The position numbers were made by a program, and so were the translations under genes. The notes under the pieces were generated by a model. It saw only the letters and a program-made list of their open reading frames with translations. It was not told the origin of the DNA and searched no databases. Shown here in pieces: positions 1 to 64,000 of a stretch of DNA of 64,000 bases. This DNA comes from an uncultured Methanosarcinales archaeon. GTDB taxonomy: Archaea; Nanobdellota; Nanobdellia; Woesearchaeales; CAIVOO01. Positions within the stretch are counted from its first letter, which is position 1; each line of letters begins with the position of its first letter. Location of the stretch: positions 12,720 to 76,719 of the forward strand of contig CAZAIK010000006.1 of NCBI GenBank assembly GCA_964485195.1, given 5' to 3'.

Positions 1-939
1 GAAGGTGCCTATATGAATTATTCCATCCACTTTGTCTTTCAGGTAAAGCGCGCTCAGGATTGTAATGGCGTCAGAGCCGGTGACGTTTTGGGGCAGCAGT
101 TTCTTGAGCTTCCTCCTGTTCTCCTTATTGTAAAGAGGGGACAAAAAGCTGTAATAGTTATAAAAAGAGAGGGGCTGTTTTACGCAAACCCCCTCTGAAA
201 GGAGAAACGCCTCTATGTCAAAGAAAGGGTATATGGAAAAAAGGGTGTGGTCATAGTCCCCCACTACCCCTATCTTCAGCCTTTTTTCCGGCCTGCTTTT
301 TTTTAGTCTGGATATGCTTCTCAAAGCTTTTTCGTATATTTCTTTAGTCTTTCCTTTTGTATCTGCGTTGTATATCATGTCAGCCATAAACGCATTATAC
401 ACAGAAAACAGTTTTTTCTTGTCGTCTGCTCCCGGGGAATTCAGAATTATCTCCTTAATCCTTGTAGCATATTTCATCTTTCGCACCCCCAAAACAAATG
501 CCTTTATGATTTTCAATCTGGGCCATTTTTCGGTGTAAGGCCTTAGCATCGCGATGTTCTTATATGCAGAAAGATACCCTGAAAATATCATTTCCACAGG
601 GTTGATGTTAAAGTTCCACAGCCTTATTTTTTTTCCCAGCGCATACTCAGCCCGGTTTTTCATCACCCCCCTGCATAAATATCCCAGCAGGCAGTTCTCG
701 TTCCTTCCTCCCCAGGCCCCGGGCATGGTAAGAATATTATTTCCTCTTCTTGCGCCTTCAATTATCTGTCCAAGAATCAGTTTTGCATCAAAGCACCAGG
801 TTTCAGGGGAATGCTTGACAGCCAGTTCAATTGTTTTCTTATTGGGCTTGCCCATATAGTCAATCTCAAAACCAAGAGATTTGAATATTGTTGACAGGAA
901 CACGGTCAAATCATTGTAATAAGCAAGCATGACTTTCAT
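1..939 (-). CDS. hypothetical protein, partial (C-terminus lies outside window); N-terminus MKVMLAYYNDLTVFLSTIFKSLGFEIDYMGKP
   Basis: Minus-strand frame ending at pos 939 (ATG = revcomp of 937-939) contains no stop codon down to pos 1; I checked every + triplet for tta/cta/tca. Absent from the ORF track because it is truncated by the window edge. Confidence 0.5.
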   Translation of the reverse strand, partial: MKVMLAYYNDLTVFLSTIFKSLGFEIDYMGKPNKKTIELAVKHSPETWCFDAKLILGQIIEGARRGNNILTMPGAWGGRNENCLLGYLCRGVMKNRAEYALGKKIRLWNFNINPVEMIFSGYLSAYKNIAMLRPYTEKWPRLKIIKAFVLGVRKMKYATRIKEIILNSPGADDKKKLFSVYNAFMADMIYNADTKGKTKEIYEKALRSISRLKKSRPEKRLKIGVVGDYDHTLFSIYPFFDIEAFLLSEGVCVKQPLSFYNYYSFLSPLYNKENRRKLKKLLPQNVTGSDAITILSALYLKDKVDGIIHIGTF

Positions 940-971
940 TTTGGTTTAAAAAGACAGAAAAATTATTAAAC

Positions 972-1541
972 TTATGCCCTGCCTCTGCTCTCACCCAGGA
1001 CGATTCCAGAAGCTATAAGATGGGCAACCCTGATGGGCTCCGGTATTTTGCCGTGGGTGCAGGTTATTCCTATCAGCCCTGTTAAATCCCTTCCTGAAAT
1101 GCCTGCAGATTGCACATACAGATGCTTCACTTTTTTTATTTCGCCTGCTTTTCCTATCATTTCAGCTTTTTTCCCTCCGTTTTTAATATTTTTCAATGCC
1201 TCCCTGATCTTTTCCATATCAGGTTTGTTTTTCATTACAACAACCACGGGAAGCTTTGTCTTTTCGTTTAGTTTTTTTATGTCAACAACATTAAACCCTC
1301 CCACAGCGATGCCCTTCAGCATTATGATCTGCAACTGGGGCTTGTGCTTTGTTTTCCTGAAAAGCTCAATTATTTTGTCCGTGGCATCGTCCCCGTCCAC
1401 TTCAGCGTATGTTGAGACCAGGCCGTCCATCAAGTCCCCTCCCCTGTAAACCGTGCCGACCAGAAGAACTTTCCTGTCATTGAACTTGTCAAAGGGAGAG
1501 TCATCTATTCCCATAATGCGTATTTCTTTTTTTATGCTCAT
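972..1541 (-). CDS. DUF99/UPF0215 family protein (putative endonuclease dU-like)
   Basis: 189 aa. MGIDDSPF...LLVGTVYRGG...GLIGITCTHGKIPEPIRVAH pattern typical of archaeal UPF0215. Overlaps upstream trmI by about 41 nt; an internal Met (10th residue) may be the real start. Confidence 0.55.
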   Translation of the reverse strand: MSIKKEIRIMGIDDSPFDKFNDRKVLLVGTVYRGGDLMDGLVSTYAEVDGDDATDKIIELFRKTKHKPQLQIIMLKGIAVGGFNVVDIKKLNEKTKLPVVVVMKNKPDMEKIREALKNIKNGGKKAEMIGKAGEIKKVKHLYVQSAGISGRDLTGLIGITCTHGKIPEPIRVAHLIASGIVLGESRGRA

Positions 1542-2295
1542 TTTGGTTTCTTGATATTTTTCTGATAAATGAAATGAAGCCTGAATGGATATTTGTCCTG
1601 CTCACCGGCCTTACAATTTCTCCTGAAACTTTCCATTCCCTTTCAACCAGCTCAACAGTTTTCACAGGCATCAGCCCCTCAAATTCCCTTGCCTTGTTCA
1701 TTGCCTTCTGCATCTGGCTTACGCTGGGAGTGTAAATCACAAGAAAACCTCCCGGCTTCAGTGATTTGCCTGCATTTTCAATCGCTCTCCAGGGCTCGGG
1801 GACATCAAGAAGAAACAAGTCGCCTTTGTCCTCCATATTCTCATAAATGTTTATTTTTTTGATTTCTATGTTTTTTATTTTCAGTTTTTTGATGTTCTCT
1901 TTTATTGTCGCTATGCTCTCCTCGTCAATGTCGTATGATATTATTTTTTTAACCAACCCTGAAACAAAGCAGGAAAAACCGCCAGAGCCGGAGCCAGCTT
2001 CCAGAACAACAGAGTCCTTGCCAATTCCTGTTATTGCAATTATATGGCCAATGTCTTTCAATGGTATTACTTGTGCGTGCCTTCTTATTCTCCTGTAAAA
2101 ATCAATGAATTTCGGGGAAAAAACAAAGTATTCCCTGTCAGTAGAAGATTTAATTCTGGAGCCATCTGTTTTTTTCATATCCTCAGGCTTGATTTTTCCG
2201 TATTTTGTATGGAACTCTTTATTAGTGTCTTCAACAAAATACTGCTGTTTCTTGACAAACTCACTTCCTTTAGTTGCAATGGTTTTAGCCTCCAT
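1501..2295 (-). CDS. trmI: tRNA (adenine-N1)-methyltransferase TrmI (Gcd14-like)
   Basis: 264 aa. SAM motif VLEAGSGSGGFS, GCD14-type N- and C-terminal organisation. Confidence 0.75.
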   Translation of the reverse strand: MEAKTIATKGSEFVKKQQYFVEDTNKEFHTKYGKIKPEDMKKTDGSRIKSSTDREYFVFSPKFIDFYRRIRRHAQVIPLKDIGHIIAITGIGKDSVVLEAGSGSGGFSCFVSGLVKKIISYDIDEESIATIKENIKKLKIKNIEIKKINIYENMEDKGDLFLLDVPEPWRAIENAGKSLKPGGFLVIYTPSVSQMQKAMNKAREFEGLMPVKTVELVEREWKVSGEIVRPVSRTNIHSGFISFIRKISRNQNEHKKRNTHYGNR

Positions 2296-2346
2296 ATTGA
2301 CAATTTGGGCAGTTATATTTAAAAAACTTTATTCTAAACAACGGAT

Positions 2347-2793
2347 ATGAAAGTCATAATAGTAACAGGAACTCCTGGAACTGGAAAAAGCAGGACTGCA
2401 AGAAAAATTGCAAAAGAAAAAGGATACAGGTATTTTGACGTTAACAAGTTAATTAAGGAAAATAATCTGCACGAGGAGTATGACAGGAAGAGGCAGACCT
2501 ACAACGTTGATGTTAAAAAACTTAACAGGTTTCTCCTTAAACTGATTGAAGAGGAGAAGGCTAAAAAAACAAAGGGAATCATCCTTGATTCCCATTTGAC
2601 CCATTACCTGCCTGCGGTTTATGCTGACTTGTGCATTGTTACAAAGACTGATTTGAGAAAGCTGAAGAGACGGCTGGAGAAGAGGGGCTATTCCAAGGGC
2701 AAAATAAGGGAAAACCTGGATGCTGAAATATTTGATGTCTGCCTCCAGAAAGCAAAAGAGATTGGCCACAAGACCAAAGTTATTGGGACATAA
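2347..2793 (+). CDS. putative adenylate kinase, AK6/Fap7-like nucleoside kinase
   Basis: 148 aa. P-loop IIVTGTPGTGKS at N-terminus; small archaeal COG1936-like kinase. Confidence 0.7.
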   Translation: MKVIIVTGTPGTGKSRTARKIAKEKGYRYFDVNKLIKENNLHEEYDRKRQTYNVDVKKLNRFLLKLIEEEKAKKTKGIILDSHLTHYLPAVYADLCIVTKTDLRKLKRRLEKRGYSKGKIRENLDAEIFDVCLQKAKEIGHKTKVIGT

Positions 2794-2821
2794 TTTCTAA
2801 TAAGAATAAAAAAAATTAAAA

Positions 2822-4099
2822 TTAAATATCATTTATGGTCAGCAATGCGACTGATGTTTCTGAAGGCTTTACCCTGGAATCCATAGCTACCAGATACTTG
2901 ACGCCGGACCTTTCTGCCAGTTGCGCAAGCTCTTTTTCTACTATGCCGTCAAACACCACTGCATTCACATTGCCCAAGGACTTAATTGCCGCTTCCAGCT
3001 CTGCCAAAGGAACCTTGCCTAATATGCTCAGCTTCTGGTCAAGAAGATAGGCTCCCTTCGTTCCGACCAGGTCATTCAGCATGTCTATGAAGGTTTTTTT
3101 CTCTGGCTCTGAAAGCTTGGCCGGCTTGGCTGTTGGCTTTTTGGGAGGGACTCTTTGCGATGCTGGCGCAGTTCTCTTTTGCTGTTGTGCTGTCCTGGAC
3201 TGCTGTTTTTGCCCTTTCTGAAACATAGGCCTTTGCAAAGGACCCTGTTTTACACCGGGGCTTGCTGCCGGCATTTCCATCTTTACCTGTTCTGCAGTTA
3301 TCTTGCTTCTCAGAGCCTTGTGGATCTCCTTTTTGGCAAGTTCCTCCACTTCCTTGCCCTGGTCAGCCTTGGTAACAAAGTCAATGTCAGTAACTGTCAG
3401 CAGTTCCTTGATTATCAAGTCGCCGCCTCTGTCCCCGTCTACGAACACGGTTGTTTCCTTTCTCCTGGCCAGGTCCTTTATGGTTTCCGGAATGCTGGTG
3501 CCGTTTATGGCTATTGCATTCTTAAATCCGTGCTTTAAAAGGTTCAGGACATCCGCCCTTCCTTCCACAATTATTATGTCCTCTGAATCATCAAGGTTCG
3601 GCCCCGCAGGAAGCCTTTCCCTCCCATATTCTGTTATCTCCATAACCCTCACAGATGATGCAACCTCTTCTGAAATTTCCTGTGAGTCAGGCATTGAGCT
3701 TTCCACAAGGTTCTTTAGAAGGGTTTTTGCCCTTTCCACTACAAAGTGCCTTTTGGAAACCCTGACATCTTCAATTTTGTCAACTTTAAGCTTTGCGTTG
3801 CAAGGCCCTATCCTCTGGATTATTTCAAGCGAAGCTCCAATGATTGCTGTCTCTGACTTGTCCATGCTGGAAGGAATCAAGATAGTTCCTGATGTTCTTC
3901 CGCCTTTGGTATCAAGATTTACATCTATTCTTCCTATCCTGCCGCTTCTCTGCAATTCCCTTAATTCCAGTTCTTCGCCTAAAAGGCCTTCTGTCTGCCC
4001 GAAAATTGCGCCTATGACATCTGGGCGGTCCACAATGCCATCTGCTTCTATGGTGGCTTGGACTAGGTATTTCGCCGATACTGGGCTTATTTTTGCCAT
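2822..4099 (-). CDS. dnaG: archaeal DnaG-like primase (Toprim domain)
   Basis: 425 aa. N-terminus MAKISPVSAKYLVQATIEADG typical of archaeal DnaG; Toprim IIIVEGRADV...DGDRGGD; contains a Q/K/P-rich low-complexity linker. Confidence 0.8.
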   Translation of the reverse strand: MAKISPVSAKYLVQATIEADGIVDRPDVIGAIFGQTEGLLGEELELRELQRSGRIGRIDVNLDTKGGRTSGTILIPSSMDKSETAIIGASLEIIQRIGPCNAKLKVDKIEDVRVSKRHFVVERAKTLLKNLVESSMPDSQEISEEVASSVRVMEITEYGRERLPAGPNLDDSEDIIIVEGRADVLNLLKHGFKNAIAINGTSIPETIKDLARRKETTVFVDGDRGGDLIIKELLTVTDIDFVTKADQGKEVEELAKKEIHKALRSKITAEQVKMEMPAASPGVKQGPLQRPMFQKGQKQQSRTAQQQKRTAPASQRVPPKKPTAKPAKLSEPEKKTFIDMLNDLVGTKGAYLLDQKLSILGKVPLAELEAAIKSLGNVNAVVFDGIVEKELAQLAERSGVKYLVAMDSRVKPSETSVALLTINDI

Positions 4100-4435
4100 T
4101 TTTACCTCCTATTAGAACAAGTTAGCTCTAAAATTGAGCTTTTTCAGTCTTTGAATGAATGAATAAGTGTGATTAAACGAGCTTAATCTTGTTCTACGAG
4201 CTTTTTAAGTGTAAATTGAAGTTTGTTGCCCGAAACACTAACTCTCAAGCTCATTGCTTGAATTTATCGTATGCTCCATTGAGTACTCTCGTGACGGGCA
4301 GATATTTGGGATTTTTAGCCTAAAAAACACATTTTTAAGCCCCCTAATATCAAAATAATTTAAATCATTCTGATTTTTAAACTTTTCTTTGGCTTTCGAT
4401 AAATTTAAATACCTCTTTTAAGGAAGAAAAACAGT

Positions 4436-4675
4436 ATGAAATGCAGAATTCATAACAAGGACGTTCTGGCTGTGTGTGAATGGTGCGGCAAGGAATTATG
4501 CAGGAGATGCATTTCCAAGACTAATGGAAAGAAGGCCTATTGCACTGACTGCGCTGTTAAAATGGAGGATTTTATCAAGAGAAAACAGGTTGAGAAAATC
4601 CAGCAGGAAGAGAAAGAGAATGAAGAAGCGTCTTCTCAAGAATATTTTAATTTTAGCGCCTTAAAAAAGACTTAG
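4436..4675 (+). CDS. small zinc-ribbon protein (hypothetical)
   Basis: 79 aa. CEWCGKELCRRC...CTDC cysteine pairs, acidic C-terminus. Confidence 0.4.
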   Translation: MKCRIHNKDVLAVCEWCGKELCRRCISKTNGKKAYCTDCAVKMEDFIKRKQVEKIQQEEKENEEASSQEYFNFSALKKT

Positions 4676-4769
4676 AGGCTTTTGATTGGGAAATAAAGCC
4701 CAAAAAGCGCTTTAAAATCCAAAACATTTATTAATGCAAGTTTAATATTAAACAGAAGAGGTGATATTC

Positions 4770-4979
4770 ATGACTGAAGGCATACTTCCTCTCGCTGCAA
4801 TGGAAAAGATTATGAAAAAAAACGGGGCTAACAGGGTGAGCGCCGATGCCAAGGAGGCCTTGAGGGATTCTCTGGAGGATATTGGCAGGAAAATTGCGGA
4901 AAAAGCCAATCAGATTGCAAAGCATGCAGGAAGAAATACCATTAAATCCGAAGATGTAAAGCTTGCTCTTAAAAGCTGA
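4770..4979 (+). CDS. archaeal histone (HMf-like histone fold)
   Basis: ORF 4761..4979. Internal ATG gives MTEGILPLAAMEKIMKK...RVSADAKEAL, a histone A/B signature; GAGGTGA RBS-like upstream. Confidence 0.8.
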   Translation: MTEGILPLAAMEKIMKKNGANRVSADAKEALRDSLEDIGRKIAEKANQIAKHAGRNTIKSEDVKLALKS

Positions 4980-4981
4980 CC

Positions 4982-5440
4982 ATGACCCTTGTTGAATTTC
5001 TAAAAGAATGGGTAACTAATTATGTAAAAAGCCGGGATGTTATGAAGCAGACTGTTGTGGAAATAGAAAAAGATGTGAAAGAGATCATAGTAACACACAA
5101 ACACAAGGAGGTGAAATATTTTATTGACCCATTCCTTGAAAACCTGGGAAGAAATCTTGAGGAAATCAAAATGGACAGCGATGCCTGCGTAGTCTGCCTG
5201 AACACAAAAGAGAATCTTAAGAAAGTTTTAGAGTCTTGGAAAGACCTTGTTTTATACAGGCATCTTGCAATTCTTTTTGCCAACCCTTTTTCCAAGACAG
5301 ACAAGTCCTGGTCTGTTTTCCCCTACACCCATAACAGGATCTCTGACTTTTCCGCACTTAAGCCGGGCCTGAACACCATGTTTGAACAGGTGGAAGAGGC
5401 TGACAAGGACGAGATTAACAAAATGTATGACAGGGCATAA
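4982..5440 (+). CDS. hypothetical protein
   Basis: 152 aa. Directly follows histone gene; no recognisable motif. Confidence 0.4.
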   Translation: MTLVEFLKEWVTNYVKSRDVMKQTVVEIEKDVKEIIVTHKHKEVKYFIDPFLENLGRNLEEIKMDSDACVVCLNTKENLKKVLESWKDLVLYRHLAILFANPFSKTDKSWSVFPYTHNRISDFSALKPGLNTMFEQVEEADKDEINKMYDRA

Positions 5441-6157
5441 TTATTTTTCTGAATCCTTCCACAAAAAACTGAAATAATTCCTGTAAGCCTCTGCTATTGC
5501 TTTTTCCCTGATTAGAGTTGCCGTCGGAACATCCCCCCACACAATTATTGATATTTTGTCTCCGTAAATGTTTGTTGAAACCCTTGAATCGTGGCCCGGA
5601 AGATACCTTATCTCAGCAAGGGGTATCCTTTTTATGATTTTTTCATCCTTAAGCGATTTGCTGAAAAGCATCTTCATCTTAATGTTTTTTTCCCTTCTCT
5701 GGAGATTAAACCTGGGAAAATAATAATTGAGCGTGTCCCTCACTTCCACTGTTGAAGCAATTACCAGGATTTCCCTGCCCTCTTTTAGCTGGTCATCAAA
5801 AACTGTTTTCAAGGCCTGCTTGCCCCTGAAGAACAACGTTTCCTTTTTCTCTTTGGAAAATTCAAATCTTTTCTGGAGTTCAGGAAGGGCTTCCTTTACC
5901 AGAGCTTCCTTTTCCTTAAGCATTTCAAGCAATCTTGCCGGAGGGTAAGCCTCAAAATATTTCCTGTTGTTTGTTTTTATGTAGGATATCAGGCCTTTTT
6001 CTATCAGCCTGTTGAGGGCATCATAAACCGTCCTCCTGTGAATTCCTGTTTTCCTGGCGATTTCCCCTGCCAGGCAGCTTCCCAGGTCTATTATCGCAAG
6101 ATACACATCAATCTCAATATTTGTCAGTCCGAGTTCCTCAAGCATTTTTTTGTCCAT
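5441..6157 (-). CDS. TrmB-family transcriptional regulator
   Basis: 238 aa. N-terminal wHTH (LTNIEIDVYLAIIDLGSCLAGEIARKTGIHRRTVYDALNRLIEKGL) plus C-terminal TrmB-type domain. Confidence 0.7.
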   Translation of the reverse strand: MDKKMLEELGLTNIEIDVYLAIIDLGSCLAGEIARKTGIHRRTVYDALNRLIEKGLISYIKTNNRKYFEAYPPARLLEMLKEKEALVKEALPELQKRFEFSKEKKETLFFRGKQALKTVFDDQLKEGREILVIASTVEVRDTLNYYFPRFNLQRREKNIKMKMLFSKSLKDEKIIKRIPLAEIRYLPGHDSRVSTNIYGDKISIIVWGDVPTATLIREKAIAEAYRNYFSFLWKDSEK

Positions 6158-6219
6158 TAATTCTGATAATTATCCTGAATATAAATAATTTGTGGTGAAT
6201 TATCACACCCCAATAATTT

Positions 6220-7224
6220 TTGTATTTATTACCTCTACTTTATTCACAGGTGATTGATATGAAAAAGAGAGAATTTTTCCACAAGCCGGAAACAGTGCAG
6301 GAAATACTTGGAGGAAAAAAAGTCAGGCATATTTCCAGGGATATAGCTGAAAAAACTGCGGAATTATCAGAAAATGAGGGGATTATTATTCCTGAGATTG
6401 TTCCTGACGATTTTGAAAGCAGGCTGAGATTTCTCAAAAGGGGCGCCCAGGTAATCCTGGAAGTTGGAAAAACACAGGCAGATGCAATTTATGACGGAAT
6501 AACCCCCCAGACTGCCCATCAAAAAGCAATGTCCAGCCTGAAAAAAGAAAAATATTGCGGTATGGTCTGGAAATCCCTGAGAAGAAATGAGTGGAAAAGG
6601 GCAACACTTGACGAGTCAATAAAAGGAACCAAGCTTTTTGCCTGGACAGAATTAACAGGCAACAAAATAGAGGCAAAGCCGTATAATGATATTCAGGATG
6701 TTGGCTTTTACGGGGGAAAATTCAAGTTCAGGGTTCCTTCAAGAACACCAAAGAACAGGAGACATGAGCTGACTGCAGAAAGTGTTCCTATAAAGCGGTC
6801 AAGATACAATCCAGTTATATGGACAGACTTGACATTCACTCATTATTGTGGTATTGTGGGGAACGATTTCTCATTCAGATACGTCAAAAGCGAGGATTTC
6901 TGCGCGCACGGAATTGCAGCACTGGAATTCCTTGCAAAAGAGGAGTATACAAGAGGGGAGTACCTGGCGAAAAAGAACAGGGTTCCCTTTGACTTTATGC
7001 CCTTCCCCCTCCCAACAGAAGAGATGGTTCATTATCATAACAAATTAATGAGCCAGGTTATGGTTTCATATAAAGATCCGGAGGGAAAACAAAGAAAAAG
7101 GCCGTTGAACAAGGCAGAAAGGGAAATTTTGCTGTGGGACTTTGTAAGGGTAAATGGCTACGAGCCCACATTCGGGCCGAAAGACAAGAAGATAACAGAA
7201 TATGCCTGGGAAAAAGCAGCTTAA
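6220..7224 (+). CDS. conserved hypothetical protein (unknown function)
   Basis: 334 aa. Track start is non-ATG; internal ATG (MKKREFF, 14th codon) is the likelier start. Divergent from the TrmB regulator. Confidence 0.45.
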   Translation: MYLLPLLYSQVIDMKKREFFHKPETVQEILGGKKVRHISRDIAEKTAELSENEGIIIPEIVPDDFESRLRFLKRGAQVILEVGKTQADAIYDGITPQTAHQKAMSSLKKEKYCGMVWKSLRRNEWKRATLDESIKGTKLFAWTELTGNKIEAKPYNDIQDVGFYGGKFKFRVPSRTPKNRRHELTAESVPIKRSRYNPVIWTDLTFTHYCGIVGNDFSFRYVKSEDFCAHGIAALEFLAKEEYTRGEYLAKKNRVPFDFMPFPLPTEEMVHYHNKLMSQVMVSYKDPEGKQRKRPLNKAEREILLWDFVRVNGYEPTFGPKDKKITEYAWEKAA

Positions 7225-7506
7225 CTATTCTTCCTCGCTTCCTCCTGACTCTTCAGGATAGGAGGGCACTGCCGCCTTTGAGATAATCATTACATCCCCA
7301 AATGACTTTACCAGAGAATGCGGGACAATCACGCCTTTTGCCCCTCCCAGAACCTTTTCCAGGTAGGAGTTTTTTGTGGACTTGACTCTCCATCCGAAAA
7401 CCTTGGTTTTTGTAAGAATAGCTTCCTCTATTTCCCCAAAATAATCGCCAGCATCAGTAAATACTTTCATCCCAACAGTGTCAGAAATGTGTTTCATTCG
7501 CAGCAT
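7225..7506 (-). CDS. PRC-barrel domain protein
   Basis: 93 aa. MKVFTDAGDYFGEIEEAIL...GVIVPHSLV typical archaeal PRC barrel; GGAGG RBS-like upstream. Confidence 0.65.
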   Translation of the reverse strand: MLRMKHISDTVGMKVFTDAGDYFGEIEEAILTKTKVFGWRVKSTKNSYLEKVLGGAKGVIVPHSLVKSFGDVMIISKAAVPSYPEESGGSEEE

Positions 7507-7556
7507 CTTAAACTCCTCCTTTCAGAGTAGTAAGAATAAAGTTATTTAAATAGTTT

Positions 7557-7716
7557 GCGGTCTGTTGGTTAAGTCAAGTTAATTGTGCAAAAGCTGGTGC
7601 TGCGCTCCGTTCGATTATTTAATCGCTTCTGAACCCGATTCATTTGTAATCTAAGGTTTTGGTTGGCAACTGCGCCAGGCAGCACCAGCGCCAACACAGG
7701 ATAGTTGACTTAACCC
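7557..7716. ncRNA. candidate structured ncRNA (nested long stems; H/ACA-like if on minus strand)
   Basis: 216-bp ORF-free gap. Outer 11-bp stem TTGGTTAAGTCAA/TTGACTTAACC, symmetric 15/15 internal loop, inner perfect 11-bp stem GCTGGTGCTGC/GCAGCACCAGC, inner hairpin CGATTA-TTT-AATCG. On the minus strand an ACA follows the basal stem. Confidence 0.3.
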
Positions 7717-7722
7717 GGTCTG

Positions 7723-8562
7723 TCAAAATGCCTGGCGTATGATTATTCTGTAGGTTTCAAAAGTGTTGAGCACAATTGTTTCCACAATCGCTGCAAGGAC
7801 AAGAACCACCAGGGAGAGGATAAGTATCAAGGCATTAACTGCTATCAGGTTTTTAAAGGACTCTGAGCCAAACCTCTCCTTAAGAAAGCCTTCTGAAAGC
7901 TCAGTTCCCGAGATAGTTGCAAATATGTACGCCCCTATCTCAAGAATAACGTGGGGAAGAACACTGAAAAGCACCAGCACCAGGTAAATGAAGGGGTTTT
8001 TTCCGACAGCCATGGCCCCTGTCTTTGCAATGTTCCCAAAAATCGTGCCCCAAACAGAAGCATTCCACGCTATCAGGAATATTGCCCCGTTGCCCAGAGC
8101 GAGGGAAACAGCAAAAACAAGGAAAAGAACTTTAATGTTGTTCGCAAAGATTCCCATGAAAAGGCCTCTTGAAAAAACAGCACCTCCTGAGATTCCAATT
8201 ACCTCCAGCTGTTCCCTGAAGAGAATGTTTGATGCCAGGGCGGGCATCACTGTTGAGAAGAAGGCATAAACTATGAACATACCGAAGAAAGCATAAAAAT
8301 ATACCTTGATGAACTGCTTTTGGTTGTAAATGGCCCTTAATATTCCTCCCTCCCTGGCTTCCTCTATCTCCTCCAGCTCTGACAGCTTGTAAAGGGAAGG
8401 CAGGAAAAGCACTGAGATTATCAGCACAGATATCAGTGCAGGATCCTGTGGAAATAGCAGGACGGACGCTCCTATGCCTATGGTGGTATATGCCACTCCA
8501 AGAAGAAAGGCATACACTGGGTATTTTTTTAGAAAAGAGGCATCATATAGGCGCTCAAGCAT
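7723..8562 (-). CDS. SpoIIM-like (DUF95) integral membrane protein
   Basis: 279 aa, multiple TM helices; DUF95-type topology common in archaea. Confidence 0.55.
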   Translation of the reverse strand: MLERLYDASFLKKYPVYAFLLGVAYTTIGIGASVLLFPQDPALISVLIISVLFLPSLYKLSELEEIEEAREGGILRAIYNQKQFIKVYFYAFFGMFIVYAFFSTVMPALASNILFREQLEVIGISGGAVFSRGLFMGIFANNIKVLFLVFAVSLALGNGAIFLIAWNASVWGTIFGNIAKTGAMAVGKNPFIYLVLVLFSVLPHVILEIGAYIFATISGTELSEGFLKERFGSESFKNLIAVNALILILSLVVLVLAAIVETIVLNTFETYRIIIRQAF

Positions 8563-8604
8563 TTTTTAATTAAATTTTTATAGTTTTATAAAGTTTATCA
8601 TAAA

Positions 8605-9285
8605 ATGGCTGAAATAAAGATAATAGGGACAAGTCATATTGCAAAGCAAAGTGTTGAAGAAGTCAAAAAGGAAATTTTTGGATTCAGCCCGGACATTGTT
8701 GCAGTTGAACTGGACTACCCCAGGTTTCGGGCTCTTGTTTCAGGGAAAAAAGACAGGGCAAGGTGGGGCGACATAAGATATATCGGAATAAAAGGGTTTC
8801 TCTTCGCCCTCATTGGGGAATATGTTGAGAAAAAGCTGGGAAAGATTGTGAAGACAAAGCCAGGAGCTGACATGCTCGCTGCCATTAACACTGCCAAAAA
8901 AATGCAGATTCCCATCGCCCTGATAGACCAGCCCATTTCCATAACATTAAGGAAGTTCTCCAGGGCACTGGGATGGAAGGAAAAATGGAACATTTTTGTT
9001 GACATTATCAAAAGCCTGCTCTTTGGAAAGAGGGAGATGAAAAAACTCGGGCTGGACAAGCTGGACCTCACTAAGGTTCCTGAAAAAGAGCTGATTAAGA
9101 AGACCATGAGGATAGCCAAAAAAAGGTATCCCAGCATCTACAAAGTCCTGGTAGCTGACAGGAACGAGTACATGGCAAAGATGCTCATCAATATTGCAAA
9201 GCAAAACCCTGGCAAGAAGATAATCGCTGTGATGGGGGCGGGCCATGCAGAAGACGTTGAAAAGATGGTGAGAAAGGCGGTATGA
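8605..9285 (+). CDS. TraB/GumN family protein
   Basis: 226 aa. IIGTSHIAKQS N-terminal motif and GAGHAEDVEKM C-terminal motif of the TraB family. Confidence 0.7.
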   Translation: MAEIKIIGTSHIAKQSVEEVKKEIFGFSPDIVAVELDYPRFRALVSGKKDRARWGDIRYIGIKGFLFALIGEYVEKKLGKIVKTKPGADMLAAINTAKKMQIPIALIDQPISITLRKFSRALGWKEKWNIFVDIIKSLLFGKREMKKLGLDKLDLTKVPEKELIKKTMRIAKKRYPSIYKVLVADRNEYMAKMLINIAKQNPGKKIIAVMGAGHAEDVEKMVRKAV

Positions 9286-9626
9286 GCTTGAGATTACGGA
9301 GCAGGCTTAACGAATTAAAAGACTTAAGGAGTTATTTCTTAATAATATTTATTGTTGTTTTTGGGCTTAATTTAAACCACGCCATCTTTTTCCTATACCC
9401 TTTAAGTGTTGGACTAAATTTTTTGGAGATGATGTTTGTTTATTTTTCATTGACAAGAATTGTCTATTTAGCCGCTCTCATTCCAACAGGGGCGATAGCA
9501 GACAGGCTGGGTATTAATTTTAACATTTACATCTCTTCAGCTCTAATCTTAACTGGTGCCGTGGTGCTTTACATCCCCCATTTTGGCAATACCAGAACAA
9601 TCTCCAAGACAAATATTTATAAATAA
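9282..9626 (+). pseudogene. N-terminal fragment of an MFS-type transporter (remnant)
   Basis: 114 aa, 3 TMs, with MFS motif-A-like PTGAIADRLGINFNIYISSALILTGAVVLY. Far too short for a transporter; ends in a stop with no continuation. Confidence 0.3.
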
Positions 9627-9647
9627 CAGAAGGCTAATGATTAGGGT

Positions 9648-10373
9648 ATGGATTGGTATACCATAAAGAGGCATTTCACCTTCAGCAGGGAGGAGATGAG
9701 GGACATCTTTGTAACTGTCGTCTTTCTCGGCTTCCTTTTCGCGTTCAGGGACTGGGGAGAGCCATTCAGTTTTGCAGCGGGAATATTCAACTGGATAAAT
9801 GCATCCATTATTGTGCTGCTCGTGCTTCTTGTTTACATCTCCTTCCAAAGCCTTATGGGCTTGAGAAGGGGGTACAAGACCCAGTACAAGATGTGGTTCT
9901 GGGGGTTGCTTGTGGCAATAGCAGTGGGATTTGCCACCAGCGGTTATGTAACTCTCGCTTTTTTGGGAACAGTGGTGATTTACCACATGGAAGGGCATCG
10001 CCTGGGAAAGTTCCGTTACGGCCTGAATTACAAGGATTTGGCAGTGGTCTCCCTTATGGGTCCTTTGTCTGTGATAATACTCGCGCTTATTTTCAGGATA
10101 ATAACCCTTTTCTCCGCAGCCCCTCTTGTGCAGAAGGCAATGGTAATATGCCTGTGGGTTGCTTCTGTCAACATGCTTCCACTGCCCTGGATTGACGGGG
10201 GCAACGTGTTTTTCGGCTCAAGAATGCTCTGGGTATTTTCCTTTATCGGGATAATTGCTGCCTCGGCACTTCTTTACTTCCTCAGCTCTGTATGGGGAGC
10301 AATATTCGGGGCCTTGGCAGTGGCGATACTCGCAGCAATATTCTGGTTCGTGTTCTTTGAAGAAGGGTTTTAA
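9648..10373 (+). CDS. M50/site-2-protease-like membrane protein (atypical HMEGH in place of HExxH)
   Basis: 241 aa, 6-7 TMs. NMLPLPWIDGG matches the M50 LDG motif. The zinc-site position reads YHMEGHRLG (H-x-E-x-H) instead of HExxH. Confidence 0.55.
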   Translation: MDWYTIKRHFTFSREEMRDIFVTVVFLGFLFAFRDWGEPFSFAAGIFNWINASIIVLLVLLVYISFQSLMGLRRGYKTQYKMWFWGLLVAIAVGFATSGYVTLAFLGTVVIYHMEGHRLGKFRYGLNYKDLAVVSLMGPLSVIILALIFRIITLFSAAPLVQKAMVICLWVASVNMLPLPWIDGGNVFFGSRMLWVFSFIGIIAASALLYFLSSVWGAIFGALAVAILAAIFWFVFFEEGF

Positions 10374-11132
10374 ATGGACCTTAAAAAAACAATTATAAAT
10401 GAGTTTTCAGGGGAAAACGCGCAGATATTGTACTTAAAGCACGCAGAGGAAGGGTTTTGGGATTCTGAATCTTACTTTATCACAAAATATTTCACAAAAA
10501 AGGAGAAAGTTCTTGACATCGGCTGCGGAACAGGCAGGACAACAATTCCGCTGCACAAAAAAGGTTTTGGTGTTATTGGCGTGGATTTGGTTCCTGCAAT
10601 GATAAAGAATGCGAAAAAAGTTGCCAAGAAAAAAGGATTAAACATAAAGTACCAGGTAGGCGACGCCACAAACCTTGATTTCAAAGACAATTATTTTGAC
10701 CACGCCCTTTTTTCCAACCAGGGATGGACCCAGATTCCTGGAAGGGAAAACAGGCTCAAAGCTCTAAAAGAGATAAACAGGGTCTTGAAAAAGGGAGGAA
10801 TATTCATCTTCACCACCCACCGCAGGGTCTGGCTGAGCGAAAATTTCCTTTTCTGGATTAAGCAATGGATTAGATTTTATTTGCTGAAACCCCTGGGATT
10901 TGATATTAAGGAGATGGATTTCGGGGACAGGTTTTTCGCGAGAGAAACGAGCGACAAGCAGAGGACTTACAGGACAGAGCAGTATATTCACATACCTTCT
11001 GTAAGGGAAGTTAAAAAAGCCATTGAAAAGGCAGGGTTTGATATAGTTGAAGTCAACGGGGAGTTGCAGATATCCAAGGATAATACCGGGAAGCATCCCC
11101 CTGTTTTTTACATTGTCAGGAAGAAAAGCTGA
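10374..11132 (+). CDS. class I SAM-dependent methyltransferase
   Basis: 252 aa. Motif [16 protein letters not shown], motif post-[12 protein letters not shown]. Confidence 0.7.
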
Positions 11133-11439
11133 ACACTGCCTTTTGAAAAAGATACAGTGCCACAAGATAGACCAGGAAAGTTTTTAATCCCAAGGCCAAT
11201 ACTATCAGATACAAAGCGCAGGCCAGGTCAAGTACGCTGGTGGCAGATTTTATGAATATCGCCCCTTTTATTGCAAGGTAAGCTATGAAGATTGTAAGCG
11301 CGTTTCCCGGCAGGAAGCCTATGTGAACGAATACTGCTATCATTGCTGCCAGGAGGTCCATCAAACCCATTATTTTTAAAAGCATCACTGGACAAGCCCT
11401 CGCAGGGTTTATAAATATTATCCCACTGTGTTTTACCAT
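11116..11439 (-). CDS. small hydrophobic membrane protein (hypothetical)
   Basis: 107 aa, 3 predicted TMs; convergent with the methyltransferase. Confidence 0.3.
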
Positions 11440-13645
11440 GTTAAAGGATTTTGTCCCACGGCTTTACCAGGAAACAATACTCTCCAGCTGTTCAGAGAAA
11501 AACACTTTGGTGGTGTTGCCCACCGGGATGGGGAAGACAGGAATCGCCCTGCTACTGGCAGCTCAGAGAATTAATCAATATCCCAACTCAAAGATAATAA
11601 TCCTTGCCCCTACCAAGCCATTAGTGGAGCAGCACAAAACCACTTTTGAAAAGCATCTTGATGTGGAAGAAGAAAAGCTTGCTGTTTTCACAGGATTTGT
11701 CAAGCCGGAAAAAAGAGCAGAGCTGTGGAAGAAAGCAAAAATAATATTCTCAACCCCCCAGGGTTTGGAAAATGACATTATTTCCGGAAAGATTGATTTG
11801 GCTGATGCTTCCCTCGTTGTTTTTGACGAGGCCCACAGGGCAACAGGAGATTATGCATACAATTTCATTGCAAAGCAGTATCTGAAAAATGCAAAGTATC
11901 CCAGAGTTTTGGCACTGACCGCCTCTCCAGGAGCTGAGCTTGAAAAAATAAATGAAATCTGCAATAATCTTGGGATAGAGGAGATAGAAGTGAGGGACAG
12001 GGATGATCCTGACGTAAAGCCTTATGTGCAAAAAACAGAGTTTGAATGGCTAAGTGTAAATCTTCCAAAAGAGTTTTATGAAATAAAAAAGTACCTTGAC
12101 AACTGCTTGAAGTCAAAACTAAAAGGCATAAAGGAAGCAGGAGTTTTGAAAGCCCTTAACAATGTCTCGAAAAAAGACTTGCTTTCCTTGCAGGCGATGG
12201 TACACGCCAGGCTTGCAAAGGGTGAGAAGGATTTCAGTCTTATGAGAGCTATGTCCCTGGCGGCAGAGGCACTGAAAGTAATGCACGCCCTTGAATTACT
12301 GGAGACTCAGAGCGTAAAATCACTGCTGAAGTACATTGAAGACCTCCACTCCTCTGCTTCCAGCTCAAAGGTGAAAGCAGTGCAAAACCTTGCAAAAGAC
12401 GTTAATTTCAAGTCAGCCCTGGTGAAGGCCCGGAGCGCTGTTGAAAAGGAGATTGAGCATCCAAAGCTTACAAAACTGAAAAGGATTGTGGCTGAGGAAA
12501 TAAATAAAGATAAAAAACTGCTAATCTTCAACAATTACAGGGAGAATGCGCAGAAAATAGTTGATGAAATGAACAAGCTGGGAGGAAGATGCGCCGTTTT
12601 CGTGGGGCAGGCAAAGAGGAACGGCTCCGGACTGAGCCAGAAGGAGCAGAAAAGGATTATCGAAGAGTTCAGGGAGGGAAAATACAATATTCTTGTGGCA
12701 ACATCCATAGGCGAGGAAGGGCTGGACATCCCCAAGGTTGACACCGTTATTTTCTATGAGCCAATACCAAGCGCAATTCGTAGCATCCAGAGAAGAGGAA
12801 GAACAGGCAGGAGCGACGAGGGAAAGATAATAGTATTATTCACCAAAGGGACAAGGGATGAGGCTTACAAATGGAGCGCTCACCACAAGGAGAGAAGAAT
12901 GCACTCCCTGCTCAGGGATTTAAAGAAGAACATCGCCCTGAAATCTTTTGAGAACAAAAAACTTGATGCTTATTTTCCTGAAATAAAAATCGTGGCTGAC
13001 TACAGGGAAAAAGGCAATTCAATAATAAGAAACCTTATGGATTCAGGAGTGAGAATAGAGCTGAAAAGCCTGCAGTCCTCAGACTATATGCTGTCTGAAA
13101 GAGTGGGTGTGGAGTTCAAAACCCAGAAAGACTTCGTGGATTCAATTATTGACGGCAGGCTGTTGCAGCAGGTAAAGCATCTCAAGGAAAGTTTTGAAAA
13201 GCCCATAGTGGTTGTTGAAGGTTCTGAAGACTTGTTCAGCCAGAGAAACATACACGCAAACGCAATCAGGGGAATGATTGCGACAATAATAACAAGCTAT
13301 CACATCCCTTTGATGTTCACAAAGAATTCCGGGGAAACATCAGAGCTTTTCCTTTCCATTGCCAGGAGAGAGCAGGAAAAGGGAAGCTTTGACTACAGCC
13401 TCCATACCAAAAAGCCGATGAGTCTGAAAGAGCAGCAGGAATACATTATCAGCAGCCTCCCCTCTGTGGGGCCTTCCCTGGCAAAGGAGCTTCTGGACAG
13501 GTTCGGAAGTGTTAAGAACATAGTGAATGCGAGTGAGGAGGAGCTGAAAAAAATAGACAAAGTCGGGGACAAGATAGCCAAAAAGGTCAAGGAAGCCACA
13601 GACACAGAGTATAATTCAAGTTTGAAGGATTATTTGATGGGGTAA
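11438..13645 (+). CDS. hef: Hef/FANCM-like helicase-nuclease (DEAH helicase + ERCC4/XPF-like nuclease + HhH2)
   Basis: 735 aa. Walker A LPTGMGKT, DEAH-type VVFDEAH, helicase C motifs (ATSIGEEGLD, QRRGRTGR), C-terminal nuclease ERVGVEFKTQKD and HhH LPSVGPSLAKELLDRFGS. Confidence 0.8.
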   Translation: MLKDFVPRLYQETILSSCSEKNTLVVLPTGMGKTGIALLLAAQRINQYPNSKIIILAPTKPLVEQHKTTFEKHLDVEEEKLAVFTGFVKPEKRAELWKKAKIIFSTPQGLENDIISGKIDLADASLVVFDEAHRATGDYAYNFIAKQYLKNAKYPRVLALTASPGAELEKINEICNNLGIEEIEVRDRDDPDVKPYVQKTEFEWLSVNLPKEFYEIKKYLDNCLKSKLKGIKEAGVLKALNNVSKKDLLSLQAMVHARLAKGEKDFSLMRAMSLAAEALKVMHALELLETQSVKSLLKYIEDLHSSASSSKVKAVQNLAKDVNFKSALVKARSAVEKEIEHPKLTKLKRIVAEEINKDKKLLIFNNYRENAQKIVDEMNKLGGRCAVFVGQAKRNGSGLSQKEQKRIIEEFREGKYNILVATSIGEEGLDIPKVDTVIFYEPIPSAIRSIQRRGRTGRSDEGKIIVLFTKGTRDEAYKWSAHHKERRMHSLLRDLKKNIALKSFENKKLDAYFPEIKIVADYREKGNSIIRNLMDSGVRIELKSLQSSDYMLSERVGVEFKTQKDFVDSIIDGRLLQQVKHLKESFEKPIVVVEGSEDLFSQRNIHANAIRGMIATIITSYHIPLMFTKNSGETSELFLSIARREQEKGSFDYSLHTKKPMSLKEQQEYIISSLPSVGPSLAKELLDRFGSVKNIVNASEEELKKIDKVGDKIAKKVKEATDTEYNSSLKDYLMG

Positions 13646-13649
13646 GGAT

Positions 13650-14348
13650 ATGAAATTTGAGTTAAAGGATATGATTAACTGGACAATAATATTTATTCTA
13701 ATTTTTTTATTATTAATTTTTATTTTAATTATTATAATTTTTTGTTGTTTTATCTTAGATATATTGTATATTTTAAACCAGACAGGCTTGATAACTATTA
13801 TAGGGATCATAATACCTACCCTAACTGCCATATTGATTCTCAAAGTGCATTTATCTGAAAATGAAAATAAAAGGATACAGGGACAAATAAAAATAATAGA
13901 CAGTTTATTGGCTGAATTAGAGGTTATAAGCTCTTTAAGAAATGATTATTACTGCTATGGAAATCCTCCAAAAGGCAATCTTGATTGGTATTTAGAAAAG
14001 ATAAGAGAGGAAAGAGGTTATACAAACAAAGAGGAAAAAAGACCAATAAACGAACTTGATCATGAAATTAATAAAATCAGTTTTCAGAATTATATAACAA
14101 AACTAGATGCCTCAATTTTTAAGAAATTAAATATAAAAAGATTAGTTAGGACAATAAGTTATGTGAATGATAAGATCTTGCAGATAAATAGTAAGATTAA
14201 TTGTAAAGAGACTTGGATCAAGGATATGAAAGAAAAAGAAAGACATTTGGAGTGGCTTGAGACTGTTATATGTGAAGCGATGAGGTGTATTAAAAATATG
14301 AGAAGGGTACTAAGAAGTGAAAAAGAAGTATTATCCAAATCAATTTAA
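13650..14348 (+). CDS. membrane-anchored hypothetical protein encoded in AT-rich island
   Basis: 232 aa. Two N-terminal TM helices (I/L/F-rich) then a soluble domain. Local GC about 27% versus about 42% in flanks. Confidence 0.5.
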   Translation: MKFELKDMINWTIIFILIFLLLIFILIIIIFCCFILDILYILNQTGLITIIGIIIPTLTAILILKVHLSENENKRIQGQIKIIDSLLAELEVISSLRNDYYCYGNPPKGNLDWYLEKIREERGYTNKEEKRPINELDHEINKISFQNYITKLDASIFKKLNIKRLVRTISYVNDKILQINSKINCKETWIKDMKEKERHLEWLETVICEAMRCIKNMRRVLRSEKEVLSKSI

Positions 14349-14390
14349 TTTTCATAACCTTTATAAATAAAAGCAAACAATAAACTGATT

Positions 14391-14951
14391 ATGGCATTGG
14401 GGACTGTAGCGTGGATTGTAATCATTGTTGTAGTAATTCTTGCAATCTGGATTGTCCTCATTTACAACAGCCTGATAAGGCTGAAGAACAGGATCCAGAA
14501 CGCCTGGGCGCAGATAGATGTGCAGCTGAAAAGAAGATATGACCTGATTCCCAATCTCATAGAAACTGTGAAAGGTTATGCAAAGCACGAGAAGGAAACC
14601 CTGAAAATGGTCACTGAGGCCAGGAATATGATGGGAAAGGCCAAGTCAGTTGACCAGAAGGCCAGGGCCGAGAACATGCTCACATCTGCACTGAAATCAT
14701 TGTTCGCAGTTGCAGAAGCTTACCCAGACCTTAAGGCAAACCAGAACTTCATGATGCTTCAGGAGGAATTATCAGGAACTGAAAACAAGATAGCCTATGC
14801 AAGGCAGTTTTACAATGACACCGTCCTGAAGTACAACAACAAAATACAGGTATTTCCCTCCAACGTAATCGCAAACCTCATAGGCTTTAAGGAAAAGGAA
14901 TTCTTCGAGACAGAAACAGGAGAGAGGAAGCCTGTAAAAGTCAAGTTTTAA
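14391..14951 (+). CDS. lemA: LemA family protein
   Basis: 186 aa. N-terminal TM plus [34 protein letters not shown] LemA signature. Confidence 0.8.
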
Positions 14952-15824
14952 ATGTACGAGGAAATATCAGCAAACAAGAGGAACTCTTACCTGCTATTTT
15001 CACTAATCATAGCCTTCATAATATTCCTGGGCTATGTTTTCGGGGTTATTTACGGGAATGGCTATGCAGGAATTGCCATAGCAGGAGGCATAGCTGTAAT
15101 TTACACCTTGATCTCATTTTATGCCGGCGACAAGATGCTCTTGAGCATGGCAAACGCCAAGCCTGCCACCAAAAAGGAATATCCTCATTTTGTCAACACA
15201 GTTGAAGGGCTGGCCATAGCTGCGGGAATCCCCTCCCCAAAGCCTTATGTTATCAAGCAGCCTGCAATAAACGCATTTGCCACAGGGAGGAATCCTGAAA
15301 AAGCCGCAATCACAGTTACTGAGGGAGCGCTGAAAAAACTCAACAGGGAGGAACTGGAATCAGTGGTGGCCCACGAGATGGGGCACATAAAGAATTATGA
15401 CATAAGGTTTATGATGCTGGTGGTCATTATGATAGGCATCATAACAATATTAAGCCATTTTTTCCTGAGGAGCTTCTGGTTCAGCGGAGGAGGAAACAAC
15501 AGGGGAAGCATCGGCGCATTGTTAATTATAGTCGGGATAATCCTTGCAATATTTGCCCCTCTTGTAGGATATTTGATAAGGATGGCAATTTCAAGAAGAA
15601 GGGAATATCTCGCTGATGCCACAGGCGCCTTGTTGACAAGATACCCAAGAGGCCTGGCCAATGCGTTGAGGAAAATCAAGAGGGAAAATATGCCTATGCG
15701 AAACATAGACAAATCCATGGCCTCCCTGTTTATATCCAACCCCTTAAAATCCGGCTGGCTGAACAACATATTCTCAACACACCCCCCCATAGACGAGAGG
15801 ATTAAGAGATTAGAAGGGATGTGA
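14952..15824 (+). CDS. htpX: HtpX-like M48 zinc metalloprotease
   Basis: 290 aa. HEMGH zinc motif, TM helices, C-terminal EYLADATGA motif. Classic LemA-HtpX pair. Confidence 0.8.
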   Translation: MYEEISANKRNSYLLFSLIIAFIIFLGYVFGVIYGNGYAGIAIAGGIAVIYTLISFYAGDKMLLSMANAKPATKKEYPHFVNTVEGLAIAAGIPSPKPYVIKQPAINAFATGRNPEKAAITVTEGALKKLNREELESVVAHEMGHIKNYDIRFMMLVVIMIGIITILSHFFLRSFWFSGGGNNRGSIGALLIIVGIILAIFAPLVGYLIRMAISRRREYLADATGALLTRYPRGLANALRKIKRENMPMRNIDKSMASLFISNPLKSGWLNNIFSTHPPIDERIKRLEGM

Positions 15825-15968
15825 TTCTGCCTGCGACAATAAAATAATTATTTCTTGCACGGCAATTAAAGCAGAACAGCCAAAGTAAAATTAAGGCTAA
15901 TGCAAGAACTATGAATGTAATTTTATTTTAAAACAAAGACTTAAAAACTTCCTTGCTTTATTATACCC

Positions 15969-17249
15969 ATGGACAAGGGGGTAAGGGAGCATTATCTGAG
16001 AGAAGATGTTCAGGAACTTATGCTTGCCTGTGCAAAGAACAGGGAGGTTGCTGTAAAGTTTGACTTTGGCTTTGGAAAAAGGCCTGATGTGCTTATGTAC
16101 AAGTCTGACGTTGCTGATTTTGCCAAGCAGGGAGCAACTTCCTTTCACTGCTCAGAGGAATTATGGAAAAATCCTCTGGAACTAAAGCCGGGCATGAGCA
16201 AGAAACAGCTGGACGAATTGAGGACAGGCTGGGACTTGGTGCTGGACATTGACTGCCCTTTTCTTGAATACTCAAAAATCGCGGCTGACCTGCTTGTCAA
16301 GGCATTGAAAAGCAAGGGCATAAGGAACATTTCAGTAAAATTCTCTGGAAATCACGGCTTTCACATAGGAGTGCCTTTTGATTCGTTTCCGCAAAACGCG
16401 AAGGATTTTTTTCCAGACGGAGTCAGGATAATTGCAAAATACCTGCAGGAGATGATAAGGCCTTTCCTGACTGAGGAAATCCTGAAGAAGGAGACTCCGG
16501 AAAAGATTATGGAAAAAACAGGGAAAAAATTCTCAGAAATCACAAGAAAGGAAGAGGGCACTGCTGTTTTTGACCCCTTTAATGTCCTTGAGATAGATTC
16601 CCTGCTTATCTCGTCAAGGCATTTGTTCAGGATGCCCTATTCCATAAATGAAAAATCAGGGCTTGTGAGCTTGCCCATTAATGCTGAAGCGATTTTGCAG
16701 TTTGACAAGGAAAAGGCCCATCCTTCAAGAATAGGAAAGGTTTATATGAAATTTCTGGAAAGGGAAAATTCTTCCGCCAATGAGGCCAAGGATTTGTTTG
16801 ATTCTGCCTCTGAGATGTTCTCAGAAATAAAAAAGCAGCAGGAAATAAAAAGTTCCCTTGAAGGAAAAAAGCAGGTTAATTATGAGGACCTGAAAGCTCC
16901 ACTCCCCGAGGAATTGTTCCCGCCGTGCGTAAAGAAAGGGCTTGAAGGATTAAGGGACGGGAAGAAAAGGTTTGTCTTCGCCCTGATTAATTTCTTGACA
17001 ATGAGCAGCTGGCCCTATGAGAAAATTGAGGAATTGCTGAGGGAATGGGACAAGCAGAATCCTGAGCAGCTGAAGGAAACATATTGGAAAACCCAGCTTA
17101 ACTACAACAAGCAGAAGAACAAGAAGGTTCTGCCTCCCAACTGCAGGCAGTTTTACCAGGAATTGGGGATTTGCTTCCCGGACCACATCTGCAACAGGAT
17201 AAAGAATCCCGTGAGTTATGGCAGGATAAAGGTTGGAGGTAAAAAATAA
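15969..17249 (+). CDS. priS: DNA primase small subunit PriS with C-terminal PriL-like Cys-containing extension (possible fused PriS-PriL)
   Basis: 426 aa. Catalytic LVLDIDCPF, VKFSGNHGFHIGV, RHLFRMPYSINEKSG. C-terminal about 130 aa with FPPC...NC...IC...IC (4 Cys). Confidence 0.75.
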   Translation: MDKGVREHYLREDVQELMLACAKNREVAVKFDFGFGKRPDVLMYKSDVADFAKQGATSFHCSEELWKNPLELKPGMSKKQLDELRTGWDLVLDIDCPFLEYSKIAADLLVKALKSKGIRNISVKFSGNHGFHIGVPFDSFPQNAKDFFPDGVRIIAKYLQEMIRPFLTEEILKKETPEKIMEKTGKKFSEITRKEEGTAVFDPFNVLEIDSLLISSRHLFRMPYSINEKSGLVSLPINAEAILQFDKEKAHPSRIGKVYMKFLERENSSANEAKDLFDSASEMFSEIKKQQEIKSSLEGKKQVNYEDLKAPLPEELFPPCVKKGLEGLRDGKKRFVFALINFLTMSSWPYEKIEELLREWDKQNPEQLKETYWKTQLNYNKQKNKKVLPPNCRQFYQELGICFPDHICNRIKNPVSYGRIKVGGKK

Positions 17250-17274
17250 AAAATTTGGTCTAAACTTTTAGCAA

Positions 17275-17409
17275 TTATTGTTTGGACGTTCCCAAATATT
17301 TGCCGATAATCTCTTCAACAAATTCTCTTTCGTGTGCTTTTTCCACTGCGTCATCAATTGCTTCCCTTTGAGCATCAAAAGTATTTATTTCTGCATAAAT
17401 AGTTTCCAT
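17275..17409 (-). CDS. small helical hypothetical protein
   Basis: About 44 aa from internal Met (METIYAEINTFDAQREAIDDAVEKAHEREFVEEIIGKYL) of ORF 17275..17478. Weak call. Confidence 0.2.
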   Translation of the reverse strand: METIYAEINTFDAQREAIDDAVEKAHEREFVEEIIGKYLGTSKQ

Positions 17410-17712
17410 CTGAACTGTTGAAGAATGCCTCAGCGGGCTGATACTAATTTCTATATAGAAAATAATAAAAGTTATCATTACCTTTATAAACCCCCTGAGT
17501 TTCTAGCAAATATTCAAGATAGAGCATTTAAACAGGGTTTGAGGGTTTAAATGCGATGATAAAGCTCAATAAAGCCTGAAAAGCTATCTTTCAGTACAAA
17601 GGTTGGGTGTGCAGACTTTTTCTGAAAGAAAGGTGGTACAAATAGGCTTTTTTAGCATGAAAAAAGAGCAAATCACTTTCACAATAGCCAGATTCGGCTA
17701 ATGCATTTAAAA

Positions 17713-18684
17713 ATGCCAACAACACGATGGCCAAGAAGGGGATCAATGCAATTTTGGCCCAGGAAAAGGGCTAGAAGGCAGTATGCGAGAATCAGAAACT
17801 GGGCTGGAATTGATGAAACCAGACTTCTGGGATTTGCAGGCTACAAAGTTGGCATGACGCACATTTCTTACATTGACGGAAGGAAAAATTCCAAGACAAA
17901 AGGAGAGGAAATTTTCTGTCCTGTAACAATCCTTGAATGCCCCCCGCTTAAGGTGATAGGGTATCAGGCATACACCAGCGACGCTTACGGAAAGAAAGCG
18001 AAAACAGGCGGGATTTTTTCAGCCACAAAGGAATTGCTGAAAAAAGTAAAGGCCAAGAAGAAAGAAGTAAAGATTGACGAAACAAAACTTGGAGACATTT
18101 TTGACATTACATTGGTTGTCCAGACGCAGCCGGCAATAACAGGTATAGGAAAGAAAAAACCTGAGATTTTTGAATTGCCAATAGGCGGGAATGATATAAA
18201 AGCAAAAATAGATTATGCCAAAAACACAATGGGCAAAGACTTGCGAATAAGCGAGATTTTCGGCGAAGGCCAGCTCGTTGATATTCATGGAATAACCAAA
18301 GGAAAAGGTACACAGGGCCCTGTGAAAAGATTCGGTGTCAAGATACTGCAGCACAAGGCCGAGAAGACTAAGAGGGGAGTTGCAACAATGGGTCCCTGGC
18401 GTCCGCATCACGGAAATTATAGGGTGCCCCAGGCAGGGAAGATGGGTTGGCATCAGAGAACACAGCTTAACAAATGGGTTATGAGGATATCAGACAATGT
18501 TGAAAAAATAAATCCTGCAGGAGGGTGGCATAATTATGGGATAATCAAAAATGAATACCTCCTTCTGAAGGGCTCTTTGGACGGTCCCAAGAAAAGACTG
18601 GTCAGATTAAGCATGCCCAGAAGGACCATCAAAAAATTGCAGGAGACGCCTCCTGAAATAAAACACATAAGCCTGAAACAATGA
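17713..18684 (+). CDS. rpl3: 50S ribosomal protein L3 (uL3)
   Basis: Internal start MPTTRWPRRGSMQFWPRKRA matches archaeal L3 N-terminus; first gene of the cluster. Confidence 0.9.
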   Translation: MPTTRWPRRGSMQFWPRKRARRQYARIRNWAGIDETRLLGFAGYKVGMTHISYIDGRKNSKTKGEEIFCPVTILECPPLKVIGYQAYTSDAYGKKAKTGGIFSATKELLKKVKAKKKEVKIDETKLGDIFDITLVVQTQPAITGIGKKKPEIFELPIGGNDIKAKIDYAKNTMGKDLRISEIFGEGQLVDIHGITKGKGTQGPVKRFGVKILQHKAEKTKRGVATMGPWRPHHGNYRVPQAGKMGWHQRTQLNKWVMRISDNVEKINPAGGWHNYGIIKNEYLLLKGSLDGPKKRLVRLSMPRRTIKKLQETPPEIKHISLKQ

Positions 18685-19601
18685 AACTGAAAATACTAAG
18701 CATATCAAAAACAGAAAAAGGTTCACGGGATTTACCAAACCAGTTTAATGAAGATGTAAGGCCCGACCTGATAAAGCGGGCTGTGATGAGCCTGCAGTCA
18801 AACTCGAGGCAGAGGTATGGCGCTTACCCCAGGGCAGGGCTGGAACATCATGCCAAGATTTCAAGAAGAAGGAGTGCCTACAAAGGCGCTTACGGTCACG
18901 GCATTTCAAGGGTTCCCAGGAAAATACTGAGCAGGAGCGGCTCGCATTTCAACTGGGAAGGTGCAGTGGCACCAAATACCGTGGGGGGAAGAAGAGCCCA
19001 CCCCCCGAAAGCTGAGAAGGAATGGGGGCAGAAGATAAACAAAAAAGAAAACAGGAAGGCCATCAGGAGCGCAATTGCAGCAACTCTCAATAAGGAACTG
19101 GTTGAGGCAAGAGGCCATAAGATGCCTGTTCAGTACCCTTTCATCCTTGAAACAAGAATAGAATCAATATCAAAAACCAGCGAAGTCATTAATGCTCTGG
19201 AAAAATTGGGATTCGGCGAAGAGCTGGGGAGGTCCAGGAAAAAAATAAGGGCCGGGAAAGGAAAGACCAGAGGAAGGAAATACAAGAAAACAAGGGGGAT
19301 GTTAATAATCTCTTCGCAAAAATGCGAGCTGCAAAAAGCAGCAAAAAGCATAACAGGGGTGGAGGTCATCGACGTCAAAACCTTAAACGCTGAGAGCCTA
19401 GCGCCCGGGTCCATCCCCGGGAGAATGACAATCTTCACTGATTCCGCCATAGAAATGCTGGAAAAGGAAAAGCTCTTCTCGGATGAAAGAAAAAAAGCCG
19501 AGAAACCAGAACCGTCCAAGGCAAAGAATAGAAAAACATCTGAAAAGGAAACAGTAAAGAAGAAAACAAAAAAAACAGTGAAAAAGGAGACTAAGAGATG
19601 A
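18681..19601 (+). CDS. rpl4: 50S ribosomal protein L4 (uL4), K-rich C-terminal tail
   Basis: 306 aa. 4-nt overlap with L3; canonical position; lysine-rich low-complexity extension. Confidence 0.85.
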   Translation: MKLKILSISKTEKGSRDLPNQFNEDVRPDLIKRAVMSLQSNSRQRYGAYPRAGLEHHAKISRRRSAYKGAYGHGISRVPRKILSRSGSHFNWEGAVAPNTVGGRRAHPPKAEKEWGQKINKKENRKAIRSAIAATLNKELVEARGHKMPVQYPFILETRIESISKTSEVINALEKLGFGEELGRSRKKIRAGKGKTRGRKYKKTRGMLIISSQKCELQKAAKSITGVEVIDVKTLNAESLAPGSIPGRMTIFTDSAIEMLEKEKLFSDERKKAEKPEPSKAKNRKTSEKETVKKKTKKTVKKETKR

Positions 19602-19849
19602 GAGTTATAAGCTATCCGCTATCAACAGAGAAATCCATTCGTATGATGGAATCAGACAACACACTCGTTTTCATAGTGGACCGGCAGGCCAAGAAGGAGG
19701 ATGTAAAGAAAGAGGTTGAATCCATGTTCAAGGCGAAAGTTATCAAGGTCAGAACAGCTGTGCTGCCAAGCGGGAAAAAGAAGGCTTATGCCAAAATAAG
19801 CCCGGAAACCCCGGCGATAGACATTGCAACGCAGCTGGGAATGGTATAA
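19598..19849 (+). CDS. rpl23: 50S ribosomal protein L23 (uL23)
   Basis: 83 aa. Canonical position between L4 and L2. Confidence 0.85.
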   Translation: MRVISYPLSTEKSIRMMESDNTLVFIVDRQAKKEDVKKEVESMFKAKVIKVRTAVLPSGKKKAYAKISPETPAIDIATQLGMV

Positions 19850-19850
19850 A

Positions 19851-20561
19851 ATGGGAAAAAACCTGATACAGCAAAGGAGAGGGAAGGGAACATTTGTTTC
19901 CAGGACGCCCAACCACAGGTATGCGGGAAAGACAACATATTCCCAGATATCTGAAGGGGGGGTTGAAGGGAAAATAACAGACATAAAGCACTGTCCTGCT
20001 CATTCAGCTCCTCTGCTGGAGATATCCCTGGGGAGCGGAAAGAAGATTTTCATGATAGCCCCTGAAGAAAAAAGGGTGGGGGACATTATCACTTTTGGAA
20101 ATGAGACAAACATGAGTTCAGGAAATGTCTTGTCGTTAAAAAGCATACCTGAAGGCACCGAGATATTCAACATAGAATCAAATCCAGGGGATGGAGGCAA
20201 ATTCGTAAAGGCAGGAGGAAACTTTGCAAGGATAGTTTCAAAAGGAAAGGATTCTGTCACTGTACTTTTGCCTTCAAAAAAGAAGAAGAAATTCAACATC
20301 AACTGCAGGGCAACAATAGGGAGAGTGGCAGGAACAGGAAGACTGGAAAAGCCCCTACTAAAGGCAGGGAAGGCTTTCCATAAGAGCAGGGCCGTCAACA
20401 ACCGCTGGCCGGTTGTCCGCGGAAAGGCAATGAATGCTGTTGCCCATCCTCACGGAGGAAAAAGGTCTTCCAAGAACTTCACGCTTATAGTTCCAAGGAG
20501 CGCTCCTCCCGGCGCAAAAGTCGGGAAGGTAGCTGCAAGAAAAACAGGCAAAAGGAAGTAA
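19851..20561 (+). CDS. rpl2: 50S ribosomal protein L2 (uL2)
   Basis: Internal start [13 protein letters not shown]; C-terminal [14 protein letters not shown]...HPHGGG-like motifs. Confidence 0.9.
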
Positions 20562-20563
20562 AA

Positions 20564-20947
20564 ATGGCAAAGAAAGAATTCAGATACAAAGGAAAGGCAA
20601 TGGAAGAGCTGAAAAGCATGAGCGTAGATGAATTTATGAAAATAGTCCCTTCAAGGATAAGGAGAAGCTTAAAACGCGGAATTCCTGAGCAGCATAAAAA
20701 AGTGCTGGAAAAAGTGAGGAAAGGGAAGAAAAACATCAAAACCCATTGCAGGGACATGGTAGTGTTTCCTGAAATGGTAGGGCACGTCATTAAGATCCAT
20801 ACGGGAAAGGAATTCATGCCTATTACAATCCAGGAGGGGATGATAGGGCATATGCTTGGTGAATTAGCCATGACAAGGAAAAGGATAGCCCACAGCTCTC
20901 CGGGTGTAGGCGCCACAAAATCGAGCGCATCAATGTCATTGAAGTAA
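20564..20947 (+). CDS. rps19: 30S ribosomal protein S19 (uS19)
   Basis: 127 aa. [11 protein letters not shown]...GHMLGEFA signature. Confidence 0.9.
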
Positions 20948-20948
20948 G

Positions 20949-21488
20949 ATGAAACAAAAATACGCATTCCAGAAATTCAAGGAGGATAAGATGGCAAAAG
21001 CGTTAGGCAGAGATCTTGCCATATCCACAAAACACTCTGCCATGATATGCAATGCCATTAAGGGAAAAAGCGTGGAAAGGGCCAGGACCATCCTGACCGA
21101 AGCTATTAACTTGAAAAAGGCAATACCCTTCACAAGGTTCAACAGTGACAGGGGCCACAAATCCAAGATAGGCCCAGGAAGGTTTCCTGTAAAAACCTGT
21201 TCAGGAATACTTAAGGTATTAAATTCAGCAGAAGCAAACGGCCATCAGAAAAACCTGAGCAATATGCACGTCGTCCACGCTTGCGCCCATCTTGCTTCAA
21301 AGCCAATGCATTTTGGCAGGTGGAGAAGGAGGGAGATGAAAAGAAGCCACATAGAAATTGTTTTGTCAGCGAAAGAGGAGAAAACAAAACAGGAGAAAAA
21401 ACCAGAAAAGGCAGAGGGAAAAAAGGAACTGCCGGAAAAGGAGAAAGAGACTGAAAAGGAAAAAAAGGCAAACAAACAAGATGATTGA
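20949..21488 (+). CDS. rpl22: 50S ribosomal protein L22 (uL22), KE-rich tail
   Basis: 179 aa. Canonical position; C-terminal K/E low-complexity tail. Confidence 0.85.
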   Translation: MKQKYAFQKFKEDKMAKALGRDLAISTKHSAMICNAIKGKSVERARTILTEAINLKKAIPFTRFNSDRGHKSKIGPGRFPVKTCSGILKVLNSAEANGHQKNLSNMHVVHACAHLASKPMHFGRWRRREMKRSHIEIVLSAKEEKTKQEKKPEKAEGKKELPEKEKETEKEKKANKQDD

Positions 21489-22311
21489 AAGGAAATTCAT
21501 AAAACATAATGTAACTGAGCAGAGAATCAAGGAGTATGTAAATAACCAGCTGGGAAGAGCCGGAATCGGCAAGATAAAACTTCATTTGACTCCCTTAGGG
21601 GAAAAAATTGTTGTTCATTCATCAAACCCCGGATTGGTTGTTGGCAAGGAAGGAAGCAACATAAAGGAAATGACCCGCTTGTTAAAGAAAAATTTCAAGC
21701 TTGAAAATCCCCAGATAGAAATCAGCGAAGTGCGGGACCCCAACAGCAATGCGCAGATAGTGGCTGACAGGGTTGCCGGAGCGCTGGAAAGGTATGGTTC
21801 AGGCAACTTCAAGGGGATTATGCACAGGTCAATAAGGGACATACTCAACGCAGGAGTTAAAGGGGCTGAGATTGTGATTTCAGGAAAACTACCTGGAAGC
21901 AGGGCAAAAAGATGGAGAATACTCTCAGGCTACATGAAGAAATGCGGGGACATAGCAATAGCTGATGTTGATTTTGGCATAGCTATCGCCAAATTAAAAA
22001 GCGGGGTTGTGGGAGTGAAGATCAAGATTATGCCTTCTAACATAGTGCTCCCTGATACAATAATCATCCCTGAAGGGGAAAGGACAGAAGTAACAGAGGA
22101 AGAGGAACCTCAAAAGGGCGCGGACGAAAAAGAGAAAATAAAGGAAGAAGCTGAAGAGGAAGTTAAGGAAGCCAAAGCTGATAAAGCAGAGTCCAAGACG
22201 AAGAAGAAGAAAACCGCTGCTAAAAAAACCAAGAAGAAGAAAACCGCGAAAAAGCAGGCTAAAAAAAATGGCAAAGCAGATAAAAAACCTGAAGGGACTG
22301 ACGAAAGCTGA
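21481..22311 (+). CDS. rps3: 30S ribosomal protein S3 (uS3), K-rich tail
   Basis: Internal ATG (MIERKFIKHNV...) within ORF 21358..22311; KH domain GKIKLHLTPLGEKIVVH...VVGKEGSNIKE. Confidence 0.9.
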   Translation: MIERKFIKHNVTEQRIKEYVNNQLGRAGIGKIKLHLTPLGEKIVVHSSNPGLVVGKEGSNIKEMTRLLKKNFKLENPQIEISEVRDPNSNAQIVADRVAGALERYGSGNFKGIMHRSIRDILNAGVKGAEIVISGKLPGSRAKRWRILSGYMKKCGDIAIADVDFGIAIAKLKSGVVGVKIKIMPSNIVLPDTIIIPEGERTEVTEEEEPQKGADEKEKIKEEAEEEVKEAKADKAESKTKKKKTAAKKTKKKKTAKKQAKKNGKADKKPEGTDES

Positions 22312-22492
22312 ATTAAAAAGCAAGCTAAGCGAGTTGAAACTTGAGCTTATCAAGCTCAACGCGCAGGTAGCTACAGGCACTTCGCCCAAGAACCCTTCAC
22401 AGCTTAAGGATACCAAAAAAACTATCGCAAGGATCAATACTTTGCTAACCCAAAAAGAGGAGGAACCAAAGAAAAAGAAGAAAGAACAATGA
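22268..22492 (+). CDS. rpl29: 50S ribosomal protein L29 (uL29)
   Basis: 74 aa. LKGLTKAELKSKLSELKLELIKL helical signature. Confidence 0.8.
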   Translation: MAKQIKNLKGLTKAELKSKLSELKLELIKLNAQVATGTSPKNPSQLKDTKKTIARINTLLTQKEEEPKKKKKEQ

Positions 22493-22815
22493 ACGAAATA
22501 TGCAACAAATGCGGACTCCCAAAAGAGCTCTGCGTGTGCGAAGACATCGCAAAAGAAAGCCAGAAGGTTACAATAAAGAAGGAAAAAAGAAAATTCGGCA
22601 AGATGTACACAATAGTGGAAGGCATTGACCCAAAGGAGATCGACGTGAAAGCGCTGGTGAAGAAACTTAAAAATAAACTTAGCTGCGGAGGCAGCTTCAA
22701 GGAGGGAAGAATAGAACTGCAGGGTGATCATATGCCAAAGCCGGGAAAGCCGAAAGATGTCAGAACTGTGCTGGTGGAAAGCGGTTTCGCGCCAGAGACC
22801 ATAATAATCAAGTAG
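22489..22815 (+). CDS. translation initiation factor aSUI1 (eIF1 homolog)
   Basis: 108 aa. N-terminal CNKCG...CVC then SUI1 fold (GKMYTIVEGI...GRIELQGDH); canonical position after L29. Confidence 0.8.
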   Translation: MNEICNKCGLPKELCVCEDIAKESQKVTIKKEKRKFGKMYTIVEGIDPKEIDVKALVKKLKNKLSCGGSFKEGRIELQGDHMPKPGKPKDVRTVLVESGFAPETIIIK

Positions 22816-22816
22816 C

Positions 22817-23047
22817 ATGAAGCAAACACTCATAGGGAAGTTTGTAAGGGCAGTAAATGCCAAAAACCCCTCCCTTCAGGGAATTGAAGGAAAGGTGGTG
22901 GATGAGACCAAAAATACGATAACAATAAGAAAAAAAGACAAGCAGGAAAAAAGGATGATAAAAAAACAGGTAACCCTGGCTGTTGACGGCAAAGTCGTAG
23001 AAGGAGCGGAACTTACGAAAAGGATTGAAGAGAGAATGAAAAAATGA
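22817..23047 (+). CDS. RNase P protein component Rpp29 (Rnp1)-like
   Basis: 76 aa. Sm-like KFVRAV...IEGKVVDETKNTITIRK; canonical slot between SUI1 and S17. Short for Rpp29. Confidence 0.5.
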   Translation: MKQTLIGKFVRAVNAKNPSLQGIEGKVVDETKNTITIRKKDKQEKRMIKKQVTLAVDGKVVEGAELTKRIEERMKK

Positions 23048-23367
23048 AAAAAACAATAGGATTTGGGATAAAAACCCCTGAAAAAGAATGCAATGACAAG
23101 CATTGTCCTTTTCATGGGCAGCAGCCTGTGAGGGGGAGGTCCTTTGTGGGGATAGTGACCAATATCAAAATGAGGAGAAGCCCCACGGTGGAGTGGGAGA
23201 GATGGAAATACATTCCCAAATATGAAAGATTCAGGAAAGCAAGGACAAAAATAAAAGTTCACAATCCCGAATGCATAGATGCTAAGGAAAATAGTAAGGT
23301 AAGGTTAATGGAAACCAGGGCTATAAGCAAGACCAAGAATTTCGTGATAGTGGAGGTTTTGGAATAA
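23044..23367 (+). CDS. rps17: 30S ribosomal protein S17 (uS17)
   Basis: 107 aa. CNDKHCPFHG Zn motif, canonical position. Confidence 0.85.
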   Translation: MKKTIGFGIKTPEKECNDKHCPFHGQQPVRGRSFVGIVTNIKMRRSPTVEWERWKYIPKYERFRKARTKIKVHNPECIDAKENSKVRLMETRAISKTKNFVIVEVLE

Positions 23368-23769
23368 ATGCTGGCAACACCTTCAAGAATAACAAGAGTG
23401 CTGCCTCACGGCGCATACCTTAATGTATGTGACAATTCAGGCGCCAAAGTAATCAAATTAGTGTCTGTAAAGAGAGCAAAAACTGTTAAGGGAAGGTACC
23501 CTTCAGGTGGTGTGGGCGACATGATACTTGCATCAGTGAAAAAAGGAAGGCCAGAGATGAAGAAACAGGTGGTCTTCGCAGTCATAGTAAGGCAAAAAAA
23601 AGAATATAAAAGGCCTGACGGGACAAGGGTCAAGTTTGAAGACAATGCCGCTGTAGTGCTAAAAGACGACAAAGGCAATCCGAAAGGAACAATATTCAAA
23701 GGACCCATTGCCAAGGAAGTTGTCAAGAAATGGCCTGCTGTGGCAAAAGTTGCAAAGGTGATTGTGTAA
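23368..23769 (+). CDS. rpl14: 50S ribosomal protein L14 (uL14)
   Basis: 133 aa. VCDNSGAK signature. Confidence 0.9.
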   Translation: MLATPSRITRVLPHGAYLNVCDNSGAKVIKLVSVKRAKTVKGRYPSGGVGDMILASVKKGRPEMKKQVVFAVIVRQKKEYKRPDGTRVKFEDNAAVVLKDDKGNPKGTIFKGPIAKEVVKKWPAVAKVAKVIV

Positions 23770-23770
23770 A

Positions 23771-24157
23771 ATGACAGATTTTTCCAAAGGATGGAACAGA
23801 AGCAAGCAGCCGAGAAGGCAGAGAAAATACATATTCAATGCCCCTTATCACACAAGACACAAATTCCTGACCGCCAAAGTCGCAGAAGAGCTTTCAAAAA
23901 AACAGGGCATTAAAAAAATTCCCATAAGAAAGGGGGACAAGGTCAAGATTTTAAGGGGGCAGTTCAGGGGAAGGACAGGTAAAGTAAGCGGGGTAAGCCT
24001 GGTTGACTCAAAGATTTTTATAGAGGGGCTTGAAAGGACCAAAATTGATGGTTCAAAAGCGCCATATCCTGTAACGCCCTCAAACGTGAGCATTACCGAG
24101 TTAAACACGGAAGACAAAAGAAGATTCAAGCGAGGTAAAAATGAAAAATCAGCTTAA
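23771..24157 (+). CDS. rpl24: 50S ribosomal protein L24 (uL24, KOW)
   Basis: Internal ATG (MTDFSKGW...) of ORF 23762..24157; KOW motif KGDKVKILRGQFRGRTGKV. Confidence 0.85.
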   Translation: MTDFSKGWNRSKQPRRQRKYIFNAPYHTRHKFLTAKVAEELSKKQGIKKIPIRKGDKVKILRGQFRGRTGKVSGVSLVDSKIFIEGLERTKIDGSKAPYPVTPSNVSITELNTEDKRRFKRGKNEKSA

Positions 24158-24842
24158 CTCTCTGGCTGCGCCCAGGACGTGGAATATTCGGAGAAAAAAA
24201 GAAAAGTTTACCATGAAGCCGAAGGGGCCGCACAAGCTGGAAAACAGCATAGCTATTGGAACTTTATTCAGGCAGTATCTGAAAAATGCAAAGACTTCCA
24301 GAGAGGTAAAGGATATCATAAACTCAAAAGGTGTTTTGGTGAACGGCCACAAGGTAAAAGATGTCTCTTTCGGTGCCGGTCTTATGGACTTAGTTGAAAT
24401 CCCTGGATTAAACAAGAAATATATTATACTGATAAACAGGAAGGGCAAGCTGTGCCTGGTGGACACCGAACTCGACACTAAAATTGCCAAGATATCCGGA
24501 AAGAAAAAAGTAAACGGGAAAATCCAGCTGAATCTTTTCGGAGGAGATAACCTGATAGTTGAAAAAGATGAATCCAAGGTGGGGGACAGCGTGTTGCTGG
24601 ATCTCAAGTCAGGAAAGATAAAGGACAGCATGAAGCTTGCAGAGGGTTCTGCGTGCATTTTGCTGGGAGGAAGCCACATAGGGGAGTTTGGGACTGTAAA
24701 AGAGGTTGACAACAAGAAGATTACAATCATAGGGAAGGATAAAACAGAATTTGAGACCCTCAAAAAACTTGTTTACATAGTCGGCAAAAAAGAGCCACTA
24801 ATCAAAATAAAAAATGAATTTGATGAAAAAAGTGGAAATTGA
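24141..24842 (+). CDS. rps4e: 30S ribosomal protein S4e
   Basis: 233 aa. LAAPRTWNIRRKKEKF N-terminal S4e signature. Confidence 0.85.
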   Translation: MKNQLNSLAAPRTWNIRRKKEKFTMKPKGPHKLENSIAIGTLFRQYLKNAKTSREVKDIINSKGVLVNGHKVKDVSFGAGLMDLVEIPGLNKKYIILINRKGKLCLVDTELDTKIAKISGKKKVNGKIQLNLFGGDNLIVEKDESKVGDSVLLDLKSGKIKDSMKLAEGSACILLGGSHIGEFGTVKEVDNKKITIIGKDKTEFETLKKLVYIVGKKEPLIKIKNEFDEKSGN

Positions 24843-25329
24843 AAAGCTCACCCTTAACATAGGGGCTGGCAAGTCGCGGGACAGGCTGGAAAAAGGGGTC
24901 AAATTGCTAAAGGCAATTACGAATGTGGAACCTGTCAAGACTTATGCCAAGAAGAGGATTCCCGGATGGGGAGTGCGGCCCGGACTGCCTGTCGGCTGCA
25001 AGATGACTATAAGAAAAGGCAAGATGCAAGATATTATAACTTCGCTGCTTAAGGCAAAGGATAACATTTTGGAACCTTCAAATTTTGACGACGAAGGCAA
25101 CATAGCTTTTGGAATTCACGAATACATAGACATCCCCGGCCTAAAATACGATCCGGACATCGGGATTATGGGCCTTCAGGCATGCATAACACTCAGAAGG
25201 AAAGGGTACAGGATAAAGAGCAGGAAAGAGAAAAAAAGGAAGATTCCCGCAAAGCACAGGATAAACAAAGAGGAAGCTGTAAGTTTTATGGGGGAAAATT
25301 TTGGAGTTAAGCTGAAGGAGGAACAATGA
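24823..25329 (+). CDS. rpl5: 50S ribosomal protein L5 (uL5)
   Basis: Internal start [16 protein letters not shown] of ORF 24814..25329. Confidence 0.85.
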
Positions 25330-25556
25330 GTTCAAGCGACTATAAAAAAGCCATGAATCAGCTAAACGCAAAGCCTGTAAAGGCAAAGAAGTACCTGAAG
25401 CACTGCTCCCCAAAAGAGAGGGCCACAGGAATAGCAAAGAAAAAGTGTTCCAGGTGCGGCAGAGTTGGGGGCCACGTTAAGAAGTATGGTCTTGATTTTT
25501 GCAGGCACTGCTTTAGGGAGATTGCACAGCAGATAGGATTCAAAAAATTCAGGTAA
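25326..25556 (+). CDS. rps14: 30S ribosomal protein S14 (uS14, Zn-type)
   Basis: 76 aa. CSRCGR...CRHCFRE zinc ribbon; canonical slot. Confidence 0.75.
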
Positions 25557-25948
25557 TGAAAATGATGAACGACATATTATCAAATGTATTGTCAAAGGTG
25601 TTGGCATACGAAAGAAACAGCAAAAAGGACTGCGTGGTCAAGTCTTCGGCCACGATAAAAAAGGTAATGGAGATACTGCAGAAAAACGGTTATATAGGCA
25701 GTTTTGAAGAAGTTCAGAGCATAAGGGGGGATAACCTCAAGATCAATCTCATCGGGAACATCAACAGGTGCGGGGTTATAAAACCGCGATTCAGCCTTAA
25801 GTTCAAGGATTTCATAAAGTTTGAAAACAGGTACCTTCCTGCCCAGGATTTCGGGGTTTTAATAGTCTCGACGTCCCAGGGGATAATGGAGCACCAGGAA
25901 GCCAAAGAAAAAGGGGTTGGAGGAAGACTGATAGCTTACTGTTACTAA
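25556..25948 (+). CDS. rps8: 30S ribosomal protein S8 (uS8)
   Basis: 130 aa. MNDILSN...GRLIAYCY ends like archaeal S8. Confidence 0.85.
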   Translation: MKMMNDILSNVLSKVLAYERNSKKDCVVKSSATIKKVMEILQKNGYIGSFEEVQSIRGDNLKINLIGNINRCGVIKPRFSLKFKDFIKFENRYLPAQDFGVLIVSTSQGIMEHQEAKEKGVGGRLIAYCY

Positions 25949-25949
25949 A

Positions 25950-26474
25950 ATGAAAGCATTGGAAAGAACTGTGGATTTGGGAGAAACCAGCGCTCAGGCA
26001 GAGAATAATAATATAATCATAACAGGACCGGAAGGCAAAATAGAGAGGACTTTCAGGGAAAAGCTTATAGAACTCTCTGTTAAGGACAATGCCCTGACTG
26101 TAAAAGCGCTGAAACCCACCAGAAAAGCAAAAAGGATAATGAATGCCGTGACGGCACATCTGAGGAATATGGTGAAGGGAGTGACGAAGAAATATTCATA
26201 CAAACTAAAAATCTGCTCAGGCCATTTTCCAATGAATGTTTCACTTTCCGGAAACGGGATCGCGGTGAAGAACTTCATAGGGGAAAAACACGACAGAAAA
26301 AAGAAGATAAAACAAGATGTTGAGCTAAAGCTTGAGAAGGATATTATAACTGTAACAGGGATTGACAAGGAAAAAACCGGGCAAGCTGCTGCAGAAATTG
26401 AAAAGCTGACCAGGATAAAGAACAAAGACAGAAGAATCTTTATGGACGGAATTTACATAATACAAAAGCCTTAA
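25950..26474 (+). CDS. rpl6: 50S ribosomal protein L6 (uL6)
   Basis: 174 aa. Canonical slot. Confidence 0.85.
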   Translation: MKALERTVDLGETSAQAENNNIIITGPEGKIERTFREKLIELSVKDNALTVKALKPTRKAKRIMNAVTAHLRNMVKGVTKKYSYKLKICSGHFPMNVSLSGNGIAVKNFIGEKHDRKKKIKQDVELKLEKDIITVTGIDKEKTGQAAAEIEKLTRIKNKDRRIFMDGIYIIQKP

Positions 26475-26475
26475 A

Positions 26476-27063
26476 ATGAAAAAACTACTGGAACTAAAAC
26501 AGGGAATGAAGAGGAAAAAACCGGATTTCACCAGAACAGACTCCCACAAGAAGGGCAAGCTGAAAGAAGGTTGGAGAAGGCCAAAAGGCCATCAGAACAA
26601 GATAAGGCTTCATAGGAAAGGATACAAGGACAAAGTGAACGCGGGCTACAGGACACCCCAACTTGTTAGATATCTGGAAAAAACCGGGCTGAAAAAGGTT
26701 ATAGTGAGCAATATAAAAGACCTGGCCAGCATAGACATCAAAACTGAAGGTGCCCATATCGCCGGAGTAGGATTGAGGAAAAAGATGGACATCATAAGGA
26801 AGGCGCTGGATAATAAAATACCAATTCTCAACATAAAGTATCCTGAAGCTTTTTTGAGAAAAGCGGAGGAAGGAATAAAACAGAGGAAAGAAAGGAAAAA
26901 GAGCAAGGAAATGAAAAGGAAGGAGAAAGAGAAAACCAAGGGGGAGAAAAAGAAGAGAGTGGAAGAAAAAGAGAAAGAAAAGACAGAGGAAGAGTTCAGC
27001 GAAGAAGAGAAGGAAAAACAGGAAAGGAGAGAAAAGGAAAAATTGCTGATTAAGAAACAGTAA
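26476..27063 (+). CDS. rpl32e: 50S ribosomal protein L32e with long KE-rich C-terminal extension
   Basis: 195 aa. N-terminal L32e core (GWRRPKGHQNKIRLHRKGY); about 70-aa K/E repeat tail. Confidence 0.8.
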   Translation: MKKLLELKQGMKRKKPDFTRTDSHKKGKLKEGWRRPKGHQNKIRLHRKGYKDKVNAGYRTPQLVRYLEKTGLKKVIVSNIKDLASIDIKTEGAHIAGVGLRKKMDIIRKALDNKIPILNIKYPEAFLRKAEEGIKQRKERKKSKEMKRKEKEKTKGEKKKRVEEKEKEKTEEEFSEEEKEKQERREKEKLLIKKQ

Positions 27064-27064
27064 A

Positions 27065-27595
27065 ATGAGACTTAAAACACAGAAAAGGATAGCTGCAGAC
27101 GTCATGAAGTGCTCGCCGAAACGGGTGAAATTTGACGGCACCAAGCTCAAGGAGATAAAAGAGGCCATAACAAAAGCAGATATCAGGGGGATGATAATTG
27201 ACAAATTCATCCAGAAGGAAAGGAAAAAAGGAATCAGCAAAAGCCGAGCAAGGCTCATCAGGGAACAAAAAGTGAAAGGAAGAAGAAAAGGGCACGGCTC
27301 AAGAAAAGGGAAAAAGACAGCAAGAACCCCAAAGAAAACAGAGTGGATGAACAGGGTAAGGCTTCAGAGGGATGTTATCAGCGAGTTAAAGCAGAAAGGT
27401 AAGATTGGGAATGATGTTTACTGGGACTTATACAGAAAAATAAAGGGAGGCTTTTTCAGAAGCAAAAGGCACCTTCAGATTTTCATAATTGAAAAGAAAT
27501 TGAGCAGGGAAGTCAAAAAACCAGAGCCTGTGAAGAAGGCTGAAAGGCCAAGAAAGAAGGCTAAAAAAACAACTAAAAAGAAAAGCGAAAGATGA
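27065..27595 (+). CDS. rpl19e: 50S ribosomal protein L19e
   Basis: 176 aa. MRLKTQKRIAADV...KRVKFD signature; K-rich tail. Confidence 0.8.
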   Translation: MRLKTQKRIAADVMKCSPKRVKFDGTKLKEIKEAITKADIRGMIIDKFIQKERKKGISKSRARLIREQKVKGRRKGHGSRKGKKTARTPKKTEWMNRVRLQRDVISELKQKGKIGNDVYWDLYRKIKGGFFRSKRHLQIFIIEKKLSREVKKPEPVKKAERPRKKAKKTTKKKSER

Positions 27596-28116
27596 ACACA
27601 AGATATACTGTGAAATTCAGAAGAAGAAGGGAAGGAAAGACAGACTATCACAGGAGGGTAAAGCTCCTGACTTCCCAAAAAAGCCTGTTGGTATTCAGAA
27701 AGCTTTCCAGAACATTAATCGGGCAGATAACGCAGTTCAACCCAAAAGGAGACAAGATATTGGTTAATGTCAACTCTAAAGAGCTTGAAAAATACGGCTG
27801 GAAGCTTAGCAAGAAAAACACTCCCGCTGCATACTTGACCGGATTTTTAATCGCAAAGAAGGCAGGAAAATCCAAAGCAGGCAATCTTATCGCAGATTTC
27901 GGAATAATCAATCCCACCAAAGGCTCGGTCAAGTACGCCTTTTTGAAGGGAGCATCAGATGGAGGGCTGAATGTCATGCATTCCCCTGACTTTTTCCCAG
28001 AAGAAAACAGGATAAAAGGAGAGCACATCGCTTCATATTCCTCAAATCCAGAATACAAAAACATAACAAGAATTTTCGAGGAAGTCAAAAGCAAGATAGA
28101 GAGTCAAAATGGTTGA
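27592..28116 (+). CDS. rpl18: 50S ribosomal protein L18 (uL18)
   Basis: 174 aa. RRRREGKTDYHRR N-terminal signature. Confidence 0.85.
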   Translation: MNTRYTVKFRRRREGKTDYHRRVKLLTSQKSLLVFRKLSRTLIGQITQFNPKGDKILVNVNSKELEKYGWKLSKKNTPAAYLTGFLIAKKAGKSKAGNLIADFGIINPTKGSVKYAFLKGASDGGLNVMHSPDFFPEENRIKGEHIASYSSNPEYKNITRIFEEVKSKIESQNG

Positions 28117-28915
28117 AGAAGAGAAAAAAGAAGAAATGGAAAAAGAAGGAGAAACAGAAGAAAACGAGGAAGTAATGGAAGGGGCCGAGGAGATTGCAAA
28201 AGAAAAAAAGCCTCAGCAGGTGATTGAATTTGCTGAATGGGACCCTAAAACAGAAATAGGCAGAAAAGTAAAGAATGGGGAGATTGTTAATATTAAGGAA
28301 ATATTGGATGAGGGCAAGATAATAAAGGAAACCCAGATAGTTGACATCCTTCTTCCGGACCTGGAGACAGACCTTCTCCTTATAGGCCAGGCCAAAGGAA
28401 AATTCGGGGGAGGAAAGAGAAGGATATTCAGGCAGACCCAAAAGAAAACAAGAGAGGGTAACAAGCCACATTTCATGACCCTTGCTGTTGCAGGAAACAA
28501 GGATGGATATGTGGGAGTGGGTGCAGGCAAGTCGAAAGAGACTGTTCCTGCCAGGGAAAAGGCCTACAGAAGGGCCAAGCTTAATATGCTCAAAATAAGA
28601 AGAGGTTGCGGCTCATGGCAGTGCGGATGCAAAACCGGGCATTCCATACCTTTCAGGGTGAAGGGCAAGTGCGGGTCTGTAGAAATAGAATTGATACCTG
28701 CCCCCAAAGGAACAGGGCTAAAAGTTGAGAAGGAATGCCAAAAAATCCTGAAACTGGCAGGCATAACAGATGTTTGGTCAAAAACCCGGGGAAAAACAAC
28801 CACAAAGATCAACGTAATGTACGCCTGCCTGGACGCTCTTAAAAATCTGATGAAAACAAAAGTAAAACCTGAACACTATGAAGTTTTAGGAATGGTAGAG
28901 GGGATTCAAAAATGA
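28109..28915 (+). CDS. rps5: 30S ribosomal protein S5 (uS5), acidic N-terminal extension
   Basis: 268 aa. FMTLAVAGNKDGYVGVGAGKSKE signature. Confidence 0.85.
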   Translation: MVEEEKKEEMEKEGETEENEEVMEGAEEIAKEKKPQQVIEFAEWDPKTEIGRKVKNGEIVNIKEILDEGKIIKETQIVDILLPDLETDLLLIGQAKGKFGGGKRRIFRQTQKKTREGNKPHFMTLAVAGNKDGYVGVGAGKSKETVPAREKAYRRAKLNMLKIRRGCGSWQCGCKTGHSIPFRVKGKCGSVEIELIPAPKGTGLKVEKECQKILKLAGITDVWSKTRGKTTTKINVMYACLDALKNLMKTKVKPEHYEVLGMVEGIQK

Positions 28916-29265
28916 AGCTTGCAGTGATACGGATAAAAGGGGATATCGGACTTAATGAGGATGCAAAGAAAACTTTTCGCATGCTTAATTTAAACAAGAA
29001 ATTCGCCTGTTCTGTGCTGGAAGACAACCCGGTAAACAAAGGGATGATAAGAAAGATAAAAGATTTCAGCACCTATGGGAATGTTAGTGAAGAAACACTC
29101 GCGCTTCTCAAGAAGAAAGAAAAAGAAGGCCAGAAGTGTTATAATCTCCACCCTCCAGTAGGCGGTTTTGAAAGGAAAGGAACCAAGAAGTCCTTTAACG
29201 CGGGAGGCGCTCTAGGAGAAAGGGGAGACAAAATAAATGACCTTATCAAGAGGATGCTCAAATGA
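28912..29265 (+). CDS. rpl30: 50S ribosomal protein L30 (uL30)
   Basis: 117 aa. MKLAVIRIKGDIGLNEDAKKTFRMLNL signature. Confidence 0.8.
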   Translation: MKLAVIRIKGDIGLNEDAKKTFRMLNLNKKFACSVLEDNPVNKGMIRKIKDFSTYGNVSEETLALLKKKEKEGQKCYNLHPPVGGFERKGTKKSFNAGGALGERGDKINDLIKRMLK

Positions 29266-29720
29266 CAGTGAATAAAAGAAAGAAAAACAGCAGGCACAGG
29301 GGAAGCTGGACCCATGGCTGGGGCGAAAAGAAAAAGCACAGAGGTGCCGGAAGCCGAGGGGGCAGGGGAAATGCCGGCTCAGGGAAAAAAGGCGATTCCA
29401 AGAAACCCTCCATATGGAAGAATCCCTCATATTTCGGAAAGAAAGGTTTCAAAAGCAAGAATTTCAGGAAGTTTGTGGGGCAGAACACAGGCTACTTAGA
29501 GAAAGGCCTGGATAAATTACTGGAGAAAAACCTGATTTCAAAAGAAAATGATGTTTACTCAGTTGATTCAAGAAAATTAGGCTTTAACAAGCTCTTGGGC
29601 AGGGGGAAGGTAAAGCGTAAGTTTAAAATAGAAGTGCCCTTTGCTTCCAAAAAGGCCATACAGGTAATAAAAGAGGCTGGCGGTTCAGTGAGCTGTGAAA
29701 AGGCAGAACAAAAAGAATAA
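29262..29720 (+). CDS. rpl15: 50S ribosomal protein L15 (uL15)
   Basis: 152 aa. G/R-rich N-terminus RHRGSWTHGWG...GRGNAGSG. Confidence 0.85.
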   Translation: MTVNKRKKNSRHRGSWTHGWGEKKKHRGAGSRGGRGNAGSGKKGDSKKPSIWKNPSYFGKKGFKSKNFRKFVGQNTGYLEKGLDKLLEKNLISKENDVYSVDSRKLGFNKLLGRGKVKRKFKIEVPFASKKAIQVIKEAGGSVSCEKAEQKE

Positions 29721-29731
29721 AGGGGTGTTGA

Positions 29732-31114
29732 ATGGCATTTAACTGGTTATACAATTTTCCAGAAGTAATATCTCCTTCTCAGAAAAGGCTTGCTTTCAAG
29801 GAGAAACTCAAGTGGACATTAATCATTCTTATCCTTTTTTTCGTTCTGGGACTGGTGCCTCTCTTCGGACTTGGAACAAACGCCCTGCAGCAGTTTGAAT
29901 ATCTGTCAGCCATACTGGCAGCAGAGTTCGGCTCCATAATCTCTTTGGGAATTGGTCCAATCGTGACTGCATCCATTGTTCTTCAATTACTGAATGGTTC
30001 AGGAATGCTGAGGTTTGACCTGACCAGTGAGGAGGGCAAGAAGAAGTTTCACGGGGTTCAGAAGTGGCTGTCTGTATTTTTTGTGGTATTTGAAGCAATA
30101 GTGTATGTTTTTATGGGAGGGCTTGCTCCTCCTGAGGCTTTGGCAGGAACCCCCACATATACGTCGCTCCAGTTTCTCCTGATATTCCAGCTGTTCCTGG
30201 GGGGTATTATGATAATGCTGATGGATGATGTCATAAACAAGTGGGGCTTTGGGTCCGGAGTTTCATTGTTCATCGCAGCAGGGGTTTCCAAGCAAATAAT
30301 TGTCAGGGCATTCAACCCCCTGCCTTCACCCACAAACCCTGAGGTGGCTGCAGGGGCAATCCCGGCGCTTGTGCAGCATCTTTCTGCTGGGGAGCCCACC
30401 GCTGCCCTGCTTTTGCTGGCAGGCCTGATAGCCACGGCAGCTGTGTTCGCGCTTGCGGTTTTTGGCCAGGCTATGAAGGTGGAAATACCCTTATCCTTTG
30501 GAAGGGTGAGAGGGTATGGTATAAGATGGCCCTTGCAGTTCATATATACCTCAAACATACCTGTAATACTAATTTCAGCGCTTATAGCCAATGTGCAGCT
30601 TTGGGCAAGGCTTTTCCAGAACTGGGGATATCCCCTGCTCGGAACTTTCGTGGGGAACACCCCTGCCACTGGTATTGTCTCTTGGCTTTTTGCACCCAAT
30701 ATAGTAGAAAAGATTATCACTCAAAGCCTGACTCTCGCTAATGTCGGACAGGCAGCGTTCTACATGCTTTTCCTTGTGGCAGGAAGCGTAGTTTTCAGCA
30801 TCTTCTGGGTACAGACATCTGGAATGGACGCCCGCTCCCAGGCAAGGAATATTATGTCTTCAGGCCTGCAGATCCCCGGATTCAGAAGGGATGAAAGGGT
30901 TTTGGAGCACATCCTAAAAAGATATATAGGACCTCTCACAATAATGGGTGCAATACTGGTGGGTATCCTTGCAGGAATAGCAGATTTGTCAGGCGCCCTG
31001 GCTCACGGCACAAGCATACTGCTTGCTGTTATGATCATATACAAGCTTTATGAAGAGATAGCAACGCAGCATATGTATGACATGAACCCTATGCTAAGAA
31101 AATTTATGGAATAA
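29732..31114 (+). CDS. secY: preprotein translocase subunit SecY
   Basis: 460 aa, 10 TM. Canonical end of the cluster; GIGPIVTASIVLQLL and plug region present. Confidence 0.9.
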   Translation: MAFNWLYNFPEVISPSQKRLAFKEKLKWTLIILILFFVLGLVPLFGLGTNALQQFEYLSAILAAEFGSIISLGIGPIVTASIVLQLLNGSGMLRFDLTSEEGKKKFHGVQKWLSVFFVVFEAIVYVFMGGLAPPEALAGTPTYTSLQFLLIFQLFLGGIMIMLMDDVINKWGFGSGVSLFIAAGVSKQIIVRAFNPLPSPTNPEVAAGAIPALVQHLSAGEPTAALLLLAGLIATAAVFALAVFGQAMKVEIPLSFGRVRGYGIRWPLQFIYTSNIPVILISALIANVQLWARLFQNWGYPLLGTFVGNTPATGIVSWLFAPNIVEKIITQSLTLANVGQAAFYMLFLVAGSVVFSIFWVQTSGMDARSQARNIMSSGLQIPGFRRDERVLEHILKRYIGPLTIMGAILVGILAGIADLSGALAHGTSILLAVMIIYKLYEEIATQHMYDMNPMLRKFME

Positions 31115-31128
31115 AGATTTGAATAAAA

Positions 31129-31857
31129 ATGGCAATATTTGAAACAATACTTTCACTGCATCCCCTGATTGTAATATTGGGTTTTTCTTTTCTGGTCACT
31201 CTGATATCCATATTCGCTTACAAGTTCTTCACAAACCAAAGGGAGATGAAGCAGCTGAAGATGGATTTGAAAGACCATCAAAAGGAAATGAAAAAGCACA
31301 GGGGGGACCAGAAGAAATTAATGGAGTTGCAGAAAAGAAGTATGGAGAAAAACCTTCAATATATGAAGCATTCATTCAGGCCAATGATATTTACTTTCCT
31401 TCCCATAATACTGCTTTTTGGATGGCTTCACGCCAATCTTGCCTACGAGCCCTTGCAGCCGGGAGAGCCCTTTAACATTAATGTCCACGCAACGCAGGGG
31501 TTTAACCTGAGCATACTCCCCCAGGAAGGGATAAATATTCTGAACAGCACGGTTGCTGAAGAGCAAACAATTTACACAGTGGAGGGGGAAAAGGGCACCT
31601 ATACCCTGTTCATAGAAGTGCCTGGTGAAGAGGAAAAAACTGCCGAATTTGTAATAACAAACAAGCAGGAATATGAAGGTCCTGAGTTCAAATTCAAAAG
31701 TGACGTAGTGAAATTAGTGGAATTCAGTAATGAAAAAATGAAGCCTTTCGGCGAGAAATTCAATATTTTCGGCTATCACCCCGGATGGTTCATAGTTTAT
31801 CTTGTTTCAGCAATAGTTTTCAATTCCATTCTGAGGAAGGTGTTTAAGATTTATTAA
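31129..31857 (+). CDS. DUF106-family membrane protein (archaeal YidC/Oxa1/EMC3-like insertase candidate) with extra C-terminal domain
   Basis: 242 aa. TM1, K-rich coiled-coil (KQLKMDLKDHQKEMKKHRGDQKKLMELQKR), TM2 and a C-terminal TM. Occupies the conserved post-secY slot. Confidence 0.5.
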   Translation: MAIFETILSLHPLIVILGFSFLVTLISIFAYKFFTNQREMKQLKMDLKDHQKEMKKHRGDQKKLMELQKRSMEKNLQYMKHSFRPMIFTFLPIILLFGWLHANLAYEPLQPGEPFNINVHATQGFNLSILPQEGINILNSTVAEEQTIYTVEGEKGTYTLFIEVPGEEEKTAEFVITNKQEYEGPEFKFKSDVVKLVEFSNEKMKPFGEKFNIFGYHPGWFIVYLVSAIVFNSILRKVFKIY

Positions 31858-31882
31858 TTAAAAAAAGTTTTATCAAAAATTT

Positions 31883-32167
31883 TTATCCTATGCTGAAAAC
31901 GGGCTCTGTAATGTCCTCGGATTTGCACCTGGGACACTTGGTTGGCCTGGTGAATTTCTGCCTGTCCTTGAAAACAAACCCGCACGAGTTGCACTCCGCC
32001 CATTTTCGCTTGAACTTCTTGTGCTGGCTCTTCACAGTTTGGGAGATATGATACAAGTCTTTTGTAATGTCCCTGACATCAACCCCAAAATGATCTGCAA
32101 GCTCTTTTAAAGACCTTGCCCCCTCCTCCAGCATTTCAATCATCTCTTTCCTGCGAGTCTGGATCAT
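31883..32167 (-). CDS. HTH + zinc-ribbon transcriptional regulator (COG3357-like)
   Basis: 94 aa. N-terminal HTH then CNSCG...CPRC. Confidence 0.5.
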   Translation of the reverse strand: MIQTRRKEMIEMLEEGARSLKELADHFGVDVRDITKDLYHISQTVKSQHKKFKRKWAECNSCGFVFKDRQKFTRPTKCPRCKSEDITEPVFSIG

Positions 32168-32193
32168 CTTAGCTAACTGTTTGGATAATTCAA

Positions 32194-32589
32194 CTAAAAG
32201 GTGTCCTTTGTTAATTCTTCAAATTTCAATCCCAGCAATCTTGCCTTTTCCAGGTTCAACACAAAATTTCCCTGCGAGGTCTTGCTCATTTCCTGCAAAG
32301 GCACGAAAAACCATTCCTGCCTGTCAAACCGCACCCCCACCCAGGGCTGGGCTCCGAACACTCCTGCGAAGTTCTTTAATGCTTCGGCCTGCTCATTGGA
32401 AATGTACTGGTTTTTTGACTTGGTGGACTTGCATTCTATTGCCAGCTTTTTCTTGTAATTTCCTGCGATAATGTCAGGGCTCGGAAACCTGGATGAGCCT
32501 GAGCCGGCTATTCTATGAGCTGCCCACCCTGCTTTCCAGAACATTTTTACCAGCTCCCGTTCTGCATTGCTGCCTTTTCCCTTTTGCAT
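32194..32589 (-). CDS. hjc: Holliday junction resolvase Hjc
   Basis: 131 aa. GSNAERELVKMF...RIAGSGS...PDIIAG...LAIECKST, the PD-(D/E)xK pattern of Hjc. Confidence 0.75.
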   Translation of the reverse strand: MQKGKGSNAERELVKMFWKAGWAAHRIAGSGSSRFPSPDIIAGNYKKKLAIECKSTKSKNQYISNEQAEALKNFAGVFGAQPWVGVRFDRQEWFFVPLQEMSKTSQGNFVLNLEKARLLGLKFEELTKDTF

Positions 32590-32670
32590 TTTAACAAAGA
32601 TATTTTTGATAATTAAAAATATTCTCTTTAAAACAGAAATATTTAAAAATAAAGATATAATTGGGAGGGT

Positions 32671-32880
32671 ATGTCCAAAAAAAATATCCCTCTCGCTGCT
32701 ATGGAGAAAATAATGAAATCAGCAGGGGCGTCGAGAGTGGCTGATAAGGCCAAGATTGTGCTCAGGGACGCTCTGGAGGAAAAGGCTGAAAACATAGCCC
32801 AGAACGCTACGAAATATGCCGGCCATTCCAAAAGAAAGACAGTCAAAGGTTCTGATGTAAAGCTTGCTTCTAAAATATAA
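32671..32880 (+). CDS. archaeal histone (second copy)
   Basis: 69 aa. IPLAAMEKIMKSAGASRVADKAKIVLRDALEE histone-fold signature. Confidence 0.8.
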   Translation: MSKKNIPLAAMEKIMKSAGASRVADKAKIVLRDALEEKAENIAQNATKYAGHSKRKTVKGSDVKLASKI

Positions 32881-32882
32881 GC

Positions 32883-33080
32883 TTATTCCGCACTCTGTTC
32901 ACGGGGGCTTTTTTCAAGGGCGTTTGCATTCCCCTTAAGAGACTCTGAGAGCTTCTCCAGACCCCTGACCAGCTGCTCTTTGGTAAGCTTGTTTTCCTCA
33001 AACTGCTGAACCTCTGATATTGCCTTCTCAAGCTCTTCCTTGATTATACCAATAACCACCAAATCTTCGGATTTAGGCAT
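32883..33080 (-). CDS. small coiled-coil hypothetical protein
   Basis: 65 aa, helical, no motif; convergent with histone gene. Confidence 0.25.
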   Translation of the reverse strand: MPKSEDLVVIGIIKEELEKAISEVQQFEENKLTKEQLVRGLEKLSESLKGNANALEKSPREQSAE

Positions 33081-33155
33081 TTTGTATCACCTATTGAACC
33101 TTCTTTATCCCTAAATTTTTAAAAGTTTGGGAACTTACTAAGAAAGGGGAGTAAA

Positions 33156-33629
33156 ATGGCAGTTGTAAAGGTACAAAAAATAGAAAAGGAAATTGACAAT
33201 ATCAGCTATTCTCAAAGGGGAAGTGCCGGAATCGATTTGAGGGCTTCCGGAAAGTGGGTTGTTGGCCTGGACTCTGAAAGCAGGGAAATAAAACAGGATA
33301 AGTATGAGTTAAAATCTAGAGAGAGAATCCTTATCAAGACAGGAATAAAGATAATGATTCCTGAAGGCCACTGGGGGAACATCAGGGACAGGAGCGGTCT
33401 TGCTTTTAATCACGGCCTGCACGTGATGGCCGGAGTGGTTGACGAGAATTATCGCGGGGAAGTGGGTGTTGTGATTGTAAATTTAAGCAAAGAGCCTTAT
33501 GAAATAAAAAAGAATGAGAGGATTGCCCAGATGGTAGTCTGCCCTTGTGAATCAGCAGAGATTTCTTACGAAGAGGAGCTTGGGGACAGCAACAGGGGTG
33601 AGAACGGATTTGGAAGTTCAGGCAGGTGA
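33156..33629 (+). CDS. dut: dUTP diphosphatase (dUTPase)
   Basis: 157 aa. GSAGIDLRA, RSGLA, GVVDENYRGEVGVV, C-terminal RGENGFGSSG motifs. Confidence 0.8.
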   Translation: MAVVKVQKIEKEIDNISYSQRGSAGIDLRASGKWVVGLDSESREIKQDKYELKSRERILIKTGIKIMIPEGHWGNIRDRSGLAFNHGLHVMAGVVDENYRGEVGVVIVNLSKEPYEIKKNERIAQMVVCPCESAEISYEEELGDSNRGENGFGSSGR

Positions 33630-34532
33630 TCAGACCTTTAATTTCATAAAATCGTAAGATGCTTTGGTGTTTACAAAATAGGTTTTTGCTTCCTCTTCCA
33701 GTTCTTTTGTTGTCTTGTATCTTTGCGAGAAATGGGTCAACAGCAGTTTTTTAACTCCTGCTTTATTTGCTATCTGAGCTGCTTCCTTGGCTGTCAGATG
33801 GTCATATTCCTCTGCCTTCTCCTCCTTCTCCGAGGAAAACGTGGATTCGCAGATTAACAAATCAGCATCTTTCGCAAGTTTCACGGCATTATCGCAATAC
33901 AGGGTATCCGGAACATAGGCAATCTTCTTTCCCTCAACCAGCCTTGTAGTCTCCTCAGGGGATACCTCTTTGCCCTTGAAGTCAACGCTTTTCCCTTTCT
34001 GCAGCCTGTTCCACAGGAGACCTTTTGGGATTTTCAGTTTCTTCATTACATCCAGCCTCATCTTCCTTTTCGGATTTTCTGTCAGGGAAAAACCAACAGT
34101 GGGGAGTTTATGGATCATCTCCAGGCTTTCTATGTTGTATTCCTCACTTTTGTAGATTACGCCTTCAGATACCTCGTGAACTTCCATATCAATGCGCTTG
34201 TCAGATTCAAAGGCCTTCAGCATATTGTCAAAATGCTTTTTTGTGCCTTTAGGCCCGTAAATGTGCAGGGTCTTCTCATAATTCTGCGCTCCCAGGGTCT
34301 GTATGAGGCCCGGAAGACCCAGCACGTGGTCTCCGTGCCAGTGGCTGATGAAAACCTTGTTTATCCTGTTGATGTCCACCCCTGCTATTTTCATCTGCCT
34401 CTGAGTACCTTCTCCGCAGTCAAAAAGCAGGGAATCCTTTTCGTGGTAGAGCAGTATGGCTATGTGATTCCTGTCCTTTGTGGGAACCATTGAAGCTGTG
34501 CCCAGCATTGTGATTTCCATATAACCTCCCAA
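33630..34532 (-). CDS. rnz: ribonuclease Z (tRNA 3' endonuclease, metallo-beta-lactamase)
   Basis: 300 aa. HWHGDH motif; RNase Z-type MBL organisation. Confidence 0.8.
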   Translation of the reverse strand: MGGYMEITMLGTASMVPTKDRNHIAILLYHEKDSLLFDCGEGTQRQMKIAGVDINRINKVFISHWHGDHVLGLPGLIQTLGAQNYEKTLHIYGPKGTKKHFDNMLKAFESDKRIDMEVHEVSEGVIYKSEEYNIESLEMIHKLPTVGFSLTENPKRKMRLDVMKKLKIPKGLLWNRLQKGKSVDFKGKEVSPEETTRLVEGKKIAYVPDTLYCDNAVKLAKDADLLICESTFSSEKEEKAEEYDHLTAKEAAQIANKAGVKKLLLTHFSQRYKTTKELEEEAKTYFVNTKASYDFMKLKV

Positions 34533-34599
34533 AACAAAAGCTTTTTAATGTTAATTATCATAAGCATTTATAAGGTTTTTTAAGTTTTAAATCCATAAA

Positions 34600-35151
34600 A
34601 TGACCAAAAAAACAGCCAAAAAAAGAGCCAGAAAAGTCAGGGCAACTCTTGTGGGGAACAAGGTGAATACCGAAGACTCTGACCTTGCCAGGGAATTGTA
34701 CAATCAGGGAAGGTTTGGGACTTTGCTGGAAAACGGCAGGGTGCAATTATCCTTGATAGAAGCTCTGTATTTAATGGAAAAGGAAAAGATTACAGTTTAT
34801 TCTGAAAGGAAAAAAATAGAATTTGACAAGATCCTTAAAAAAGTGGAGAAAAAAGAACCGGACATTTTGACAAGATTCCTGGTCTATAAGAATATGAGAA
34901 ACAGGGGGTATATTGTTAAAACAGCCCTGAAATTCGGCGCAGAATTCAGGGTGTATGACAGGGGAGTGAAGCCAGGAGAGGACCACGCAAAATGGATTGT
35001 TTACCCTGTGAAGGAAGGGTCAACAATTACCTGGTATGAATTCGCAGCGAAAAACAGGGTTGCCCATTCCACAAAGAAAAGGCTTCTTATAGCAATAGTG
35101 GATGAGGAACGCGATATAACCTATTATGAGATAAGATGGACCAGACCATGA
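34600..35151 (+). CDS. endA: tRNA-splicing endonuclease EndA
   Basis: 183 aa. RNRGYIVKTALKFGAEFRVYDRG...HAKWIVYPV catalytic-domain signature. Confidence 0.75.
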   Translation: MTKKTAKKRARKVRATLVGNKVNTEDSDLARELYNQGRFGTLLENGRVQLSLIEALYLMEKEKITVYSERKKIEFDKILKKVEKKEPDILTRFLVYKNMRNRGYIVKTALKFGAEFRVYDRGVKPGEDHAKWIVYPVKEGSTITWYEFAAKNRVAHSTKKRLLIAIVDEERDITYYEIRWTRP

Positions 35152-36110
35152 ACGCGGACCAAGTCGTCAGGGTAGCTGCCACCAAAGGCCCTGTTTTGCC
35201 TGTTCAGGTGGTAAAAGAGCTGGGAGGCAGCACTATGCTGGCAGGCGCTTTGTTATCACAGCTTGTCTACCAAAAACGACTCCGGGTTTCCAATCTTAAG
35301 ATAGGAGGATCCCCCTTATACTATGTTAAAGGCCAGGAGCACAAGCTTCAGGATTATTACAAGTATCTAAACGAAAAGGACAAGAAAACATTTGACCTGC
35401 TAAAACAAAAAAAAATATTGAAAGACAGCGAACAGGAGCCATTAGTGAGAGTTTCCCTCAGGAATATCAAGGATTTTGCCATCCCCCTCGAAGTAACTTT
35501 TGACCAGGAAAAAGAGATATTCTGGAAATGGTATTTGCTGAACGAGGATGATGCCCGGGATATGATAAGGGACTACCTGAAAGTCGGGGAAAAAGAAAGT
35601 GCGCAGAACAGGCTAAAGGAGGGAGAAGAGATAAAGAAGATTGAGGAAAACAAGAAACCTGAAATAGAGAAGCATTTGCAGGATTTTTCTCCCTCTGATA
35701 CTGTGAGATATGAAGAGGGTAAAAAGGAGGAGAGTAAAGAAAGAGGCGAACAGGAGCAGGAGGATGCGCCAGAAGATAAGGAGATTGGCGAATGGGGGGC
35801 AAGGGATGCTTTTGGGAAGAAAATAATAAACTTTTTAAAAAATAAAGGGATTATTATCAAAAATTTTGAGGTAAAGCGCAAGAATTCAGATGCCGACTTA
35901 CACCTTGTAATACCAAGTGCCGTGGGGGAGATGGAGTATTACTGCAAGGCCAAGAACAAGAAAAAAGTAAATGACTCTGATGTCTCTTCCGCTTATGTGC
36001 AGGGACAGCTGAAAAAACTGCCCGCGATACTGTTAACCACGGGCGATTTGACAAAAAAAGCCAAAGAATTAATTTCAAAGGAAATAAAGATTTCAATACT
36101 TAAAATGTAG
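35136..36110 (+). CDS. hypothetical protein: N-terminal winged-helix-like domain, acidic linker, C-terminal possible PD-(D/E)xK-like domain
   Basis: 324 aa. Overlaps endA end (operon). C-terminal SDADLHLVIPSAVGEMEYYCKAK resembles a D...E.K nuclease core. Confidence 0.45.
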   Translation: MDQTMNADQVVRVAATKGPVLPVQVVKELGGSTMLAGALLSQLVYQKRLRVSNLKIGGSPLYYVKGQEHKLQDYYKYLNEKDKKTFDLLKQKKILKDSEQEPLVRVSLRNIKDFAIPLEVTFDQEKEIFWKWYLLNEDDARDMIRDYLKVGEKESAQNRLKEGEEIKKIEENKKPEIEKHLQDFSPSDTVRYEEGKKEESKERGEQEQEDAPEDKEIGEWGARDAFGKKIINFLKNKGIIIKNFEVKRKNSDADLHLVIPSAVGEMEYYCKAKNKKKVNDSDVSSAYVQGQLKKLPAILLTTGDLTKKAKELISKEIKISILKM

Positions 36111-36120
36111 GGGGTGCAAA

Positions 36121-36741
36121 ATGAAAAAAACATTAACATTATTGGCAGTTCTGCTTCTGGCATCATTCGTGCTGGCAGGATGCGGAGAGAGAAGCGTAGT
36201 GGAGCAGACTGCCTCAGGAGGAGAGGCAATGCAGACGGGCGGAGATGATACTGAAACGGCTGATCCTGCAAGTGAGACTATTTCAGACGACGGACCCGAT
36301 ATTTCAGCGCTTAAAGGCGACGGGCTTGAATGCCTAAGGCCAGGGGTGAGGGTATGCCTTCCTGTGAATTATGCAACAGCTGACGTTGGAGACACTGTAG
36401 GGTTCGCATTCGGAACCATAAATCAGTTTCCTGACACCAAGAAATTTGCCATAAAGCTGAAGTTTGTAAGGACCCAGCAGTCCCTGGGAGAGCTGGCCAT
36501 AGAAACCGACAAGGACTATATGGGAAGGTGGCTGAATGTCAATGATTTAGACACATATTATGAGCTTGACCCTAAGGAGAAGTTTTCCAATCCCATACTG
36601 GTGAAGGTAATGGATGAGGTAGCTGAAGGAAAACCAACGCAGCCAGGGGCTTATGTGTTTGAAGTCCAGGCTCAAACCTTTGAAGACGGTTTCTATGATG
36701 ACTATGGCGGGGCTCAGCAGATTACTGTGAGAGTCCAGTAA
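36121..36741 (+). CDS. secreted lipoprotein (hypothetical), acidic
   Basis: 206 aa. Signal peptide MKKTLTLLAVLLLASFVLAGC with lipobox LAGC. Confidence 0.55.
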   Translation: MKKTLTLLAVLLLASFVLAGCGERSVVEQTASGGEAMQTGGDDTETADPASETISDDGPDISALKGDGLECLRPGVRVCLPVNYATADVGDTVGFAFGTINQFPDTKKFAIKLKFVRTQQSLGELAIETDKDYMGRWLNVNDLDTYYELDPKEKFSNPILVKVMDEVAEGKPTQPGAYVFEVQAQTFEDGFYDDYGGAQQITVRVQ

Positions 36742-36770
36742 AAAACAATTTAATTTTTATTTTTTATCAA

Positions 36771-37808
36771 ATGGGAACAAAACTCAAAGAGATAATAGAG
36801 AGAAAAAGCACTTCTTTTAAGGAATTAGCTGGCAAGATAGTTGTAGTCGATTCTTTTAATATTCTTTACCAGTTCTTAAGCTCTATAAGGCAGGCAGACG
36901 GCACCCCCCTAATGGATATGGAAGGAAACATTACCAGCCATCTGAACGGCCTTTTTTTCAGAACCGCCAAGATGCTGGAACACGACATCAGGCCAGTCTT
37001 TGTGTTTGACGGCAAAGCCCATGATTTGAAGAGGGAAGAGAAGCAGAGGAGGGTTGAGAGCAAGGAGAAGGCCAGGAAACAATACGACGTTGCCAAGCGA
37101 AGGGAAGACGTTGAAGCTATGAAAAAGTTTGCCTCCCGCACCTCCCACCTTTCCAGTGAGATGGTGTCCGAAGCAAAGCAGTTGCTAACAGCAATGGGGC
37201 TTCCTGTAGTGCAAGCCCCTTCTGAGGGAGAGGCGCAGGCCGCATATATGGTGAATGAAGGGGATGCCTTCGCAGGAGTCAGCCAGGATTATGACTGCCT
37301 GCTTTACGGAGTTAAGAAGGTCATACAAAACCTTGCAGTTTCAGAAAAGCGGAAGAAACCAGGAGCATTGGGTTATGTAAAAGTTTCGCCCCAGATTGTT
37401 GATCTCGAGGAAAACAAGAAAAGGCTTGGGATAAACCAGGAACAATTGATAATACTGGGCATACTAGTAGGGACTGATTACAATTATGGGGGCATAAAAG
37501 GAATCGGCCCCAAAACTGCCTTAAAACTGGTTAAGGAGCATAAGGATAATTATGAGGAGCTTTTCAAAGAAGTTAAATGGAAAGAGAATTTCAATATTGA
37601 CTGGAAGGAAATATTTGACATAATAAAAAAAGCTCCTGTCACTGATGATTATAAAATTGAATTCAAGGCCCTTGATGAGGGCAAGGTAAAGGACTTGCTT
37701 GTAGAAAGATACGGCTTCAGCGAGGCAAGGGTTGACAGCGCACTAAGCAGGCTGAAACAAAGAGTTAAGGAAACGGCTCAAAAAGGGCTTGGAGGGTGGA
37801 TGAGATGA
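36771..37808 (+). CDS. fen: flap endonuclease FEN1
   Basis: 345 aa. XPG-N VVDSFNILYQF, XPG-I QAPSEGEAQAAYM, H3TH GTDYNYGGIKGIGPKTALKL, C-terminal PIP-like GLGGWM. Confidence 0.85.
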   Translation: MGTKLKEIIERKSTSFKELAGKIVVVDSFNILYQFLSSIRQADGTPLMDMEGNITSHLNGLFFRTAKMLEHDIRPVFVFDGKAHDLKREEKQRRVESKEKARKQYDVAKRREDVEAMKKFASRTSHLSSEMVSEAKQLLTAMGLPVVQAPSEGEAQAAYMVNEGDAFAGVSQDYDCLLYGVKKVIQNLAVSEKRKKPGALGYVKVSPQIVDLEENKKRLGINQEQLIILGILVGTDYNYGGIKGIGPKTALKLVKEHKDNYEELFKEVKWKENFNIDWKEIFDIIKKAPVTDDYKIEFKALDEGKVKDLLVERYGFSEARVDSALSRLKQRVKETAQKGLGGWMR

Positions 37809-38017
37809 ACAAAAAACAGAAAATTGCTGTTTTCGCAGGAGCTTTACTGGTAAAATTTGTCTTTTACCTGGGCATATCTTTTATTTTTGTGCTCTTATTC
37901 TGGTGGGCAGGCATTACGCAAAATTTTAACTGGAAGCACGTTTTGGTATTGGCGCTGGGCCTGCTGTTTTTAAGAATATTCTTATCAGAAATCCTGGTCA
38001 GGGAAAGCCCAAAATGA
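37796..38017 (+). CDS. small membrane protein (hypothetical)
   Basis: 73 aa, 2 TMs; overlaps the fen/trm5 junctions. Confidence 0.3.
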   Translation: MDEMNKKQKIAVFAGALLVKFVFYLGISFIFVLLFWWAGITQNFNWKHVLVLALGLLFLRIFLSEILVRESPK

Positions 38018-39036
38018 AAGGACTGAAAGTGCCTTTAAAAGATGCCCAAAAAGTCAAGGACAGGCTGGCTGAAAATGGTCTTTTGAGAAGGGGGAAACTC
38101 CCTGTAAAAGAAGTAAATTTTATTATTTTTCCAATTAAGAACTTGCAAGAATTGAATGAAAAGCTCAGGGGATATGAGGTAGTGGAAAAGCAGTTCAAGG
38201 ACAAGAAAAAACCAGGAAAACTGCGGGATTATGTGCTGAAAGACCTGACTGAAAAAGAAAAAGCAATTTTGAAAACCTCTTTTGACGTGGTGGGCAGCAT
38301 AGCAATTCTGGAAGTGCCAGAGGGATTGGGGAAAAAGCAGAAATCCCTTGCAGAAATCCTTCTCAAACTGCACCCAAGGATAAAAACCGTGCTGAAAAAG
38401 GAAGGAGGCCACACAGGCGTTTTCAGGAAGCAGAAGATGAAACTGTTGGCGGGTGAGGATTCAAGGGAAACCATCCATAAGGAGAACAAAGTAAGAATAA
38501 AAGTGAATGTTGAAACTGTTTACTTCTCTGCAAGGCTGAGCGGGGAGAGAAAAAGAATAGCAGGCCTGGTGAAAAAAGGAGAAAAGGTCTTGGTAATGTT
38601 CTCAGGGGCCGGGCCTTATGTCTGCGCAATAGCCAAAAATTCGCAGGCAAAAGAGATTGTGGGAGTGGAGATAAATCCAGAAGGTCACAGATACGCAATG
38701 GAAAACCTGCTGCTTAACAAGATAAAGAATGCCAGGCTTTACCTGGGGGATGTTAAAAAAGTGGTTCCAACACTGAAGGAGAAATTTGACAGGATTGTGA
38801 TGCCCCTCCCAAAGACAGCAGGAGAATTTTTGCCGACTGCTTTGTCTGCGTCCAAAAAAGGCACAATAATACATTTTTATGAATTTCTTGAGGAAAAAGA
38901 CATTCCTGGCAAGGCCGTTGAAAAGATAGAAAAAGCCTGTGAAAAAGAAAAAATGAAATGCAAGGTGAAAAGCTGGGTCAAGTGCGGCCAGCAGTCCCCA
39001 AGAGTCTGGAGAGTTTGTGTTGATTTCAAGGTTTAG
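38014..39036 (+). CDS. trm5: tRNA (guanine37-N1)-methyltransferase Trm5 (Met_10 family)
   Basis: 340 aa. VLVMFSGAGPYVCAIAK...VEINP SAM motif; Trm5/Taw2-like. Confidence 0.75.
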   Translation: MKGLKVPLKDAQKVKDRLAENGLLRRGKLPVKEVNFIIFPIKNLQELNEKLRGYEVVEKQFKDKKKPGKLRDYVLKDLTEKEKAILKTSFDVVGSIAILEVPEGLGKKQKSLAEILLKLHPRIKTVLKKEGGHTGVFRKQKMKLLAGEDSRETIHKENKVRIKVNVETVYFSARLSGERKRIAGLVKKGEKVLVMFSGAGPYVCAIAKNSQAKEIVGVEINPEGHRYAMENLLLNKIKNARLYLGDVKKVVPTLKEKFDRIVMPLPKTAGEFLPTALSASKKGTIIHFYEFLEEKDIPGKAVEKIEKACEKEKMKCKVKSWVKCGQQSPRVWRVCVDFKV

Positions 39037-39085
39037 AAAAATTTATAAAGCAAAAAAATAAATGTATTAGCAGGAGGTTGAAAAT

Positions 39086-39346
39086 ATGGATGAAGACACA
39101 AAAGATATGATTGAAGCTGCGCAGGGAAATCTTATTTTAATTGGAATGAAACTTAGCAAAGGGGATAATGATGCGGCCAAGGAATTCGCAGGTCTGACCG
39201 CCAGTTTTCTCGCAAGTGCAGGACAAACTGGACTGTCCAAAGAGGCAAATAATTTGCTTGCTTCTATAGAAAAAGAGAATATTGAAGATGCCAGAGCTCT
39301 TTTGAGCGACCTTCAGTCAAAGGTCTCTGCATTATTAAATGAATGA
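39086..39346 (+). CDS. small helical hypothetical protein
   Basis: 86 aa; oligo-T run (GGTTTTTTTTG) shortly downstream, terminator-like. Confidence 0.3.
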   Translation: MDEDTKDMIEAAQGNLILIGMKLSKGDNDAAKEFAGLTASFLASAGQTGLSKEANNLLASIEKENIEDARALLSDLQSKVSALLNE

Positions 39347-39396
39347 TCCAATCCAAAATTTCAGAATAGAACGGTTTTTTTTGTTTCTTCAGCATA

Positions 39397-40118
39397 TTAA
39401 TTTAGAGGTATATCCTTAACAAATTTATCTCCCAGTATACCAGTAATCTTATTTAATCTTAAAATTGAACTTTTTAGTTCTTTTTTAGTCATTTTTAGCT
39501 TCTCTGAAGCTTTTTCCAGATTGACTGCTCTCTTATCTTTTAAAAAAAACAATATCCTTAAATCCAGCCCCGCTTTTTCTCTTGCAGAATTGTTTGTTTT
39601 AATTTTATAAACCCTATGGGGAAGTTTCCCAGCATATTTCCCTTTTTCTGAAGTATTAACCCTTATTTCTTTTGTATTATATGCAGTATTATATATGGTT
39701 GACAATTTTTTAATTAACCCGGGGTAATTTTTTGCTTTCCCTCCAGCATGCGTTCCTTTTCTAATAACTATAACAAGAACCCCGCCTTTATTATTTAATA
39801 AAGGTCTTAGATAAGCTATTGGCAATCCTTGCTTTGCACCGCAAGCCTCAAATGTGAATGTCCAACCATAGCCTTTTGGTTTTTTGGAATAACTTCATAA
39901 TTTGAACAGACATATTTACCAAAAATGTTTGGTTTTGTCTTTCTTACGTGATTGACCATTGAACGTGATACATCACTATAAACTACATTTGCGCCTGCTT
40001 TGGCCAATCCTGAAGCCCAGTCTCCAGAAAAACCTGCAATTACTAAAACTTTATCTCCTTTTTTGATCCCTATTTTTTTAAAAGATTGGAATCTTCTGGA
40101 ATTGTCGCTTGCGTCCAC
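39397..40118 (-). pseudogene. class I SAM-dependent methyltransferase split by frameshift(s) at homopolymer runs
   Basis: Track ORFs 39816..40118 (motif I VLVIAGFSGDWASGLAKAGANVVYSDVS) and 39397..39825 (TTG start, no ATG) overlap by 10 nt in different frames. Both frames are open across 39826-39894, which contains a T6/A6 run. Confidence 0.45.
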
Positions 40119-40298
40119 TTTTTTGATTTAAACCAGCCTGTATGCCTAACTGCCCAACCGGGTTTATGAGCCCATCTTGGGTTTAGTATTTGCTTATTGT
40201 CAGGTATTTTCATTTCAATGCTAAATTTTGGTTTATAAAATTAATTTAAAAAACATTTAAAAGCCTTGCGTTACTTATAAGAATAAAAGAAGCGTAAT

Positions 40299-40364
40299 GT
40301 GCGATGATTAAGTGAACACCCTCAGAGCTTCGGCTGTGATGAGTGGAGTAACTGCTGAGCACAC
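40299..40364 (+). ncRNA. candidate C/D box sRNA (2'-O-methylation guide)
   Basis: C box GCGAUGA, 15-nt guide, D' CAGA, GCUUCGGC (UUCG hairpin) spacer, C' box GUGAUGA, exact 12-nt guide GUGGAGUAACUG, D box CUGA, short terminal pairing. Confidence 0.4.
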
Positions 40365-40372
40365 GCAGATTC

Positions 40373-41029
40373 TTATTGGGATTTGTCAGTGATGAGGGGA
40401 AATTTGTGGATTATATTGGTTTGCCTTGGAAGGTATAAAACTGCAGAGCCGCTCCTGCCTCCGGGGTTGTATTTCTCAATAATAAAACCATTGTTCTTTA
40501 GAAATCTGGAAGGATCGTCAAGCTTGTGGCGCTGGCTCCACTCCACAAATAGAAAATCATAGCTGTTGCCAATGTTCCTCAGAAAGAAGTCAAAAGAGGG
40601 ATATGCATATTTTCTGGCCTCTCTCTTGAATTTTATGTGAAAATCCGATCCGGTAAGTTTTTCTCCATCCACAATTCGGGAGATTTTATGGTCCAGCCAT
40701 ATCCCCCCAGCCACGTCCGGGTTTGTTCCTTCCCTTATTGCCAAGAAAAGGGGCTTTTGAATGAACCTCTTTCTTTCATCTCTCTCAAATTGAGGAGGCA
40801 GGTTTGTTTCATCGTATTCTGAGAACGGAGTTCCGTAAAGTTTCCAGAATTGGAGTATTTCCTCGCAGAAGCAGGGTATTCCATTTAACACCCATCTTTC
40901 TCTTTCCTTCCCCTTAGTTAGGTGATATGGCGCTTCATAGAGCTTAATTACGCCCTCTTTGTCTATCCTTTCTTTGTGTAGGACTGTCATAGAAACAGAG
41001 CAAAACAACTCATATTTAAATGTTGTCAT
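40373..41029 (-). CDS. hypothetical protein
   Basis: 218 aa; no recognised motif. Likely starts at an internal Met (MTVLHKER). Confidence 0.4.
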   Translation of the reverse strand: MTTFKYELFCSVSMTVLHKERIDKEGVIKLYEAPYHLTKGKERERWVLNGIPCFCEEILQFWKLYGTPFSEYDETNLPPQFERDERKRFIQKPLFLAIREGTNPDVAGGIWLDHKISRIVDGEKLTGSDFHIKFKREARKYAYPSFDFFLRNIGNSYDFLFVEWSQRHKLDDPSRFLKNNGFIIEKYNPGGRSGSAVLYLPRQTNIIHKFPLITDKSQ

Positions 41030-41084
41030 CAGCAGATAGTTACAAAAGTGATTACTTGTGTTTTAGAACGTAATAAACAAGAAG

Positions 41085-42239
41085 TCAGCCAAACATCCCT
41101 AGATAGTCTTCCCCTTCCAATTCTTCCTCTTTCTTTACCTTCTCGATCGCGTCCAGGAAATCCTTCTGATTTATCTTATACCTGTTCTTTCTGATGGCAA
41201 AATAACCCGCCTCTGTGCACACGGCCTTAATCTCTGCTCCTGACATCTCCCGCATCTTTTGCAGAAGGACGTCAGTGTCCACCTTGCTGTCCAATTTCAT
41301 CTTTTTAGTGTGTATCCTGAAAATCTCCTTAATGCCTTCATCATCAGGCAAAGGAACATAAATCATCCTGTCCAGTCTTCCGGGCCTGGTGATGGCAGGG
41401 TCAAGTATGTCTTTCCTGTTGGTGCATCCTATAATCTTGACATTTCCCAAAGCCTTGAAGCCGTCCAGCTCTGCAAGGAATTGCATAAACGTCCTCTGAA
41501 CTTCCCTTTCCCCGCTGGTGCCTATATCCACCCTTCTTGCTGCCAGCGCGTCCAACTCATCTATGAAAATTATTGAAGGGGCTTTCTCCCTAGCCAGCTG
41601 GAATATTTCCTTGACAAGCTTTGCGCCCTCGCCTATGAATTTCTGAACAAGCTCTGATCCTACAACTTCTATGAATGTGGAATTTGTGGAAGCTGCCACT
41701 GCCTTTGCCAGCATAGTTTTTCCAGTTCCCGGCGGGCCATGGAGAAGTATTCCTTTAGGCGGAGCAATCCCAACTTTTTCAAAAAGTGCTGGCTTCAGTA
41801 AAGGCAGTTCTATTACTTCTTTTATCTCTTCCTGTTGCTCAGAAAGTCCTCCTATCTGGTTCCAGCCCAGCTTGGGCTTCTCCATTATAACAAATTTTTC
41901 AACATTGAAAATCTTGGAAAGCGGAATCTTCTTGACAATTGTAAGGTTTTTCTGCTCTGACAAAACTGAATCGCCCACAGAAACCTTCCCGCAGGCCGGA
42001 GAAACATTAACGAAGAATTCGTTGCCGTTGTTGAGCCTTATCATAGCTCCCCCCTCCAGCACATCCTTTACTTCAGCTGAAAGCAAAGGCGGTTTTTGAA
42101 ACTTGGCCAGCTCGTCCTTGAGGTGGGTAATTGTTTCCTTGAGAACTTTGTTCTCAATCTCCAGCTGATTGGAATCTGCAGAATACCCAATATTGTCCCC
42201 CAAAGCCTTTTCAATATCAACATCTGATTTGTTTTTCAT
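41085..42239 (-). CDS. pan: proteasome-activating nucleotidase PAN (AAA+ ATPase, Rpt homolog)
   Basis: 384 aa. N-terminal coiled coil, OB region, Walker A GPPGTGKT, Walker B IIFIDELDA, SRH. Confidence 0.85.
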   Translation of the reverse strand: MKNKSDVDIEKALGDNIGYSADSNQLEIENKVLKETITHLKDELAKFQKPPLLSAEVKDVLEGGAMIRLNNGNEFFVNVSPACGKVSVGDSVLSEQKNLTIVKKIPLSKIFNVEKFVIMEKPKLGWNQIGGLSEQQEEIKEVIELPLLKPALFEKVGIAPPKGILLHGPPGTGKTMLAKAVAASTNSTFIEVVGSELVQKFIGEGAKLVKEIFQLAREKAPSIIFIDELDALAARRVDIGTSGEREVQRTFMQFLAELDGFKALGNVKIIGCTNRKDILDPAITRPGRLDRMIYVPLPDDEGIKEIFRIHTKKMKLDSKVDTDVLLQKMREMSGAEIKAVCTEAGYFAIRKNRYKINQKDFLDAIEKVKKEEELEGEDYLGMFG

Positions 42240-42258
42240 TGGAAAACAAAAAAAATGC

Positions 42259-43332
42259 TCATTTAAAAGCCTTTGGTTTTACTGACAGCAGGTTTTTGGG
42301 CACCTTGGTCAGGTTTACTGCCTTATTTTTCTCAACCAGGATATCATCCTCTATTCGTATGCCAAATCTCAGAGGAAAATAAACCCCGGGCTCAATAGTA
42401 AAGTACATCCCGTCTTTTATTTCTGTTTTGGAAAGATAAGAAACCGCGGGCTTTTCGTGAACTTCAACTCCCAGGCCGTGCCCGAGGGCGTGAACAAACC
42501 TTTTGTTATAACTGCCGAATTCTTCCCTTGCCTGGGATGCGACCTCTGAAAATTTTTTTCCAACCTCTATATTTTTGATGGCATTTTCCTGGACACCAAG
42601 AACCTTGTTGTATATTTCTTTTTGTTTTTTTGAAGGCCTTCCTATGAAAACTGTCCTGGTTATGTCGGTGCAATATCCTTTGTATCTTATTCCAAAATCT
42701 ATGACGCAGAAGCCCCTGACCAGTTTTTTGTTCTTGGGAATGTGGTGAGGTGTTGCAGGGCTTCTCCCAGCAGCAACGACAAAATCAAAAGAAGGCTCCA
42801 CGCTGTTCTTAATGCATTCTGTCCTCAGAAAATTGTATACATCCCTCTCTGTCCTGAAATTTTTGAAACTCCGAAGGCAGGAATTCATTATTTTGTTTGT
42901 TATTACTGAAGCCTGCTTGATCAGTTTTATTTCTTTGGCTGTTTTGGCCATCCTTAATTCTTCAAGAATGTCTGTAATATCCAGAAACTGCGCTTTTTTG
43001 AAATATTTCCTGAATTTTTTTTGGGCTGATATGCTGAACTTCCTTGATTCAACCCCCAGCTTTTTGGCATTGCCCAGTTTTTTCTTGACCTTCTCCATAA
43101 AATCCTTTTTCATGATGTGGAATTTTACGCTGGATTTCCATGCGTATTCCGCATCCAGCAGGGGAGCCAGGAGAAATGGCTTCTTGTCTGCAGAAATTAT
43201 AAGGAATCCATAGCCGGAGTAATCAGCAAGGTATTTCATATTGGCATTTGCATAGTTGGTCTCCATATTGTAAAGAACTGCCGCATCCACCCCTCTTTCT
43301 TTAAGCCTCTTCTGGAATTCCTTTATTTTCAT
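42259..43332 (-). CDS. M24 family Xaa-Pro aminopeptidase/prolidase
   Basis: 357 aa. Creatinase-like N-domain plus pita-bread domain with HGLGHGLGVEVHE and FTIEPGVY. Confidence 0.8.
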   Translation of the reverse strand: MKIKEFQKRLKERGVDAAVLYNMETNYANANMKYLADYSGYGFLIISADKKPFLLAPLLDAEYAWKSSVKFHIMKKDFMEKVKKKLGNAKKLGVESRKFSISAQKKFRKYFKKAQFLDITDILEELRMAKTAKEIKLIKQASVITNKIMNSCLRSFKNFRTERDVYNFLRTECIKNSVEPSFDFVVAAGRSPATPHHIPKNKKLVRGFCVIDFGIRYKGYCTDITRTVFIGRPSKKQKEIYNKVLGVQENAIKNIEVGKKFSEVASQAREEFGSYNKRFVHALGHGLGVEVHEKPAVSYLSKTEIKDGMYFTIEPGVYFPLRFGIRIEDDILVEKNKAVNLTKVPKNLLSVKPKAFK

Positions 43333-43425
43333 ATTCTAATTAAAAACAAATATTTTTTAAATGCTTTGAAATGGAAAATAGAAACTTTTAAATACTACTT
43401 TGTTCTAATCTTTCATAACTGAAAA

Positions 43426-43713
43426 ATGATAGAAAGCTCAACAAGCCAGCAAAAAGAGGCTGACAAGAGATTCTCCAAGCAGGTAATTGGAAAAACAGTT
43501 GTCAGCAAGACCGGAAGGAAATTCGGGGAAGTGGCAGATCTCATATTTGAAACCAAAACAGGCGAATTGATAAATATAGTGCTTACAACTCCCACTTCCT
43601 ATGCAGAAAAGCTTGAGCTGGAGAAGGACAAGGAAGGGGACATTCTGGTGCCTTTCAGCGCAGTTACAGCAGTAGGAGACTTTCTGGTGATTTCTGAAGA
43701 AGATATAATATAG
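43426..43713 (+). CDS. PRC-barrel domain protein (second copy)
   Basis: 95 aa. VIGKTVVSKTGRKFGEVADLIFETKTGEL. Confidence 0.6.
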   Translation: MIESSTSQQKEADKRFSKQVIGKTVVSKTGRKFGEVADLIFETKTGELINIVLTTPTSYAEKLELEKDKEGDILVPFSAVTAVGDFLVISEEDII

Positions 43714-43781
43714 GGGCTTAAAGCTGTTTAATACAATAACTTTTTAAATAATGTTAATTCTTGGAATTACGGGGTGTTTTT

Positions 43782-44735
43782 ATGAATGTAATCTGGACTG
43801 AAAAATACCGACCCAAGAACTTCAGTGATGTTCTGGGCCAGGAGCACGTAGTAAGCAAGGTTGAGGCCTTTGTAAAACAAAAAAATATGCCCCATCTTCT
43901 TTTTGTAGGGCCTGCGGGTGTTGGAAAAACCTCCTTGGCATTGGTCATAGCGAAGCAATTTTTTGGAGAGGGCTGGAGAAACAATTTTCTTGAGCTTAAT
44001 GCTTCGGATGAGAGGGGAATTGATGTCATACGCGTAAAAGTGAAAGATTTCGCAAGGACCAGGGCGATAGGGGACGTGCCTTTCAAGATAATATACCTGG
44101 ACGAATGCGACGCGCTGACCAGGGATGCCCAGCAGGCTTTGAGAAGGACTATGGAAAACTACACTCAGACCTGCCGTTTTATACTCTCTGCCAACTACAG
44201 TAGCAAACTTATAGACCCAATACAGTCAAGATGCGCAATCTTCAGGTTCAGGCCCCTTGAAAAAGAGCATATAGGCAAGATAATAGAGAGGATAACCAAG
44301 GAAGAGGGGCTTGAGGTGGAAAAGGCTGCAGAGGACGCCTTATTCGCTGTTTCAGGAGGAGATTGCAGGCGGGTGGAAAACATTATGCAAAGCTGCACAG
44401 CAATATCCAAGAAAATAACCGAGGATCTCGTGTTTTCCATCTCCTCAATGGCCAAGCCAAAAGAAATACTTAACGTGCTTAACTCAGCGTGGGAAGGAAA
44501 ATTTGTTGAGGCAAGAAAGGGATTATTGAATATTATGCTTAACTATGGACTGTCAGGAGCTGACGCCATACGCCAGATTCAGAAAGAGATTCTGGAAATG
44601 GACATAGATAACAGGGAAAAAATGCTGTTAATTGAAAAATGCGGGGAGGCAGAGTTCAGGGTTAGCGAGGGAAGCGACTCTTTCATCCAGCTGGAAGCTT
44701 TCTTGGCCAATGTGGGAAGGCTAGGAAATGAATGA
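43782..44735 (+). CDS. rfcS: replication factor C small subunit
   Basis: Internal start MNVIWTEKYRPKNF; Walker A GPAGVGKTS, DEAD-like YLDECDAL, SRC-like arginine RFRP. Confidence 0.85.
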   Translation: MNVIWTEKYRPKNFSDVLGQEHVVSKVEAFVKQKNMPHLLFVGPAGVGKTSLALVIAKQFFGEGWRNNFLELNASDERGIDVIRVKVKDFARTRAIGDVPFKIIYLDECDALTRDAQQALRRTMENYTQTCRFILSANYSSKLIDPIQSRCAIFRFRPLEKEHIGKIIERITKEEGLEVEKAAEDALFAVSGGDCRRVENIMQSCTAISKKITEDLVFSISSMAKPKEILNVLNSAWEGKFVEARKGLLNIMLNYGLSGADAIRQIQKEILEMDIDNREKMLLIEKCGEAEFRVSEGSDSFIQLEAFLANVGRLGNE

Positions 44736-45588
44736 CCACCTAATATTAAAAGAGGCGAAAACTTTAGTTGAGGATTTGGAAGAGGCTAAAAAGAGAATAC
44801 AGATTATTTCCAAAGAGAACATTCTTATCAAAAAGATCCTGGCTGAAAAGAACAAGGCAATTCTTGAGCAACAGGAAAAAATAGAGAAGTTCACCAGGCT
44901 TTTGGTCCTTTCTGACAAGATGCTCTCTGAAATGAAGGAAAAATTATACAACAAAGAGGAAAAATCAAAAAGGCTTGAGACAAAACTAAACAACATCAGG
45001 GAAAGCCAGGAGGATTATCTTTCAGAAATTAAGGAAGCTGTCAAGTCCCGCGACGACAAAATAAAAAAACTTCTTGAAGAGAAGGAAGAAGCTGAAAAAA
45101 GGCTCGTGGCCCTTCTTGATGCCTATGAAAAAACCAAGGAAAAGGCAAGGAAAATTTCAGAAGAAGGGGATGGGAATGCTAAAGAACTGCGCGGCCTGCT
45201 GGAAGAAAAAGAAAGGCAAATCAGTGACTTGAGAAAAGTTTTGTCCGAGAGCAGCAAAAGATTAGGACATCTGGAAGAGCTTAACAAGGAGCTGACTGCC
45301 CAGTATGAACAGGAAAAAGAAGTACTGGACAGGATGATTAAGAGAAGAGACAGTGAAATAAACAAATTAAAGAAATCCTCAAGATTGTCAGAAGATAAAA
45401 AAGAAAAGCAGCAAGAGCACGTCAAGATAAGTGTTCCTAAAGAGTTTGATCCTTTTGAAAGGAAAGAGATAGAATCAATGATTAAGATGGCATTGTCTCA
45501 CGGGGACAATATCAGAGAAATAAAGGAATCCCTGCTCAGCGCAGGGTATGACGGGGAAAAAGTAAATGAAATGATCAGACGTGTTTGA
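44728..45588 (+). CDS. coiled-coil protein (hypothetical), co-transcribed with rfcS
   Basis: 286 aa, K/E-rich heptad coiled coil; 8-nt overlap with rfcS stop. Confidence 0.5.
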   Translation: MNDHLILKEAKTLVEDLEEAKKRIQIISKENILIKKILAEKNKAILEQQEKIEKFTRLLVLSDKMLSEMKEKLYNKEEKSKRLETKLNNIRESQEDYLSEIKEAVKSRDDKIKKLLEEKEEAEKRLVALLDAYEKTKEKARKISEEGDGNAKELRGLLEEKERQISDLRKVLSESSKRLGHLEELNKELTAQYEQEKEVLDRMIKRRDSEINKLKKSSRLSEDKKEKQQEHVKISVPKEFDPFERKEIESMIKMALSHGDNIREIKESLLSAGYDGEKVNEMIRRV

Positions 45589-46519
45589 CCGTCACCTGCT
45601 TTGTAATGAACTGGTCGTAATCATATTCTAAGGTTGCTGTAACAGTCTTAACAAAGTCGCCCTGCCCTCCTGTGGGCTGGGTGCAGGATATCTGCCTTTC
45701 CCCTCCATACAGCGCAATGTAACCTTCAGAGCCTGTCTTCGGCTGTCCTTCCAGGGTTTGCAGTCCTGTGCACTGAAGTCCGCTCATACTCGTGTCTATG
45801 CTCAGGAAGAGCCTGTCTCTTTTCTGTATGGTATCTTCGCATTGTGAGCCAGGCTCAAATATCTTTCCTGTTCCAACGTGCCTTATGGTGAAGGTCAGCA
45901 GAATAGTGTCTGTTCCTCCCTGGGATTCCCTCATTGAGGTTATATGCACAGGCGCTCCTGAATTAGCCACTGCCTTTGCCTCATTTACCTTGCACACAGA
46001 AGCGTCGGAGCTGGAAAGGTCTTCCTTAACGCACATATTGGTGCTGACCTTGGTCCCGTATTTATAGCAGGCATCTGCCTTCATTGTTGTGGTTATTGGA
46101 CCGAAAAGCGTTCTCTGAAAGTTCAGCCCGGGAAAATCCACAACTAGGGTGTCCCCTTCTATAATCTCACCAGCAGGCCCTCTCCTTGTGGGAAGCATTC
46201 CCTGTGGTGGGTTTTTCTCCAGGGCTGCTGCAGATACTCCATAATCTGAAGGGTCTATCCCAGATGTTTTTACCAAAATGTCAGAGCCGGAAGGTATTTC
46301 CCACTCCCCCACATTCTTTATCCTGACATTGATGCTAAATGGAAACTGCGCCCCGTCGAATATCTCTGAAGGGGGCGCGTCCTCAACAAACTCCATGGCC
46401 AGGCCTTTAGTCCCGCCAACAAAAGTTGGGCCAACGCTTGGCCCTTCCTCCTGGGGGGCGCACGCAATTACAAGTGTAACAATCATCAAATAAATTCCAA
46501 ATAACAGGATTTTTCTCAT
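45575..46519 (-). CDS. secreted Cys-containing lipoprotein, paralog family member 1
   Basis: 314 aa. Signal plus lipobox VIAC. Shares ACY.Y.TK....C, QGAP..ITS, L(E/D)Y(D/G)Y motifs with the next two genes. Confidence 0.6.
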   Translation of the reverse strand: MRKILLFGIYLMIVTLVIACAPQEEGPSVGPTFVGGTKGLAMEFVEDAPPSEIFDGAQFPFSINVRIKNVGEWEIPSGSDILVKTSGIDPSDYGVSAAALEKNPPQGMLPTRRGPAGEIIEGDTLVVDFPGLNFQRTLFGPITTTMKADACYKYGTKVSTNMCVKEDLSSSDASVCKVNEAKAVANSGAPVHITSMRESQGGTDTILLTFTIRHVGTGKIFEPGSQCEDTIQKRDRLFLSIDTSMSGLQCTGLQTLEGQPKTGSEGYIALYGGERQISCTQPTGGQGDFVKTVTATLEYDYDQFITKQVTVKHV

Positions 46520-46527
46520 TTTATCAC

Positions 46528-47439
46528 CTAGGATATTTTTTTGATTTGTATACTTTTCCTTTTTGAATCCATATAGCCGTATTCCAAATTAGCGTCAAGT
46601 GTTGTTGTATATGCCAGGTTCCCCGGCACGTTGAAAACGCAGGTTATCAATGCCTGGCCGTTTACCAGGCGAACAGGGCTTGCGGGAAGGCACTGGCCTG
46701 CTGCTCCTCCCAGTTTGAAAGGGGCATAATGTATTTTGTCAAACTTATCATAAGTAACTTCTGTGCACATTGGAGAGTAGCCGTTCTCCATAACCTGGCC
46801 GCCTCCCACGTTTGAGATTCTAATCTTGAATATAGCCCTCCCTCTTAAGGATTCCTGCTGGACAGAAGTTATGGCGACAGGAGCTCCCTGGCCGCCTCCC
46901 ACAGTTGCTCCGTGGGGAGTGCAGGCTCTCTGAACTACAGCGCTGTAAGGGTCGGGGTCCACGCAAACAGGCAGGCTTGCTTTAGTGCTGTAATCGTAAC
47001 AGGCTGTTGCCTGCAAAGTAGCGGGATACACGTCTATGTCAGGAGGCATACTAACATCCAAAGTGCCGTATGTGGGAAATTGTATCTGGGTGTACCCTCC
47101 TTCGGGGTTTACAGGGCTCTTGCCCTCCAAGGAGCCTATTACATGCACTGGATTTCCAACCCGGATAATGTTAGGGTCAAACCCTGATAGATAAAAGTAA
47201 ACCCCTGTTGTTTCTGATCCCAGGTTTTGCACTTCCAGGACAATGTTGTGGCCAGTATCCTGCTGGCCTGCTGTGTAAATTACAGCAGGAGGATGGTTCG
47301 GCAGGAAGTTAAAGAAAATGCCCTGCGTGCCCCTGTGAGTTTCTGTAACCACTGTTTCCGGCTCCCTCTCTGTGGGAGCGCACGATGCAAGTAGAATGGA
47401 TAAAGCAGAAATTATCACAAAAAGCTTGAAATACCTCAT
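46528..47439 (-). CDS. secreted Cys-containing lipoprotein, paralog family member 2
   Basis: 303 aa. Lipobox LASC; motifs ATACYDYSTKASLPVCVDPDP, QGAPVAITSV, LEYGY. Confidence 0.6.
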   Translation of the reverse strand: MRYFKLFVIISALSILLASCAPTEREPETVVTETHRGTQGIFFNFLPNHPPAVIYTAGQQDTGHNIVLEVQNLGSETTGVYFYLSGFDPNIIRVGNPVHVIGSLEGKSPVNPEGGYTQIQFPTYGTLDVSMPPDIDVYPATLQATACYDYSTKASLPVCVDPDPYSAVVQRACTPHGATVGGGQGAPVAITSVQQESLRGRAIFKIRISNVGGGQVMENGYSPMCTEVTYDKFDKIHYAPFKLGGAAGQCLPASPVRLVNGQALITCVFNVPGNLAYTTTLDANLEYGYMDSKRKSIQIKKIS

Positions 47440-47482
47440 TTTGCCTTTTTAAAGTGATACTGTGTATTTAAATTTTTTCTTT

Positions 47483-48454
47483 TTATATTGAAACAGTCCT
47501 GAATACTGTTGTTTTTGCCGAGGAACTTTGAGTATAGCCATAATCAAGGCTTACAGATACAACTGTTGAATAAGCAGTTGCTTCCTCTGTGAACGGGCTA
47601 CCATAAACACACCTTATTAAGTCATCATCTCCAGTTAAAACCAGCGGGAACGGCACGCATTTTAAATCTTCAGTCCCCCCCAGCTTGACAGTGACGGCCC
47701 CACTTTCAATTTTGTTCCAGGGAGGGGAGCCTTTCAGACATTCATTGGTTTTTCCTGCTGTATAAACCAGCCCTCCTCCTTTGTTTTGAAGGTGTAGTGT
47801 GAGCTGAAGCTTTTTTCCATTTCTTTGGGAAATCATTTTGGGCTCCACCTTTGTTATTGCAAGTGGAGCTCCCTGGCTTTCAAGGTTAACTGTCTGCATC
47901 TGGCAGGGCTTGTCCTGGGTTTCCTGAAGAGGGGCAGGGTCTATGCACAGGGGAACATTGGCTCTTGTCTGGTAGTCATAGCAGGCTGTTGCTGTGAATG
48001 TGGCTGGATAGCTTTCCCTCTGGGGGCCTAGTCTCAAAGCTTCAAAGCTCTTGGAGAAGACAGCCCTTTCACCAAGAGGGTTGTTGGGCTTCCTGCCTTC
48101 AAGCTCAAATGTGAAGGAATTATCCGAACTCCCTAACCGCTCATTGTATTTCAGCCAGGGGCTGTCAAGGTTTCTTACCGCGGTGCTGTCATACGCTAAA
48201 ATCATTCCGCCGCTTTCTATGTCTGCAGCCCCCTTGTTTTCCAGGATTAGTGTGATGTCAAAAATCTCCCCTGTGTATGTCTCATTGGGAGGGCTGTTGG
48301 GGCTGAATCTAAAAATCAAGGAGTCTGTTCCTTTCCTGAAGTCCTCTGCAGTCAATTCTTCAGGCCTGTTGCTTGGCCCTCCCATCAGGTCGCAGGCGCT
48401 GAACATAAAAAGAAGTGCAAGCGCCAGGCAAAAAAACAATGATTTGTGCTTCAT
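47483..48454 (-). CDS. secreted Cys-containing lipoprotein, paralog family member 3
   Basis: 323 aa. Lipobox FSAC; motifs ATACYDYQTRANVPLCIDPAP, QGAPLAITKV, LDYGY. Confidence 0.6.
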   Translation of the reverse strand: MKHKSLFFCLALALLFMFSACDLMGGPSNRPEELTAEDFRKGTDSLIFRFSPNSPPNETYTGEIFDITLILENKGAADIESGGMILAYDSTAVRNLDSPWLKYNERLGSSDNSFTFELEGRKPNNPLGERAVFSKSFEALRLGPQRESYPATFTATACYDYQTRANVPLCIDPAPLQETQDKPCQMQTVNLESQGAPLAITKVEPKMISQRNGKKLQLTLHLQNKGGGLVYTAGKTNECLKGSPPWNKIESGAVTVKLGGTEDLKCVPFPLVLTGDDDLIRCVYGSPFTEEATAYSTVVSVSLDYGYTQSSSAKTTVFRTVSI

Positions 48455-48494
48455 AATTCCTCTGAGATTAAGTTACTTTTAATTTTTTGTGTTT

Positions 48495-50435
48495 TTAGGA
48501 CGTAGCTGACCCTTCTTCCCCTCCTGCCTGTGCCGGGGGGCTTCTCCTTATGCTGATAGTGGCAGATTCCTCCAGGGCAAAATCATACTCTGCCCTTGCA
48601 AAGAAGGACTTTGGTGCAAGGGGAACCCTTCTTCCGTCACTCGGGTCCCGCAGGGCCAGATCAATATCCTCAGCCACGTAAGTGCAGGTTATGGTGTAAT
48701 ATTCCACCTCCTGCATCCTTTGGTTTATTCTTTCAACTTCAAAGCTATATGCATTTGTCCCTTCCTTGTACTCTTCATTAGATGTTCTAAAACTAACGGG
48801 GTTGAATGAATTGTCGCAACTGGACAGCTTCACTCCCTTCGGAACATATGCGTAAAGCTTATTGAATTTGGAAATCTCCCCCTTCCACCTCGGCTTCACA
48901 GTTATCCCTATCACAGGGGCAGGGTATGCCCCTTCCTCGTTCGCTGATATTAACGGAACCGGGTCGTTTATGCCTATGCCCAATTCTATGGGGCCCTGGG
49001 TGTATTCCGCTGTTGGGCTTCTTTCATCAAAGGGCACGTTATAAGCATCGTAAACATCTTTGTTAGAGGGATATTCAATTATGTTTTGCCTGTCTGAAAG
49101 ATGCGCAGTAATCCTTGACTCTGTCTGGAAATTAAACTTGGCAATGAAGTCTATCTGCTTTTGAGATACAGTACCCCTCTCTATGCCATCTTCAAAAATA
49201 CAGGGAATTGTTTCCCTGCTAATCTTTTCATCAACAACAAATTGAGCAGGATTCGTCTTTCCTTCAATCTCTGTGTCGTGAACCTTGCACTCTGTCTCTA
49301 TGGTTATTTCAGCCCCTTCTGCATAGGATGCAACTTCAAGGTCTGCCCACAGGTAAATCTGCTCGCCTTCATAAAAAACCTGGTCCTTGGGCCTAGGCCC
49401 GAATTCTGTTATGTAAACCCCCACTGGCTCCCTTGCCTGCTCAACCTCCCCGCCGTAATACTGGCCTCCTGTGGCTATCTGTATCTGCCTCTCAACCAGG
49501 CTTCCAACACCCTCCCTGAATGTCGTGGGAAATTCCAGCACGTTTTGCCAGGCATTTGCGACCATTTCCCTGCCTTCGGGGGAGAGCGTGGTTACTTTTG
49601 CTATGGGGTCCACTGCGCTTACTCCCGCAGCGCTCAGGGAGAAAAAGAAAAAGGAGAATAATGTTATAATTATTGCTATCATGTATATGCCTCTTCCTAA
49701 GCTGTAAAGCAATCCCCTGGCGCTTTTGTCTATGTCCTGGCTCATTACTATGTAAATCAGCACCAGCGAGGGGGTGAATGCAACTATCAGCACTGTGAGG
49801 GCTGACTGGGTTAAGGCTGAAAATTCTGGGACAATATTTGCAAGGGGCTGCAGGAAAGCATAAGGGGGGTTTTGCTGCACTATTGTATTAAGCAAAAGTG
49901 TTGGCAATCCGTAATCAAGACAGGCAATAAGCACTGAAAGGCCTATGGGCACCCCTATGAATATCAGCAGGAAAAGTATCACAATCTCTGCAGCTATCCT
50001 GAAAGAGTAAGCTTCATAGCTTGTGAAAAAATTGAAAATTTGTATTACCAGGAACAAGAGGCCGGCAAGCCCTATGAGGTTAACATTCCTGTAAACACGA
50101 TGCCCTCCTCTGAATGCCCAGCCCAATAACGCCCCTCCGACGCCCCATCCAACCTTTCCAATCCTGCTGAAGGGGGAAGCAACTTTGCCTGCTGCTTTTC
50201 CGGCAGGCATCTTGGCAACTTCCGAAGCCTTCTTTCCCACCTTGCCTGCCGCTTCGCTCACTGGCATTGATGCTACCTGCTTGGCCTTTCTTCCGGCTCC
50301 GTAAAAAGTGGGGGTGTATTCCTGGGCTGCCTTTTTTATTTTCTCCTTCCATTTCTTTTCCTTAAGCATCTCTGCCTCTGCCTCTTCCCTCTGCTTCTGC
50401 TCTCCAGCCATTGGGTTTAAAGGTTCGTCAGCCAT
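48495..50435 (-). CDS. large polytopic membrane protein with repetitive K/A-rich cytoplasmic N-terminus and about 350-aa extracytoplasmic C-terminal domain
   Basis: 646 aa. N-terminal repeats (AGKVGKKASEVAKMPAGKAAGKVAS), about 6 TM helices at residues about 110-330, then a soluble domain rich in E/Y/T. Confidence 0.6.
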   Translation of the reverse strand: MADEPLNPMAGEQKQREEAEAEMLKEKKWKEKIKKAAQEYTPTFYGAGRKAKQVASMPVSEAAGKVGKKASEVAKMPAGKAAGKVASPFSRIGKVGWGVGGALLGWAFRGGHRVYRNVNLIGLAGLLFLVIQIFNFFTSYEAYSFRIAAEIVILFLLIFIGVPIGLSVLIACLDYGLPTLLLNTIVQQNPPYAFLQPLANIVPEFSALTQSALTVLIVAFTPSLVLIYIVMSQDIDKSARGLLYSLGRGIYMIAIIITLFSFFFFSLSAAGVSAVDPIAKVTTLSPEGREMVANAWQNVLEFPTTFREGVGSLVERQIQIATGGQYYGGEVEQAREPVGVYITEFGPRPKDQVFYEGEQIYLWADLEVASYAEGAEITIETECKVHDTEIEGKTNPAQFVVDEKISRETIPCIFEDGIERGTVSQKQIDFIAKFNFQTESRITAHLSDRQNIIEYPSNKDVYDAYNVPFDERSPTAEYTQGPIELGIGINDPVPLISANEEGAYPAPVIGITVKPRWKGEISKFNKLYAYVPKGVKLSSCDNSFNPVSFRTSNEEYKEGTNAYSFEVERINQRMQEVEYYTITCTYVAEDIDLALRDPSDGRRVPLAPKSFFARAEYDFALEESATISIRRSPPAQAGGEEGSATS

Positions 50436-50484
50436 TTTTCAAATAAGAAGAAATCCTTATTTCACCTCTTTTTTTTATCAAAGC

Positions 50485-51696
50485 TCATTCAAGCTTTACT
50501 GCCAGGTCAACAACTTCAAATGTTGAGACCGGCTCTATCTTTATGGCATTAGTGCCTTCTTTTGCAAAGCTGTTGATATTTCTTGTGTACTCCCTTTCTC
50601 TTGTTTCAAAGCCTGTTTGTATTCCATTAATGAACAAGTCGGCATTTTTTCTCGTCGCTGAGTCTGTGAATAATAATTCCAGGGTTAAATTATTCCCTCC
50701 TGAAGATATGGTATTAAACTGTGCACTGTTCAAATCGAAATAATAAGTAAAAGGGACTGGCTCTTTCAATTGAAGCCTTATCAGGATATTGTCCATAAGA
50801 TAGAAAGCTTCAGAAGGCTCCTTGACTTCTGTGCTGAAAGTTATGGTGTTCTCCCCGCTTGAAAGGATGTTTGTGGATATTGGCTGGCTTACTATGTCCC
50901 CGCACACAGGTATTTGCGAATAAACATTCCTGTTGTTAACCTCCACATCCAGTTTACCCAAGTCTGCCTTATCCCCGCAATCCACGTAAAATCTCAGCCT
51001 TGCCGTCTCCAGGTTATTGTGTTCTGTTGAGGATATTATGAAGCTGCTCTGGGATTTTTTCCCTGAAATGTCTGTTATGTCAGCCACAAGCTTTAGGTTT
51101 GAAAGGTCATAATAACTGGTTTTCCAGAAAGCAAACCCCACAGAGCCTGCCTGTATGATAAGGGTGTTGCTTCCCTTGAGAAGGTCAGAGGGCAGCCTCA
51201 CCGCAAGGTTGGGGTTTTCCTGCTCTTTTTCATAAATCCTCTGCCCATTAAGCTCAAGTATCAGCTCTCCTTCATGATCATCTATGTTTACAGAAAAAAG
51301 GGTGTTTTTTGTGTTCTCAACATCCCCTAATGAAAAGGTAAGATTATAGGCCTGGCTTGAAAACCAGCTGTTTTTCACAGTTATGGCCTCTGCTGTCTTC
51401 AGGGTAACTGCCTCAGTAGAGACGAACAAGGTTAGGGGAGGTATTGACTTTTCAAACTCTGTTGCAGAAATATGCTCCAACAATCCGGGATGCTCCAGAA
51501 GAAGGATTCCTTCAGAAATCTCTCCATTGGCTTCGCCGTTTCCTTCCCCATCAGTTTCATTGGTCAGATTCAAAAGTTCCTGCCTTTCTGAAGGTGGCAC
51601 AAAAAGTATGTACAGGATTATCAAGCCGCCGATAATTGCAACAAGAGTTGCCGCTTTGGTGCCGTCCTGGGCTTTTTTACTGGGGCGTAAGACCAT
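50485..51696 (-). CDS. signal-anchored extracellular protein, possible class III (prepilin-like) signal peptide
   Basis: Internal Met MVLRPSKKAQDGTKA|ATLVAIIGGLIILYILFV then about 370-aa N/S/T-rich domain. The track ORF extends to 51990 but that extension overlaps pelota antisense. TATA-like TTTATATATA 20-30 nt upstream of this ATG. Confidence 0.55.
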   Translation of the reverse strand: MVLRPSKKAQDGTKAATLVAIIGGLIILYILFVPPSERQELLNLTNETDGEGNGEANGEISEGILLLEHPGLLEHISATEFEKSIPPLTLFVSTEAVTLKTAEAITVKNSWFSSQAYNLTFSLGDVENTKNTLFSVNIDDHEGELILELNGQRIYEKEQENPNLAVRLPSDLLKGSNTLIIQAGSVGFAFWKTSYYDLSNLKLVADITDISGKKSQSSFIISSTEHNNLETARLRFYVDCGDKADLGKLDVEVNNRNVYSQIPVCGDIVSQPISTNILSSGENTITFSTEVKEPSEAFYLMDNILIRLQLKEPVPFTYYFDLNSAQFNTISSGGNNLTLELLFTDSATRKNADLFINGIQTGFETREREYTRNINSFAKEGTNAIKIEPVSTFEVVDLAVKLE

Positions 51697-51751
51697 CTTT
51701 AACTTAAAATAAATGAGAATATATATAAATGTTTTTCTTTTTAAATGATAT
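51697..51751. promoter_or_regulatory. AT-rich divergent promoter region (TATA-like elements for both flanking genes)
   Basis: TTAAAATAAATGAGAATATATATAAATGTTTTTCTTTTTAAATGATATATG between divergent genes. Confidence 0.3.
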
Positions 51752-52804
51752 ATGAAAATGCTCCGCTCTGACCCCAAGAAAGGGGAAATGAAAGTAAAAG
51801 CGCAGAACCCTGATGACGTCCTCACCCTGAACAGCATAATCGGACAGGGGGACATTGTAAGCGGGTTTTGCGAGAGAAAGATAAAGGTCGGGAAAGGGGA
51901 GAATGTCAAGCCTGTCAAAAAAAGGTATTTCCTCAGAATTCTTGTGGAAAAAACAGAGTTTAACGGCAAAGAACTAAGGCTTAATGGCAAGACTCTTGAC
52001 GAAAAGGAGGAAATACCAAAAGGTTCCTATCAGGCAATTGAGGTTGTGCCCGGCTCTGAAATAAAGATTGAAAAGGAAAAATGGAGCGCATATCACCTAA
52101 AAAAGATAAAAGACGCGACTTTTGAATCAAAGCAAAAAATCCTTATTGTTGTGTTTGACAGGGAAAATGCAATATTTGCCAAGACAAAGAAGAATGGTTT
52201 TGATGTTTTGTTGGAAATGCAGGGGGATGTCCAGAAAAAGGCATATGAAACAAAAAAGGAAAGCAAATTTTTCCAGGAGCTGATTAACAAGATAAGGGAG
52301 TACGTGACAAGGTTTAACATTACCAGTGTTATAATTGCCTCTCCGGCTTTCTGGAAAGAGGACCTGCTTAAATTGGTGAAGGACAAAAACCTGAAGGAAA
52401 AGGTAATAGCTACGAGCTGCGGTTCTGTTAGTGAAAATGCAATATATGAAGTTCTGAAAAGCAGCGCGCTGAAAAAGGTTATGGAAGAGGAAAGGGCTGT
52501 AAAAGAGATGGAACTTGTCGAGAAAGTGATAAAGGAGATTGCAAGGGGAGGTGCCGTGGCTTATGGGCTTGAGGAAGCATCAAACTATGTAGAGATGGGC
52601 AACATAAAAACGCTCCTGTTTACCGACGATTTTTTCTATGAAAAACAGCAATCAGGAGAATCAGAGTATATTGAAGGCCTTATCAGTAAGGCTGAGAAAA
52701 GAGGCGCAGACATCAATATTATCAGCTCTGACCACGAAGGAGGCCAGAAACTGGACGGGCTGGGAGGAATAGCTGCCTTATTGAGGTACAAGAGCCATTC
52801 TTAA
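51752..52804 (+). CDS. pelA: Pelota (Dom34) ribosome-rescue factor
   Basis: 350 aa. eRF1-like domains; C-terminal GGIAALLRY signature. Confidence 0.8.
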   Translation: MKMLRSDPKKGEMKVKAQNPDDVLTLNSIIGQGDIVSGFCERKIKVGKGENVKPVKKRYFLRILVEKTEFNGKELRLNGKTLDEKEEIPKGSYQAIEVVPGSEIKIEKEKWSAYHLKKIKDATFESKQKILIVVFDRENAIFAKTKKNGFDVLLEMQGDVQKKAYETKKESKFFQELINKIREYVTRFNITSVIIASPAFWKEDLLKLVKDKNLKEKVIATSCGSVSENAIYEVLKSSALKKVMEEERAVKEMELVEKVIKEIARGGAVAYGLEEASNYVEMGNIKTLLFTDDFFYEKQQSGESEYIEGLISKAEKRGADINIISSDHEGGQKLDGLGGIAALLRYKSHS

Positions 52805-52955
52805 ATCATTGGATAATTGCGAATGATATTCCTTATTAAAGTATGACAAAAACAATGGAAAGATTTAAATAGAAGGTATTGTTATCTGATAGTAAAAAGA
52901 GGCGTGAAGAGTCCTTTTTTGGGGTAAGGTTTTACTCTGCGCCTAAAAAAGGGGG

Positions 52956-53768
52956 TTGGAAAAGATGATTGTAAATGATGATTTTTTAGCAACACTGAGA
53001 AGGTATTTCTCTCTCAATCTTTATGAGGTTAAGATTTGGTCTGCTCTGCTTTCCAGGGGTGTTTCCACTGCTGGTGAGCTTTCTGACATTGCCAACGTTC
53101 CCAGGTCCAGGAGTTATGACGTTCTGGAAAGCCTGGAGAAAAAGGGGTTTGCCGTGACAAAAATAGGCAAGCCAATCAAGTACATAGCAGTTCCTCCGAC
53201 AGAGGTAATTGAAAGGGTAAAGAAAAATATGAAGAAGGAGGCTGAAACAAAGGTATCCAGGCTCGAGGAGCTAAAGGACTCGGAAATGCTAACCGAGCTT
53301 AACGCGCTACACAATCAAGGTATGGAACTGGTGGAGCCGGCAGACCTTTCAGGAAGCCTTAAAGGCAGGCATAACCTATACAACCATTTGGAGTCTACGA
53401 TAAAGAATGCCGAAAAGTCAGTGACCATAATGACAACAACACAGGGATTCCTGAGAAAGGTTGAGGGGCTAAAGCCAATCTTTGAGAAGCTCAAGAAAAG
53501 AGGCGTCAAGATAAGGATTGCAGCTCCGATTACCAAGGAGTGTTCATCGGCACTAAAAGACATCTCAGGAATTGCAGAGGTCAAGAATGCCGACGCCAAG
53601 GCGCGATTCACTGTGGTGGACGGAAAACAGCTGGTGTTCATGGTGATGGATGACTCGGAAGTGCACCCAACCTATGATGTGGGGATATGGGTGAACACCC
53701 CATTCTTCGCTTCCGCAGTTGAGAACCTCTTTGAGGGAGCCTGGAAGGGAATGAGGGGCGCAAAGTAA
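52956..53768 (+). CDS. TrmB-family transcriptional regulator (paralog A)
   Basis: 270 aa. wHTH IWSALLSRGVSTAGELSDIANVPRSRSYDVLESLEKKGF identical to paralog B at 60136..60951. Confidence 0.7.
   Translation: MEKMIVNDDFLATLRRYFSLNLYEVKIWSALLSRGVSTAGELSDIANVPRSRSYDVLESLEKKGFAVTKIGKPIKYIAVPPTEVIERVKKNMKKEAETKVSRLEELKDSEMLTELNALHNQGMELVEPADLSGSLKGRHNLYNHLESTIKNAEKSVTIMTTTQGFLRKVEGLKPIFEKLKKRGVKIRIAAPITKECSSALKDISGIAEVKNADAKARFTVVDGKQLVFMVMDDSEVHPTYDVGIWVNTPFFASAVENLFEGAWKGMRGAK
53048..53143. repeat. 96-bp segment perfectly identical (inverted) to about 60755-60850
   Basis: GCTTTCCAGGGGTGTTTCCACTGCTGGTGAGCTTTCTGACATTGCCAACGTTCCCAGGTCCAGGAGTTATGACGTTCTGGAAAGCCTGGAGAAAAA is present here and as reverse complement in the second TrmB paralog. 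Confidence 0.6.
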
Positions 53769-53811
53769 CTATCAATATATTTTTAAACTATTTCTTATTT
53801 TTCTTTAATAA

Positions 53812-55341
53812 ATGGAAGCTAAAAAAATCGCTGAAACCCTGACTTCTTTTGAGAGAAAAGTCCTTCCCCTGGTTAAAGCAAACACTCCTGTTCCTGAAAT
53901 AATCCGCAAAAGCGGCTTGTCAGAAATAGAGGTGATGCGCGCTCTCCAGTGGCTGGGAAACAAAAAACTTGTTGAACTGGAAAAAGAATCCCAATCTGTA
54001 ATCACCCTTGGCAAAAACGGGCAGGAGTATGTCAAAAGAGGTTTGCCTGAAAAAAGCTTTGTAAAGGCTTTAGACAATAAAAAATTAAACAAGGATGAAC
54101 TCAGGAAAAAGGCAGGCCTGGATGAAGCTGAGATGAATGCCTGCGTGGGCCTGCTGAAGCAAAGGGGAATAATCAAGATCGAGCCGGGCATGAACATATC
54201 GCTGACTTCTCTCGGAAAGGACTTTATTGCCAAAAAAACCCTGGAAGAAAGCCTGTTGGAAAAAATAAAGAAGCATAAAGTGAGGATTGATGAGTTAAAG
54301 CCGGAAGAAAAATTCGCATTTGAAAATCTTAAGAAAAGGAAAGAGATTATAGCAATCAAGGAAGAAAAGCTAATAACCGCGACCATAACAGAAAACGGGC
54401 AGAGAGTCCTGAAACAGAAGATACCTGAAAAATTAATTGACACCCTTGCCCCAGAAACACTAAAAAAAGGTGACTGGAAGAACAGGAAATTCAGAAGGTA
54501 TGATGTCACAATTAATGTTCCGAAAATTTCCGGGGGCAAGAAGCATTTTGTAAAGCAGGCCATCTCCTATGCCAAAAGAATCTGGACCGACCTTGGTTTC
54601 AGGGAGATGGAAGGGCCCATAATCAACACGAGCTTCTGGAATTTTGATGCCTTGTTCACCCCCCAGGACCATCCGGCAAGGGATTTGCAGGACACCTTCT
54701 TTATCAAGAGCCCTTCAAACGGAAAATTGCCCGGCAAGGCTCTTGTGAATTCAGTAAAAAAAGCGCACGAGGCAGGTGTTTGCAAAAGCAAGGGCTGGCA
54801 GTATAAGTGGGATGAGGAAAAGGCAAGAAGAAACGTGCTAAGGACCCATACCTCTGTGCTTTCATCGAGAACAATAGCTGAACTCAAAAAATCCGACCTG
54901 CCTGCCAAGTTTTTCGCAGTGGGGAGGTGCTTCAGGAATGAGGCAGTTGACTGGAAGCACTTGTTTGAGTTTAATCAGACAGAGGGCATTGTAGTGGATC
55001 CTGACGCAAATTTCAGGCATCTTCTGGGTTACCTGAAGGAATTCTTCAAGAAGATGGGCTTTCCCAAAGCAAGGTTCAGGCCTGCCCATTTTCCCTATAC
55101 TGAACCCTCCCTGGAAATAGAGGTGTTCCACCCTGTGCACAACGAATGGGTAGAGCTCGGCGGTGCGGGAATGTTCAGGCCGGAAGTTGTCTGTCCCCTG
55201 CTGGGAGAGGATGTAAAGGTGCTGGCGTGGGGCCCCGGCTTTGACAGAATAATGATGGATTACTATAAAATAAAGGATTTAAGGGACTTATATTCAAATA
55301 ATTTAGAACAGATAAGAAACATGAAGTTTTGGAACAAATAA
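53812..55341 (+). CDS. pheS: phenylalanine--tRNA ligase alpha subunit
   Basis: 509 aa, archaeal/eukaryotic type. Class II motifs FRPAHFPYTEPS, GAGMFRPEV. Confidence 0.9.
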   Translation: MEAKKIAETLTSFERKVLPLVKANTPVPEIIRKSGLSEIEVMRALQWLGNKKLVELEKESQSVITLGKNGQEYVKRGLPEKSFVKALDNKKLNKDELRKKAGLDEAEMNACVGLLKQRGIIKIEPGMNISLTSLGKDFIAKKTLEESLLEKIKKHKVRIDELKPEEKFAFENLKKRKEIIAIKEEKLITATITENGQRVLKQKIPEKLIDTLAPETLKKGDWKNRKFRRYDVTINVPKISGGKKHFVKQAISYAKRIWTDLGFREMEGPIINTSFWNFDALFTPQDHPARDLQDTFFIKSPSNGKLPGKALVNSVKKAHEAGVCKSKGWQYKWDEEKARRNVLRTHTSVLSSRTIAELKKSDLPAKFFAVGRCFRNEAVDWKHLFEFNQTEGIVVDPDANFRHLLGYLKEFFKKMGFPKARFRPAHFPYTEPSLEIEVFHPVHNEWVELGGAGMFRPEVVCPLLGEDVKVLAWGPGFDRIMMDYYKIKDLRDLYSNNLEQIRNMKFWNK

Positions 55342-55342
55342 A

Positions 55343-56986
55343 ATGCCAACCATAACTGTAAGCAGAAAAGAGTTTGAAAAACTGGTGGGAAAGAAATTAT
55401 CAGATGAAAAGCTAAAGGAAAGAATCAGCCTGCTGGGCACAGATCTGGAAGAAGTGAACAAAGATTCCATCACTGTGGAAGTGTTCCCAAACAGGCCTGA
55501 CATGCTCAGCCTTCAGGGCTTTGCAAGGGCTTTTGCCACATTCATAGGAGCCAAGGAAGGGCTGGCCAAGTTCAAGGTTGAAAAATCAGGTGAGAAAGTT
55601 GTCATAGGCAAATCTGTAAAAAACGTGAGGCCTTACACTGCGTGCGCCATTGTTAAAGGCATGAAATTTGACGACGAAAAAATAATTGAAACCATACAGA
55701 TACAGGAAAAGCTCCACATCACCTTCGGAAGGAACAGGAGAAAGGTGGCAATAGGCATTTACCCTTATGAAAAAATAAAGCCCCCCATAACCTTCAAAGC
55801 AATGGATCCCGACAAGATAAAGTTCAGGCCGTTGGAGCACGACGAGGAAATCACAGGAAATCGTATACTCTCCCAGACCGCTACGGGCAGGGAATATGCG
55901 CATCTTCTGGAGGGCTATTCCAAGTACCCTGTTTTTGTTGATTCCGAAGACAAAATACTTTCAATGCCCCCCATAATAAATTCGCACGATACAGGGAAAA
56001 TAAGCGAAAAAACAAAGGATGTTTTCATAGAATGCAGTGGCTTTGATTTCAAGACACTTAATAAATGCCTCAACATGATAGTGACTGCCTTTGCCGATAT
56101 GGGCGGCAATATATACTCAATGGAGTTGGTCTATCCTGATAAAAAGGAAACAACTCCTGACCTGACACCTTCAAAAATAAGACTTGATGCGGACTACATA
56201 AACAAACACCTGGGATTAGACCTTACAAAAAAGCAATTGCAGGCTTTGCTGCTGAAAATGGGCCACGGAGCTGAGAAATCCAACATTCTTATTCCCGCTT
56301 ATCGTGCAGACATTATGCACCAGGTTGATCTGGCAGAGGATATTGCGATTGCCTATGGCTTTGAAAATTTTGAGGCGCAAATTCCCAATGTCGCAACAGT
56401 GGGTGAGGAAGCCAGGGCAAGCAGGCTAAAGAATCTCATAGCTGACATCCTGACAGGTCTTGGTTTTCTGGAGTTGAACACTTATAACCTCATAGGGAAG
56501 GAAAAACAGACAAAAATGATGGAATTGGAAAGCAAGCCAGTGGAGGTGGAAAATTCTCTTTCAGCGGGGTATGATTCTGTGAGGGAATGGATGGTGCCTT
56601 CGATAATGGAGGTTTTCAGGGGGAACAGAAATGCGGAATACCCTCAGAAAATTTTTGATGTTGACACTGTATTCCTCGCGGACAAGTCCAAAAAAACAGG
56701 AGTAAATGAAAAGCAGAAGCTTGCAGCGGGCATCTGTCACGAAAAGGCAAATTATACTGAAATAAAACAGGCTCTTGATTACCTGATGAGAATGCTCAAT
56801 ATAAAATATGAGATAAAAGAGAAAGGGCATCCTTCTTTCATTGAGGGCAGGTGCGGAAAGGTGATTATAGAAGGAAAGGAAGCTGGATTTTTGGGAGAGA
56901 TCAATCCCAAGGTTCTTGAAAATTTTGAGTTATTATCCCCTGTGGCTGCAATGGAACTGGACATCAACGGAATTTTGAAAATATGA
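55343..56986 (+). CDS. pheT: phenylalanine--tRNA ligase beta subunit
   Basis: 547 aa. B3/4 and B5 domains; N-terminal MPTITVSRKEFEKLVGK typical of archaeal PheT. Confidence 0.9.
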   Translation: MPTITVSRKEFEKLVGKKLSDEKLKERISLLGTDLEEVNKDSITVEVFPNRPDMLSLQGFARAFATFIGAKEGLAKFKVEKSGEKVVIGKSVKNVRPYTACAIVKGMKFDDEKIIETIQIQEKLHITFGRNRRKVAIGIYPYEKIKPPITFKAMDPDKIKFRPLEHDEEITGNRILSQTATGREYAHLLEGYSKYPVFVDSEDKILSMPPIINSHDTGKISEKTKDVFIECSGFDFKTLNKCLNMIVTAFADMGGNIYSMELVYPDKKETTPDLTPSKIRLDADYINKHLGLDLTKKQLQALLLKMGHGAEKSNILIPAYRADIMHQVDLAEDIAIAYGFENFEAQIPNVATVGEEARASRLKNLIADILTGLGFLELNTYNLIGKEKQTKMMELESKPVEVENSLSAGYDSVREWMVPSIMEVFRGNRNAEYPQKIFDVDTVFLADKSKKTGVNEKQKLAAGICHEKANYTEIKQALDYLMRMLNIKYEIKEKGHPSFIEGRCGKVIIEGKEAGFLGEINPKVLENFELLSPVAAMELDINGILKI

Positions 56987-57792
56987 AAAAAGACCTGAAA
57001 TTTGGATTTATGTGCTGTTTAAACCCTGTTGAGAAGTCCTTTGATTATGCACTTTCCAATGAAATGCAGCATATTGAGATGGACCTCATCAAGGATTTTC
57101 ACGCCATAGAAACATTTGATGCCAAGCGCGTTAACAAAATAAAAAAATTGGCAGACGAAAATAAAATTTCACTGAGCCTTCACACCCCCTACACCATAAA
57201 CCCTGGGGAGGAAGTTGAGTTTTTCAGGAAAGCGAATGAAAACTATCTAAAAAAATTAATTTTGCTGGCAAAAAAGTTAAATTGTACCCACATTACCGCA
57301 CATATGGGTTTTTGGGTTGGCCTGCCTCATTGGGAATGGAAAAGAAAAAAGGGGTTGGATTCCCTTGTCAAAACAATAAAGCACATCATTCCTTTACTGA
57401 GGAAAAATAAAATTTATCTCGCCCTTGAGAATGTTAATCCTATGCCTAAAAATTCTGAGTTTCAATTGCTTGGGGACAGCATTAAGGATTTGAGATATAT
57501 TTATTCTGAACTAAAATCACCTTATGTAAAGATGTGTCTTGACACCGGGCACGCGAATGTTAGCGACGGTCCAGCAAAATATATTCAGGAATTCGGCAAG
57601 AAAATTGTCTGCTGCCATTTCCATGACAACAAAGGGCGGAATGATGAGCATCTTCCTGTTGGTAGGGGCACAATAAACTGGGAAAGGGTATGTGAGGAAT
57701 TCAATAAAATTAATTTTAAGGGTCCTTTCATATCAGAAGTTTTTAACAAGAATCCAAAAGAATCCAGAAAAGACTTTATTAAGTTTTTTTAG
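56983..57792 (+). CDS. xylose-isomerase-like TIM-barrel protein, probable AP endonuclease family 2 (endonuclease IV-like)
   Basis: 269 aa. SLHTPYTINPG, CLDTGHANVSDG, HFHDNKGRNDEHLPVGRGTINWE resemble Endo IV metal-site motifs. Confidence 0.55.
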   Translation: MKKDLKFGFMCCLNPVEKSFDYALSNEMQHIEMDLIKDFHAIETFDAKRVNKIKKLADENKISLSLHTPYTINPGEEVEFFRKANENYLKKLILLAKKLNCTHITAHMGFWVGLPHWEWKRKKGLDSLVKTIKHIIPLLRKNKIYLALENVNPMPKNSEFQLLGDSIKDLRYIYSELKSPYVKMCLDTGHANVSDGPAKYIQEFGKKIVCCHFHDNKGRNDEHLPVGRGTINWERVCEEFNKINFKGPFISEVFNKNPKESRKDFIKFF

Positions 57793-58108
57793 TCCTGGCC
57801 TTTGCGCCTTCTTCTGGTTTTTCCCTTGCTTTTCTCTTTTTCTTCGGCCTTTCAGCTGTTCTCTTGGGCTTGGTTTCCCTGGTTCCTACACCCGCCTTTT
57901 TCAATTCTTTGGAAATATCAGATTTTGACGCCCCTTTCTTGATGGTTATTTTTTGGTTTGTGGGCTCCAGATGCTTGATGTTGACCTTCTTGCTTCTTGT
58001 CTCTCCCATAACATTAACAAAATTATCATCTATCACTTCTGTGACTACGCATTTCCTGTTGGAATCCCTCCCTGCTGTTTTAATGCAAATCCTTCCTGTT
58101 TCTATCAT
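57779..58108 (-). CDS. rpl14e: 50S ribosomal protein L14e (KOW), K-rich tail
   Basis: 109 aa. GRICIKTAGRDSNRKCVVTEVIDDNFVNV. Confidence 0.8.
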   Translation of the reverse strand: MIETGRICIKTAGRDSNRKCVVTEVIDDNFVNVMGETRSKKVNIKHLEPTNQKITIKKGASKSDISKELKKAGVGTRETKPKRTAERPKKKRKAREKPEEGAKARTKKT

Positions 58109-58368
58109 CCTCTGACCTTTTCCTTGATTTTTGCCTTAGAGCATTTGGAGCATAAAACCCCTCCAAACGGCCTTTCCGGTCTCCTCCGGGTTTTAGGAAG
58201 CTTTTTCAGCTGATTTGGGGTCTTTCTGCCCACCCCCTGCAAGGGAGAGCTGCAAACGGCACAATGAGCCCCTCTGGGGCTCTTTTTTTCATAATGGATT
58301 ACTGAAGTATTGGCTGGAACTTTCTTTTTGATCCTTCTGAATGTCCTTGATTTGGTTCTGGACTGCAT
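58105..58368 (-). CDS. rpl34e: 50S ribosomal protein L34e
   Basis: 87 aa. CAVCSSPLQGV...CSKC zinc ribbon, basic. Confidence 0.8.
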   Translation of the reverse strand: MQSRTKSRTFRRIKKKVPANTSVIHYEKKSPRGAHCAVCSSPLQGVGRKTPNQLKKLPKTRRRPERPFGGVLCSKCSKAKIKEKVRG

Positions 58369-58452
58369 TTTGTTGAAAATGACCCCTTTCCTTTTTAAAT
58401 CTTTTTAATAGAAAAGGGAAAATTTATAAACCTATTTTTTGAATTTTTTGTC

Positions 58453-59082
58453 ATGAGAGTTTCCAACAAGACACTGGAGGATGTTATCAAGGAAGTTGCA
58501 GGGGAGGATGTTATCCCTTTGGTTAACATACTCAAAAAAAAGAAAAATGTCTCAGAATTCAAGCTTGCAGAACTGCTGAATCTTAATGTTAATGTCGTAA
58601 GGAATATGCTTTACAGGCTTTACCACCAAAACCTTGTGCATTTTGTAAGGAAAAAGGACAAGAAAAAGGGTTGGTACATATATTACTGGACTTTTAACAT
58701 GAAAAGGGTAAATACCCTTCTTGAGGATATCAGGAGGAAAAGGGTGGAAAAGCTTAAGGAGAGGCTGGAAAGGGAAAAGAATAATTTCTTTTTTATCTGC
58801 CCTAATGAATGTATGCGTCTGGATTTTGAAAAGGCAATGGATTACGGATTCCGCTGCCCTGAATGTGGAGAGCTTATGGGGCAGGAAGACAATGTGCAGA
58901 AGATAAAAGGAATAGAGGAAGAAATTAGCAAACTTGCCAAAGCTGAAAAGAAAAAACCAGCTATAAAAAAGAAAACAGTTGCGAAGAAAACCAAAAAGGT
59001 GGGAAAAAAGACAGATAGCAGGAAAAAGAAAAAGGTAACCAAAACCAAAAAGAAAGTCAAAAAGAAAAAATCAGGCAAGTGA
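58453..59082 (+). CDS. tfe: transcription factor E (TFE, TFIIE-alpha homolog), K-rich tail
   Basis: 209 aa. Winged helix plus zinc ribbon CPNEC...CPECG. Confidence 0.75.
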   Translation: MRVSNKTLEDVIKEVAGEDVIPLVNILKKKKNVSEFKLAELLNLNVNVVRNMLYRLYHQNLVHFVRKKDKKKGWYIYYWTFNMKRVNTLLEDIRRKRVEKLKERLEREKNNFFFICPNECMRLDFEKAMDYGFRCPECGELMGQEDNVQKIKGIEEEISKLAKAEKKKPAIKKKTVAKKTKKVGKKTDSRKKKKVTKTKKKVKKKKSGK

Positions 59083-59805
59083 GTTTCTGCGAAATTCCGA
59101 AGGCCTTACTATCCCCTGATGGTTTATGACTGCTGTGATAAAGTTTTCCCTGGTTTCCTCATAATTATCCTTCTTGTTGCTTAACTCCAGCGAATTCAGA
59201 ACACAATATGTTGCCACGTTTTTGTTCCTTGCAGCTTCCAGAATATTGTTTATTCCCTGGAAAGCAACCAACTTTTTCCTGGAAGAAATGCCCTGTGGCT
59301 CGAAGAGCATTATGTCTGCTTTTTCCAGAGCATTTGGTATTAAGATATCAGAATAATGTTTTACATCAATTCCCATTTTATTTGCCTGTTCCAGGACCTT
59401 TTTGCCTTTCTGTTCAGGACCGGAGTCCGCTGTCAAAAGGGTGAATTTCGTTCCGTTTTCTTTAGCTGTTTTAAGGGCATTCAAAACCCTCGGTGAATAC
59501 CCATAAACAAAAACTACAGAACCTTTTTTGATTTTCTGGGCAACTATCCGGGGTATTTCGCCTTCTGCCTGTTTTATTTGTTTTTTGTGCTTGTTAATTT
59601 TATTTTTAATTTCTTGTTTTAGTTCTGCAATTGGCTTGATTTTCAGGTCAAACAGGATATTTGACACATTTTTTTGCTCTTCAGGGCATTGTTTAAGAAA
59701 CTGGTTTTTGGCGTAATTTACTTTGTGTAGTAGAAATACTGAAGTTTTAATTTTTTTATTGTTAACGGTTTTTTCTATTTCTGAAAGCAGGTTTGCTATT
59801 TTCAA
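59071..59805 (-). CDS. eIF-2B alpha/beta/delta family protein (aIF-2B-like)
   Basis: 244 aa. VVFVYGYSPRVLNALKTAKENGTKFTLLTADSGPEQKG Rossmann-like signature of the family. Confidence 0.6.
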   Translation of the reverse strand: MKIANLLSEIEKTVNNKKIKTSVFLLHKVNYAKNQFLKQCPEEQKNVSNILFDLKIKPIAELKQEIKNKINKHKKQIKQAEGEIPRIVAQKIKKGSVVFVYGYSPRVLNALKTAKENGTKFTLLTADSGPEQKGKKVLEQANKMGIDVKHYSDILIPNALEKADIMLFEPQGISSRKKLVAFQGINNILEAARNKNVATYCVLNSLELSNKKDNYEETRENFITAVINHQGIVRPSEFRRNSLA

Positions 59806-59820
59806 TTTAAATGAAAAAGA

Positions 59821-60027
59821 TTATTTCTTGAGCATTCGCTCAATTTTCTTTTCTTCTTTTTCTATAACCTCTTCTTCCTTTGCTATTTTCCTGGTAACTT
59901 TCATTATGTTCTCGTCCATTCTCGCTATTCTTCTTTCCAGCAGGACCAGTATCCTCAAGCTGTAAACAATAGCTGCAAGAGTACCCACAATGATTGCGAG
60001 TGTAATGCCCTCAACACTTATTGCCAT
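59821..60027 (-). CDS. small TM + coiled-coil protein (hypothetical)
   Basis: 68 aa. One TM then K/E helix. Confidence 0.3.
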   Translation of the reverse strand: MAISVEGITLAIIVGTLAAIVYSLRILVLLERRIARMDENIMKVTRKIAKEEEVIEKEEKKIERMLKK

Positions 60028-60135
60028 TTTAACGCCTCCTTTTTGTTTTAAAACCGCTTTAAATATAAAATTTTCTTTTTAAATATTAAAATCTATCGTT
60101 TTTAAACAAATTATTTACTTTATAGAAAATAATTA

Positions 60136-60951
60136 TTACTTCAGGGTTTTCCAGGCCTTTTCAAATAGGGCATTAATAGAAGATGAGAGAAAAGGGGAGT
60201 TTATCCATACTCCGGAATCGTATGTGGGGTGAACTTGAGAATCATCTGAAATCATAAAGGTTGTGTGTTTTCCATCTATTACCACAAACCTTCCCTTAAT
60301 TTCGTCCGAGGTCCTGATTTCTGCCACACCTTTGAGCTCCTTTTCTATCCCTTGGTATTTTGAGTCTTCAGGTATTATTATCTTTATCTTCACGCCTTTG
60401 TTTTTGGCCTTTAAGAGGGATTTTTTAAGGGACTCTGATTTTCTTTTTATACCTTCATTTGAAGTGACCATTAAAACAGATTTTTCACTGTCCTTTATTG
60501 CGGAATCAAGGTGATTATATAAGTTGTGGCGGCCTTTAATGGCTCCTGAGATGTCCACGGGATCTATTAAATCCATGCCCTGTGAATGTAGGTTTTTTAG
60601 CTCTTCTATTGTCTTTGAGCTTTTTATTTTTTCAAGGGACGCAACCTGCTCTTTCGTGTCTTTTTCAACCCTCTTTTTGACTCTCTCAATAACCTCTGAT
60701 GGTTGAACAGCGATGTACTTGATTGGCTTACCGACCTTCATAATTATAAATCCTTTTTTCTCCAGGCTTTCCAGAACGTCATAACTCCTGGACCTGGGAA
60801 CGTTGGCAATGTCAGAAAGCTCACCAGCAGTGGAAACACCCCTGGAAAGCAAAGCTACCCATAACCTAGCTTCATAACTGTTAAGACCCAAATCCTTAAG
60901 TTTCTTTAAAAACTCCTGTTTGATAAGCATTTTGTCCTTTTTCAACGTCAA
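60136..60951 (-). CDS. TrmB-family transcriptional regulator (paralog B)
   Basis: 271 aa. Same architecture as 52956..53768; identical 36-aa HTH. Confidence 0.7.
   Translation of the reverse strand: MTLKKDKMLIKQEFLKKLKDLGLNSYEARLWVALLSRGVSTAGELSDIANVPRSRSYDVLESLEKKGFIIMKVGKPIKYIAVQPSEVIERVKKRVEKDTKEQVASLEKIKSSKTIEELKNLHSQGMDLIDPVDISGAIKGRHNLYNHLDSAIKDSEKSVLMVTSNEGIKRKSESLKKSLLKAKNKGVKIKIIIPEDSKYQGIEKELKGVAEIRTSDEIKGRFVVIDGKHTTFMISDDSQVHPTYDSGVWINSPFLSSSINALFEKAWKTLK
60755..60850. repeat. inverted copy of the 96-bp identical segment at 53048-53143
   Basis: Reverse complement matches paralog A exactly; flanks diverge. Confidence 0.6.
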
Positions 60952-60989
60952 TTAACCACAACTAGTATTTAAATGTTTTTATTTTTACT

Positions 60990-61217
60990 CTTATATAGTG
61001 ATAAATAACAACATAACCACCCTGTTGTTTCCTTTGGAAATTTCATTTAAATAAAAACTATTTTTTTAATAATAATATTTTTCTATATAGAAAATAATAT
61101 AAAAAAGAACCTTCATTCTTAAAATCATTACTTCCATAAGAAACAAAGGGGGCAGTAAATACCAAAATTATATAAACAACCCATTTCTTATGGAAAACGA
61201 ACAAAGAGGGGTTTAAC
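60990..61217. promoter_or_regulatory. candidate replication origin (oriC): ORB-like elements flanking an AT-rich unwinding region upstream of orc1/cdc6
   Basis: ORB-like TTCCTTTGGAAAT (inverted, about 61020-61045), about 85-bp >85% AT stretch, then TTCCATAAGAAACAAAGGGGG (about 61133-61155) and TTCTTATGGAAAACGAACAAAGAGGGG (about 61188-61214), similar to archaeal ORB consensus TCCA-N-TGGAAA...GGGG. Confidence 0.5.
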
Positions 61218-62417
61218 ATGAGCAAGGCTTCAGAAATTTTTGAGGGTTTTCTTTCTAAAAATTCAATATTCATTGATAAAAAAGTGTTGCAGGCCAACTA
61301 CACCCCCGAAAACATACCGCACAGGGAAGAGCAGATAGAGCAGATAGCGAAAATATTGGCCCCTGTTTTGAGATTGGATAAACCCTCAAACCTTTTTATA
61401 TATGGTAAAACAGGAACCGGAAAAACACTTTCTGTTATTCACACTACCAACAAAATAAAACAACTGGCAGACGAAAGAGAGATACCCATAAAGATAATAT
61501 ACCTAAACTGCAAACTAAAGAAAATAGCTGACACTGAATACAGATTAATAGCCCAAATAGTGAGAGAGTTGGGCAAGGAAATAGCAATCACGGGCCTGCC
61601 CACGGACGAGGTCTACAAATATTTTTTTAATATAATTGACCAGAAAAGACAGCTTATGGTCCTTATACTTGATGAAGTGGATCAACTTATAAAAAAAACA
61701 GGCGACGAAGTCCTTTACAATTTAACCAGGATAAACACAGATTTAAAAGAATCGCAAATTAGTGTTATCGGAATTTCCAATGATTTGATATTTACAGATT
61801 CATTGGATCCCAGAATAAGGTCCTCCCTGTCTGAAGAGGAAATAATGTTCAAGCCCTACAACGCGCTACAGATCCAAGACATACTAAGGGAAAGGACAGA
61901 AAAGGCACTTAAAAAAAACACGATAAAGCAGGGAGCGATAGCAAAATGCGCAGCATATGCTGCCAGAGAACACGGCGACGCAAGAAGAGCATTAGAACTC
62001 TTAAGGGTCGCAGGGGAACTCGCGGACAGGGAAGGTGCCGGAGAGGTGGCAATAAAACACCTTGACGAGGCCGAAGAAAAGTTAGAGAAAGACAGGATAG
62101 TGGACATTGTGACCTCGCAACCCAAGCAGTTCCAGGCCATCCTCTATTCAATCCTTCTTTCCTCTGCCAAAAAAAACAAAATATTTGAAACAGGAGACTT
62201 ATACAATACATACAGGAAAATATGCACTAACATTAACTTAAGACCGCTGACCCAGAGGAGAGTCTCGGACATAGTGGGAGAACTTGATATGTTGGGGGTT
62301 ATAAACGCTAAAACAATTTCTAAAGGAAGGTATGGCAGGACAAGGGAGATATCATTGGCAATAAATCAAGCAACAGAACAGAAAGTAATGGAAATTATTG
62401 AGAAGGAAATATATTAA
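61218..62417 (+). CDS. cdc6: Orc1/Cdc6 replication initiator
   Basis: 399 aa. Walker A GKTGTGKT, Walker B VLILDEVD, C-terminal winged helix. Confidence 0.9.
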   Translation: MSKASEIFEGFLSKNSIFIDKKVLQANYTPENIPHREEQIEQIAKILAPVLRLDKPSNLFIYGKTGTGKTLSVIHTTNKIKQLADEREIPIKIIYLNCKLKKIADTEYRLIAQIVRELGKEIAITGLPTDEVYKYFFNIIDQKRQLMVLILDEVDQLIKKTGDEVLYNLTRINTDLKESQISVIGISNDLIFTDSLDPRIRSSLSEEEIMFKPYNALQIQDILRERTEKALKKNTIKQGAIAKCAAYAAREHGDARRALELLRVAGELADREGAGEVAIKHLDEAEEKLEKDRIVDIVTSQPKQFQAILYSILLSSAKKNKIFETGDLYNTYRKICTNINLRPLTQRRVSDIVGELDMLGVINAKTISKGRYGRTREISLAINQATEQKVMEIIEKEIY

Positions 62418-63845
62418 ATGGATGAGTTAAACGAAAAGAAAAAAGCAGTAGAAGTATTGATAAACAATAATTTTATGGTAGACAATGAAATTTTATTAAA
62501 ACTTGAAAAGCAGGAAACTCTTCAGGAGATTTTGGCACTCCCTCCAGAAACAACTGAACAGGAAATAAAAGACATATTGTTCCCCCCTTCAAAAGATGTT
62601 AAAATAATAAAGTCTTACAAGGAAGTGGGAAGGAAACGAAAAGTTGATGATTTTATTGCTTATTTCAATACAAGATACCAGAGACTGAAGGAAATCCTTC
62701 AGAAAAAACAGGAACTTCAGGAAGCCATTTCAATTAAAAGGGTGCTGGACAAGACAGAGAAGGAAAATATCACCATAATAGGTATGGTGTATGAAAAGAA
62801 CTTAACTAAAAACAACAACATTATGCTTACGCTGGAAGATCCCACAGGCCGCATAAACGTGGTGGTAAACAACAGGAAATCAGACCTTTTCAGAATAGCG
62901 CAGGATTGTGTCTGCGACGAGGTTATAGGTTTGGTGGGGGCGTGCGGCAGCAACGTCATATTTGCAAACAGCATAGTCCTCCCCGAAATACCCCCAACCA
63001 AGGAGCTGAAAAAGGGCCCCAACGACTGCTATGCGGTGTTCACGGGAGACCAGCACGTGGGAGCAGACCAGTTCCTGAGGGAAAAATTTGACAATTTTAT
63101 AGCATGGCTAAACTGTGAAGTGGGAAGCGAGGAGCAGAAGGAAATAGCTAAGAAGACCAAATACCTGTTTTTGGTTGGAGATCTCGTAGACGGCGTAGGA
63201 ATACACCCTGCACAGTTTGACCAGCTCGAAATAAAGGATGTGAAGGAACAATATTCAAAACTTGCTGAAGAGCTCCAGAAAATTCCAGGAAGCATAGAAA
63301 TTGTGGTGTGCCCGGGCAACCACGACGCCTTGCGGCTCATGGAACCTCAGCCCTCCCTGAACTATGATTATGCAGGCAAATTACAAGAAATGCCAAATGT
63401 GCATATGGTAAGCAACCCCGCTGTGGTAAACATAGATTCAACTGAGAATTTTGATGGCTTTGATATACTGCTGTATCACGGGGCCAGCTTCCACTACTAT
63501 GCTGAAAATGTTGCAAGCATAAGCAGCGAAGGCGGGGCAACCAGGGCGGACCTCATAATGAAATTTTTGCTTCAGAAAAGGCATTTGGCGCCTGAGCACA
63601 CCTCGGTGACCTATTCTCCCAGGGCAGAAGAGGACCCGCTACTGATAGAATCAGTGCCGGATTTTTTTATAACAGGACATATCCACAGGTCCACCATTTC
63701 CACATACAGAAACATCACACTGGTTAACTGCTCGTGCTGGATAGGCATGACAGACTTTCAGGAAAAAGTGGGGCTGGTGCCTGAGCCAGGAAGAGCGGTC
63801 GCAGTTAATCTCAGGACCAGGGAAACAAAGGTAATCAAGTTTTAG
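62418..63845 (+). CDS. DNA polymerase II (PolD) small subunit DP1
   Basis: 475 aa. OB fold plus calcineurin-like phosphoesterase motifs VFTGDQHVG, GDLVDG, GNHD, GHIH. Confidence 0.85.
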   Translation: MDELNEKKKAVEVLINNNFMVDNEILLKLEKQETLQEILALPPETTEQEIKDILFPPSKDVKIIKSYKEVGRKRKVDDFIAYFNTRYQRLKEILQKKQELQEAISIKRVLDKTEKENITIIGMVYEKNLTKNNNIMLTLEDPTGRINVVVNNRKSDLFRIAQDCVCDEVIGLVGACGSNVIFANSIVLPEIPPTKELKKGPNDCYAVFTGDQHVGADQFLREKFDNFIAWLNCEVGSEEQKEIAKKTKYLFLVGDLVDGVGIHPAQFDQLEIKDVKEQYSKLAEELQKIPGSIEIVVCPGNHDALRLMEPQPSLNYDYAGKLQEMPNVHMVSNPAVVNIDSTENFDGFDILLYHGASFHYYAENVASISSEGGATRADLIMKFLLQKRHLAPEHTSVTYSPRAEEDPLLIESVPDFFITGHIHRSTISTYRNITLVNCSCWIGMTDFQEKVGLVPEPGRAVAVNLRTRETKVIKF

Positions 63846-63849
63846 GAAA

Positions 63850-64000
63850 ATGCAGGGCACATCATCGCATATGGAAAGTTATTTTGAGGGGTTGTTAAAA
63901 AAAACAAGCGAAGCCTATGCCGTGGCTGAAGCTGCCAGGAAAAAGGGCTACGATCCTGAGGAAACCACAGACATCCCTTTAGCTAAGAATATGGCTGAGC
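63850..64000 (+). CDS. DNA polymerase II (PolD) large subunit DP2, N-terminal fragment (continues beyond window)
   Basis: MQGTSSHMESYFEGLLKKTSEAYAVAEAARKKGYDPEETTDIPLAKNMAE matches the conserved DP2 N-terminus (...ARSKGYDP...IPLAKD...). Confidence 0.6.
   Translation, partial: MQGTSSHMESYFEGLLKKTSEAYAVAEAARKKGYDPEETTDIPLAKNMAE

Follow-up and report, generated by a model that had tools for sequence, protein, structure and literature searches.

A conserved five-gene operon for extracytoplasmic proteins in Woesearchaeota: a putative membrane-anchored surface complex, joined in some lineages to peptidoglycan hydrolases

What might a DPANN archaeon (Woesearchaeota) do with a dedicated run of five genes for extracytoplasmic proteins? 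We examined such a run in a 64-kb stretch of DNA (the window, to which all positions refer). Five co-oriented, tightly spaced minus-strand genes occupy 45575–51696, just as the first-pass annotation had described: P (50485–51696, 403 aa from its ATG), M (48495–50435, 646 aa), L1 (47483–48454, 323 aa), L2 (46528–47439, 303 aa) and L3 (45575–46519, 314 aa), all present as open reading frames and separated by 49, 40, 43 and 8 nt. The 3′ end of L3 overlaps a convergent coiled-coil ORF by 14 nt. For the TATA-bearing promoter proposed near 51.7 kb there is a TATA-like box, TTTATATA (51722–51729, minus strand, sequence read directly), about 26–33 nt upstream of the P ATG and within a 55-nt divergent spacer shared with pelota. 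This position fits a leaderless or short-leader archaeal transcript, making the box a candidate operon promoter. A second TATA-like box, TTTAAATA (47465–47472, minus strand, likewise read directly), lies about 30 nt upstream of L2 and is a possible internal promoter.

The five proteins belong to no described family, as had been supposed: Pfam gave no match for any of them, and NCBIfam just two far below threshold (E 0.03 and 0.4). ABC substrate-binding families were absent from the Pfam and NCBIfam results for the five proteins, and S-layer and OST families from Pfam, NCBIfam and PDB-sequence searches with the five proteins and the family profiles. Neither an ATPase nor a transporter is encoded in the cluster, and the predicted export and membrane signals were recovered on re-analysis.

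The first-pass annotation had suggested checking conservation across related archaeal genomes. Of 80 Woesearchaeota/Nanoarchaeia genome loci, about 50 show the gene order P-M-L1-L2-L3, the median gaps being 35, −4 and 44 nt. RFC is found downstream in 62 of 81 loci, and pelota on the upstream side in 43. The placement between pelota and RFC across the lineage marks a vertically inherited core locus rather than an island. L1 and L3 are positional orthologous groups, the best match of an L1 being another L1 in 58 of 59 loci and that of an L3 another L3 in 49 of 50; the division of L1, L2 and L3 into three separate orthologous groups, each tied to its place in the order, speaks for non-redundant subunits present in a fixed stoichiometry. 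A subset of genomes retains L2-L3 alone beside RFC, with P, M and L1 absent within 10 kb, so the module can be split, and the possible internal promoter TTTAAATA fits this separable pair.

Base composition could hint instead at a horizontally acquired or viral island. No other 6.1-kb stretch of the window is as GC-rich as the cluster, which has 46.7% against 41.9% for the remainder; the reported elevation is thus real, although the earlier value of about 50% was too high. However, GC3 within the cluster (0.46–0.51) equals that of the neighbors and the excess falls at codon position 2, so that the raised GC reflects amino-acid composition. With the same flanking genes across the lineage and no relatives of the module found among viral contigs (IMG/VR), we rejected a foreign origin, which is hardly credible.

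L1–L3 are paralogs (mutual BLASTP 6e-34 to 3e-9), each with a lipobox-like cysteine (FSAC, Cys21 in L1; LASC, Cys20 in L2; VIAC, Cys20 in L3) and six further aligned cysteines, which bears out the description of three paralogous lipoproteins with a six-cysteine pattern. The canonical lipobox (a basic n-region, a hydrophobic h-region and [LVI][ASTVI][GAS]C at about residues 15–25) is matched by L2 and L3, while L1, with F at −3, fits only a relaxed scan pattern. By that relaxed pattern the lipobox cysteine is present in 133 of 150 representatives of the L family, most of which have seven cysteines in total, and three family members match Pfam LPAM_1. On these signal criteria L1–L3 are predicted to be lipid-anchored lipoproteins, and since none has a twin-arginine motif their export is predicted to be of the Sec type. 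In archaea lipid modification and signal cleavage depend on AliA/AliB; lipobox proteins occur in DPANN, as does the lipidation enzyme AliA (arCOG02177), with gaps (PMC12462473).

The L family is large (2722 cluster representatives at E ≤ 1e-3) and entirely unnamed; its best 120 word-index matches are unnamed or “hypothetical protein” and have no Pfam domains. The AlphaFold model of L2 (pLDDT 94.3) consists of two tandem Ig/CARDB/MG-like beta-sandwiches and contains, besides the signal helix and a single short helix, only beta structure, and the six cysteines that follow the lipobox are conserved, or nearly so, across the family. No full-length PDB match to the model was found. CARDB (3idu) and the macroglobulin Ig-like domains (complement C3/C4/C5; alpha-2-macroglobulin) align with only one sandwich (about 100–130 residues) at a time, and the two-domain layout of L2, with its very long strands (137–160, 277–301) and six-cysteine pattern, has no full-length counterpart among them. 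Two candidate identities were rejected. An ABC substrate-binding protein is contradicted by the all-beta model, the lack of any such family and the lack of linked transporter genes; for a class II fusogen or archaeal fusexin (Fsx1, HAP2), the expected elongated three-domain ectodomain with a fusion loop, superposing over more than one Ig-like domain, was not found.

Two known systems invite comparison at this point. The FimA/Mfa operons of type V pili of Bacteroidia encode paralogous two-domain lipoproteins, and the module likewise has several paralogous lipobox proteins of two beta-sandwiches each plus an anchor. This is an analogy only: no match was found in sequence and none of significance in structure, the model of the L2 monomer is confident and complete with no obvious missing strand, and no processing protease is linked. 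The WxL/Csc complex of Gram-positive bacteria (WxLIP, DUF916/DUF3324; PMC10599100; 9i1y) is also encoded by all-extracytoplasmic gene clusters and links the cell to peptidoglycan or to the surface of a host. Its WxLIP, a membrane-anchored tandem Ig-like protein, is the best Foldseek match of the L2 model (E 6e-6), with TM-scores of 0.23–0.28 that indicate likeness of fold class, not homology. The module further differs in having no WxL domains, in being anchored by lipoboxes and N-terminal helices rather than a C-terminal TM or LPXTG, and in belonging to another domain of life.

M would supply the integral anchor. Its residues 1–116 (50088–50435, minus strand) are by composition a low-complexity cytoplasmic head rich in K, R, A and G, with AAGKV-type repeats and 23 K+R against 12 D+E. 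The head is not conserved in sequence, and homologs have from 0 to 414 aa ahead of the first hydrophobic segment. Residues 117–269 (49629–50087, minus strand) are predicted, from a hydropathy scan and the positive-inside rule applied to loop charges rather than from a dedicated topology predictor, to form about five TM helices with the N-terminus in and the C-terminus out. The repetitive K/A-rich head and large outside domain of the first-pass annotation were retained, and its count of about six TMs came close. Across 56 homologs the membrane block has no conserved polar or catalytic-looking residues, and its PDB matches are compositional only. The ectodomain (residues 270–646, 377 aa; 48495–49628, minus strand) is probably a remote fourth paralog of L1–L3, from borderline similarity: in hhalign the M core aligned with L1 (P 1.7e-4) and L3 (P 6.9e-5), the matches running collinearly for about 240 columns, against P 0.24–0.47 for reversed-column controls, and an iterated M profile pulled in L proteins from about round 7. 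This relationship had been overlooked earlier, as had three internal repeats of P.

The P start at ATG is backed by 47 homologs and the NCBI gene call (P0268, 403 aa), although the mechanical ORF extends to a TTG at 51990. Word-index search returned 46 matches, all of 381–407 aa and unnamed or “hypothetical protein”; those with a named source organism are all from Woesearchaeota/Nanoarchaeota. The N-terminus is basic, with a conserved KKAQ motif and one hydrophobic helix (about residues 15–33) ending in LFxPPxER, after which comes a 368-aa ectodomain. Within it, aligning the profile with itself, shifted by about 98 residues, revealed (probability 96.6%, E 5.7e-10) three tandem repeats of about 100 aa (residues 108–208, 209–312 and 313–403; 50488–51375, minus strand). 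The repeats have no Pfam match. Against PDB sequences their profile (A6) found the CBM35 of xylanase Xyn30D (4qb1) at a borderline E of 0.0032 over 73 of 93 positions, and more weakly sugar-binding modules of GH2/GH26; they may possibly be CBM35/galactose-binding-like beta-sandwiches, a borderline fold assignment.

P had been likened to a pilin with a class III signal cleaved at K-A|A-T-L-V, which raises the idea of a filamentous adhesin, type IV pilus-like or otherwise, with M and the lipoproteins as assembly or anchor factors. The basic N-terminus, the hydrophobic helix and a [KR][GAS]Q motif conserved in 41 of the 48 homologs (alignment A4) speak for it, as does the match of the window's P at KAATLV to a FlaFind-like pattern (a regular expression). 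But that pattern matches just 6 of the 48, so the cleavage site is not a family feature and the pilin reading is weak, and the conserved motif lies 5–10 residues before the hydrophobic core instead of abutting it. P is moreover a three-domain protein of some 400 aa and constant length, unlike small pilins. Nor did we recognize a prepilin (A24) peptidase, pilus ATPase or PilC-like platform in the cluster or among the gene families recurring within 10 kb in 80 loci; this survey was a census of recurring families, which picked up housekeeping genes, and not a targeted search, and it covered these neighborhoods. A pilus is decidedly improbable, and a plain N-terminal signal-anchor suits P at least as well as a class III signal.

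One pointer to function comes from relatives. The C-terminus of M or L1 carries a peptidoglycan hydrolase domain, above the Pfam gathering cut-off, in 12 of about 59 loci: SLT on M (loci L067, L041, L066, L044, L033, L004 and L074), Glucosaminidase (GH73) on M (L060), Peptidase_M23 on M (L029 and L069) and SLT on L1 (L034 and L037). Where inspected, the catalytic motifs are intact: E-S/T is kept in eight SLT tails, six of which also have the downstream G[LV]MQ; the M23 tail of L029 keeps HxxxD/HxH, and the L033 tail aligns with E. coli EmtA (4e-7). The tails fall into at least five unrelated groups, which suggests repeated independent acquisition. Since the archaeon has no murein, SLT and M23 domains would be usable only on the wall of some other cell. 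In the window, M and L1 are without a hydrolase domain, and the rest of the 64 kb likewise encodes no homolog of SLT, GH73 or M23; M there ends 17 residues past the conserved core and so bears no C-terminal cargo domain. With about 80% of lineages similarly unarmed, attack on walls cannot be the universal function.

VirB1 and PrgK (type IV secretion), FlgJ and EtgA are membrane-anchored peptidoglycan hydrolases of envelope-spanning machines. The armed M variants similarly tether SLT or M23 to what would be a membrane complex, where they would open a wall locally. VirB1, PrgK, FlgJ and EtgA differ in cutting the wall of their own cell for passage of the machine, and the other subunits of those machines are not homologous to those of the module. 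Nearer to hand, Pacearchaeota/Woesearchaeota have been described as having large SLT-domain proteins that are extracellular, together with a module of unknown families specific to the lineage, and a role in attachment to bacterial walls was proposed (2021, PMC8204110); a predatory reading has been put forward for Woesearchaeota (Vigneron et al., 2022, PMC9723730), and among archaeal peptidoglycan hydrolases those of Nanoarchaeota are prominent (PMC12352652). The armed M/L1 homologs (L033, L004, L074, L044 and others) are membrane-anchored proteins of 524–1073 aa with C-terminal SLT/GH23, and from what those first two reports present they probably include or overlap the proteins described there (fam00969 is a candidate), with the same proposed role of binding or cutting bacterial walls. 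In the portions of the two reports drawn on here, the enzyme domain and the lineage-specific unknown families are described, but not the five-gene operon, the L paralogs, P or the enzyme-free majority.

On these grounds we favor, at roughly even chances, the reading that the five proteins form a membrane-anchored surface complex that engages some other cell's envelope, the wall of a bacterium being the likeliest target. The first-pass annotation's observation was confirmed and its interpretation partly supported: conserved synteny and the recurrent hydrolase fusions on M and L1 strengthen its idea of a cell-surface or adhesion module. The same loci could nonetheless encode a structural part of the cell's own envelope (an S-layer anchor, or a pseudo-periplasmic scaffold or spacer) with no part in cell contact, the hydrolases being merely appended in some lineages to an abundant surface anchor. 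Core-genome synteny amid housekeeping genes, near-universal presence in the sampled lineage, a fixed set of paralogous subunits, the enzyme-free state of most copies and generic Ig-like folds common in envelope proteins all agree with a structural role, and fusions to a handy anchor at the surface could be a matter of opportunity, with little bearing on the ancestral role. Yet N-glycosylation sequons are not enriched and are missing altogether from the ectodomains of M, L2 and L3, which sets these proteins apart from typical S-layer glycoproteins of archaea. If the complex never met peptidoglycan, it would be hard to see why two of its subunits should have captured peptidoglycan hydrolases of three classes, repeatedly and independently; P has CBM-like repeats, and Woesearchaeota MAGs have separate, highly expressed S-layer genes (PMC11606122). 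We regard a purely structural role as possible but on balance unlikely.

Capture and processing of wall or other glycan debris for uptake, with no cell–cell contact, would also make use of the CBM-like repeats of P and of the glycan- and peptide-cleaving hydrolases in some versions, and Woesearchaeota are predicted to need external building blocks (PMC9723730). Against scavenging, neither transporters nor binding proteins of known uptake systems were linked to the cluster in the census of 80 loci, the L fold is all-beta and Ig-like rather than periplasmic-binding, and lytic transglycosylases on a 5-TM anchor would act only near the cell surface. We consider it improbable.

In the favored contact reading, the five genes would constitute one Woesearchaeota/Nanoarchaeia-specific operon building a heteromeric complex. 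M would be its integral-membrane anchor, with about five TM helices, a variable cytoplasmic head and a two-beta-sandwich ectodomain like those of the lipoproteins. L1–L3 would be paralogs exported by Sec and anchored by lipid, each with tandem Ig/CARDB-like domains and probably three disulfides, and P, held by its N-terminal helix, would present three CBM-like beta-sandwich repeats. Acting at the envelope of another cell, most likely at a bacterial peptidoglycan wall, P and the Ig-like subunits would bind and space the contact, P perhaps through glycans. The C-terminus of M (or L1), left free, would offer a docking point, occupied in about 20% of lineages by a peptidoglycan hydrolase that would breach the wall locally; the window's copy would be an unarmed scaffold or binding version. 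More tentatively still, and with more doubt than confidence on our part, this could be a conserved contact apparatus for docking Woesearchaeota on bacteria and, in armed lineages, breaching their walls: M, L1, L2 and L3, as four paralogous Ig-like subunits, might form a pseudo-symmetric, membrane-anchored stalk or ring and P a glycan-recognizing tip, with an exchangeable effector slot at the C-terminal end of M or L1.

Few uncultured archaea are as abundant and diverse as Woesearchaeota, and whether they live freely, as symbionts of archaea, or as symbionts or predators of bacteria is debated. We know of no described apparatus for archaeon-on-bacterium episymbiosis or predation, nor of any host of a Woesearchaeon known from culture. 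Earlier genomics had turned up isolated murein-hydrolase domains and many unknown families particular to the lineage; the present analysis brings several of these unknowns together in a single conserved operon of the core genome, with a polytopic anchor, three predicted lipid-anchored paralogs and a CBM-like repeat protein, different subunits of which have repeatedly gained peptidoglycan-cleaving domains. It supplies a high-confidence structural model for an unannotated protein family of about 2700 clusters, and marker genes with which to sort armed from unarmed lineages in metagenomes. The operon is thus a concrete and testable candidate for cell-contact machinery in a major DPANN lineage. 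If the module is a contact apparatus of the more tentative kind, it would give a molecular handle on cross-domain episymbiosis or predation by archaea on bacteria; if the structural reading is true, it would still be a main membrane-proximal envelope component of these cells.

The module comprises five minus-strand genes, here called P (50485-51696, 403 aa), M (48495-50435, 646 aa), L1 (47483-48454, 323 aa), L2 (46528-47439, 303 aa) and L3 (45575-46519, 314 aa) in order of transcription, with intergenic gaps of 49, 40, 43 and 8 nt; the ORF calls match the first-pass placement exactly. The mechanical P ORF reaches an upstream TTG within the divergent pelota gene. We place the P start at the ATG, where 47 aligned homologs begin at the equivalent site and the public gene call also gives 403 aa. 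By reading of the sequence, 26-33 nt ahead of this ATG is a TTTATATA box, and GAGG-type motifs precede M and L1 in the internal spacers. The reading also gave a TATA-like box, TTTAAATA (47465-47472, minus strand), ~30 nt before the start of L2; L2-L3 may be transcribed from it as an internal promoter, which fits those genomes that keep only L2-L3 beside the gene for the RFC small subunit. Pfam and NCBIfam gave no significant match for any of the five proteins, bearing out the earlier statement that they belong to no described family.

One genome per GTDB species was scanned with a 10-sequence L2 alignment, yielding 298 relatives, of which the best 80 loci (given L numbers below) were analysed; in nearly all of these the source MAG bears the title Woesearchaeota, Nanoarchaeota or Nanoarchaeia. 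ORFs were called in all loci and searched by iterated HMMs for module members. The P-M-L-L-L order was found again in about 50 loci, wherever the contig was long enough, with median gaps of 35 nt (P-M), -4 nt (M-L1) and 44 nt (L-L). The best match across loci was the gene in the same position for L1 in 58/59 cases, L2 in 56/58 and L3 in 49/50, so these are three ancient orthologous groups and not interchangeable copies. RFC is convergent and downstream of the module in 62/81 loci (median distance 137 nt), while pelota is divergent and upstream in 43 of the 81 (median 85 nt). A reduced form occurs in at least six loci (L015, L018, L026, L052, L059, L076), which have only L2-L3 adjoining RFC; their flanks, covered to at most 10 kb, contained no P, M or L1.

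The remaining neighbors in the window are archaeal housekeeping genes as well: besides RFC and pelota, these encode TrmB, PheRS alpha and beta, an AAA ATPase, an M24 peptidase and a PRC-barrel protein. The raised GC content reported for the cluster is real (46.7%, compared with 41.9% elsewhere in the window), but a foreign origin does not follow from it: GC3 equals that of the neighboring genes and the excess is located at codon position 2, reflecting amino-acid composition. No relative was found among IMG/VR viral contigs. Horizontal transfer and viral origin are ruled out by the conserved flanks, the codon-position GC and the absence from IMG/VR, and the module occupies a vertically inherited core locus.

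Several other features of these loci were observed. Many 'binchicken' MAGs (L008, L012, L013, L014, L021 and others) go under the name 'uncultured Methanosarcinales archaeon' although their pelota/P-M-L-L-L/RFC locus is of the Woesearchaeota type; for such loci the NCBI label is probably wrong. In the window a plus-strand ORF (44728-45588) for a 286-aa K/E-rich coiled-coil protein overlaps the RFC stop by 8 nt and, running convergently to L3, overlaps that gene by 14 nt. It looks like a lineage-specific insertion or extension, because RFC directly follows L3 in most related loci; its sole Pfam match is weak (Nsp1_C, 7e-4). In L019 the downstream RFC small-subunit ORF (8359-10908, minus strand) is 849 aa long, compared with ~320 aa in other loci, and may contain an intein or fusion. 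ARAGORN detected no tRNA gene anywhere in the 64-kb window.

L1-L3 had been described as three paralogous lipoproteins sharing a 6-Cys pattern, and the paralogy and the Cys pattern stand: they match one another by BLASTP at 6e-34 to 3e-9, and in each a lipobox-like Cys (position 20 or 21) is followed by six further aligned Cys. A profile of the three window paralogs was run in full by HMMER against 1.84 billion cluster representatives; 2722 proteins reached E<=1e-3, 857 of them E<=1e-30. The lipobox Cys, around residue 17-25, is present in 133 of the top 150 representatives, which mostly contain seven Cys in total. The best 120 word-index matches to L have no Pfam domain and are unnamed or 'hypothetical protein'; those that are named all belong to Woesearchaeota or Nanoarchaeota. 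L1-L3 may plausibly be lipid-anchored, since one study reports lipobox proteins and the lipidation enzyme AliA in DPANN (PMC12462473). A PDB sequence-profile search with L gave nothing significant. The AlphaFold2 model of L2, built with 143 sequences (pLDDT 94.3, pTM 0.85), has helices only in the signal and in one short segment; the rest is beta, forming two sandwich domains, and two of the strands are very long (137-160 and 277-301). The predicted fold class is tandem Ig/CARDB-like. In Foldseek searches of PDB and BFVD no TM-score exceeded 0.29 and an Enterococcus WxL-interacting protein ranked first, leaving the modeled full-length two-domain arrangement without a solved counterpart in these databases.

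In M a K/R/A-rich head leads into a hydrophobic block (residues 117-269), after which comes a C-terminal domain of 377 aa. The first-pass account of a K/A-rich head, TM block and large outside domain is thus retained, with the TM count changed from ~6 to ~5, the loop charges being compatible with about five helices, N-in and C-out. As a word-index query M alone found only two proteins; homologs were instead gathered from neighboring ORFs at the loci by iterated HMM searches. Hydropathy-based TM counts in these homologs are unreliable and served solely for delimiting regions. Among 56 full-length homologs the head, anything from near zero to several hundred residues long, shows no conservation, nor are any polar residues conserved in the TM block; a catalytic membrane domain (archaeosortase- or protease-like) was dropped for lack of conservation in the TM region. 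PDB profile matches of this region to ion channels and GPCRs were disregarded as compositional, and there were no others.

Conservation in the 56 is concentrated in a 265-320-aa ectodomain core with conserved Cys. The iterated M profile begins recruiting lipoproteins after a few rounds, and profile-profile comparison aligned the core collinearly over ~240 columns with L1 (P 1.7e-4) and L3 (P 6.9e-5), against 0.24-0.47 for reversed-column controls. Core and L share an N-x-G-x-G strand, a GAPV strand and a terminal Y-x-Y strand. Judging from these P values, the collinearity and the shared motifs, set against the controls, there is a good chance that M is a fourth, TM-anchored paralog of L; four of the five module proteins are then probable paralogs.

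Scanning M homologs one by one against Pfam revealed peptidoglycan hydrolase domains, invariably in a C-terminal tail behind the L-like core. Above the gathering cut-off, SLT was found on M in L067, L041, L066, L044, L033, L004 and L074 (below it in L055), Glucosaminidase in L060 (below it in L036) and Peptidase_M23 in L029 and L069 (none below). In L034 and L037 M has no tail and SLT, above the cut-off, is instead at the L1 C-terminus (none below). Armed loci, as we call those with such a domain above the cut-off, number 12 of ~59, and the tails fall into at least five unrelated groups, which suggests capture on several independent occasions. Eight tails keep the E-S/T motif of SLT catalysis, and six of these also have the downstream G[LV]MQ; the M23 motifs HxxxD and HxH are kept in the L029 tail, and the L033 tail aligns with E. 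coli EmtA at 4e-7. By these domain assignments, hydrolase fusions are recurrent, and on two different subunits. In 30/56 M proteins, that of the window included, the tail is at most 17 residues; some others have tails of unclassified type. For example, in the window's closest relatives, L001 (2100-2448) and L002 (~8500-8914), M ends in a Pro/Ala/Gly-rich linker and a ~70-aa 10-Cys module (C..Y...C...CVYL.E.D...RC.KC.A.LCC...), which has no family match and is absent from the window's M. Five elongated L1 homologs of 407-645 aa (L029 3768-5201, L057 8028-9962, L038 8537-9766, L051 4225-5454, L048 217-1437) have extra regions with no Pfam match, putative further cargo domains. No SLT, GH73 or M23 homolog was found anywhere in the window's 64 kb.

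P belongs to a family of uniform length (381-407 aa), unannotated among the word-index matches; two homologs are longer, ~560-573 aa (L007 4863-6581 and, on contig JBLKOM010000002.1 of MAG.221 from Lake Dziani Dzaha, L049 4789-6468), and the extra segment of the former has a weak DUF7728 match (0.003). The N-terminus has basic residues, [KR][GAS]Q (41/48), 5-10 small residues and a hydrophobic helix ending LFLPPxER. The proposed class III signal, with its K-A/A-T-L-V site, is not a feature of the family: a FlaFind-like pattern fits just 6/48 homologs, and a census of the gene families recurring near the loci recognized no pilus genes, leaving this reading of P unproven. The ectodomain is three tandem ~100-aa repeats (self-alignment probability 96.6%, E 5.7e-10). 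Their profile matched, among PDB sequences, the CBM35 of xylanase Xyn30D (E 0.0032) and, more weakly, GH2 and GH26 sugar-binding modules, which suggests a carbohydrate-binding jelly-roll; the P family as a whole gave nothing significant in a PDB sequence-profile search, nor did P have profile similarity to L or the M ectodomain (P-value ~0.05).

The module is a conserved operon of five extracytoplasmic, membrane-tethered proteins, probably all of beta-sandwich build, and from the fixed gene order, fixed orthologous groups and shared anchoring we infer that they assemble into one complex, which would meet peptidoglycan. A scaffold with a solely structural role in the envelope, later borrowed as a display anchor, is the main rival and stays plausible, since ~80% of lineages, the window's included, are unarmed. 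An S-layer glycoprotein is a weakened candidate, as sequons are not enriched. Woesearchaeota are not known to make murein, and on that basis the simplest reading has the complex acting on the walls of bacteria. Such a complex would dock onto the bacterial wall and space the contact with it, and some lineages would arm this structure with a peptidoglycan hydrolase. Earlier proposals from enzyme domains alone concur (PMC8204110, PMC9723730, PMC12352652).

The P, M and L families are undescribed in Pfam, NCBIfam and PDB. The literature passages searched already include SLT-domain proteins and lineage-specific unknown families in Woesearchaeota and make no mention of the five-gene architecture. 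The module would represent a multi-protein cell-surface or host-interaction complex of these archaea; a contact apparatus of a new type is a tentative and, at present, rather unlikely reading of it.

Follow-up and report, generated by a model that had tools for sequence, protein, structure and literature searches.

A five-gene cluster with three lipoprotein genes

In the window, as the whole 64-kb stretch of DNA analysed here is called, five genes lie between two housekeeping genes in the order Pelota, Pil, Mem, C, B, A and RFC. Genes Pil to A are all on the minus strand, and the last three encode putative lipoproteins: C, the first of them (47483..48454, 323 aa), B in the middle (46528..47439, 303 aa) and, at the end of the cluster, A (45575..46519, 314 aa). 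The original prediction of three adjacent genes of these lengths was borne out by the open reading frames, and no further members of the family were found in the window.

Each of the three proteins had been claimed to carry a Sec signal and a lipobox. The signal peptides (MRKILLFGIYLMIVTLVIAC, MRYFKLFVIISALSILLASC and MKHKSLFFCLALALLFMFSAC) do consist of a basic n-region and a hydrophobic h-region, as in the orthologues, and are followed by a lipobox-like tetrapeptide: VIAC in A (Cys20, codon 46460..46462, minus strand, located by translation), LASC in B (Cys20, codon 47380..47382, minus strand, located by translation and alignment) and FSAC in C (Cys21, codon 48392..48394, minus strand, located in the same way as for B). 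The boxes of A and B fit the strict consensus, with [L/V/I] at -3, [A/S/T/V/I] at -2, [G/A/S] at -1 and Cys at +1, whereas the Phe at -3 puts C outside it. In a MAFFT alignment of the family, the lipobox column was Cys in 122 out of 130 members; in the other eight the Cys was offset in the alignment, including a two-residue shift at loci L016 and L022.

Known archaeal lipobox lipoproteins have a Sec or Tat signal followed by [L/V/I][A/S/T/V/I][G/A/S]C, and their thioether-archaeol lipidation depends on AliA/AliB; AliA has been reported in DPANN (PMC12462473). The three proteins resemble them in the basic and hydrophobic regions, in the Cys at position 20-21 and in the family-wide conservation of this residue. 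They differ in a mature domain that belongs to no described family, in the Phe of C and in a shifted box of the G-G-Q-K-C type found in one lineage. From these patterns, each protein would be exported by Sec and lipidated at the lipobox cysteine, through which it would be anchored.

Beyond the lipobox, A carries six cysteines (C151, C163, C176, C227, C250 and C279) that form a framework also present in full in B and C. Such a fixed six-cysteine framework had been predicted, and the six positions were invariant in an alignment of 97 sequences and retained in 127-130 of the 130 family members, which come from 54 loci. C151 and C227 (A numbering) were lost together in three sequences, in at least two independent events. 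This co-loss fits one of the three proposed disulfides, the pairing being judged by the joint loss of cysteines across sequences, and we infer that the framework is disulfide-bonded in A, B and C.

Paralogy and extent of the lipoprotein family

The three lipoproteins are paralogues, with BLASTP identities of 31% between B and C (E 3e-31), 27% between A and B (E 2e-18) and 24% between A and C (E 1e-8); this similarity is far above chance and agrees with the identity of about 30% first put forward for the trio. The motif blocks described at that time were recovered in part: A(D/T)ACY(K/D)Y.T, GAP..IT and L(E/D)Y(D/G)Y are positionally aligned in A, B and C, whereas N.GGG is confined to B and C, and A has HVGTG in its place.

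Clustering at 50% identity divides the family into about 3,300 groups, and every relative with a name or title comes from a Woesearchaeota/Nanoarchaeota assembly. A matched the family profile with an E value of 4e-119 and its orthologues are 35-40% identical across distant genomes, while the positional orthologues of B gave E values of 1e-44 to 1e-47. One member of the A type is a giant protein that also contains three fused ConA-like lectin domains. With A, B or C as the query, no Pfam or NCBIfam family was matched at E ≤ 1, a result that includes CARDB, DUF11, fn3, Big and similar Ig-like or beta-sandwich families, and a PDB sequence search with the lipoprotein profile gave no match below E 0.1. 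For the five proteins of the window (A, B, C, Mem and Pil), no matches were obtained in Pfam, NCBIfam, PADLOC or PHROGs. A viral or defence origin was rejected, as no relatives were present in IMG/VR contigs and both PADLOC and PHROGs were negative.

Predicted structure of lipoprotein A

AlphaFold modelled A with confidence (pLDDT 94.8) as an all-beta protein of two halves, each with a terminal strand of 23-24 residues, in line with the all-beta fold that had been anticipated. Internal duplication between the two lipoprotein halves was not significant (P 0.097). When the model was compared by Foldseek with the PDB and BFVD, no close match was found, and the hits obtained (TM ≤ 0.25) were generic tandem beta-sandwich structures: integrin legs, the AglB C-terminus, transglutaminase barrels, WxLIP and tail fibres. 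Neither the MSCRAMM/SdrG-type adhesins nor WxLIP (Csc) matched the fold at TM ≥ 0.5. The scores against MSCRAMM adhesins were 0.09-0.15, and the similarity of the model to known adhesin structures (TM ≤ 0.25) is at noise level.

Mem and Pil

The gene upstream of C encodes Mem (48495..50435, minus strand, 646 aa, from the open reading frame and the count of TM helices). Its Lys/Ala-rich N-terminal region, probably cytoplasmic, is followed by about five TM helices and by a C-terminal ectodomain (residues ~300-640) that contains cysteines. Word-indexed homologue searches with Mem gave two matches and then one, and single-sequence hhalign comparisons of Mem or Pil with the lipoprotein profile were not significant. 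By jackhmmer, 31 of 32 positional equivalents of Mem, including that of the window, matched one another over the core (the exception being L029). A significant signal was obtained solely with an ectodomain profile built from syntenic orthologues, and the C type was the one lipoprotein profile for which it was seen (hhalign Prob 70%, P 3.9e-5 over 173 columns, with P ≥ 0.17 in controls that used reversed alignments), compared with P values of 0.005-0.02 against B and A. Among the lipoprotein paralogues, C is the closest to the Mem ectodomain, which probably represents the lipoprotein module in a fourth, distantly related copy, the homology being of moderate strength. A model of the ectodomain built from three sequences is of low confidence (pLDDT 56), with a strand pattern similar to that of the lipoprotein.

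Several Mem orthologues carry additional modules, all of them C-terminal to the shared core: Peptidase_M23 (three), SLT (one), Glucosaminidase (GH73; one), M15_4 (one) and FN3. The M23, SLT and Glucosaminidase hits were above the Pfam cut-off and that of M15_4 was below it. In the Mem of the window, no peptidoglycan hydrolase (PGH) catalytic domain or other recognisable domain was detected at the Pfam gathering score.

The first gene, Pil (50485..51696, minus strand), encodes 403 aa if translation begins at the Met of MVLRPSKKAQ, a start chosen from the N-termini of orthologues; a TTG-extended reading frame runs into Pelota. A conserved N-terminus, in which a short Gly/Ala spacer separates [KR][KR][GA]Q from a hydrophobic helix and the LPPxER after it, is followed by ~360 aa of repeated jelly-roll/CBM-like sequence. 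The [KR][GA]Q element is kept in most of 36 Pil N-termini, and the Gly/Ala-rich spacer of 4-8 residues ahead of the helix departs from the standard class III signal peptide of archaeal type IV pilin-like proteins, in which [KR][GA] directly precedes the hydrophobic helix. No TFF ATPase or platform gene was found in the locus, and the N-terminus of Pil may be an uncleaved signal anchor. Faint matches to Glyco_hydro_2_N, CBM-like or CBM_35 families were seen in 5 of 28 Pil members. A PDB sequence search with the Pil profile gave nothing meaningful, and by hhalign Pil showed similarity neither to the lipoproteins nor to the Mem ectodomain.

Conservation of the cluster and rates of change

The order Pil-Mem-C-B-A, set between Pelota and RFC, was present in 28 of 37 related loci, the informative ones being those with at least 6.5 kb upstream, and Pil preceded Mem in 30 of these 37. 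The five genes lie on one strand with median intergenic gaps of -4 to 48 nt. In locus L004, Mem-C-B-A has been relocated as one unit and is no longer next to Pelota and Pil. The copy number of the family varies from one to four per locus, with A duplicated in L043. A is the most conserved paralogue and is retained in reduced loci, four of which have only B and A, and two only Pil and A, as does L050, on a short contig; therefore, a fixed five-part stoichiometry is not universal, although the missing genes could be elsewhere in those genomes. The cluster is widespread in relatives, and its surroundings are genes with core housekeeping functions (RFC, Pelota, PheRS and the ribosomal protein cluster).

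When the ten best cross-genome hits were considered, 326/350 for C, 347/350 for B and 350/350 for A were found in the same gene position, so that position predicted the orthogroup in 93-100% of the best hits. Therefore, the duplication is older than the divergence of these genomes. A recent lineage-specific duplication, of the variable-antigen type, was not supported, the best cross-genome hits being positional orthologues in these 93-100% of cases. In every protein region, orthologues from different genomes were more similar than paralogues within a genome, and neither gene-conversion-like similarity nor repeats or phase-variation features were seen.

Identity to the closest relative was 81% for RFC, 72% for B, 69% for A, 66% for the neighbouring M24 aminopeptidase, 42% for C and 40% for Mem. 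At the protein level this relative is about 70% identical, a distance at which synonymous sites are saturated. On these sequence comparisons, A and B appear to change about as slowly as their housekeeping neighbours, and only C and Mem appear to be fast. The original prediction had seen tandem duplicates diversifying under selection, which does not agree with an ancient triplication whose order is fixed in 28 of 37 loci, with orthologues that exceed within-genome paralogues in similarity or with an A and a B as conserved as the M24 aminopeptidase.

Discussion

The reading that we favour, with a probability of about 0.55, is that A, B and C are ancient, non-redundant paralogous subunits of a surface complex that is anchored in the membrane and is peculiar to Woesearchaeota/Nanoarchaeia. 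Their genes form the distal part of Pil-Mem-C-B-A. The joint assembly of the five products is deduced from their genes and sequences, and the complex would possibly contact bacterial cell walls. Each lipoprotein would be a rigid, elongated all-beta module braced by three disulfides, Mem a fourth, divergent copy of the ectodomain on a base of roughly five membrane helices, and Pil a row of jelly-roll modules of carbohydrate-binding-like type, anchored by its N-terminus. A, B and Pil would constitute the conserved core, with C and the Mem ectodomain evolving fast and presumably exposed. In other lineages, the C-terminus of Mem, which would face outward, bears exchangeable PGHs of several classes or FN3, which suggests that the assembly acts at the cell surface, in contact with the foreign glycans of bacterial cell walls. 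Since the Mem of the window has no hydrolase, this link to cell walls comes solely from about 6 of the 32 Mem orthologues.

A bolder version, which we hold only tentatively and consider rather unlikely as a whole, is that the cluster encodes an undescribed Woesearchaeota-specific surface machine, a hetero-oligomer of four diverged beta modules with a glycan-binding arm and a tip carrying M23, SLT, GH73, possibly M15, or FN3, that attaches to and breaches the walls of bacterial partners. In the literature searched, no description was found of the Mem core (the TM base plus the lipoprotein-like ectodomain) or of its linkage to the three lipoproteins.

Other explanations can be weighed against the same data. 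The cluster might form a general Woesearchaeota envelope, an S-layer-like or pseudo-periplasmic scaffold tiling the cell with no specific role in partner contact, on which the PGH and FN3 tails are opportunistic. Its frequency among relatives next to RFC, Pelota, PheRS and the ribosomal protein cluster, the good conservation of A, B and Pil, the rigid beta-rich, disulfide-containing module predicted for A and the hydrolase-free Mem of the window would all suit such a scaffold. However, S-layers are normally made of one or two proteins and not five (PMC5744192), and at least three classes of PGH (M23, SLT and glucosaminidase, with M15_4 sub-threshold) were gained independently on the same Mem C-terminus, which is hard to explain without contact with cell walls; we regard a general scaffold as unlikely. 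That A, B and C act independently, as tandem duplicates of an adhesin or receptor-binding lipoprotein under diversifying selection, with hypervariable loops on a disulfide scaffold, is improbable, and for A and B it is already largely refuted. The surface anchoring, the conserved cysteines, the mutual identity of just 24-31%, the fast change of C (42% compared with 81% for RFC) and a copy number that is not absolutely fixed (one to four per locus, with A doubled in L043) would be expected from such duplicates, but the correspondence of position and orthogroup, the greater similarity of orthologues than of paralogues in all regions, the lack of conversion-like similarity, repeats or phase-variation features and the MSCRAMM scores of 0.09-0.15 are not.

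Finally, the lipoproteins might be enzymes or solute-binding proteins with no functional relation to Mem and Pil, kept in order by genomic inertia in small genomes. The link among the five products does come from gene context and sequence, and the flanking housekeeping genes are syntenic too, so that conserved order alone is weaker evidence in these genomes. Nevertheless, the single strand with minimal or overlapping gaps, the movement of Mem-C-B-A as a block in L004, the apparent homology of the Mem ectodomain to the lipoproteins and the failure of Pfam, NCBIfam, PDB sequence and fold searches to find any catalytic or ligand-binding family make mere inertia very improbable.

The proposed complex has partial counterparts in known systems. 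In the Csc/WxL operons of Firmicutes (PDB 9i1y), which encode the membrane-anchored WxLIP (DUF916/DUF3324) together with paralogous WxL proteins, several paralogous beta-sandwich surface proteins also accompany a membrane-anchored component, and the products are believed to assemble into a glycan-associated complex at the surface. WxLIP was ranked third and fifth by Foldseek for the A model, at noise level (TM 0.19-0.22, rmsd ~20 Å), and no Pfam match to DUF916 or WxL was found in A, B or C, which are anchored by a putative lipobox instead of a C-terminal TM or WxL domain and belong to another domain of life; the likeness is one of analogy, not membership. Mem orthologues with M23, SLT, GH73 or M15 on the extracellular tail resemble membrane-anchored modular PGHs, such as those of the PrgK/TraG type in Gram-positive conjugation and those of archaea (PMC12352652). 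PGHs are prominent in Nanoarchaeota/Woesearchaeota (PMC12352652, PMC8204110, PMC9723730), where large SLT proteins of Woese-/Pacearchaeota are known as fam00969 (PMC8204110). The Mem of the window has no PGH domain, and the PGHs in the literature are either much larger, reaching 3,000 aa, or modular enzymes that are soluble.

Tandem paralogues of surface lipoproteins also occur in bacteria as the Vlp/Vsa families of Mycoplasma and the Vls/Vsp types of Borrelia, in which the copies are of recent origin, undergo gene conversion, contain repeats and turn over rapidly. The three archaeal proteins are likewise tandem lipoprotein paralogues predicted to be at the cell surface, but they are ancient orthogroups in a fixed order, two of the three being slow.

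Few archaea that have yet to be cultivated are as widespread as Woesearchaeota and their relatives. These organisms are believed to depend on life attached to other cells, which may be bacteria, and we know of no molecular apparatus for this contact. A lineage-conserved five-gene surface operon whose membrane subunit has repeatedly gained PGHs is a concrete candidate for it and, at minimum, Pil-Mem-C-B-A would be a core envelope component of these archaea. The lipoproteins themselves represent a large family (~3,300 clusters at 50% identity), whose beta fold is predicted with confidence and lacks close counterparts in the PDB and BFVD, and they extend the newly opened field of archaeal lipoproteins.

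Three lipoprotein genes with a common cysteine framework

The original prediction of three adjacent lipobox ORFs of 314, 303 and 323 aa was borne out exactly, with lipoprotein A (45575-46519; lipobox VIAC, Cys20), B (46528-47439; LASC, Cys20) and C (47483-48454; lipobox-like FSAC, Cys21) all on the minus strand of the window. In each, a basic n-region and a hydrophobic stretch precede the lipobox-like tetrapeptide, the Phe at -3 in C being outside the strict consensus, and by sequence criteria all three are predicted to be archaeal lipoproteins. They are clear paralogues (B/C, 31% identity, E 3e-31; A/B, 27%, E 2e-18; A/C, 24%, E 1e-8), and no additional family member was found in the 64-kb window. 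The motif blocks described as shared do align by position, with the exception of N.GGG, which is present in B and C only and not in A.

The six cysteines after the lipobox, also part of the prediction, are invariant in an alignment of 97 sequences (97/97). Each of them was found in 127-130 of 130 family members from 54 loci, and the full set in 364 of 387 HMM-aligned sequences, the exceptions being mostly fragments or local alignment shifts. The framework is a property of the whole family, beyond A, B and C alone.

In two related genomes (loci L016:7028-9930 and L022:310-3223), the box is non-canonical in all three paralogues (LIGGQKC, LIAGQAC and ISGYTRC): the Cys sits two positions further along than elsewhere in the family and follows Gln-Lys/Ala or Thr-Arg. 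As this change is coordinated across all three substrates, it hints at an altered lipoprotein-processing specificity in that lineage.

Extent of the family and predicted fold

No Pfam or NCBIfam model matched A, B or C, even at E <= 1, and a PDB sequence search gave no match for the family; judged by such sequence searches, the three proteins belong to none of the described domain families. A profile search retrieved 111 homologues of ~300-330 aa, all hypothetical, and those with an organism label all came from MAGs of Woesearchaeota or Nanoarchaeota. When 1.84 billion cluster representatives were scanned exhaustively with HMMER, 3,320 clusters passed E <= 1e-3, of which 1,114 reached E <= 1e-30; nearly all were single-domain proteins of ~300-335 aa, a few with C-terminal extensions. 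One member of 1,612 aa has three ConA-like lectin domains, with the lipoprotein module after them.

Lipoprotein A was modelled confidently by AlphaFold2 from the 97-sequence alignment (mean pLDDT 94.8, pTM 0.87). The model consists of a signal helix, a short linker and an all-beta remainder in two halves; the strand predicted to close each half (residues 142-164 and 289-312) is unusually long. This fold is new and confidently predicted. Of the three proposed disulfides, one pair, C151-C227, is pointed to by correlated loss: these two cysteines were lost jointly, the other four being kept, in three sequences (B of loci L018 and L045, and C of L002) through at least two independent events.

A conserved five-gene operon and an old triplication

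When the neighbourhoods of distant homologues and 49 loci from GTDB species representatives were read, a recurrent same-strand cluster was observed, in which the genes for an N-terminally anchored protein (Pil, ~385-430 aa among relatives) and a polytopic membrane protein (Mem, 500-1,160 aa with 3-8 TM helices) precede C, B and A, flanked by a divergent Pelota gene and a convergent RFC small subunit gene. The order Pil-Mem-C-B-A was present in 28 of the 37 informative loci (those with 6.5 kb or more of sequence before A). One locus (L004) had the block Mem-C-B-A with Pil relocated beside Pelota, one (L043) had four lipoprotein genes through duplication of A, and one had Pil and Mem with just two lipoprotein genes; four (L007, L008, L010 and L012) had only B and A, with unrelated genes upstream, and two had only Pil and A. 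In the reduced loci L048:7654-9942, L051:7651-9948 and L050:2170-4434, an A-type lipoprotein gene directly follows Pil, without Mem, B or C. Median intergenic gaps in the cluster were -4 to 48 nt in related loci, and the gaps between the five window genes, from ORF coordinates, are 49, 40, 43 and 8 nt. Pil-Mem-C-B-A is most probably a lineage-specific five-gene envelope operon of constrained function, conserved across Woesearchaeota.

In the 35 loci with three copies, the ten top-ranking BLAST hits in other genomes came from the same position in 326/350 cases for C, 347/350 for B and 350/350 for A, and the orthogroup is thus predictable from gene position. Mean orthologue identity by region was 39-51% for A, 33-48% for B and 26-38% for C, and mean identity between paralogues within a genome (19-37%) was below orthologue identity in every structured region. 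Therefore, the triplication is old and fixed, and not a recent labile expansion.

Rates of evolution were compared as protein identity, formal dN/dS not being meaningful at these distances. Against the closest relative with DNA (L054), identity was 81% for RFC, 80% for a PRC-barrel protein, 72% for B, 69% for A, 66% for an M24 peptidase, 48% for the coiled-coil neighbour, 42% for C and 40% for Mem. The ranking was unchanged against three more distant genomes, in which Pil was 37-54% identical. A, B and Pil behave as constrained core components, and C and Mem as a fast-evolving periphery; the constraint on A and B contradicts diversifying selection for these two, and C may be subject to it.

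The neighbouring genes Mem and Pil

Mem (48495-50435, minus strand, 646 aa) comprises a Lys/Ala-rich N-terminal region, ~5 TM helices and a C-terminal ectodomain with conserved cysteines. Its first ~100 residues, probably cytoplasmic, contain an imperfect repeat rich in Lys, Ala and Gly (...QVASMPVSEAAGKVGKKASEVAKMPAGKAAGKVASPF...). In orthologues, the N-terminal extension ranges from about 10 to 436 residues, and some extensions gave weak coiled-coil-type matches. The core (residues ~120-640) was mutually matched in jackhmmer searches by 31 of 32 positional equivalents, window copy counted, the sole exception without a core match being that of L029.

When the ectodomain profile was compared by hhalign with that of C-type lipoproteins, a match over 173 columns was obtained (Prob 70%, P 3.9e-5), pairing GP(V/I)..G with GAP..IT, N.W.G.I with N.G.G, and Y.Y at the C-terminal strand with (E/D)Y(D/G)Y. 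Matches to B (P 0.005) and A (P 0.02) were weaker, and reversed-column controls gave P >= 0.17. The AlphaFold model of the ectodomain, of low confidence (pLDDT 56, shallow alignment), suggests two strand-rich halves, each ending in a ~20-residue strand, the same pattern as in the lipoprotein. The ectodomain is a probable, rather than proven, fourth and divergent copy of the lipoprotein module.

Past the shared core, the C-terminal tails of Mem orthologues differ by lineage. Peptidase_M23 tails were predicted in 3/32 orthologues (L001:3120-6065, L004:3077-6064 and L029:3618-6374), and an SLT lytic transglycosylase (L006:4714-7008), a GH73 glucosaminidase (L016:5169-7031) and a weak, below cut-off Peptidase_M15_4 (L017:3904-6654) in one each; further tails carry a degenerate M23-like segment, FN3-type modules or cysteine-rich modules. 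By these domain assignments, at least three, possibly four, classes of peptidoglycan hydrolase were gained on the Mem C-terminus in separate Woesearchaeal lineages. The window Mem has no tail, and family searches detected no recognisable domain in it. In the L001 tail, an SLT-like 'TETGG...GMMQI' segment past the M23 domain was seen by eye only.

Pil (50485-51696, minus strand, counted from a Met conserved in orthologues) starts with a conserved [KR][KR][GA]Q, followed by 4-8 spacer residues rich in Gly/Ala, a hydrophobic helix and LPPxER; this arrangement resembles the archaeal class III signal pattern without fitting it. No type-IV-filament ATPase or platform genes were found near Pil. In the remainder, an 'L.I.(L/I)NG...G.N.L.F'-like pattern occurs three times, and 5/28 members gave faint matches to sugar-binding jelly rolls (Glyco_hydro_2_N, CBM-like and CBM_35).

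Other features of the window and related loci

A 286-aa Lys/Glu-rich coiled-coil protein (44728-45588, plus strand) overlaps the RFC stop and converges with lipoprotein A through a 14-nt overlap; its place next to RFC is conserved, with 297 aa in L054, and the protein is fast-evolving (48% versus 81% for RFC). In L002:8979-11534, the RFC gene adjoining A encodes 851 aa and contains an intein with a LAGLIDADG endonuclease, and long ORFs of 734-848 aa occupy the RFC position in L007, L044 and L045.

Another predicted lipoprotein (36121-36741, plus strand, 206 aa, MKKTLTLLAVLLLASFVLAGC...), without a Pfam family, lies after a 324-aa ORF also without a family and before FEN1. Pfam-less ORFs adjoin FEN1 in L054 (295-304 and 207 aa) and L003 (304 aa), their likeness to the window ORFs being one of size only. 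Two TrmB-like regulators (52956-53768, plus, 270 aa; 60136-60951, minus, 271 aa), encoded ~7 kb from each other on opposite strands, are paralogues with a near-identical N-terminal helix-turn-helix segment (...LSRGVSTAGELSDIANVPRSRSYDVLESLEKKGF...). The ribosomal-protein cluster at ~17700-31900 (plus strand; L3 through S4e, S5 to SecY) shows a strong plus-strand purine (AT and GC) skew. No tRNA or Rfam family was detected anywhere in the 64 kb.

Fourteen TPA MAGs titled 'uncultured Methanosarcinales archaeon' (L007, L008, L023, L024, L029, L031, L032, L037, L040, L041, L043-L045 and L047) contain the lipoprotein family, and most of those with enough flanking sequence have full Woesearchaeal-type synteny; the label of these records looks wrong.

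Interpretation of the operon

We regard A, B and C as ancient and mutually non-redundant genes of an envelope operon that is conserved (probability about 0.85). Their reading in the original prediction as surface lipoproteins with a disulfide framework is supported by the lipobox patterns, the cysteine conservation and the joint loss of C151 and C227. The accompanying idea of diversifying tandem paralogues found no support in the positional orthogroups, the order fixed at 28/37 loci and the slow evolution of A and B; with the triplication old and fixed, and A and B constrained, independent, diversifying adhesins are improbable. That the clustered genes are functionally unrelated neighbours is very improbable, and a general S-layer-like scaffold is doubtful. 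Searches of IMG/VR contigs, PADLOC and PHROGs gave no sign of a viral or defence affiliation.

For the envelope operon, it is somewhat favoured that the five products are subunits of one physical complex. The lipoproteins would be lipid-anchored at the surface and disulfide-bonded outside the cell; AliA occurs in DPANN (PMC12462473). The products may come together as non-redundant parts of a single hetero-oligomeric complex at the cell surface, with Mem as its seat. The nearest analogy is the Csc/WxL surface-complex operons of Firmicutes, with a structural match at noise level and so not membership; for some Mem orthologues only, it is the membrane-anchored modular peptidoglycan hydrolases. 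The operon is classed as encoding a putative multi-subunit surface complex built from paralogous beta-sandwich proteins.

A literature search found no description of the Pil-Mem-C-B-A operon or of the lipoprotein family. Castelle et al. (PMC8204110) described a 51-family protein module that is specific to Woese-/Pacearchaeota and mostly uncharacterised; the families of the operon may belong to it.

A role of the complex in cell-wall contact is a tentative suggestion. Archaea lack a murein of their own. Bacterial partners have been proposed as the targets of peptidoglycan hydrolases of Woesearchaeota and Nanoarchaeota (PMC8204110, PMC9723730, PMC12352652). We infer that the complex could work against bacterial cell walls, at least in some lineages, and the operon has, in sister lineages, an intriguing link to peptidoglycan hydrolases.

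Follow-up and report, generated by a model that had tools for sequence, protein, structure and literature searches.

The DNA analysed here, called the window, is a stretch of 64,000 nucleotides from the genome of a Woesearchaeota-like (DPANN) archaeon. A gap between two divergent genes near the right end of the window contains a candidate origin of replication. On its left, the gap is bounded by a gene for a TrmB-like transcription regulator (60136..60931, minus strand; Pfam TrmB HTH, 9.7e-21), which falls outside the proposed origin mechanism. On its right is an orc1/cdc6 initiator gene of the Orc1-1 class (61218..62417, plus strand), whose product is matched by the Pfam families Cdc6_C, Cdc6_lid and AAA. 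This gene is followed on the same strand by the gene for the small subunit of DNA polymerase D (DP1; 62418..63845; Pfam DNA_pol_E_B, Metallophos and OB-fold), and then by the N-terminal start of the large-subunit gene (DP2; ~63850..64000), which is cut by the end of the window. The same DP2 gene on another contig, L001, matches PolC_DP2_N with a value of 1.8e-69. Thus, the downstream order of cdc6, PolD small subunit and PolD large subunit given in an earlier note on this DNA is borne out by the Pfam matches and by the DP2 start at ~63850. The orc1-DP1-DP2 order is conserved in many relatives, and synteny of the trmB-like gene with orc1 is limited to three close relatives, the metagenomic contigs L013-L015.

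The earlier note gave the gap a length of 266 bp, based on a mechanical ORF call that starts the trmB-like gene at TTG 60951. The gap does exist upstream of orc1, but its length is better put at ~286 bp. In the alignment with L013-L015, an ATG at 60931 (protein MLIK...) is conserved, and judged from this alignment the trmB-like gene probably starts there and not at the TTG. Neither Rfam families at the gathering threshold nor tRNA genes were found in the gap or anywhere in the 64 kb.

Among public contigs, only L001 (3.6 kb, from the Logan assembly of SRR7048220) encodes an identical Orc1. It begins inside the gap and corresponds to the window from 60974 onward, which indicates that short-read assembly breaks in the A/T-rich region of the candidate origin. 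Elsewhere in the window, 48 kb from the gap, positions 11438-13645 encode a Hef-type protein with DEAD/Helicase_C domains, an ERCC4 nuclease domain and HhH motifs.

Boxes, A/T-rich spacer and promoters in the gap

The gap carries three ORB or mini-ORB elements with a TTCC...GAA core, located at 61027-61039 (minus strand), 61132-61144 (plus strand) and 61183-61195 (minus strand), and here termed boxes A, B and C. Box A (61017..61040, minus strand) consists of the dyad core TTCCAAAGGAAAC (61027-61039), followed by AACA and then by the G-run GGGTGG (61017-61022). On the plus strand it reads CCACCCTGTTGTTTCCTTTGGAAA (61017-61040), which is the reverse complement of TTTCCAAAGGAAACAACAGGGTGG, a string quoted in the earlier note. 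Box B (61132..61152, plus strand) reads TTCCATAAGAAACAAAGGGGG, in which the core TTCCATAAGAAAC (61132-61144) is followed by AAA and by GGGGG. All of the strings that had been quoted are present in the gap; the one assigned a minus orientation corresponds to A, and the first of the two assigned a plus orientation corresponds to B.

Boxes A and B are 21-24 bp in length, are oppositely oriented and form an inverted repeat (20 nt, 80% complementary). Their cores lie 92 bp apart, the full span from A to B is 136 bp, and both G-runs face outward, away from the A/T-rich spacer between the boxes. The G-run of box A is weak in the present genome (GGGTGG), whereas the corresponding runs in L013-L015 are longer (G6-7). 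The distance from the core to the start of the G-run is 3-4 nt here and 1-4 nt in relatives, which carry runs of G5-G7.

The spacer is predicted to be a duplex-unwinding element, or DUE (61041..61131, 88-89% A+T). The earlier note described a stretch of about 85 nt with more than 85% A/T, and measurement gives 89.4% A+T for the 85 nt from 61040 to 61124, 87.8% for the A-to-B spacer at 61042-61131 and 57.7% for the window. The segment 61040-61124 ties for second most A+T-rich 85-mer in the 64 kb. Likewise, 61045-61105 is the second least stable 60-step stretch, with -55.0 kcal/mol compared to a window mean of -79.5 (sd 5.5). The only less stable stretch is at 13685, and the most A/T-rich stretch of the window is found at 13687-13771. 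This alternative DUE was rejected because it lies inside an ORF and encodes a hydrophobic segment rich in Ile, Leu and Phe. None of the three ORB matches of at least 14 bits (matrix described below) is near it, and the only match in its vicinity is one of 12.7 bits ~160 bp downstream. A search for a hairpin or cruciform in the DUE found a single-strand fold that is no better than that of shuffled sequence (z = -0.41).

The centre of the DUE is occupied by a perfect 16-bp palindrome, TTTTCTATATAGAAAA (61079..61094), which lies 39 bp from the core of box A and 37 bp from the core of box B. When the window is aligned with L013-L015, all four genomes show its consensus, TTTTC[A/T]ATAT[A/C]GAA[A/G]A, and each of the three contigs contains a single exact match to it. 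The corresponding distances are 42 and 39 bp in L014, and L013 carries insertions.

The 13-mer TATAGAAAATAAT (61086-61098) overlaps the right half of the palindrome and has three exact copies in the window, where 0.18 are expected. All three are intergenic, and the motif copies are located at 17447-17467, 60114-60133 and 61079-61099. A 20-mer, TTTCTATATAGAAAATAATA, is common to the DUE centre and to a site ~235 bp upstream of a ribosomal-protein operon. At the corresponding location, L013-L015 lack the copy found at 60114. The repeated 13-mer may be a factor-binding or promoter motif, or it may reflect lineage-specific spread.

Box C (61183..61195, minus strand) has the core TTCCATAAGAAAT, reads ATTTCTTATGGAA on the plus strand and ends 22 bp upstream of the orc1 ATG. 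Its core is identical to that of box B at 12 of 13 positions, and the two boxes form a perfect 12-nt inverted repeat. Because box C comes without a conserved G-run, it is classified as a mini-ORB. The earlier note had proposed a third box on the plus strand, based on the string TTCTTATGGAAAACGAACAAAGAGGGG (61185-61211) with AAAGAGGGG as its G-string. This string is present and its core is conserved in four of four genomes, but a minus-strand reading fits the box better. The supposed G-string is the Shine-Dalgarno sequence GAGGGG of orc1 (61206..61211, plus strand), which is positioned 6 nt upstream of the ATG. In the four genomes, AAAGAGGGG aligns with a region that varies in both length and sequence and that always includes, 5-8 nt upstream of the ATG, a motif of the GGAGG or GAGG type. 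A plus-strand G-string at this place was therefore rejected.

Two promoters are also predicted in the gap. The orc1 promoter (61157..61177, plus strand), predicted from the archaeal TATA consensus, consists of a BRE-like element AAATACCAAAA and the TATA box TTATATAAA (61168-61176). The block AAATAC[C/A]AAAA-TAT[A/T]TAAA is conserved in all four genomes, with the distance from TATA to box C fixed at 5 nt, and boxes B and C bracket and converge on this conserved TATA box. Given the usual distance between TATA and start site in archaea, orc1 transcription is expected to begin at ~61196-61200, at the edge of box C. If Orc1 bound at box C also occupies the DNA on the 3' side of the box, its footprint would include the TATA box. 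This geometry, with B and C converging on the same element, suggests negative autoregulation, such that Orc1 probably represses its own gene through box C together with box B. DnaA boxes in the dnaA promoter follow a comparable logic (PMC3936714).

The second predicted promoter/operator block (60966..61000, minus strand) belongs to the trmB-like gene. It includes a TATA box, ATTTAAATA (60966-60974), and a TACT-N7-AGTG palindrome (60986-61000) that we take to resemble operators of the TrmB family. The block is nearly invariant among the four genomes, all of which share the same TACT and AGT half-sites (TACT-N7-AGT(G/A)). The palindrome looks like an element for autoregulation of the trmB-like gene that is separate from the origin.

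Abundance and conservation of the boxes

To score the boxes, a position matrix was built only from the boxes of the three related contigs L013-L015, with the window excluded. Among ~128,000 positions on both strands of the window, this matrix ranks box C first (23.2 bits), box B second (19.2 bits) and box A fourth (14.2 bits). Three matches of at least 14 bits thus lie inside a 170-bp segment. Simulation did not reproduce this cluster: in 300 Markov-simulated windows there was never more than one match per 200 bp, and among 20,000 simulated 266-mers that keep the dinucleotide composition of the gap itself, not one has two or more matches. The exact sequence TTCCANNRGAAAC occurs twice in the 64 kb, both times in the gap.

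Relatives of the Orc1 protein are encoded at 11 genomic and 18 metagenomic loci, which were identified by protein-guided scans. The closest named relatives are Candidatus Woesearchaeota MAGs, whose Orc1 proteins are 58-65% identical. The contigs L013-L015 are closer, with Orc1 proteins that are 78-79% identical, and exhibit the gene order TFE, IF-2B-family protein, TrmB-like regulator, gap, Orc1, DP1, DP2. Identity of the flanking IF2B-family protein (Pfam IF-2B) has fallen to 38-45% among these relatives. When the four gaps are aligned, mean column identity is 61% and the box cores are nearly invariant; in box B, the columns TTCCAT..GAAA and GGGG do not vary at all. The conserved islands are, from left to right, the trmB-like TATA box and palindrome, the core and C-run of box A, the mid-spacer palindrome, the core and G-run of box B, the BRE/TATA block, the core of box C (which is kept in all three relatives) and the orc1 start. 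The inverted pair is ~92-97 bp apart in three of the four genomes.

The association of the boxes with orc1 extends beyond these close relatives. In 26 further orc1 loci, the matrix finds 30 matches in 16 kb upstream of orc1 and 37 matches in the remaining 291 kb, so that the 700 bp preceding orc1 have a 14.5-fold higher motif density than the rest of these loci. In these loci, boxes on the minus strand are distal to orc1, boxes on the plus strand are proximal, and the 3' tails are G-rich. The earlier note held that an absence of such boxes upstream of cdc6 in related genomes would speak against an origin; they are found in L013-L015 and are enriched in the broader set.

A second DPANN lineage (L005, L008 and L022-L024), with Orc1 proteins ~50-52% identical and with a named member labelled Aenigmatarchaeota, has the same layout of A on the minus strand, B on the plus strand and C on the minus strand. 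Its inter-ORB spacer contains a strongly conserved block of its own, GAACAACC-N6-8-TTCTTATAACAATGTTATT, which is partly palindromic and includes an ATAAC...GTTAT inverted repeat. This block is located at 9740-9780 in L005, 6810-6850 in L008, 300-340 in L022, 9775-9815 in L023 and 2050-2090 in L024.

Another contig, L021, carries two sets of tandem repeats at 73-600, directly 5' of its orc1 match. The first set has A-rich units of ~47 nt, and the second has units of ~24 nt of the type GACAGGAAATCTGACTCAAATATT. These repeats may encode a repetitive extension at the N-terminus of Orc1, or they may be DNA repeats of the iteron type.

The initiator and the predicted origin

Comparison of the encoded Orc1 with proteins of known structure yields S. 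solfataricus Orc1-1 (2QBY_A; E = 2.7e-101) and A. pernix ORC1 (2V1U; 2e-88), both of which were solved on origin DNA. Both matches far exceed those to Orc1-3 or to paralogues of the ORC2 type. Judged by its sequence, the encoded protein is an initiator of the Orc1-1/oriC1 class. In S. solfataricus Orc1-1, mutation of G120/L121 in the ISM, of R341 in the HTH or of R365 in the wing weakens origin binding (PMC3089459). Residues Gly126-Leu127 of the ISM, Arg347 of the HTH and Arg371 of the wing in the present protein align with these positions, and the wing motif GRYG[K/R]T is kept. For 206 complete Nanobdellota genomes, ORC1/Cdc6 is reported to be a core gene present in one copy (preprint 10.64898/2026.05.13.725050), which favours a single origin linked to orc1.

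The inverted ORBs with outward G-runs, the A/T-rich DUE between them, the Orc1-1-class neighbour and the orc1-DP1-DP2 gene order together support the proposal of the earlier note that the gap is a probable oriC. We estimate a probability of roughly 0.8 that it is an oriC1-type chromosomal replication origin of this Woesearchaeota-like archaeon, a prediction made from sequence.

By analogy with Sulfolobus, Aeropyrum and Pyrococcus, we infer the following course of Orc1 binding, MCM loading, melting, firing and autoregulation. Orc1 monomers produced from the adjacent gene would bind box A on the minus strand and box B on the plus strand, and would thus be seated in opposite polarity. In each case, the winged-helix domain would contact the TTCCA-N3-GAAA(C/T) core, and the initiator-specific motif of the AAA+ domain would contact the flanking G-run. 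The pair of Orc1 proteins in the ATP form would then recruit the MCM helicase onto the 92-bp spacer of ~88% A/T, which would melt and permit bidirectional replication. Box C would be a third Orc1 site, set opposite box B with the orc1 TATA box between them; a footprint on box C would cover both TATA and the transcription start and probably lead to repression of orc1.

Strand composition was also considered. Raw cumulative GC skew in the window tracks gene orientation. Third-position skew, when split by gene strand, is noisy in the window and in 18 loci, and the 10-kb flanks of the relatives are inconsistent. At four-fold sites, the replication component in the 61 kb to the left of the gap is 0.019 (95% CI -0.02 to 0.064), which is approximately zero, and only 2.8 kb is available to the right. 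GC skew is uninformative at this site and provides evidence neither way. A ribosomal-protein/SecY operon (L3, L4, L2, S3, S4e, L6, S5 ... SecY; 17701-31114, plus strand) points toward the putative origin from 30 kb away, and a leftward fork from the gap would meet it head-on. This is a weak counter-argument because co-orientation bias is weak in archaea.

The boxes could also be genuine Orc1 sites that serve only or mainly as operators. In that case Orc1 bound at B, C and perhaps A would control orc1 and might also control the divergent trmB-like gene. Replication would begin at another place or through recombination, and the gap would be a dormant or vestigial origin. The convergence of B and C on the orc1 TATA box at a TATA-to-C spacing fixed in four genomes is what such operators would be expected to show. 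The head-on operon and the missing skew signal in the 61 kb to the left can be counted on the same side. Moreover, some archaea, among them Thermococcus kodakarensis and origin-deleted Haloferax, make little use of the oriC next to orc1 or can do without it, so a canonical sequence does not prove that an origin is used. However, regulation alone leaves box A unexplained, as well as the conserved inverted A/B pair with its outward G-runs and extreme A/T spacer. The geometry of the boxes is retained in lineages that differ in where the TATA box lies, and orc1 is single-copy in the phylum. Nor are the two roles exclusive, since autoregulation and origin function coexist at the bacterial dnaA-oriC region (PMC3936714). 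We therefore consider an exclusive or main use of the boxes as operators to be improbable.

It is very improbable that the gap is just an ordinary A/T-rich divergent promoter whose boxes are sites for the TrmB-like regulator or another transcription factor, or are chance matches in low-complexity DNA: the gap does contain two TATA boxes and a palindrome like a TrmB operator, and the motif core is short and A/T-rich, but simulations with the composition of the gap never gave two or more matches, the core matches biochemically validated Orc1 sites, and binding by the neighbouring TrmB-like regulator was rejected because the boxes track orc1 and are present upstream of it in loci that have no trmB-like gene within flanks of up to 10 kb.

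Significance and comparison with known origins

Genomes of DPANN archaea have been "rotated to ORC1/Cdc6," so that the origin is assumed from the position of orc1 (preprint 10.64898/2026.05.13.725050). In the literature consulted on the phylum, where orc1 serves as a proxy for the origin, we found no description of origin cis elements. The present locus and its relatives yield a conserved element map for Woesearchaeota-like genomes. This map comprises an ORB consensus of the 22-bp class, TTCCAT[A/G]AGAAA[C/T]-N1-4-G5-7, an inverted pair of such ORBs, a palindrome centred between them and a mini-ORB close to the orc1 promoter. It could anchor the start coordinates of genomes, guide growth-rate estimates from read depth and provide substrates for biochemical work on Orc1 from an uncultivated lineage. 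The candidate origin extends a known mechanism without challenging it, and should be regarded as a sound but ordinary prediction that is not surprising.

The gene order oriC-cdc6-dp1-dp2 is that of Pyrococcus abyssi and P. furiosus, in which the first archaeal origin was mapped (PMC1904270). On the G-rich strand, the ORBs to which Cdc6/Orc1 binds in P. furiosus have the sequence TTCCAGTGGAAATGAAACTCTGGGGGG, in which TTCC and GAA are invariant, and they are arranged as an inverted repeat with A/T-rich regions (PMC1904270). When aligned with these validated ORBs, boxes A and B match the TTCC...GAA core and the G-run downstream of it. TTCC and GAA are kept in register, with 10 of 13 core positions shared by box A and 9 of 13 by box B. 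However, the Pyrococcus G-run begins 8 nt past the 13-bp core, compared with 3-4 nt in the present locus. Pyrococcus also differs in having numerous additional mini-ORBs and in carrying another cluster of ORBs within dp1. A Thermococcales-type cluster of this kind was not found here, since none of the 15 best matrix matches (down to 10.5 bits) falls within 62418-63845. The match nearest dp1 is a weak one of 11.2 bits at 62315, inside orc1.

The ORBs of Aeropyrum pernix oriC1 belong to a 22-bp class (PMC1904270). The closer placement of the G-run in the present locus gives an element of 21-24 bp that resembles this class, and the encoded initiator matches the A. pernix structure 2V1U. Whereas A. 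pernix oriC1 has four ORBs in two inverted pairs, the present locus has one inverted pair and a promoter-proximal mini-ORB.

Haloarchaeal origins are similar in having inverted ORBs that end in a G-run and adjoin a cdc6 gene, and the G-strings of H. hispanica oriC1 are essential (PMC3936714; PMC3528665). However, haloarchaeal G-strings are longer, and haloarchaea have many orc paralogues and origins, whereas orc1 is single-copy in the present lineage.

The likeness to oriC1 of Sulfolobus/Saccharolobus extends to the whole unit. Both have the same class of initiator and three Orc1 sites, two of which are inverted around an A/T-rich DUE. In both, this unit is ~130-136 bp in length, is located directly upstream of orc1 and contains a conserved short motif midway in the DUE. 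The boxes differ in length, being 21-24 bp in the present locus and 36 bp in Sulfolobus. In S. islandicus, the ORB3-DUE-ORB2 unit of 130 bp is essential, and so for firing is the 11-bp ucm found midway between ORB2 and ORB3 (PMC12141716). The ucm is bound by an abundant protein, UBP, whose more than 300 binding sites are mostly close to promoters (PMC12141716). The central palindrome TTTTCTATATAGAAAA is not the ucm itself, as it bears no similarity to the 11-bp sequence ATTATACAAAC.

The palindrome is the sole feature of the locus that goes beyond a textbook origin. It might be a site for an accessory origin factor, and thus a DPANN counterpart of ucm/UBP by position and role, with an unrelated sequence and probably an unrelated protein. 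This proposal is tentative and on balance doubtful, although the separate inter-ORB block of the second lineage and the recurrence of TATAGAAAATAAT at two other intergenic sites point toward it. This recurrence is reminiscent of the many sites bound by UBP. If it is true, archaeal origins in general would have a lineage-specific third component between their ORBs, and such a component would not be a crenarchaeal peculiarity.
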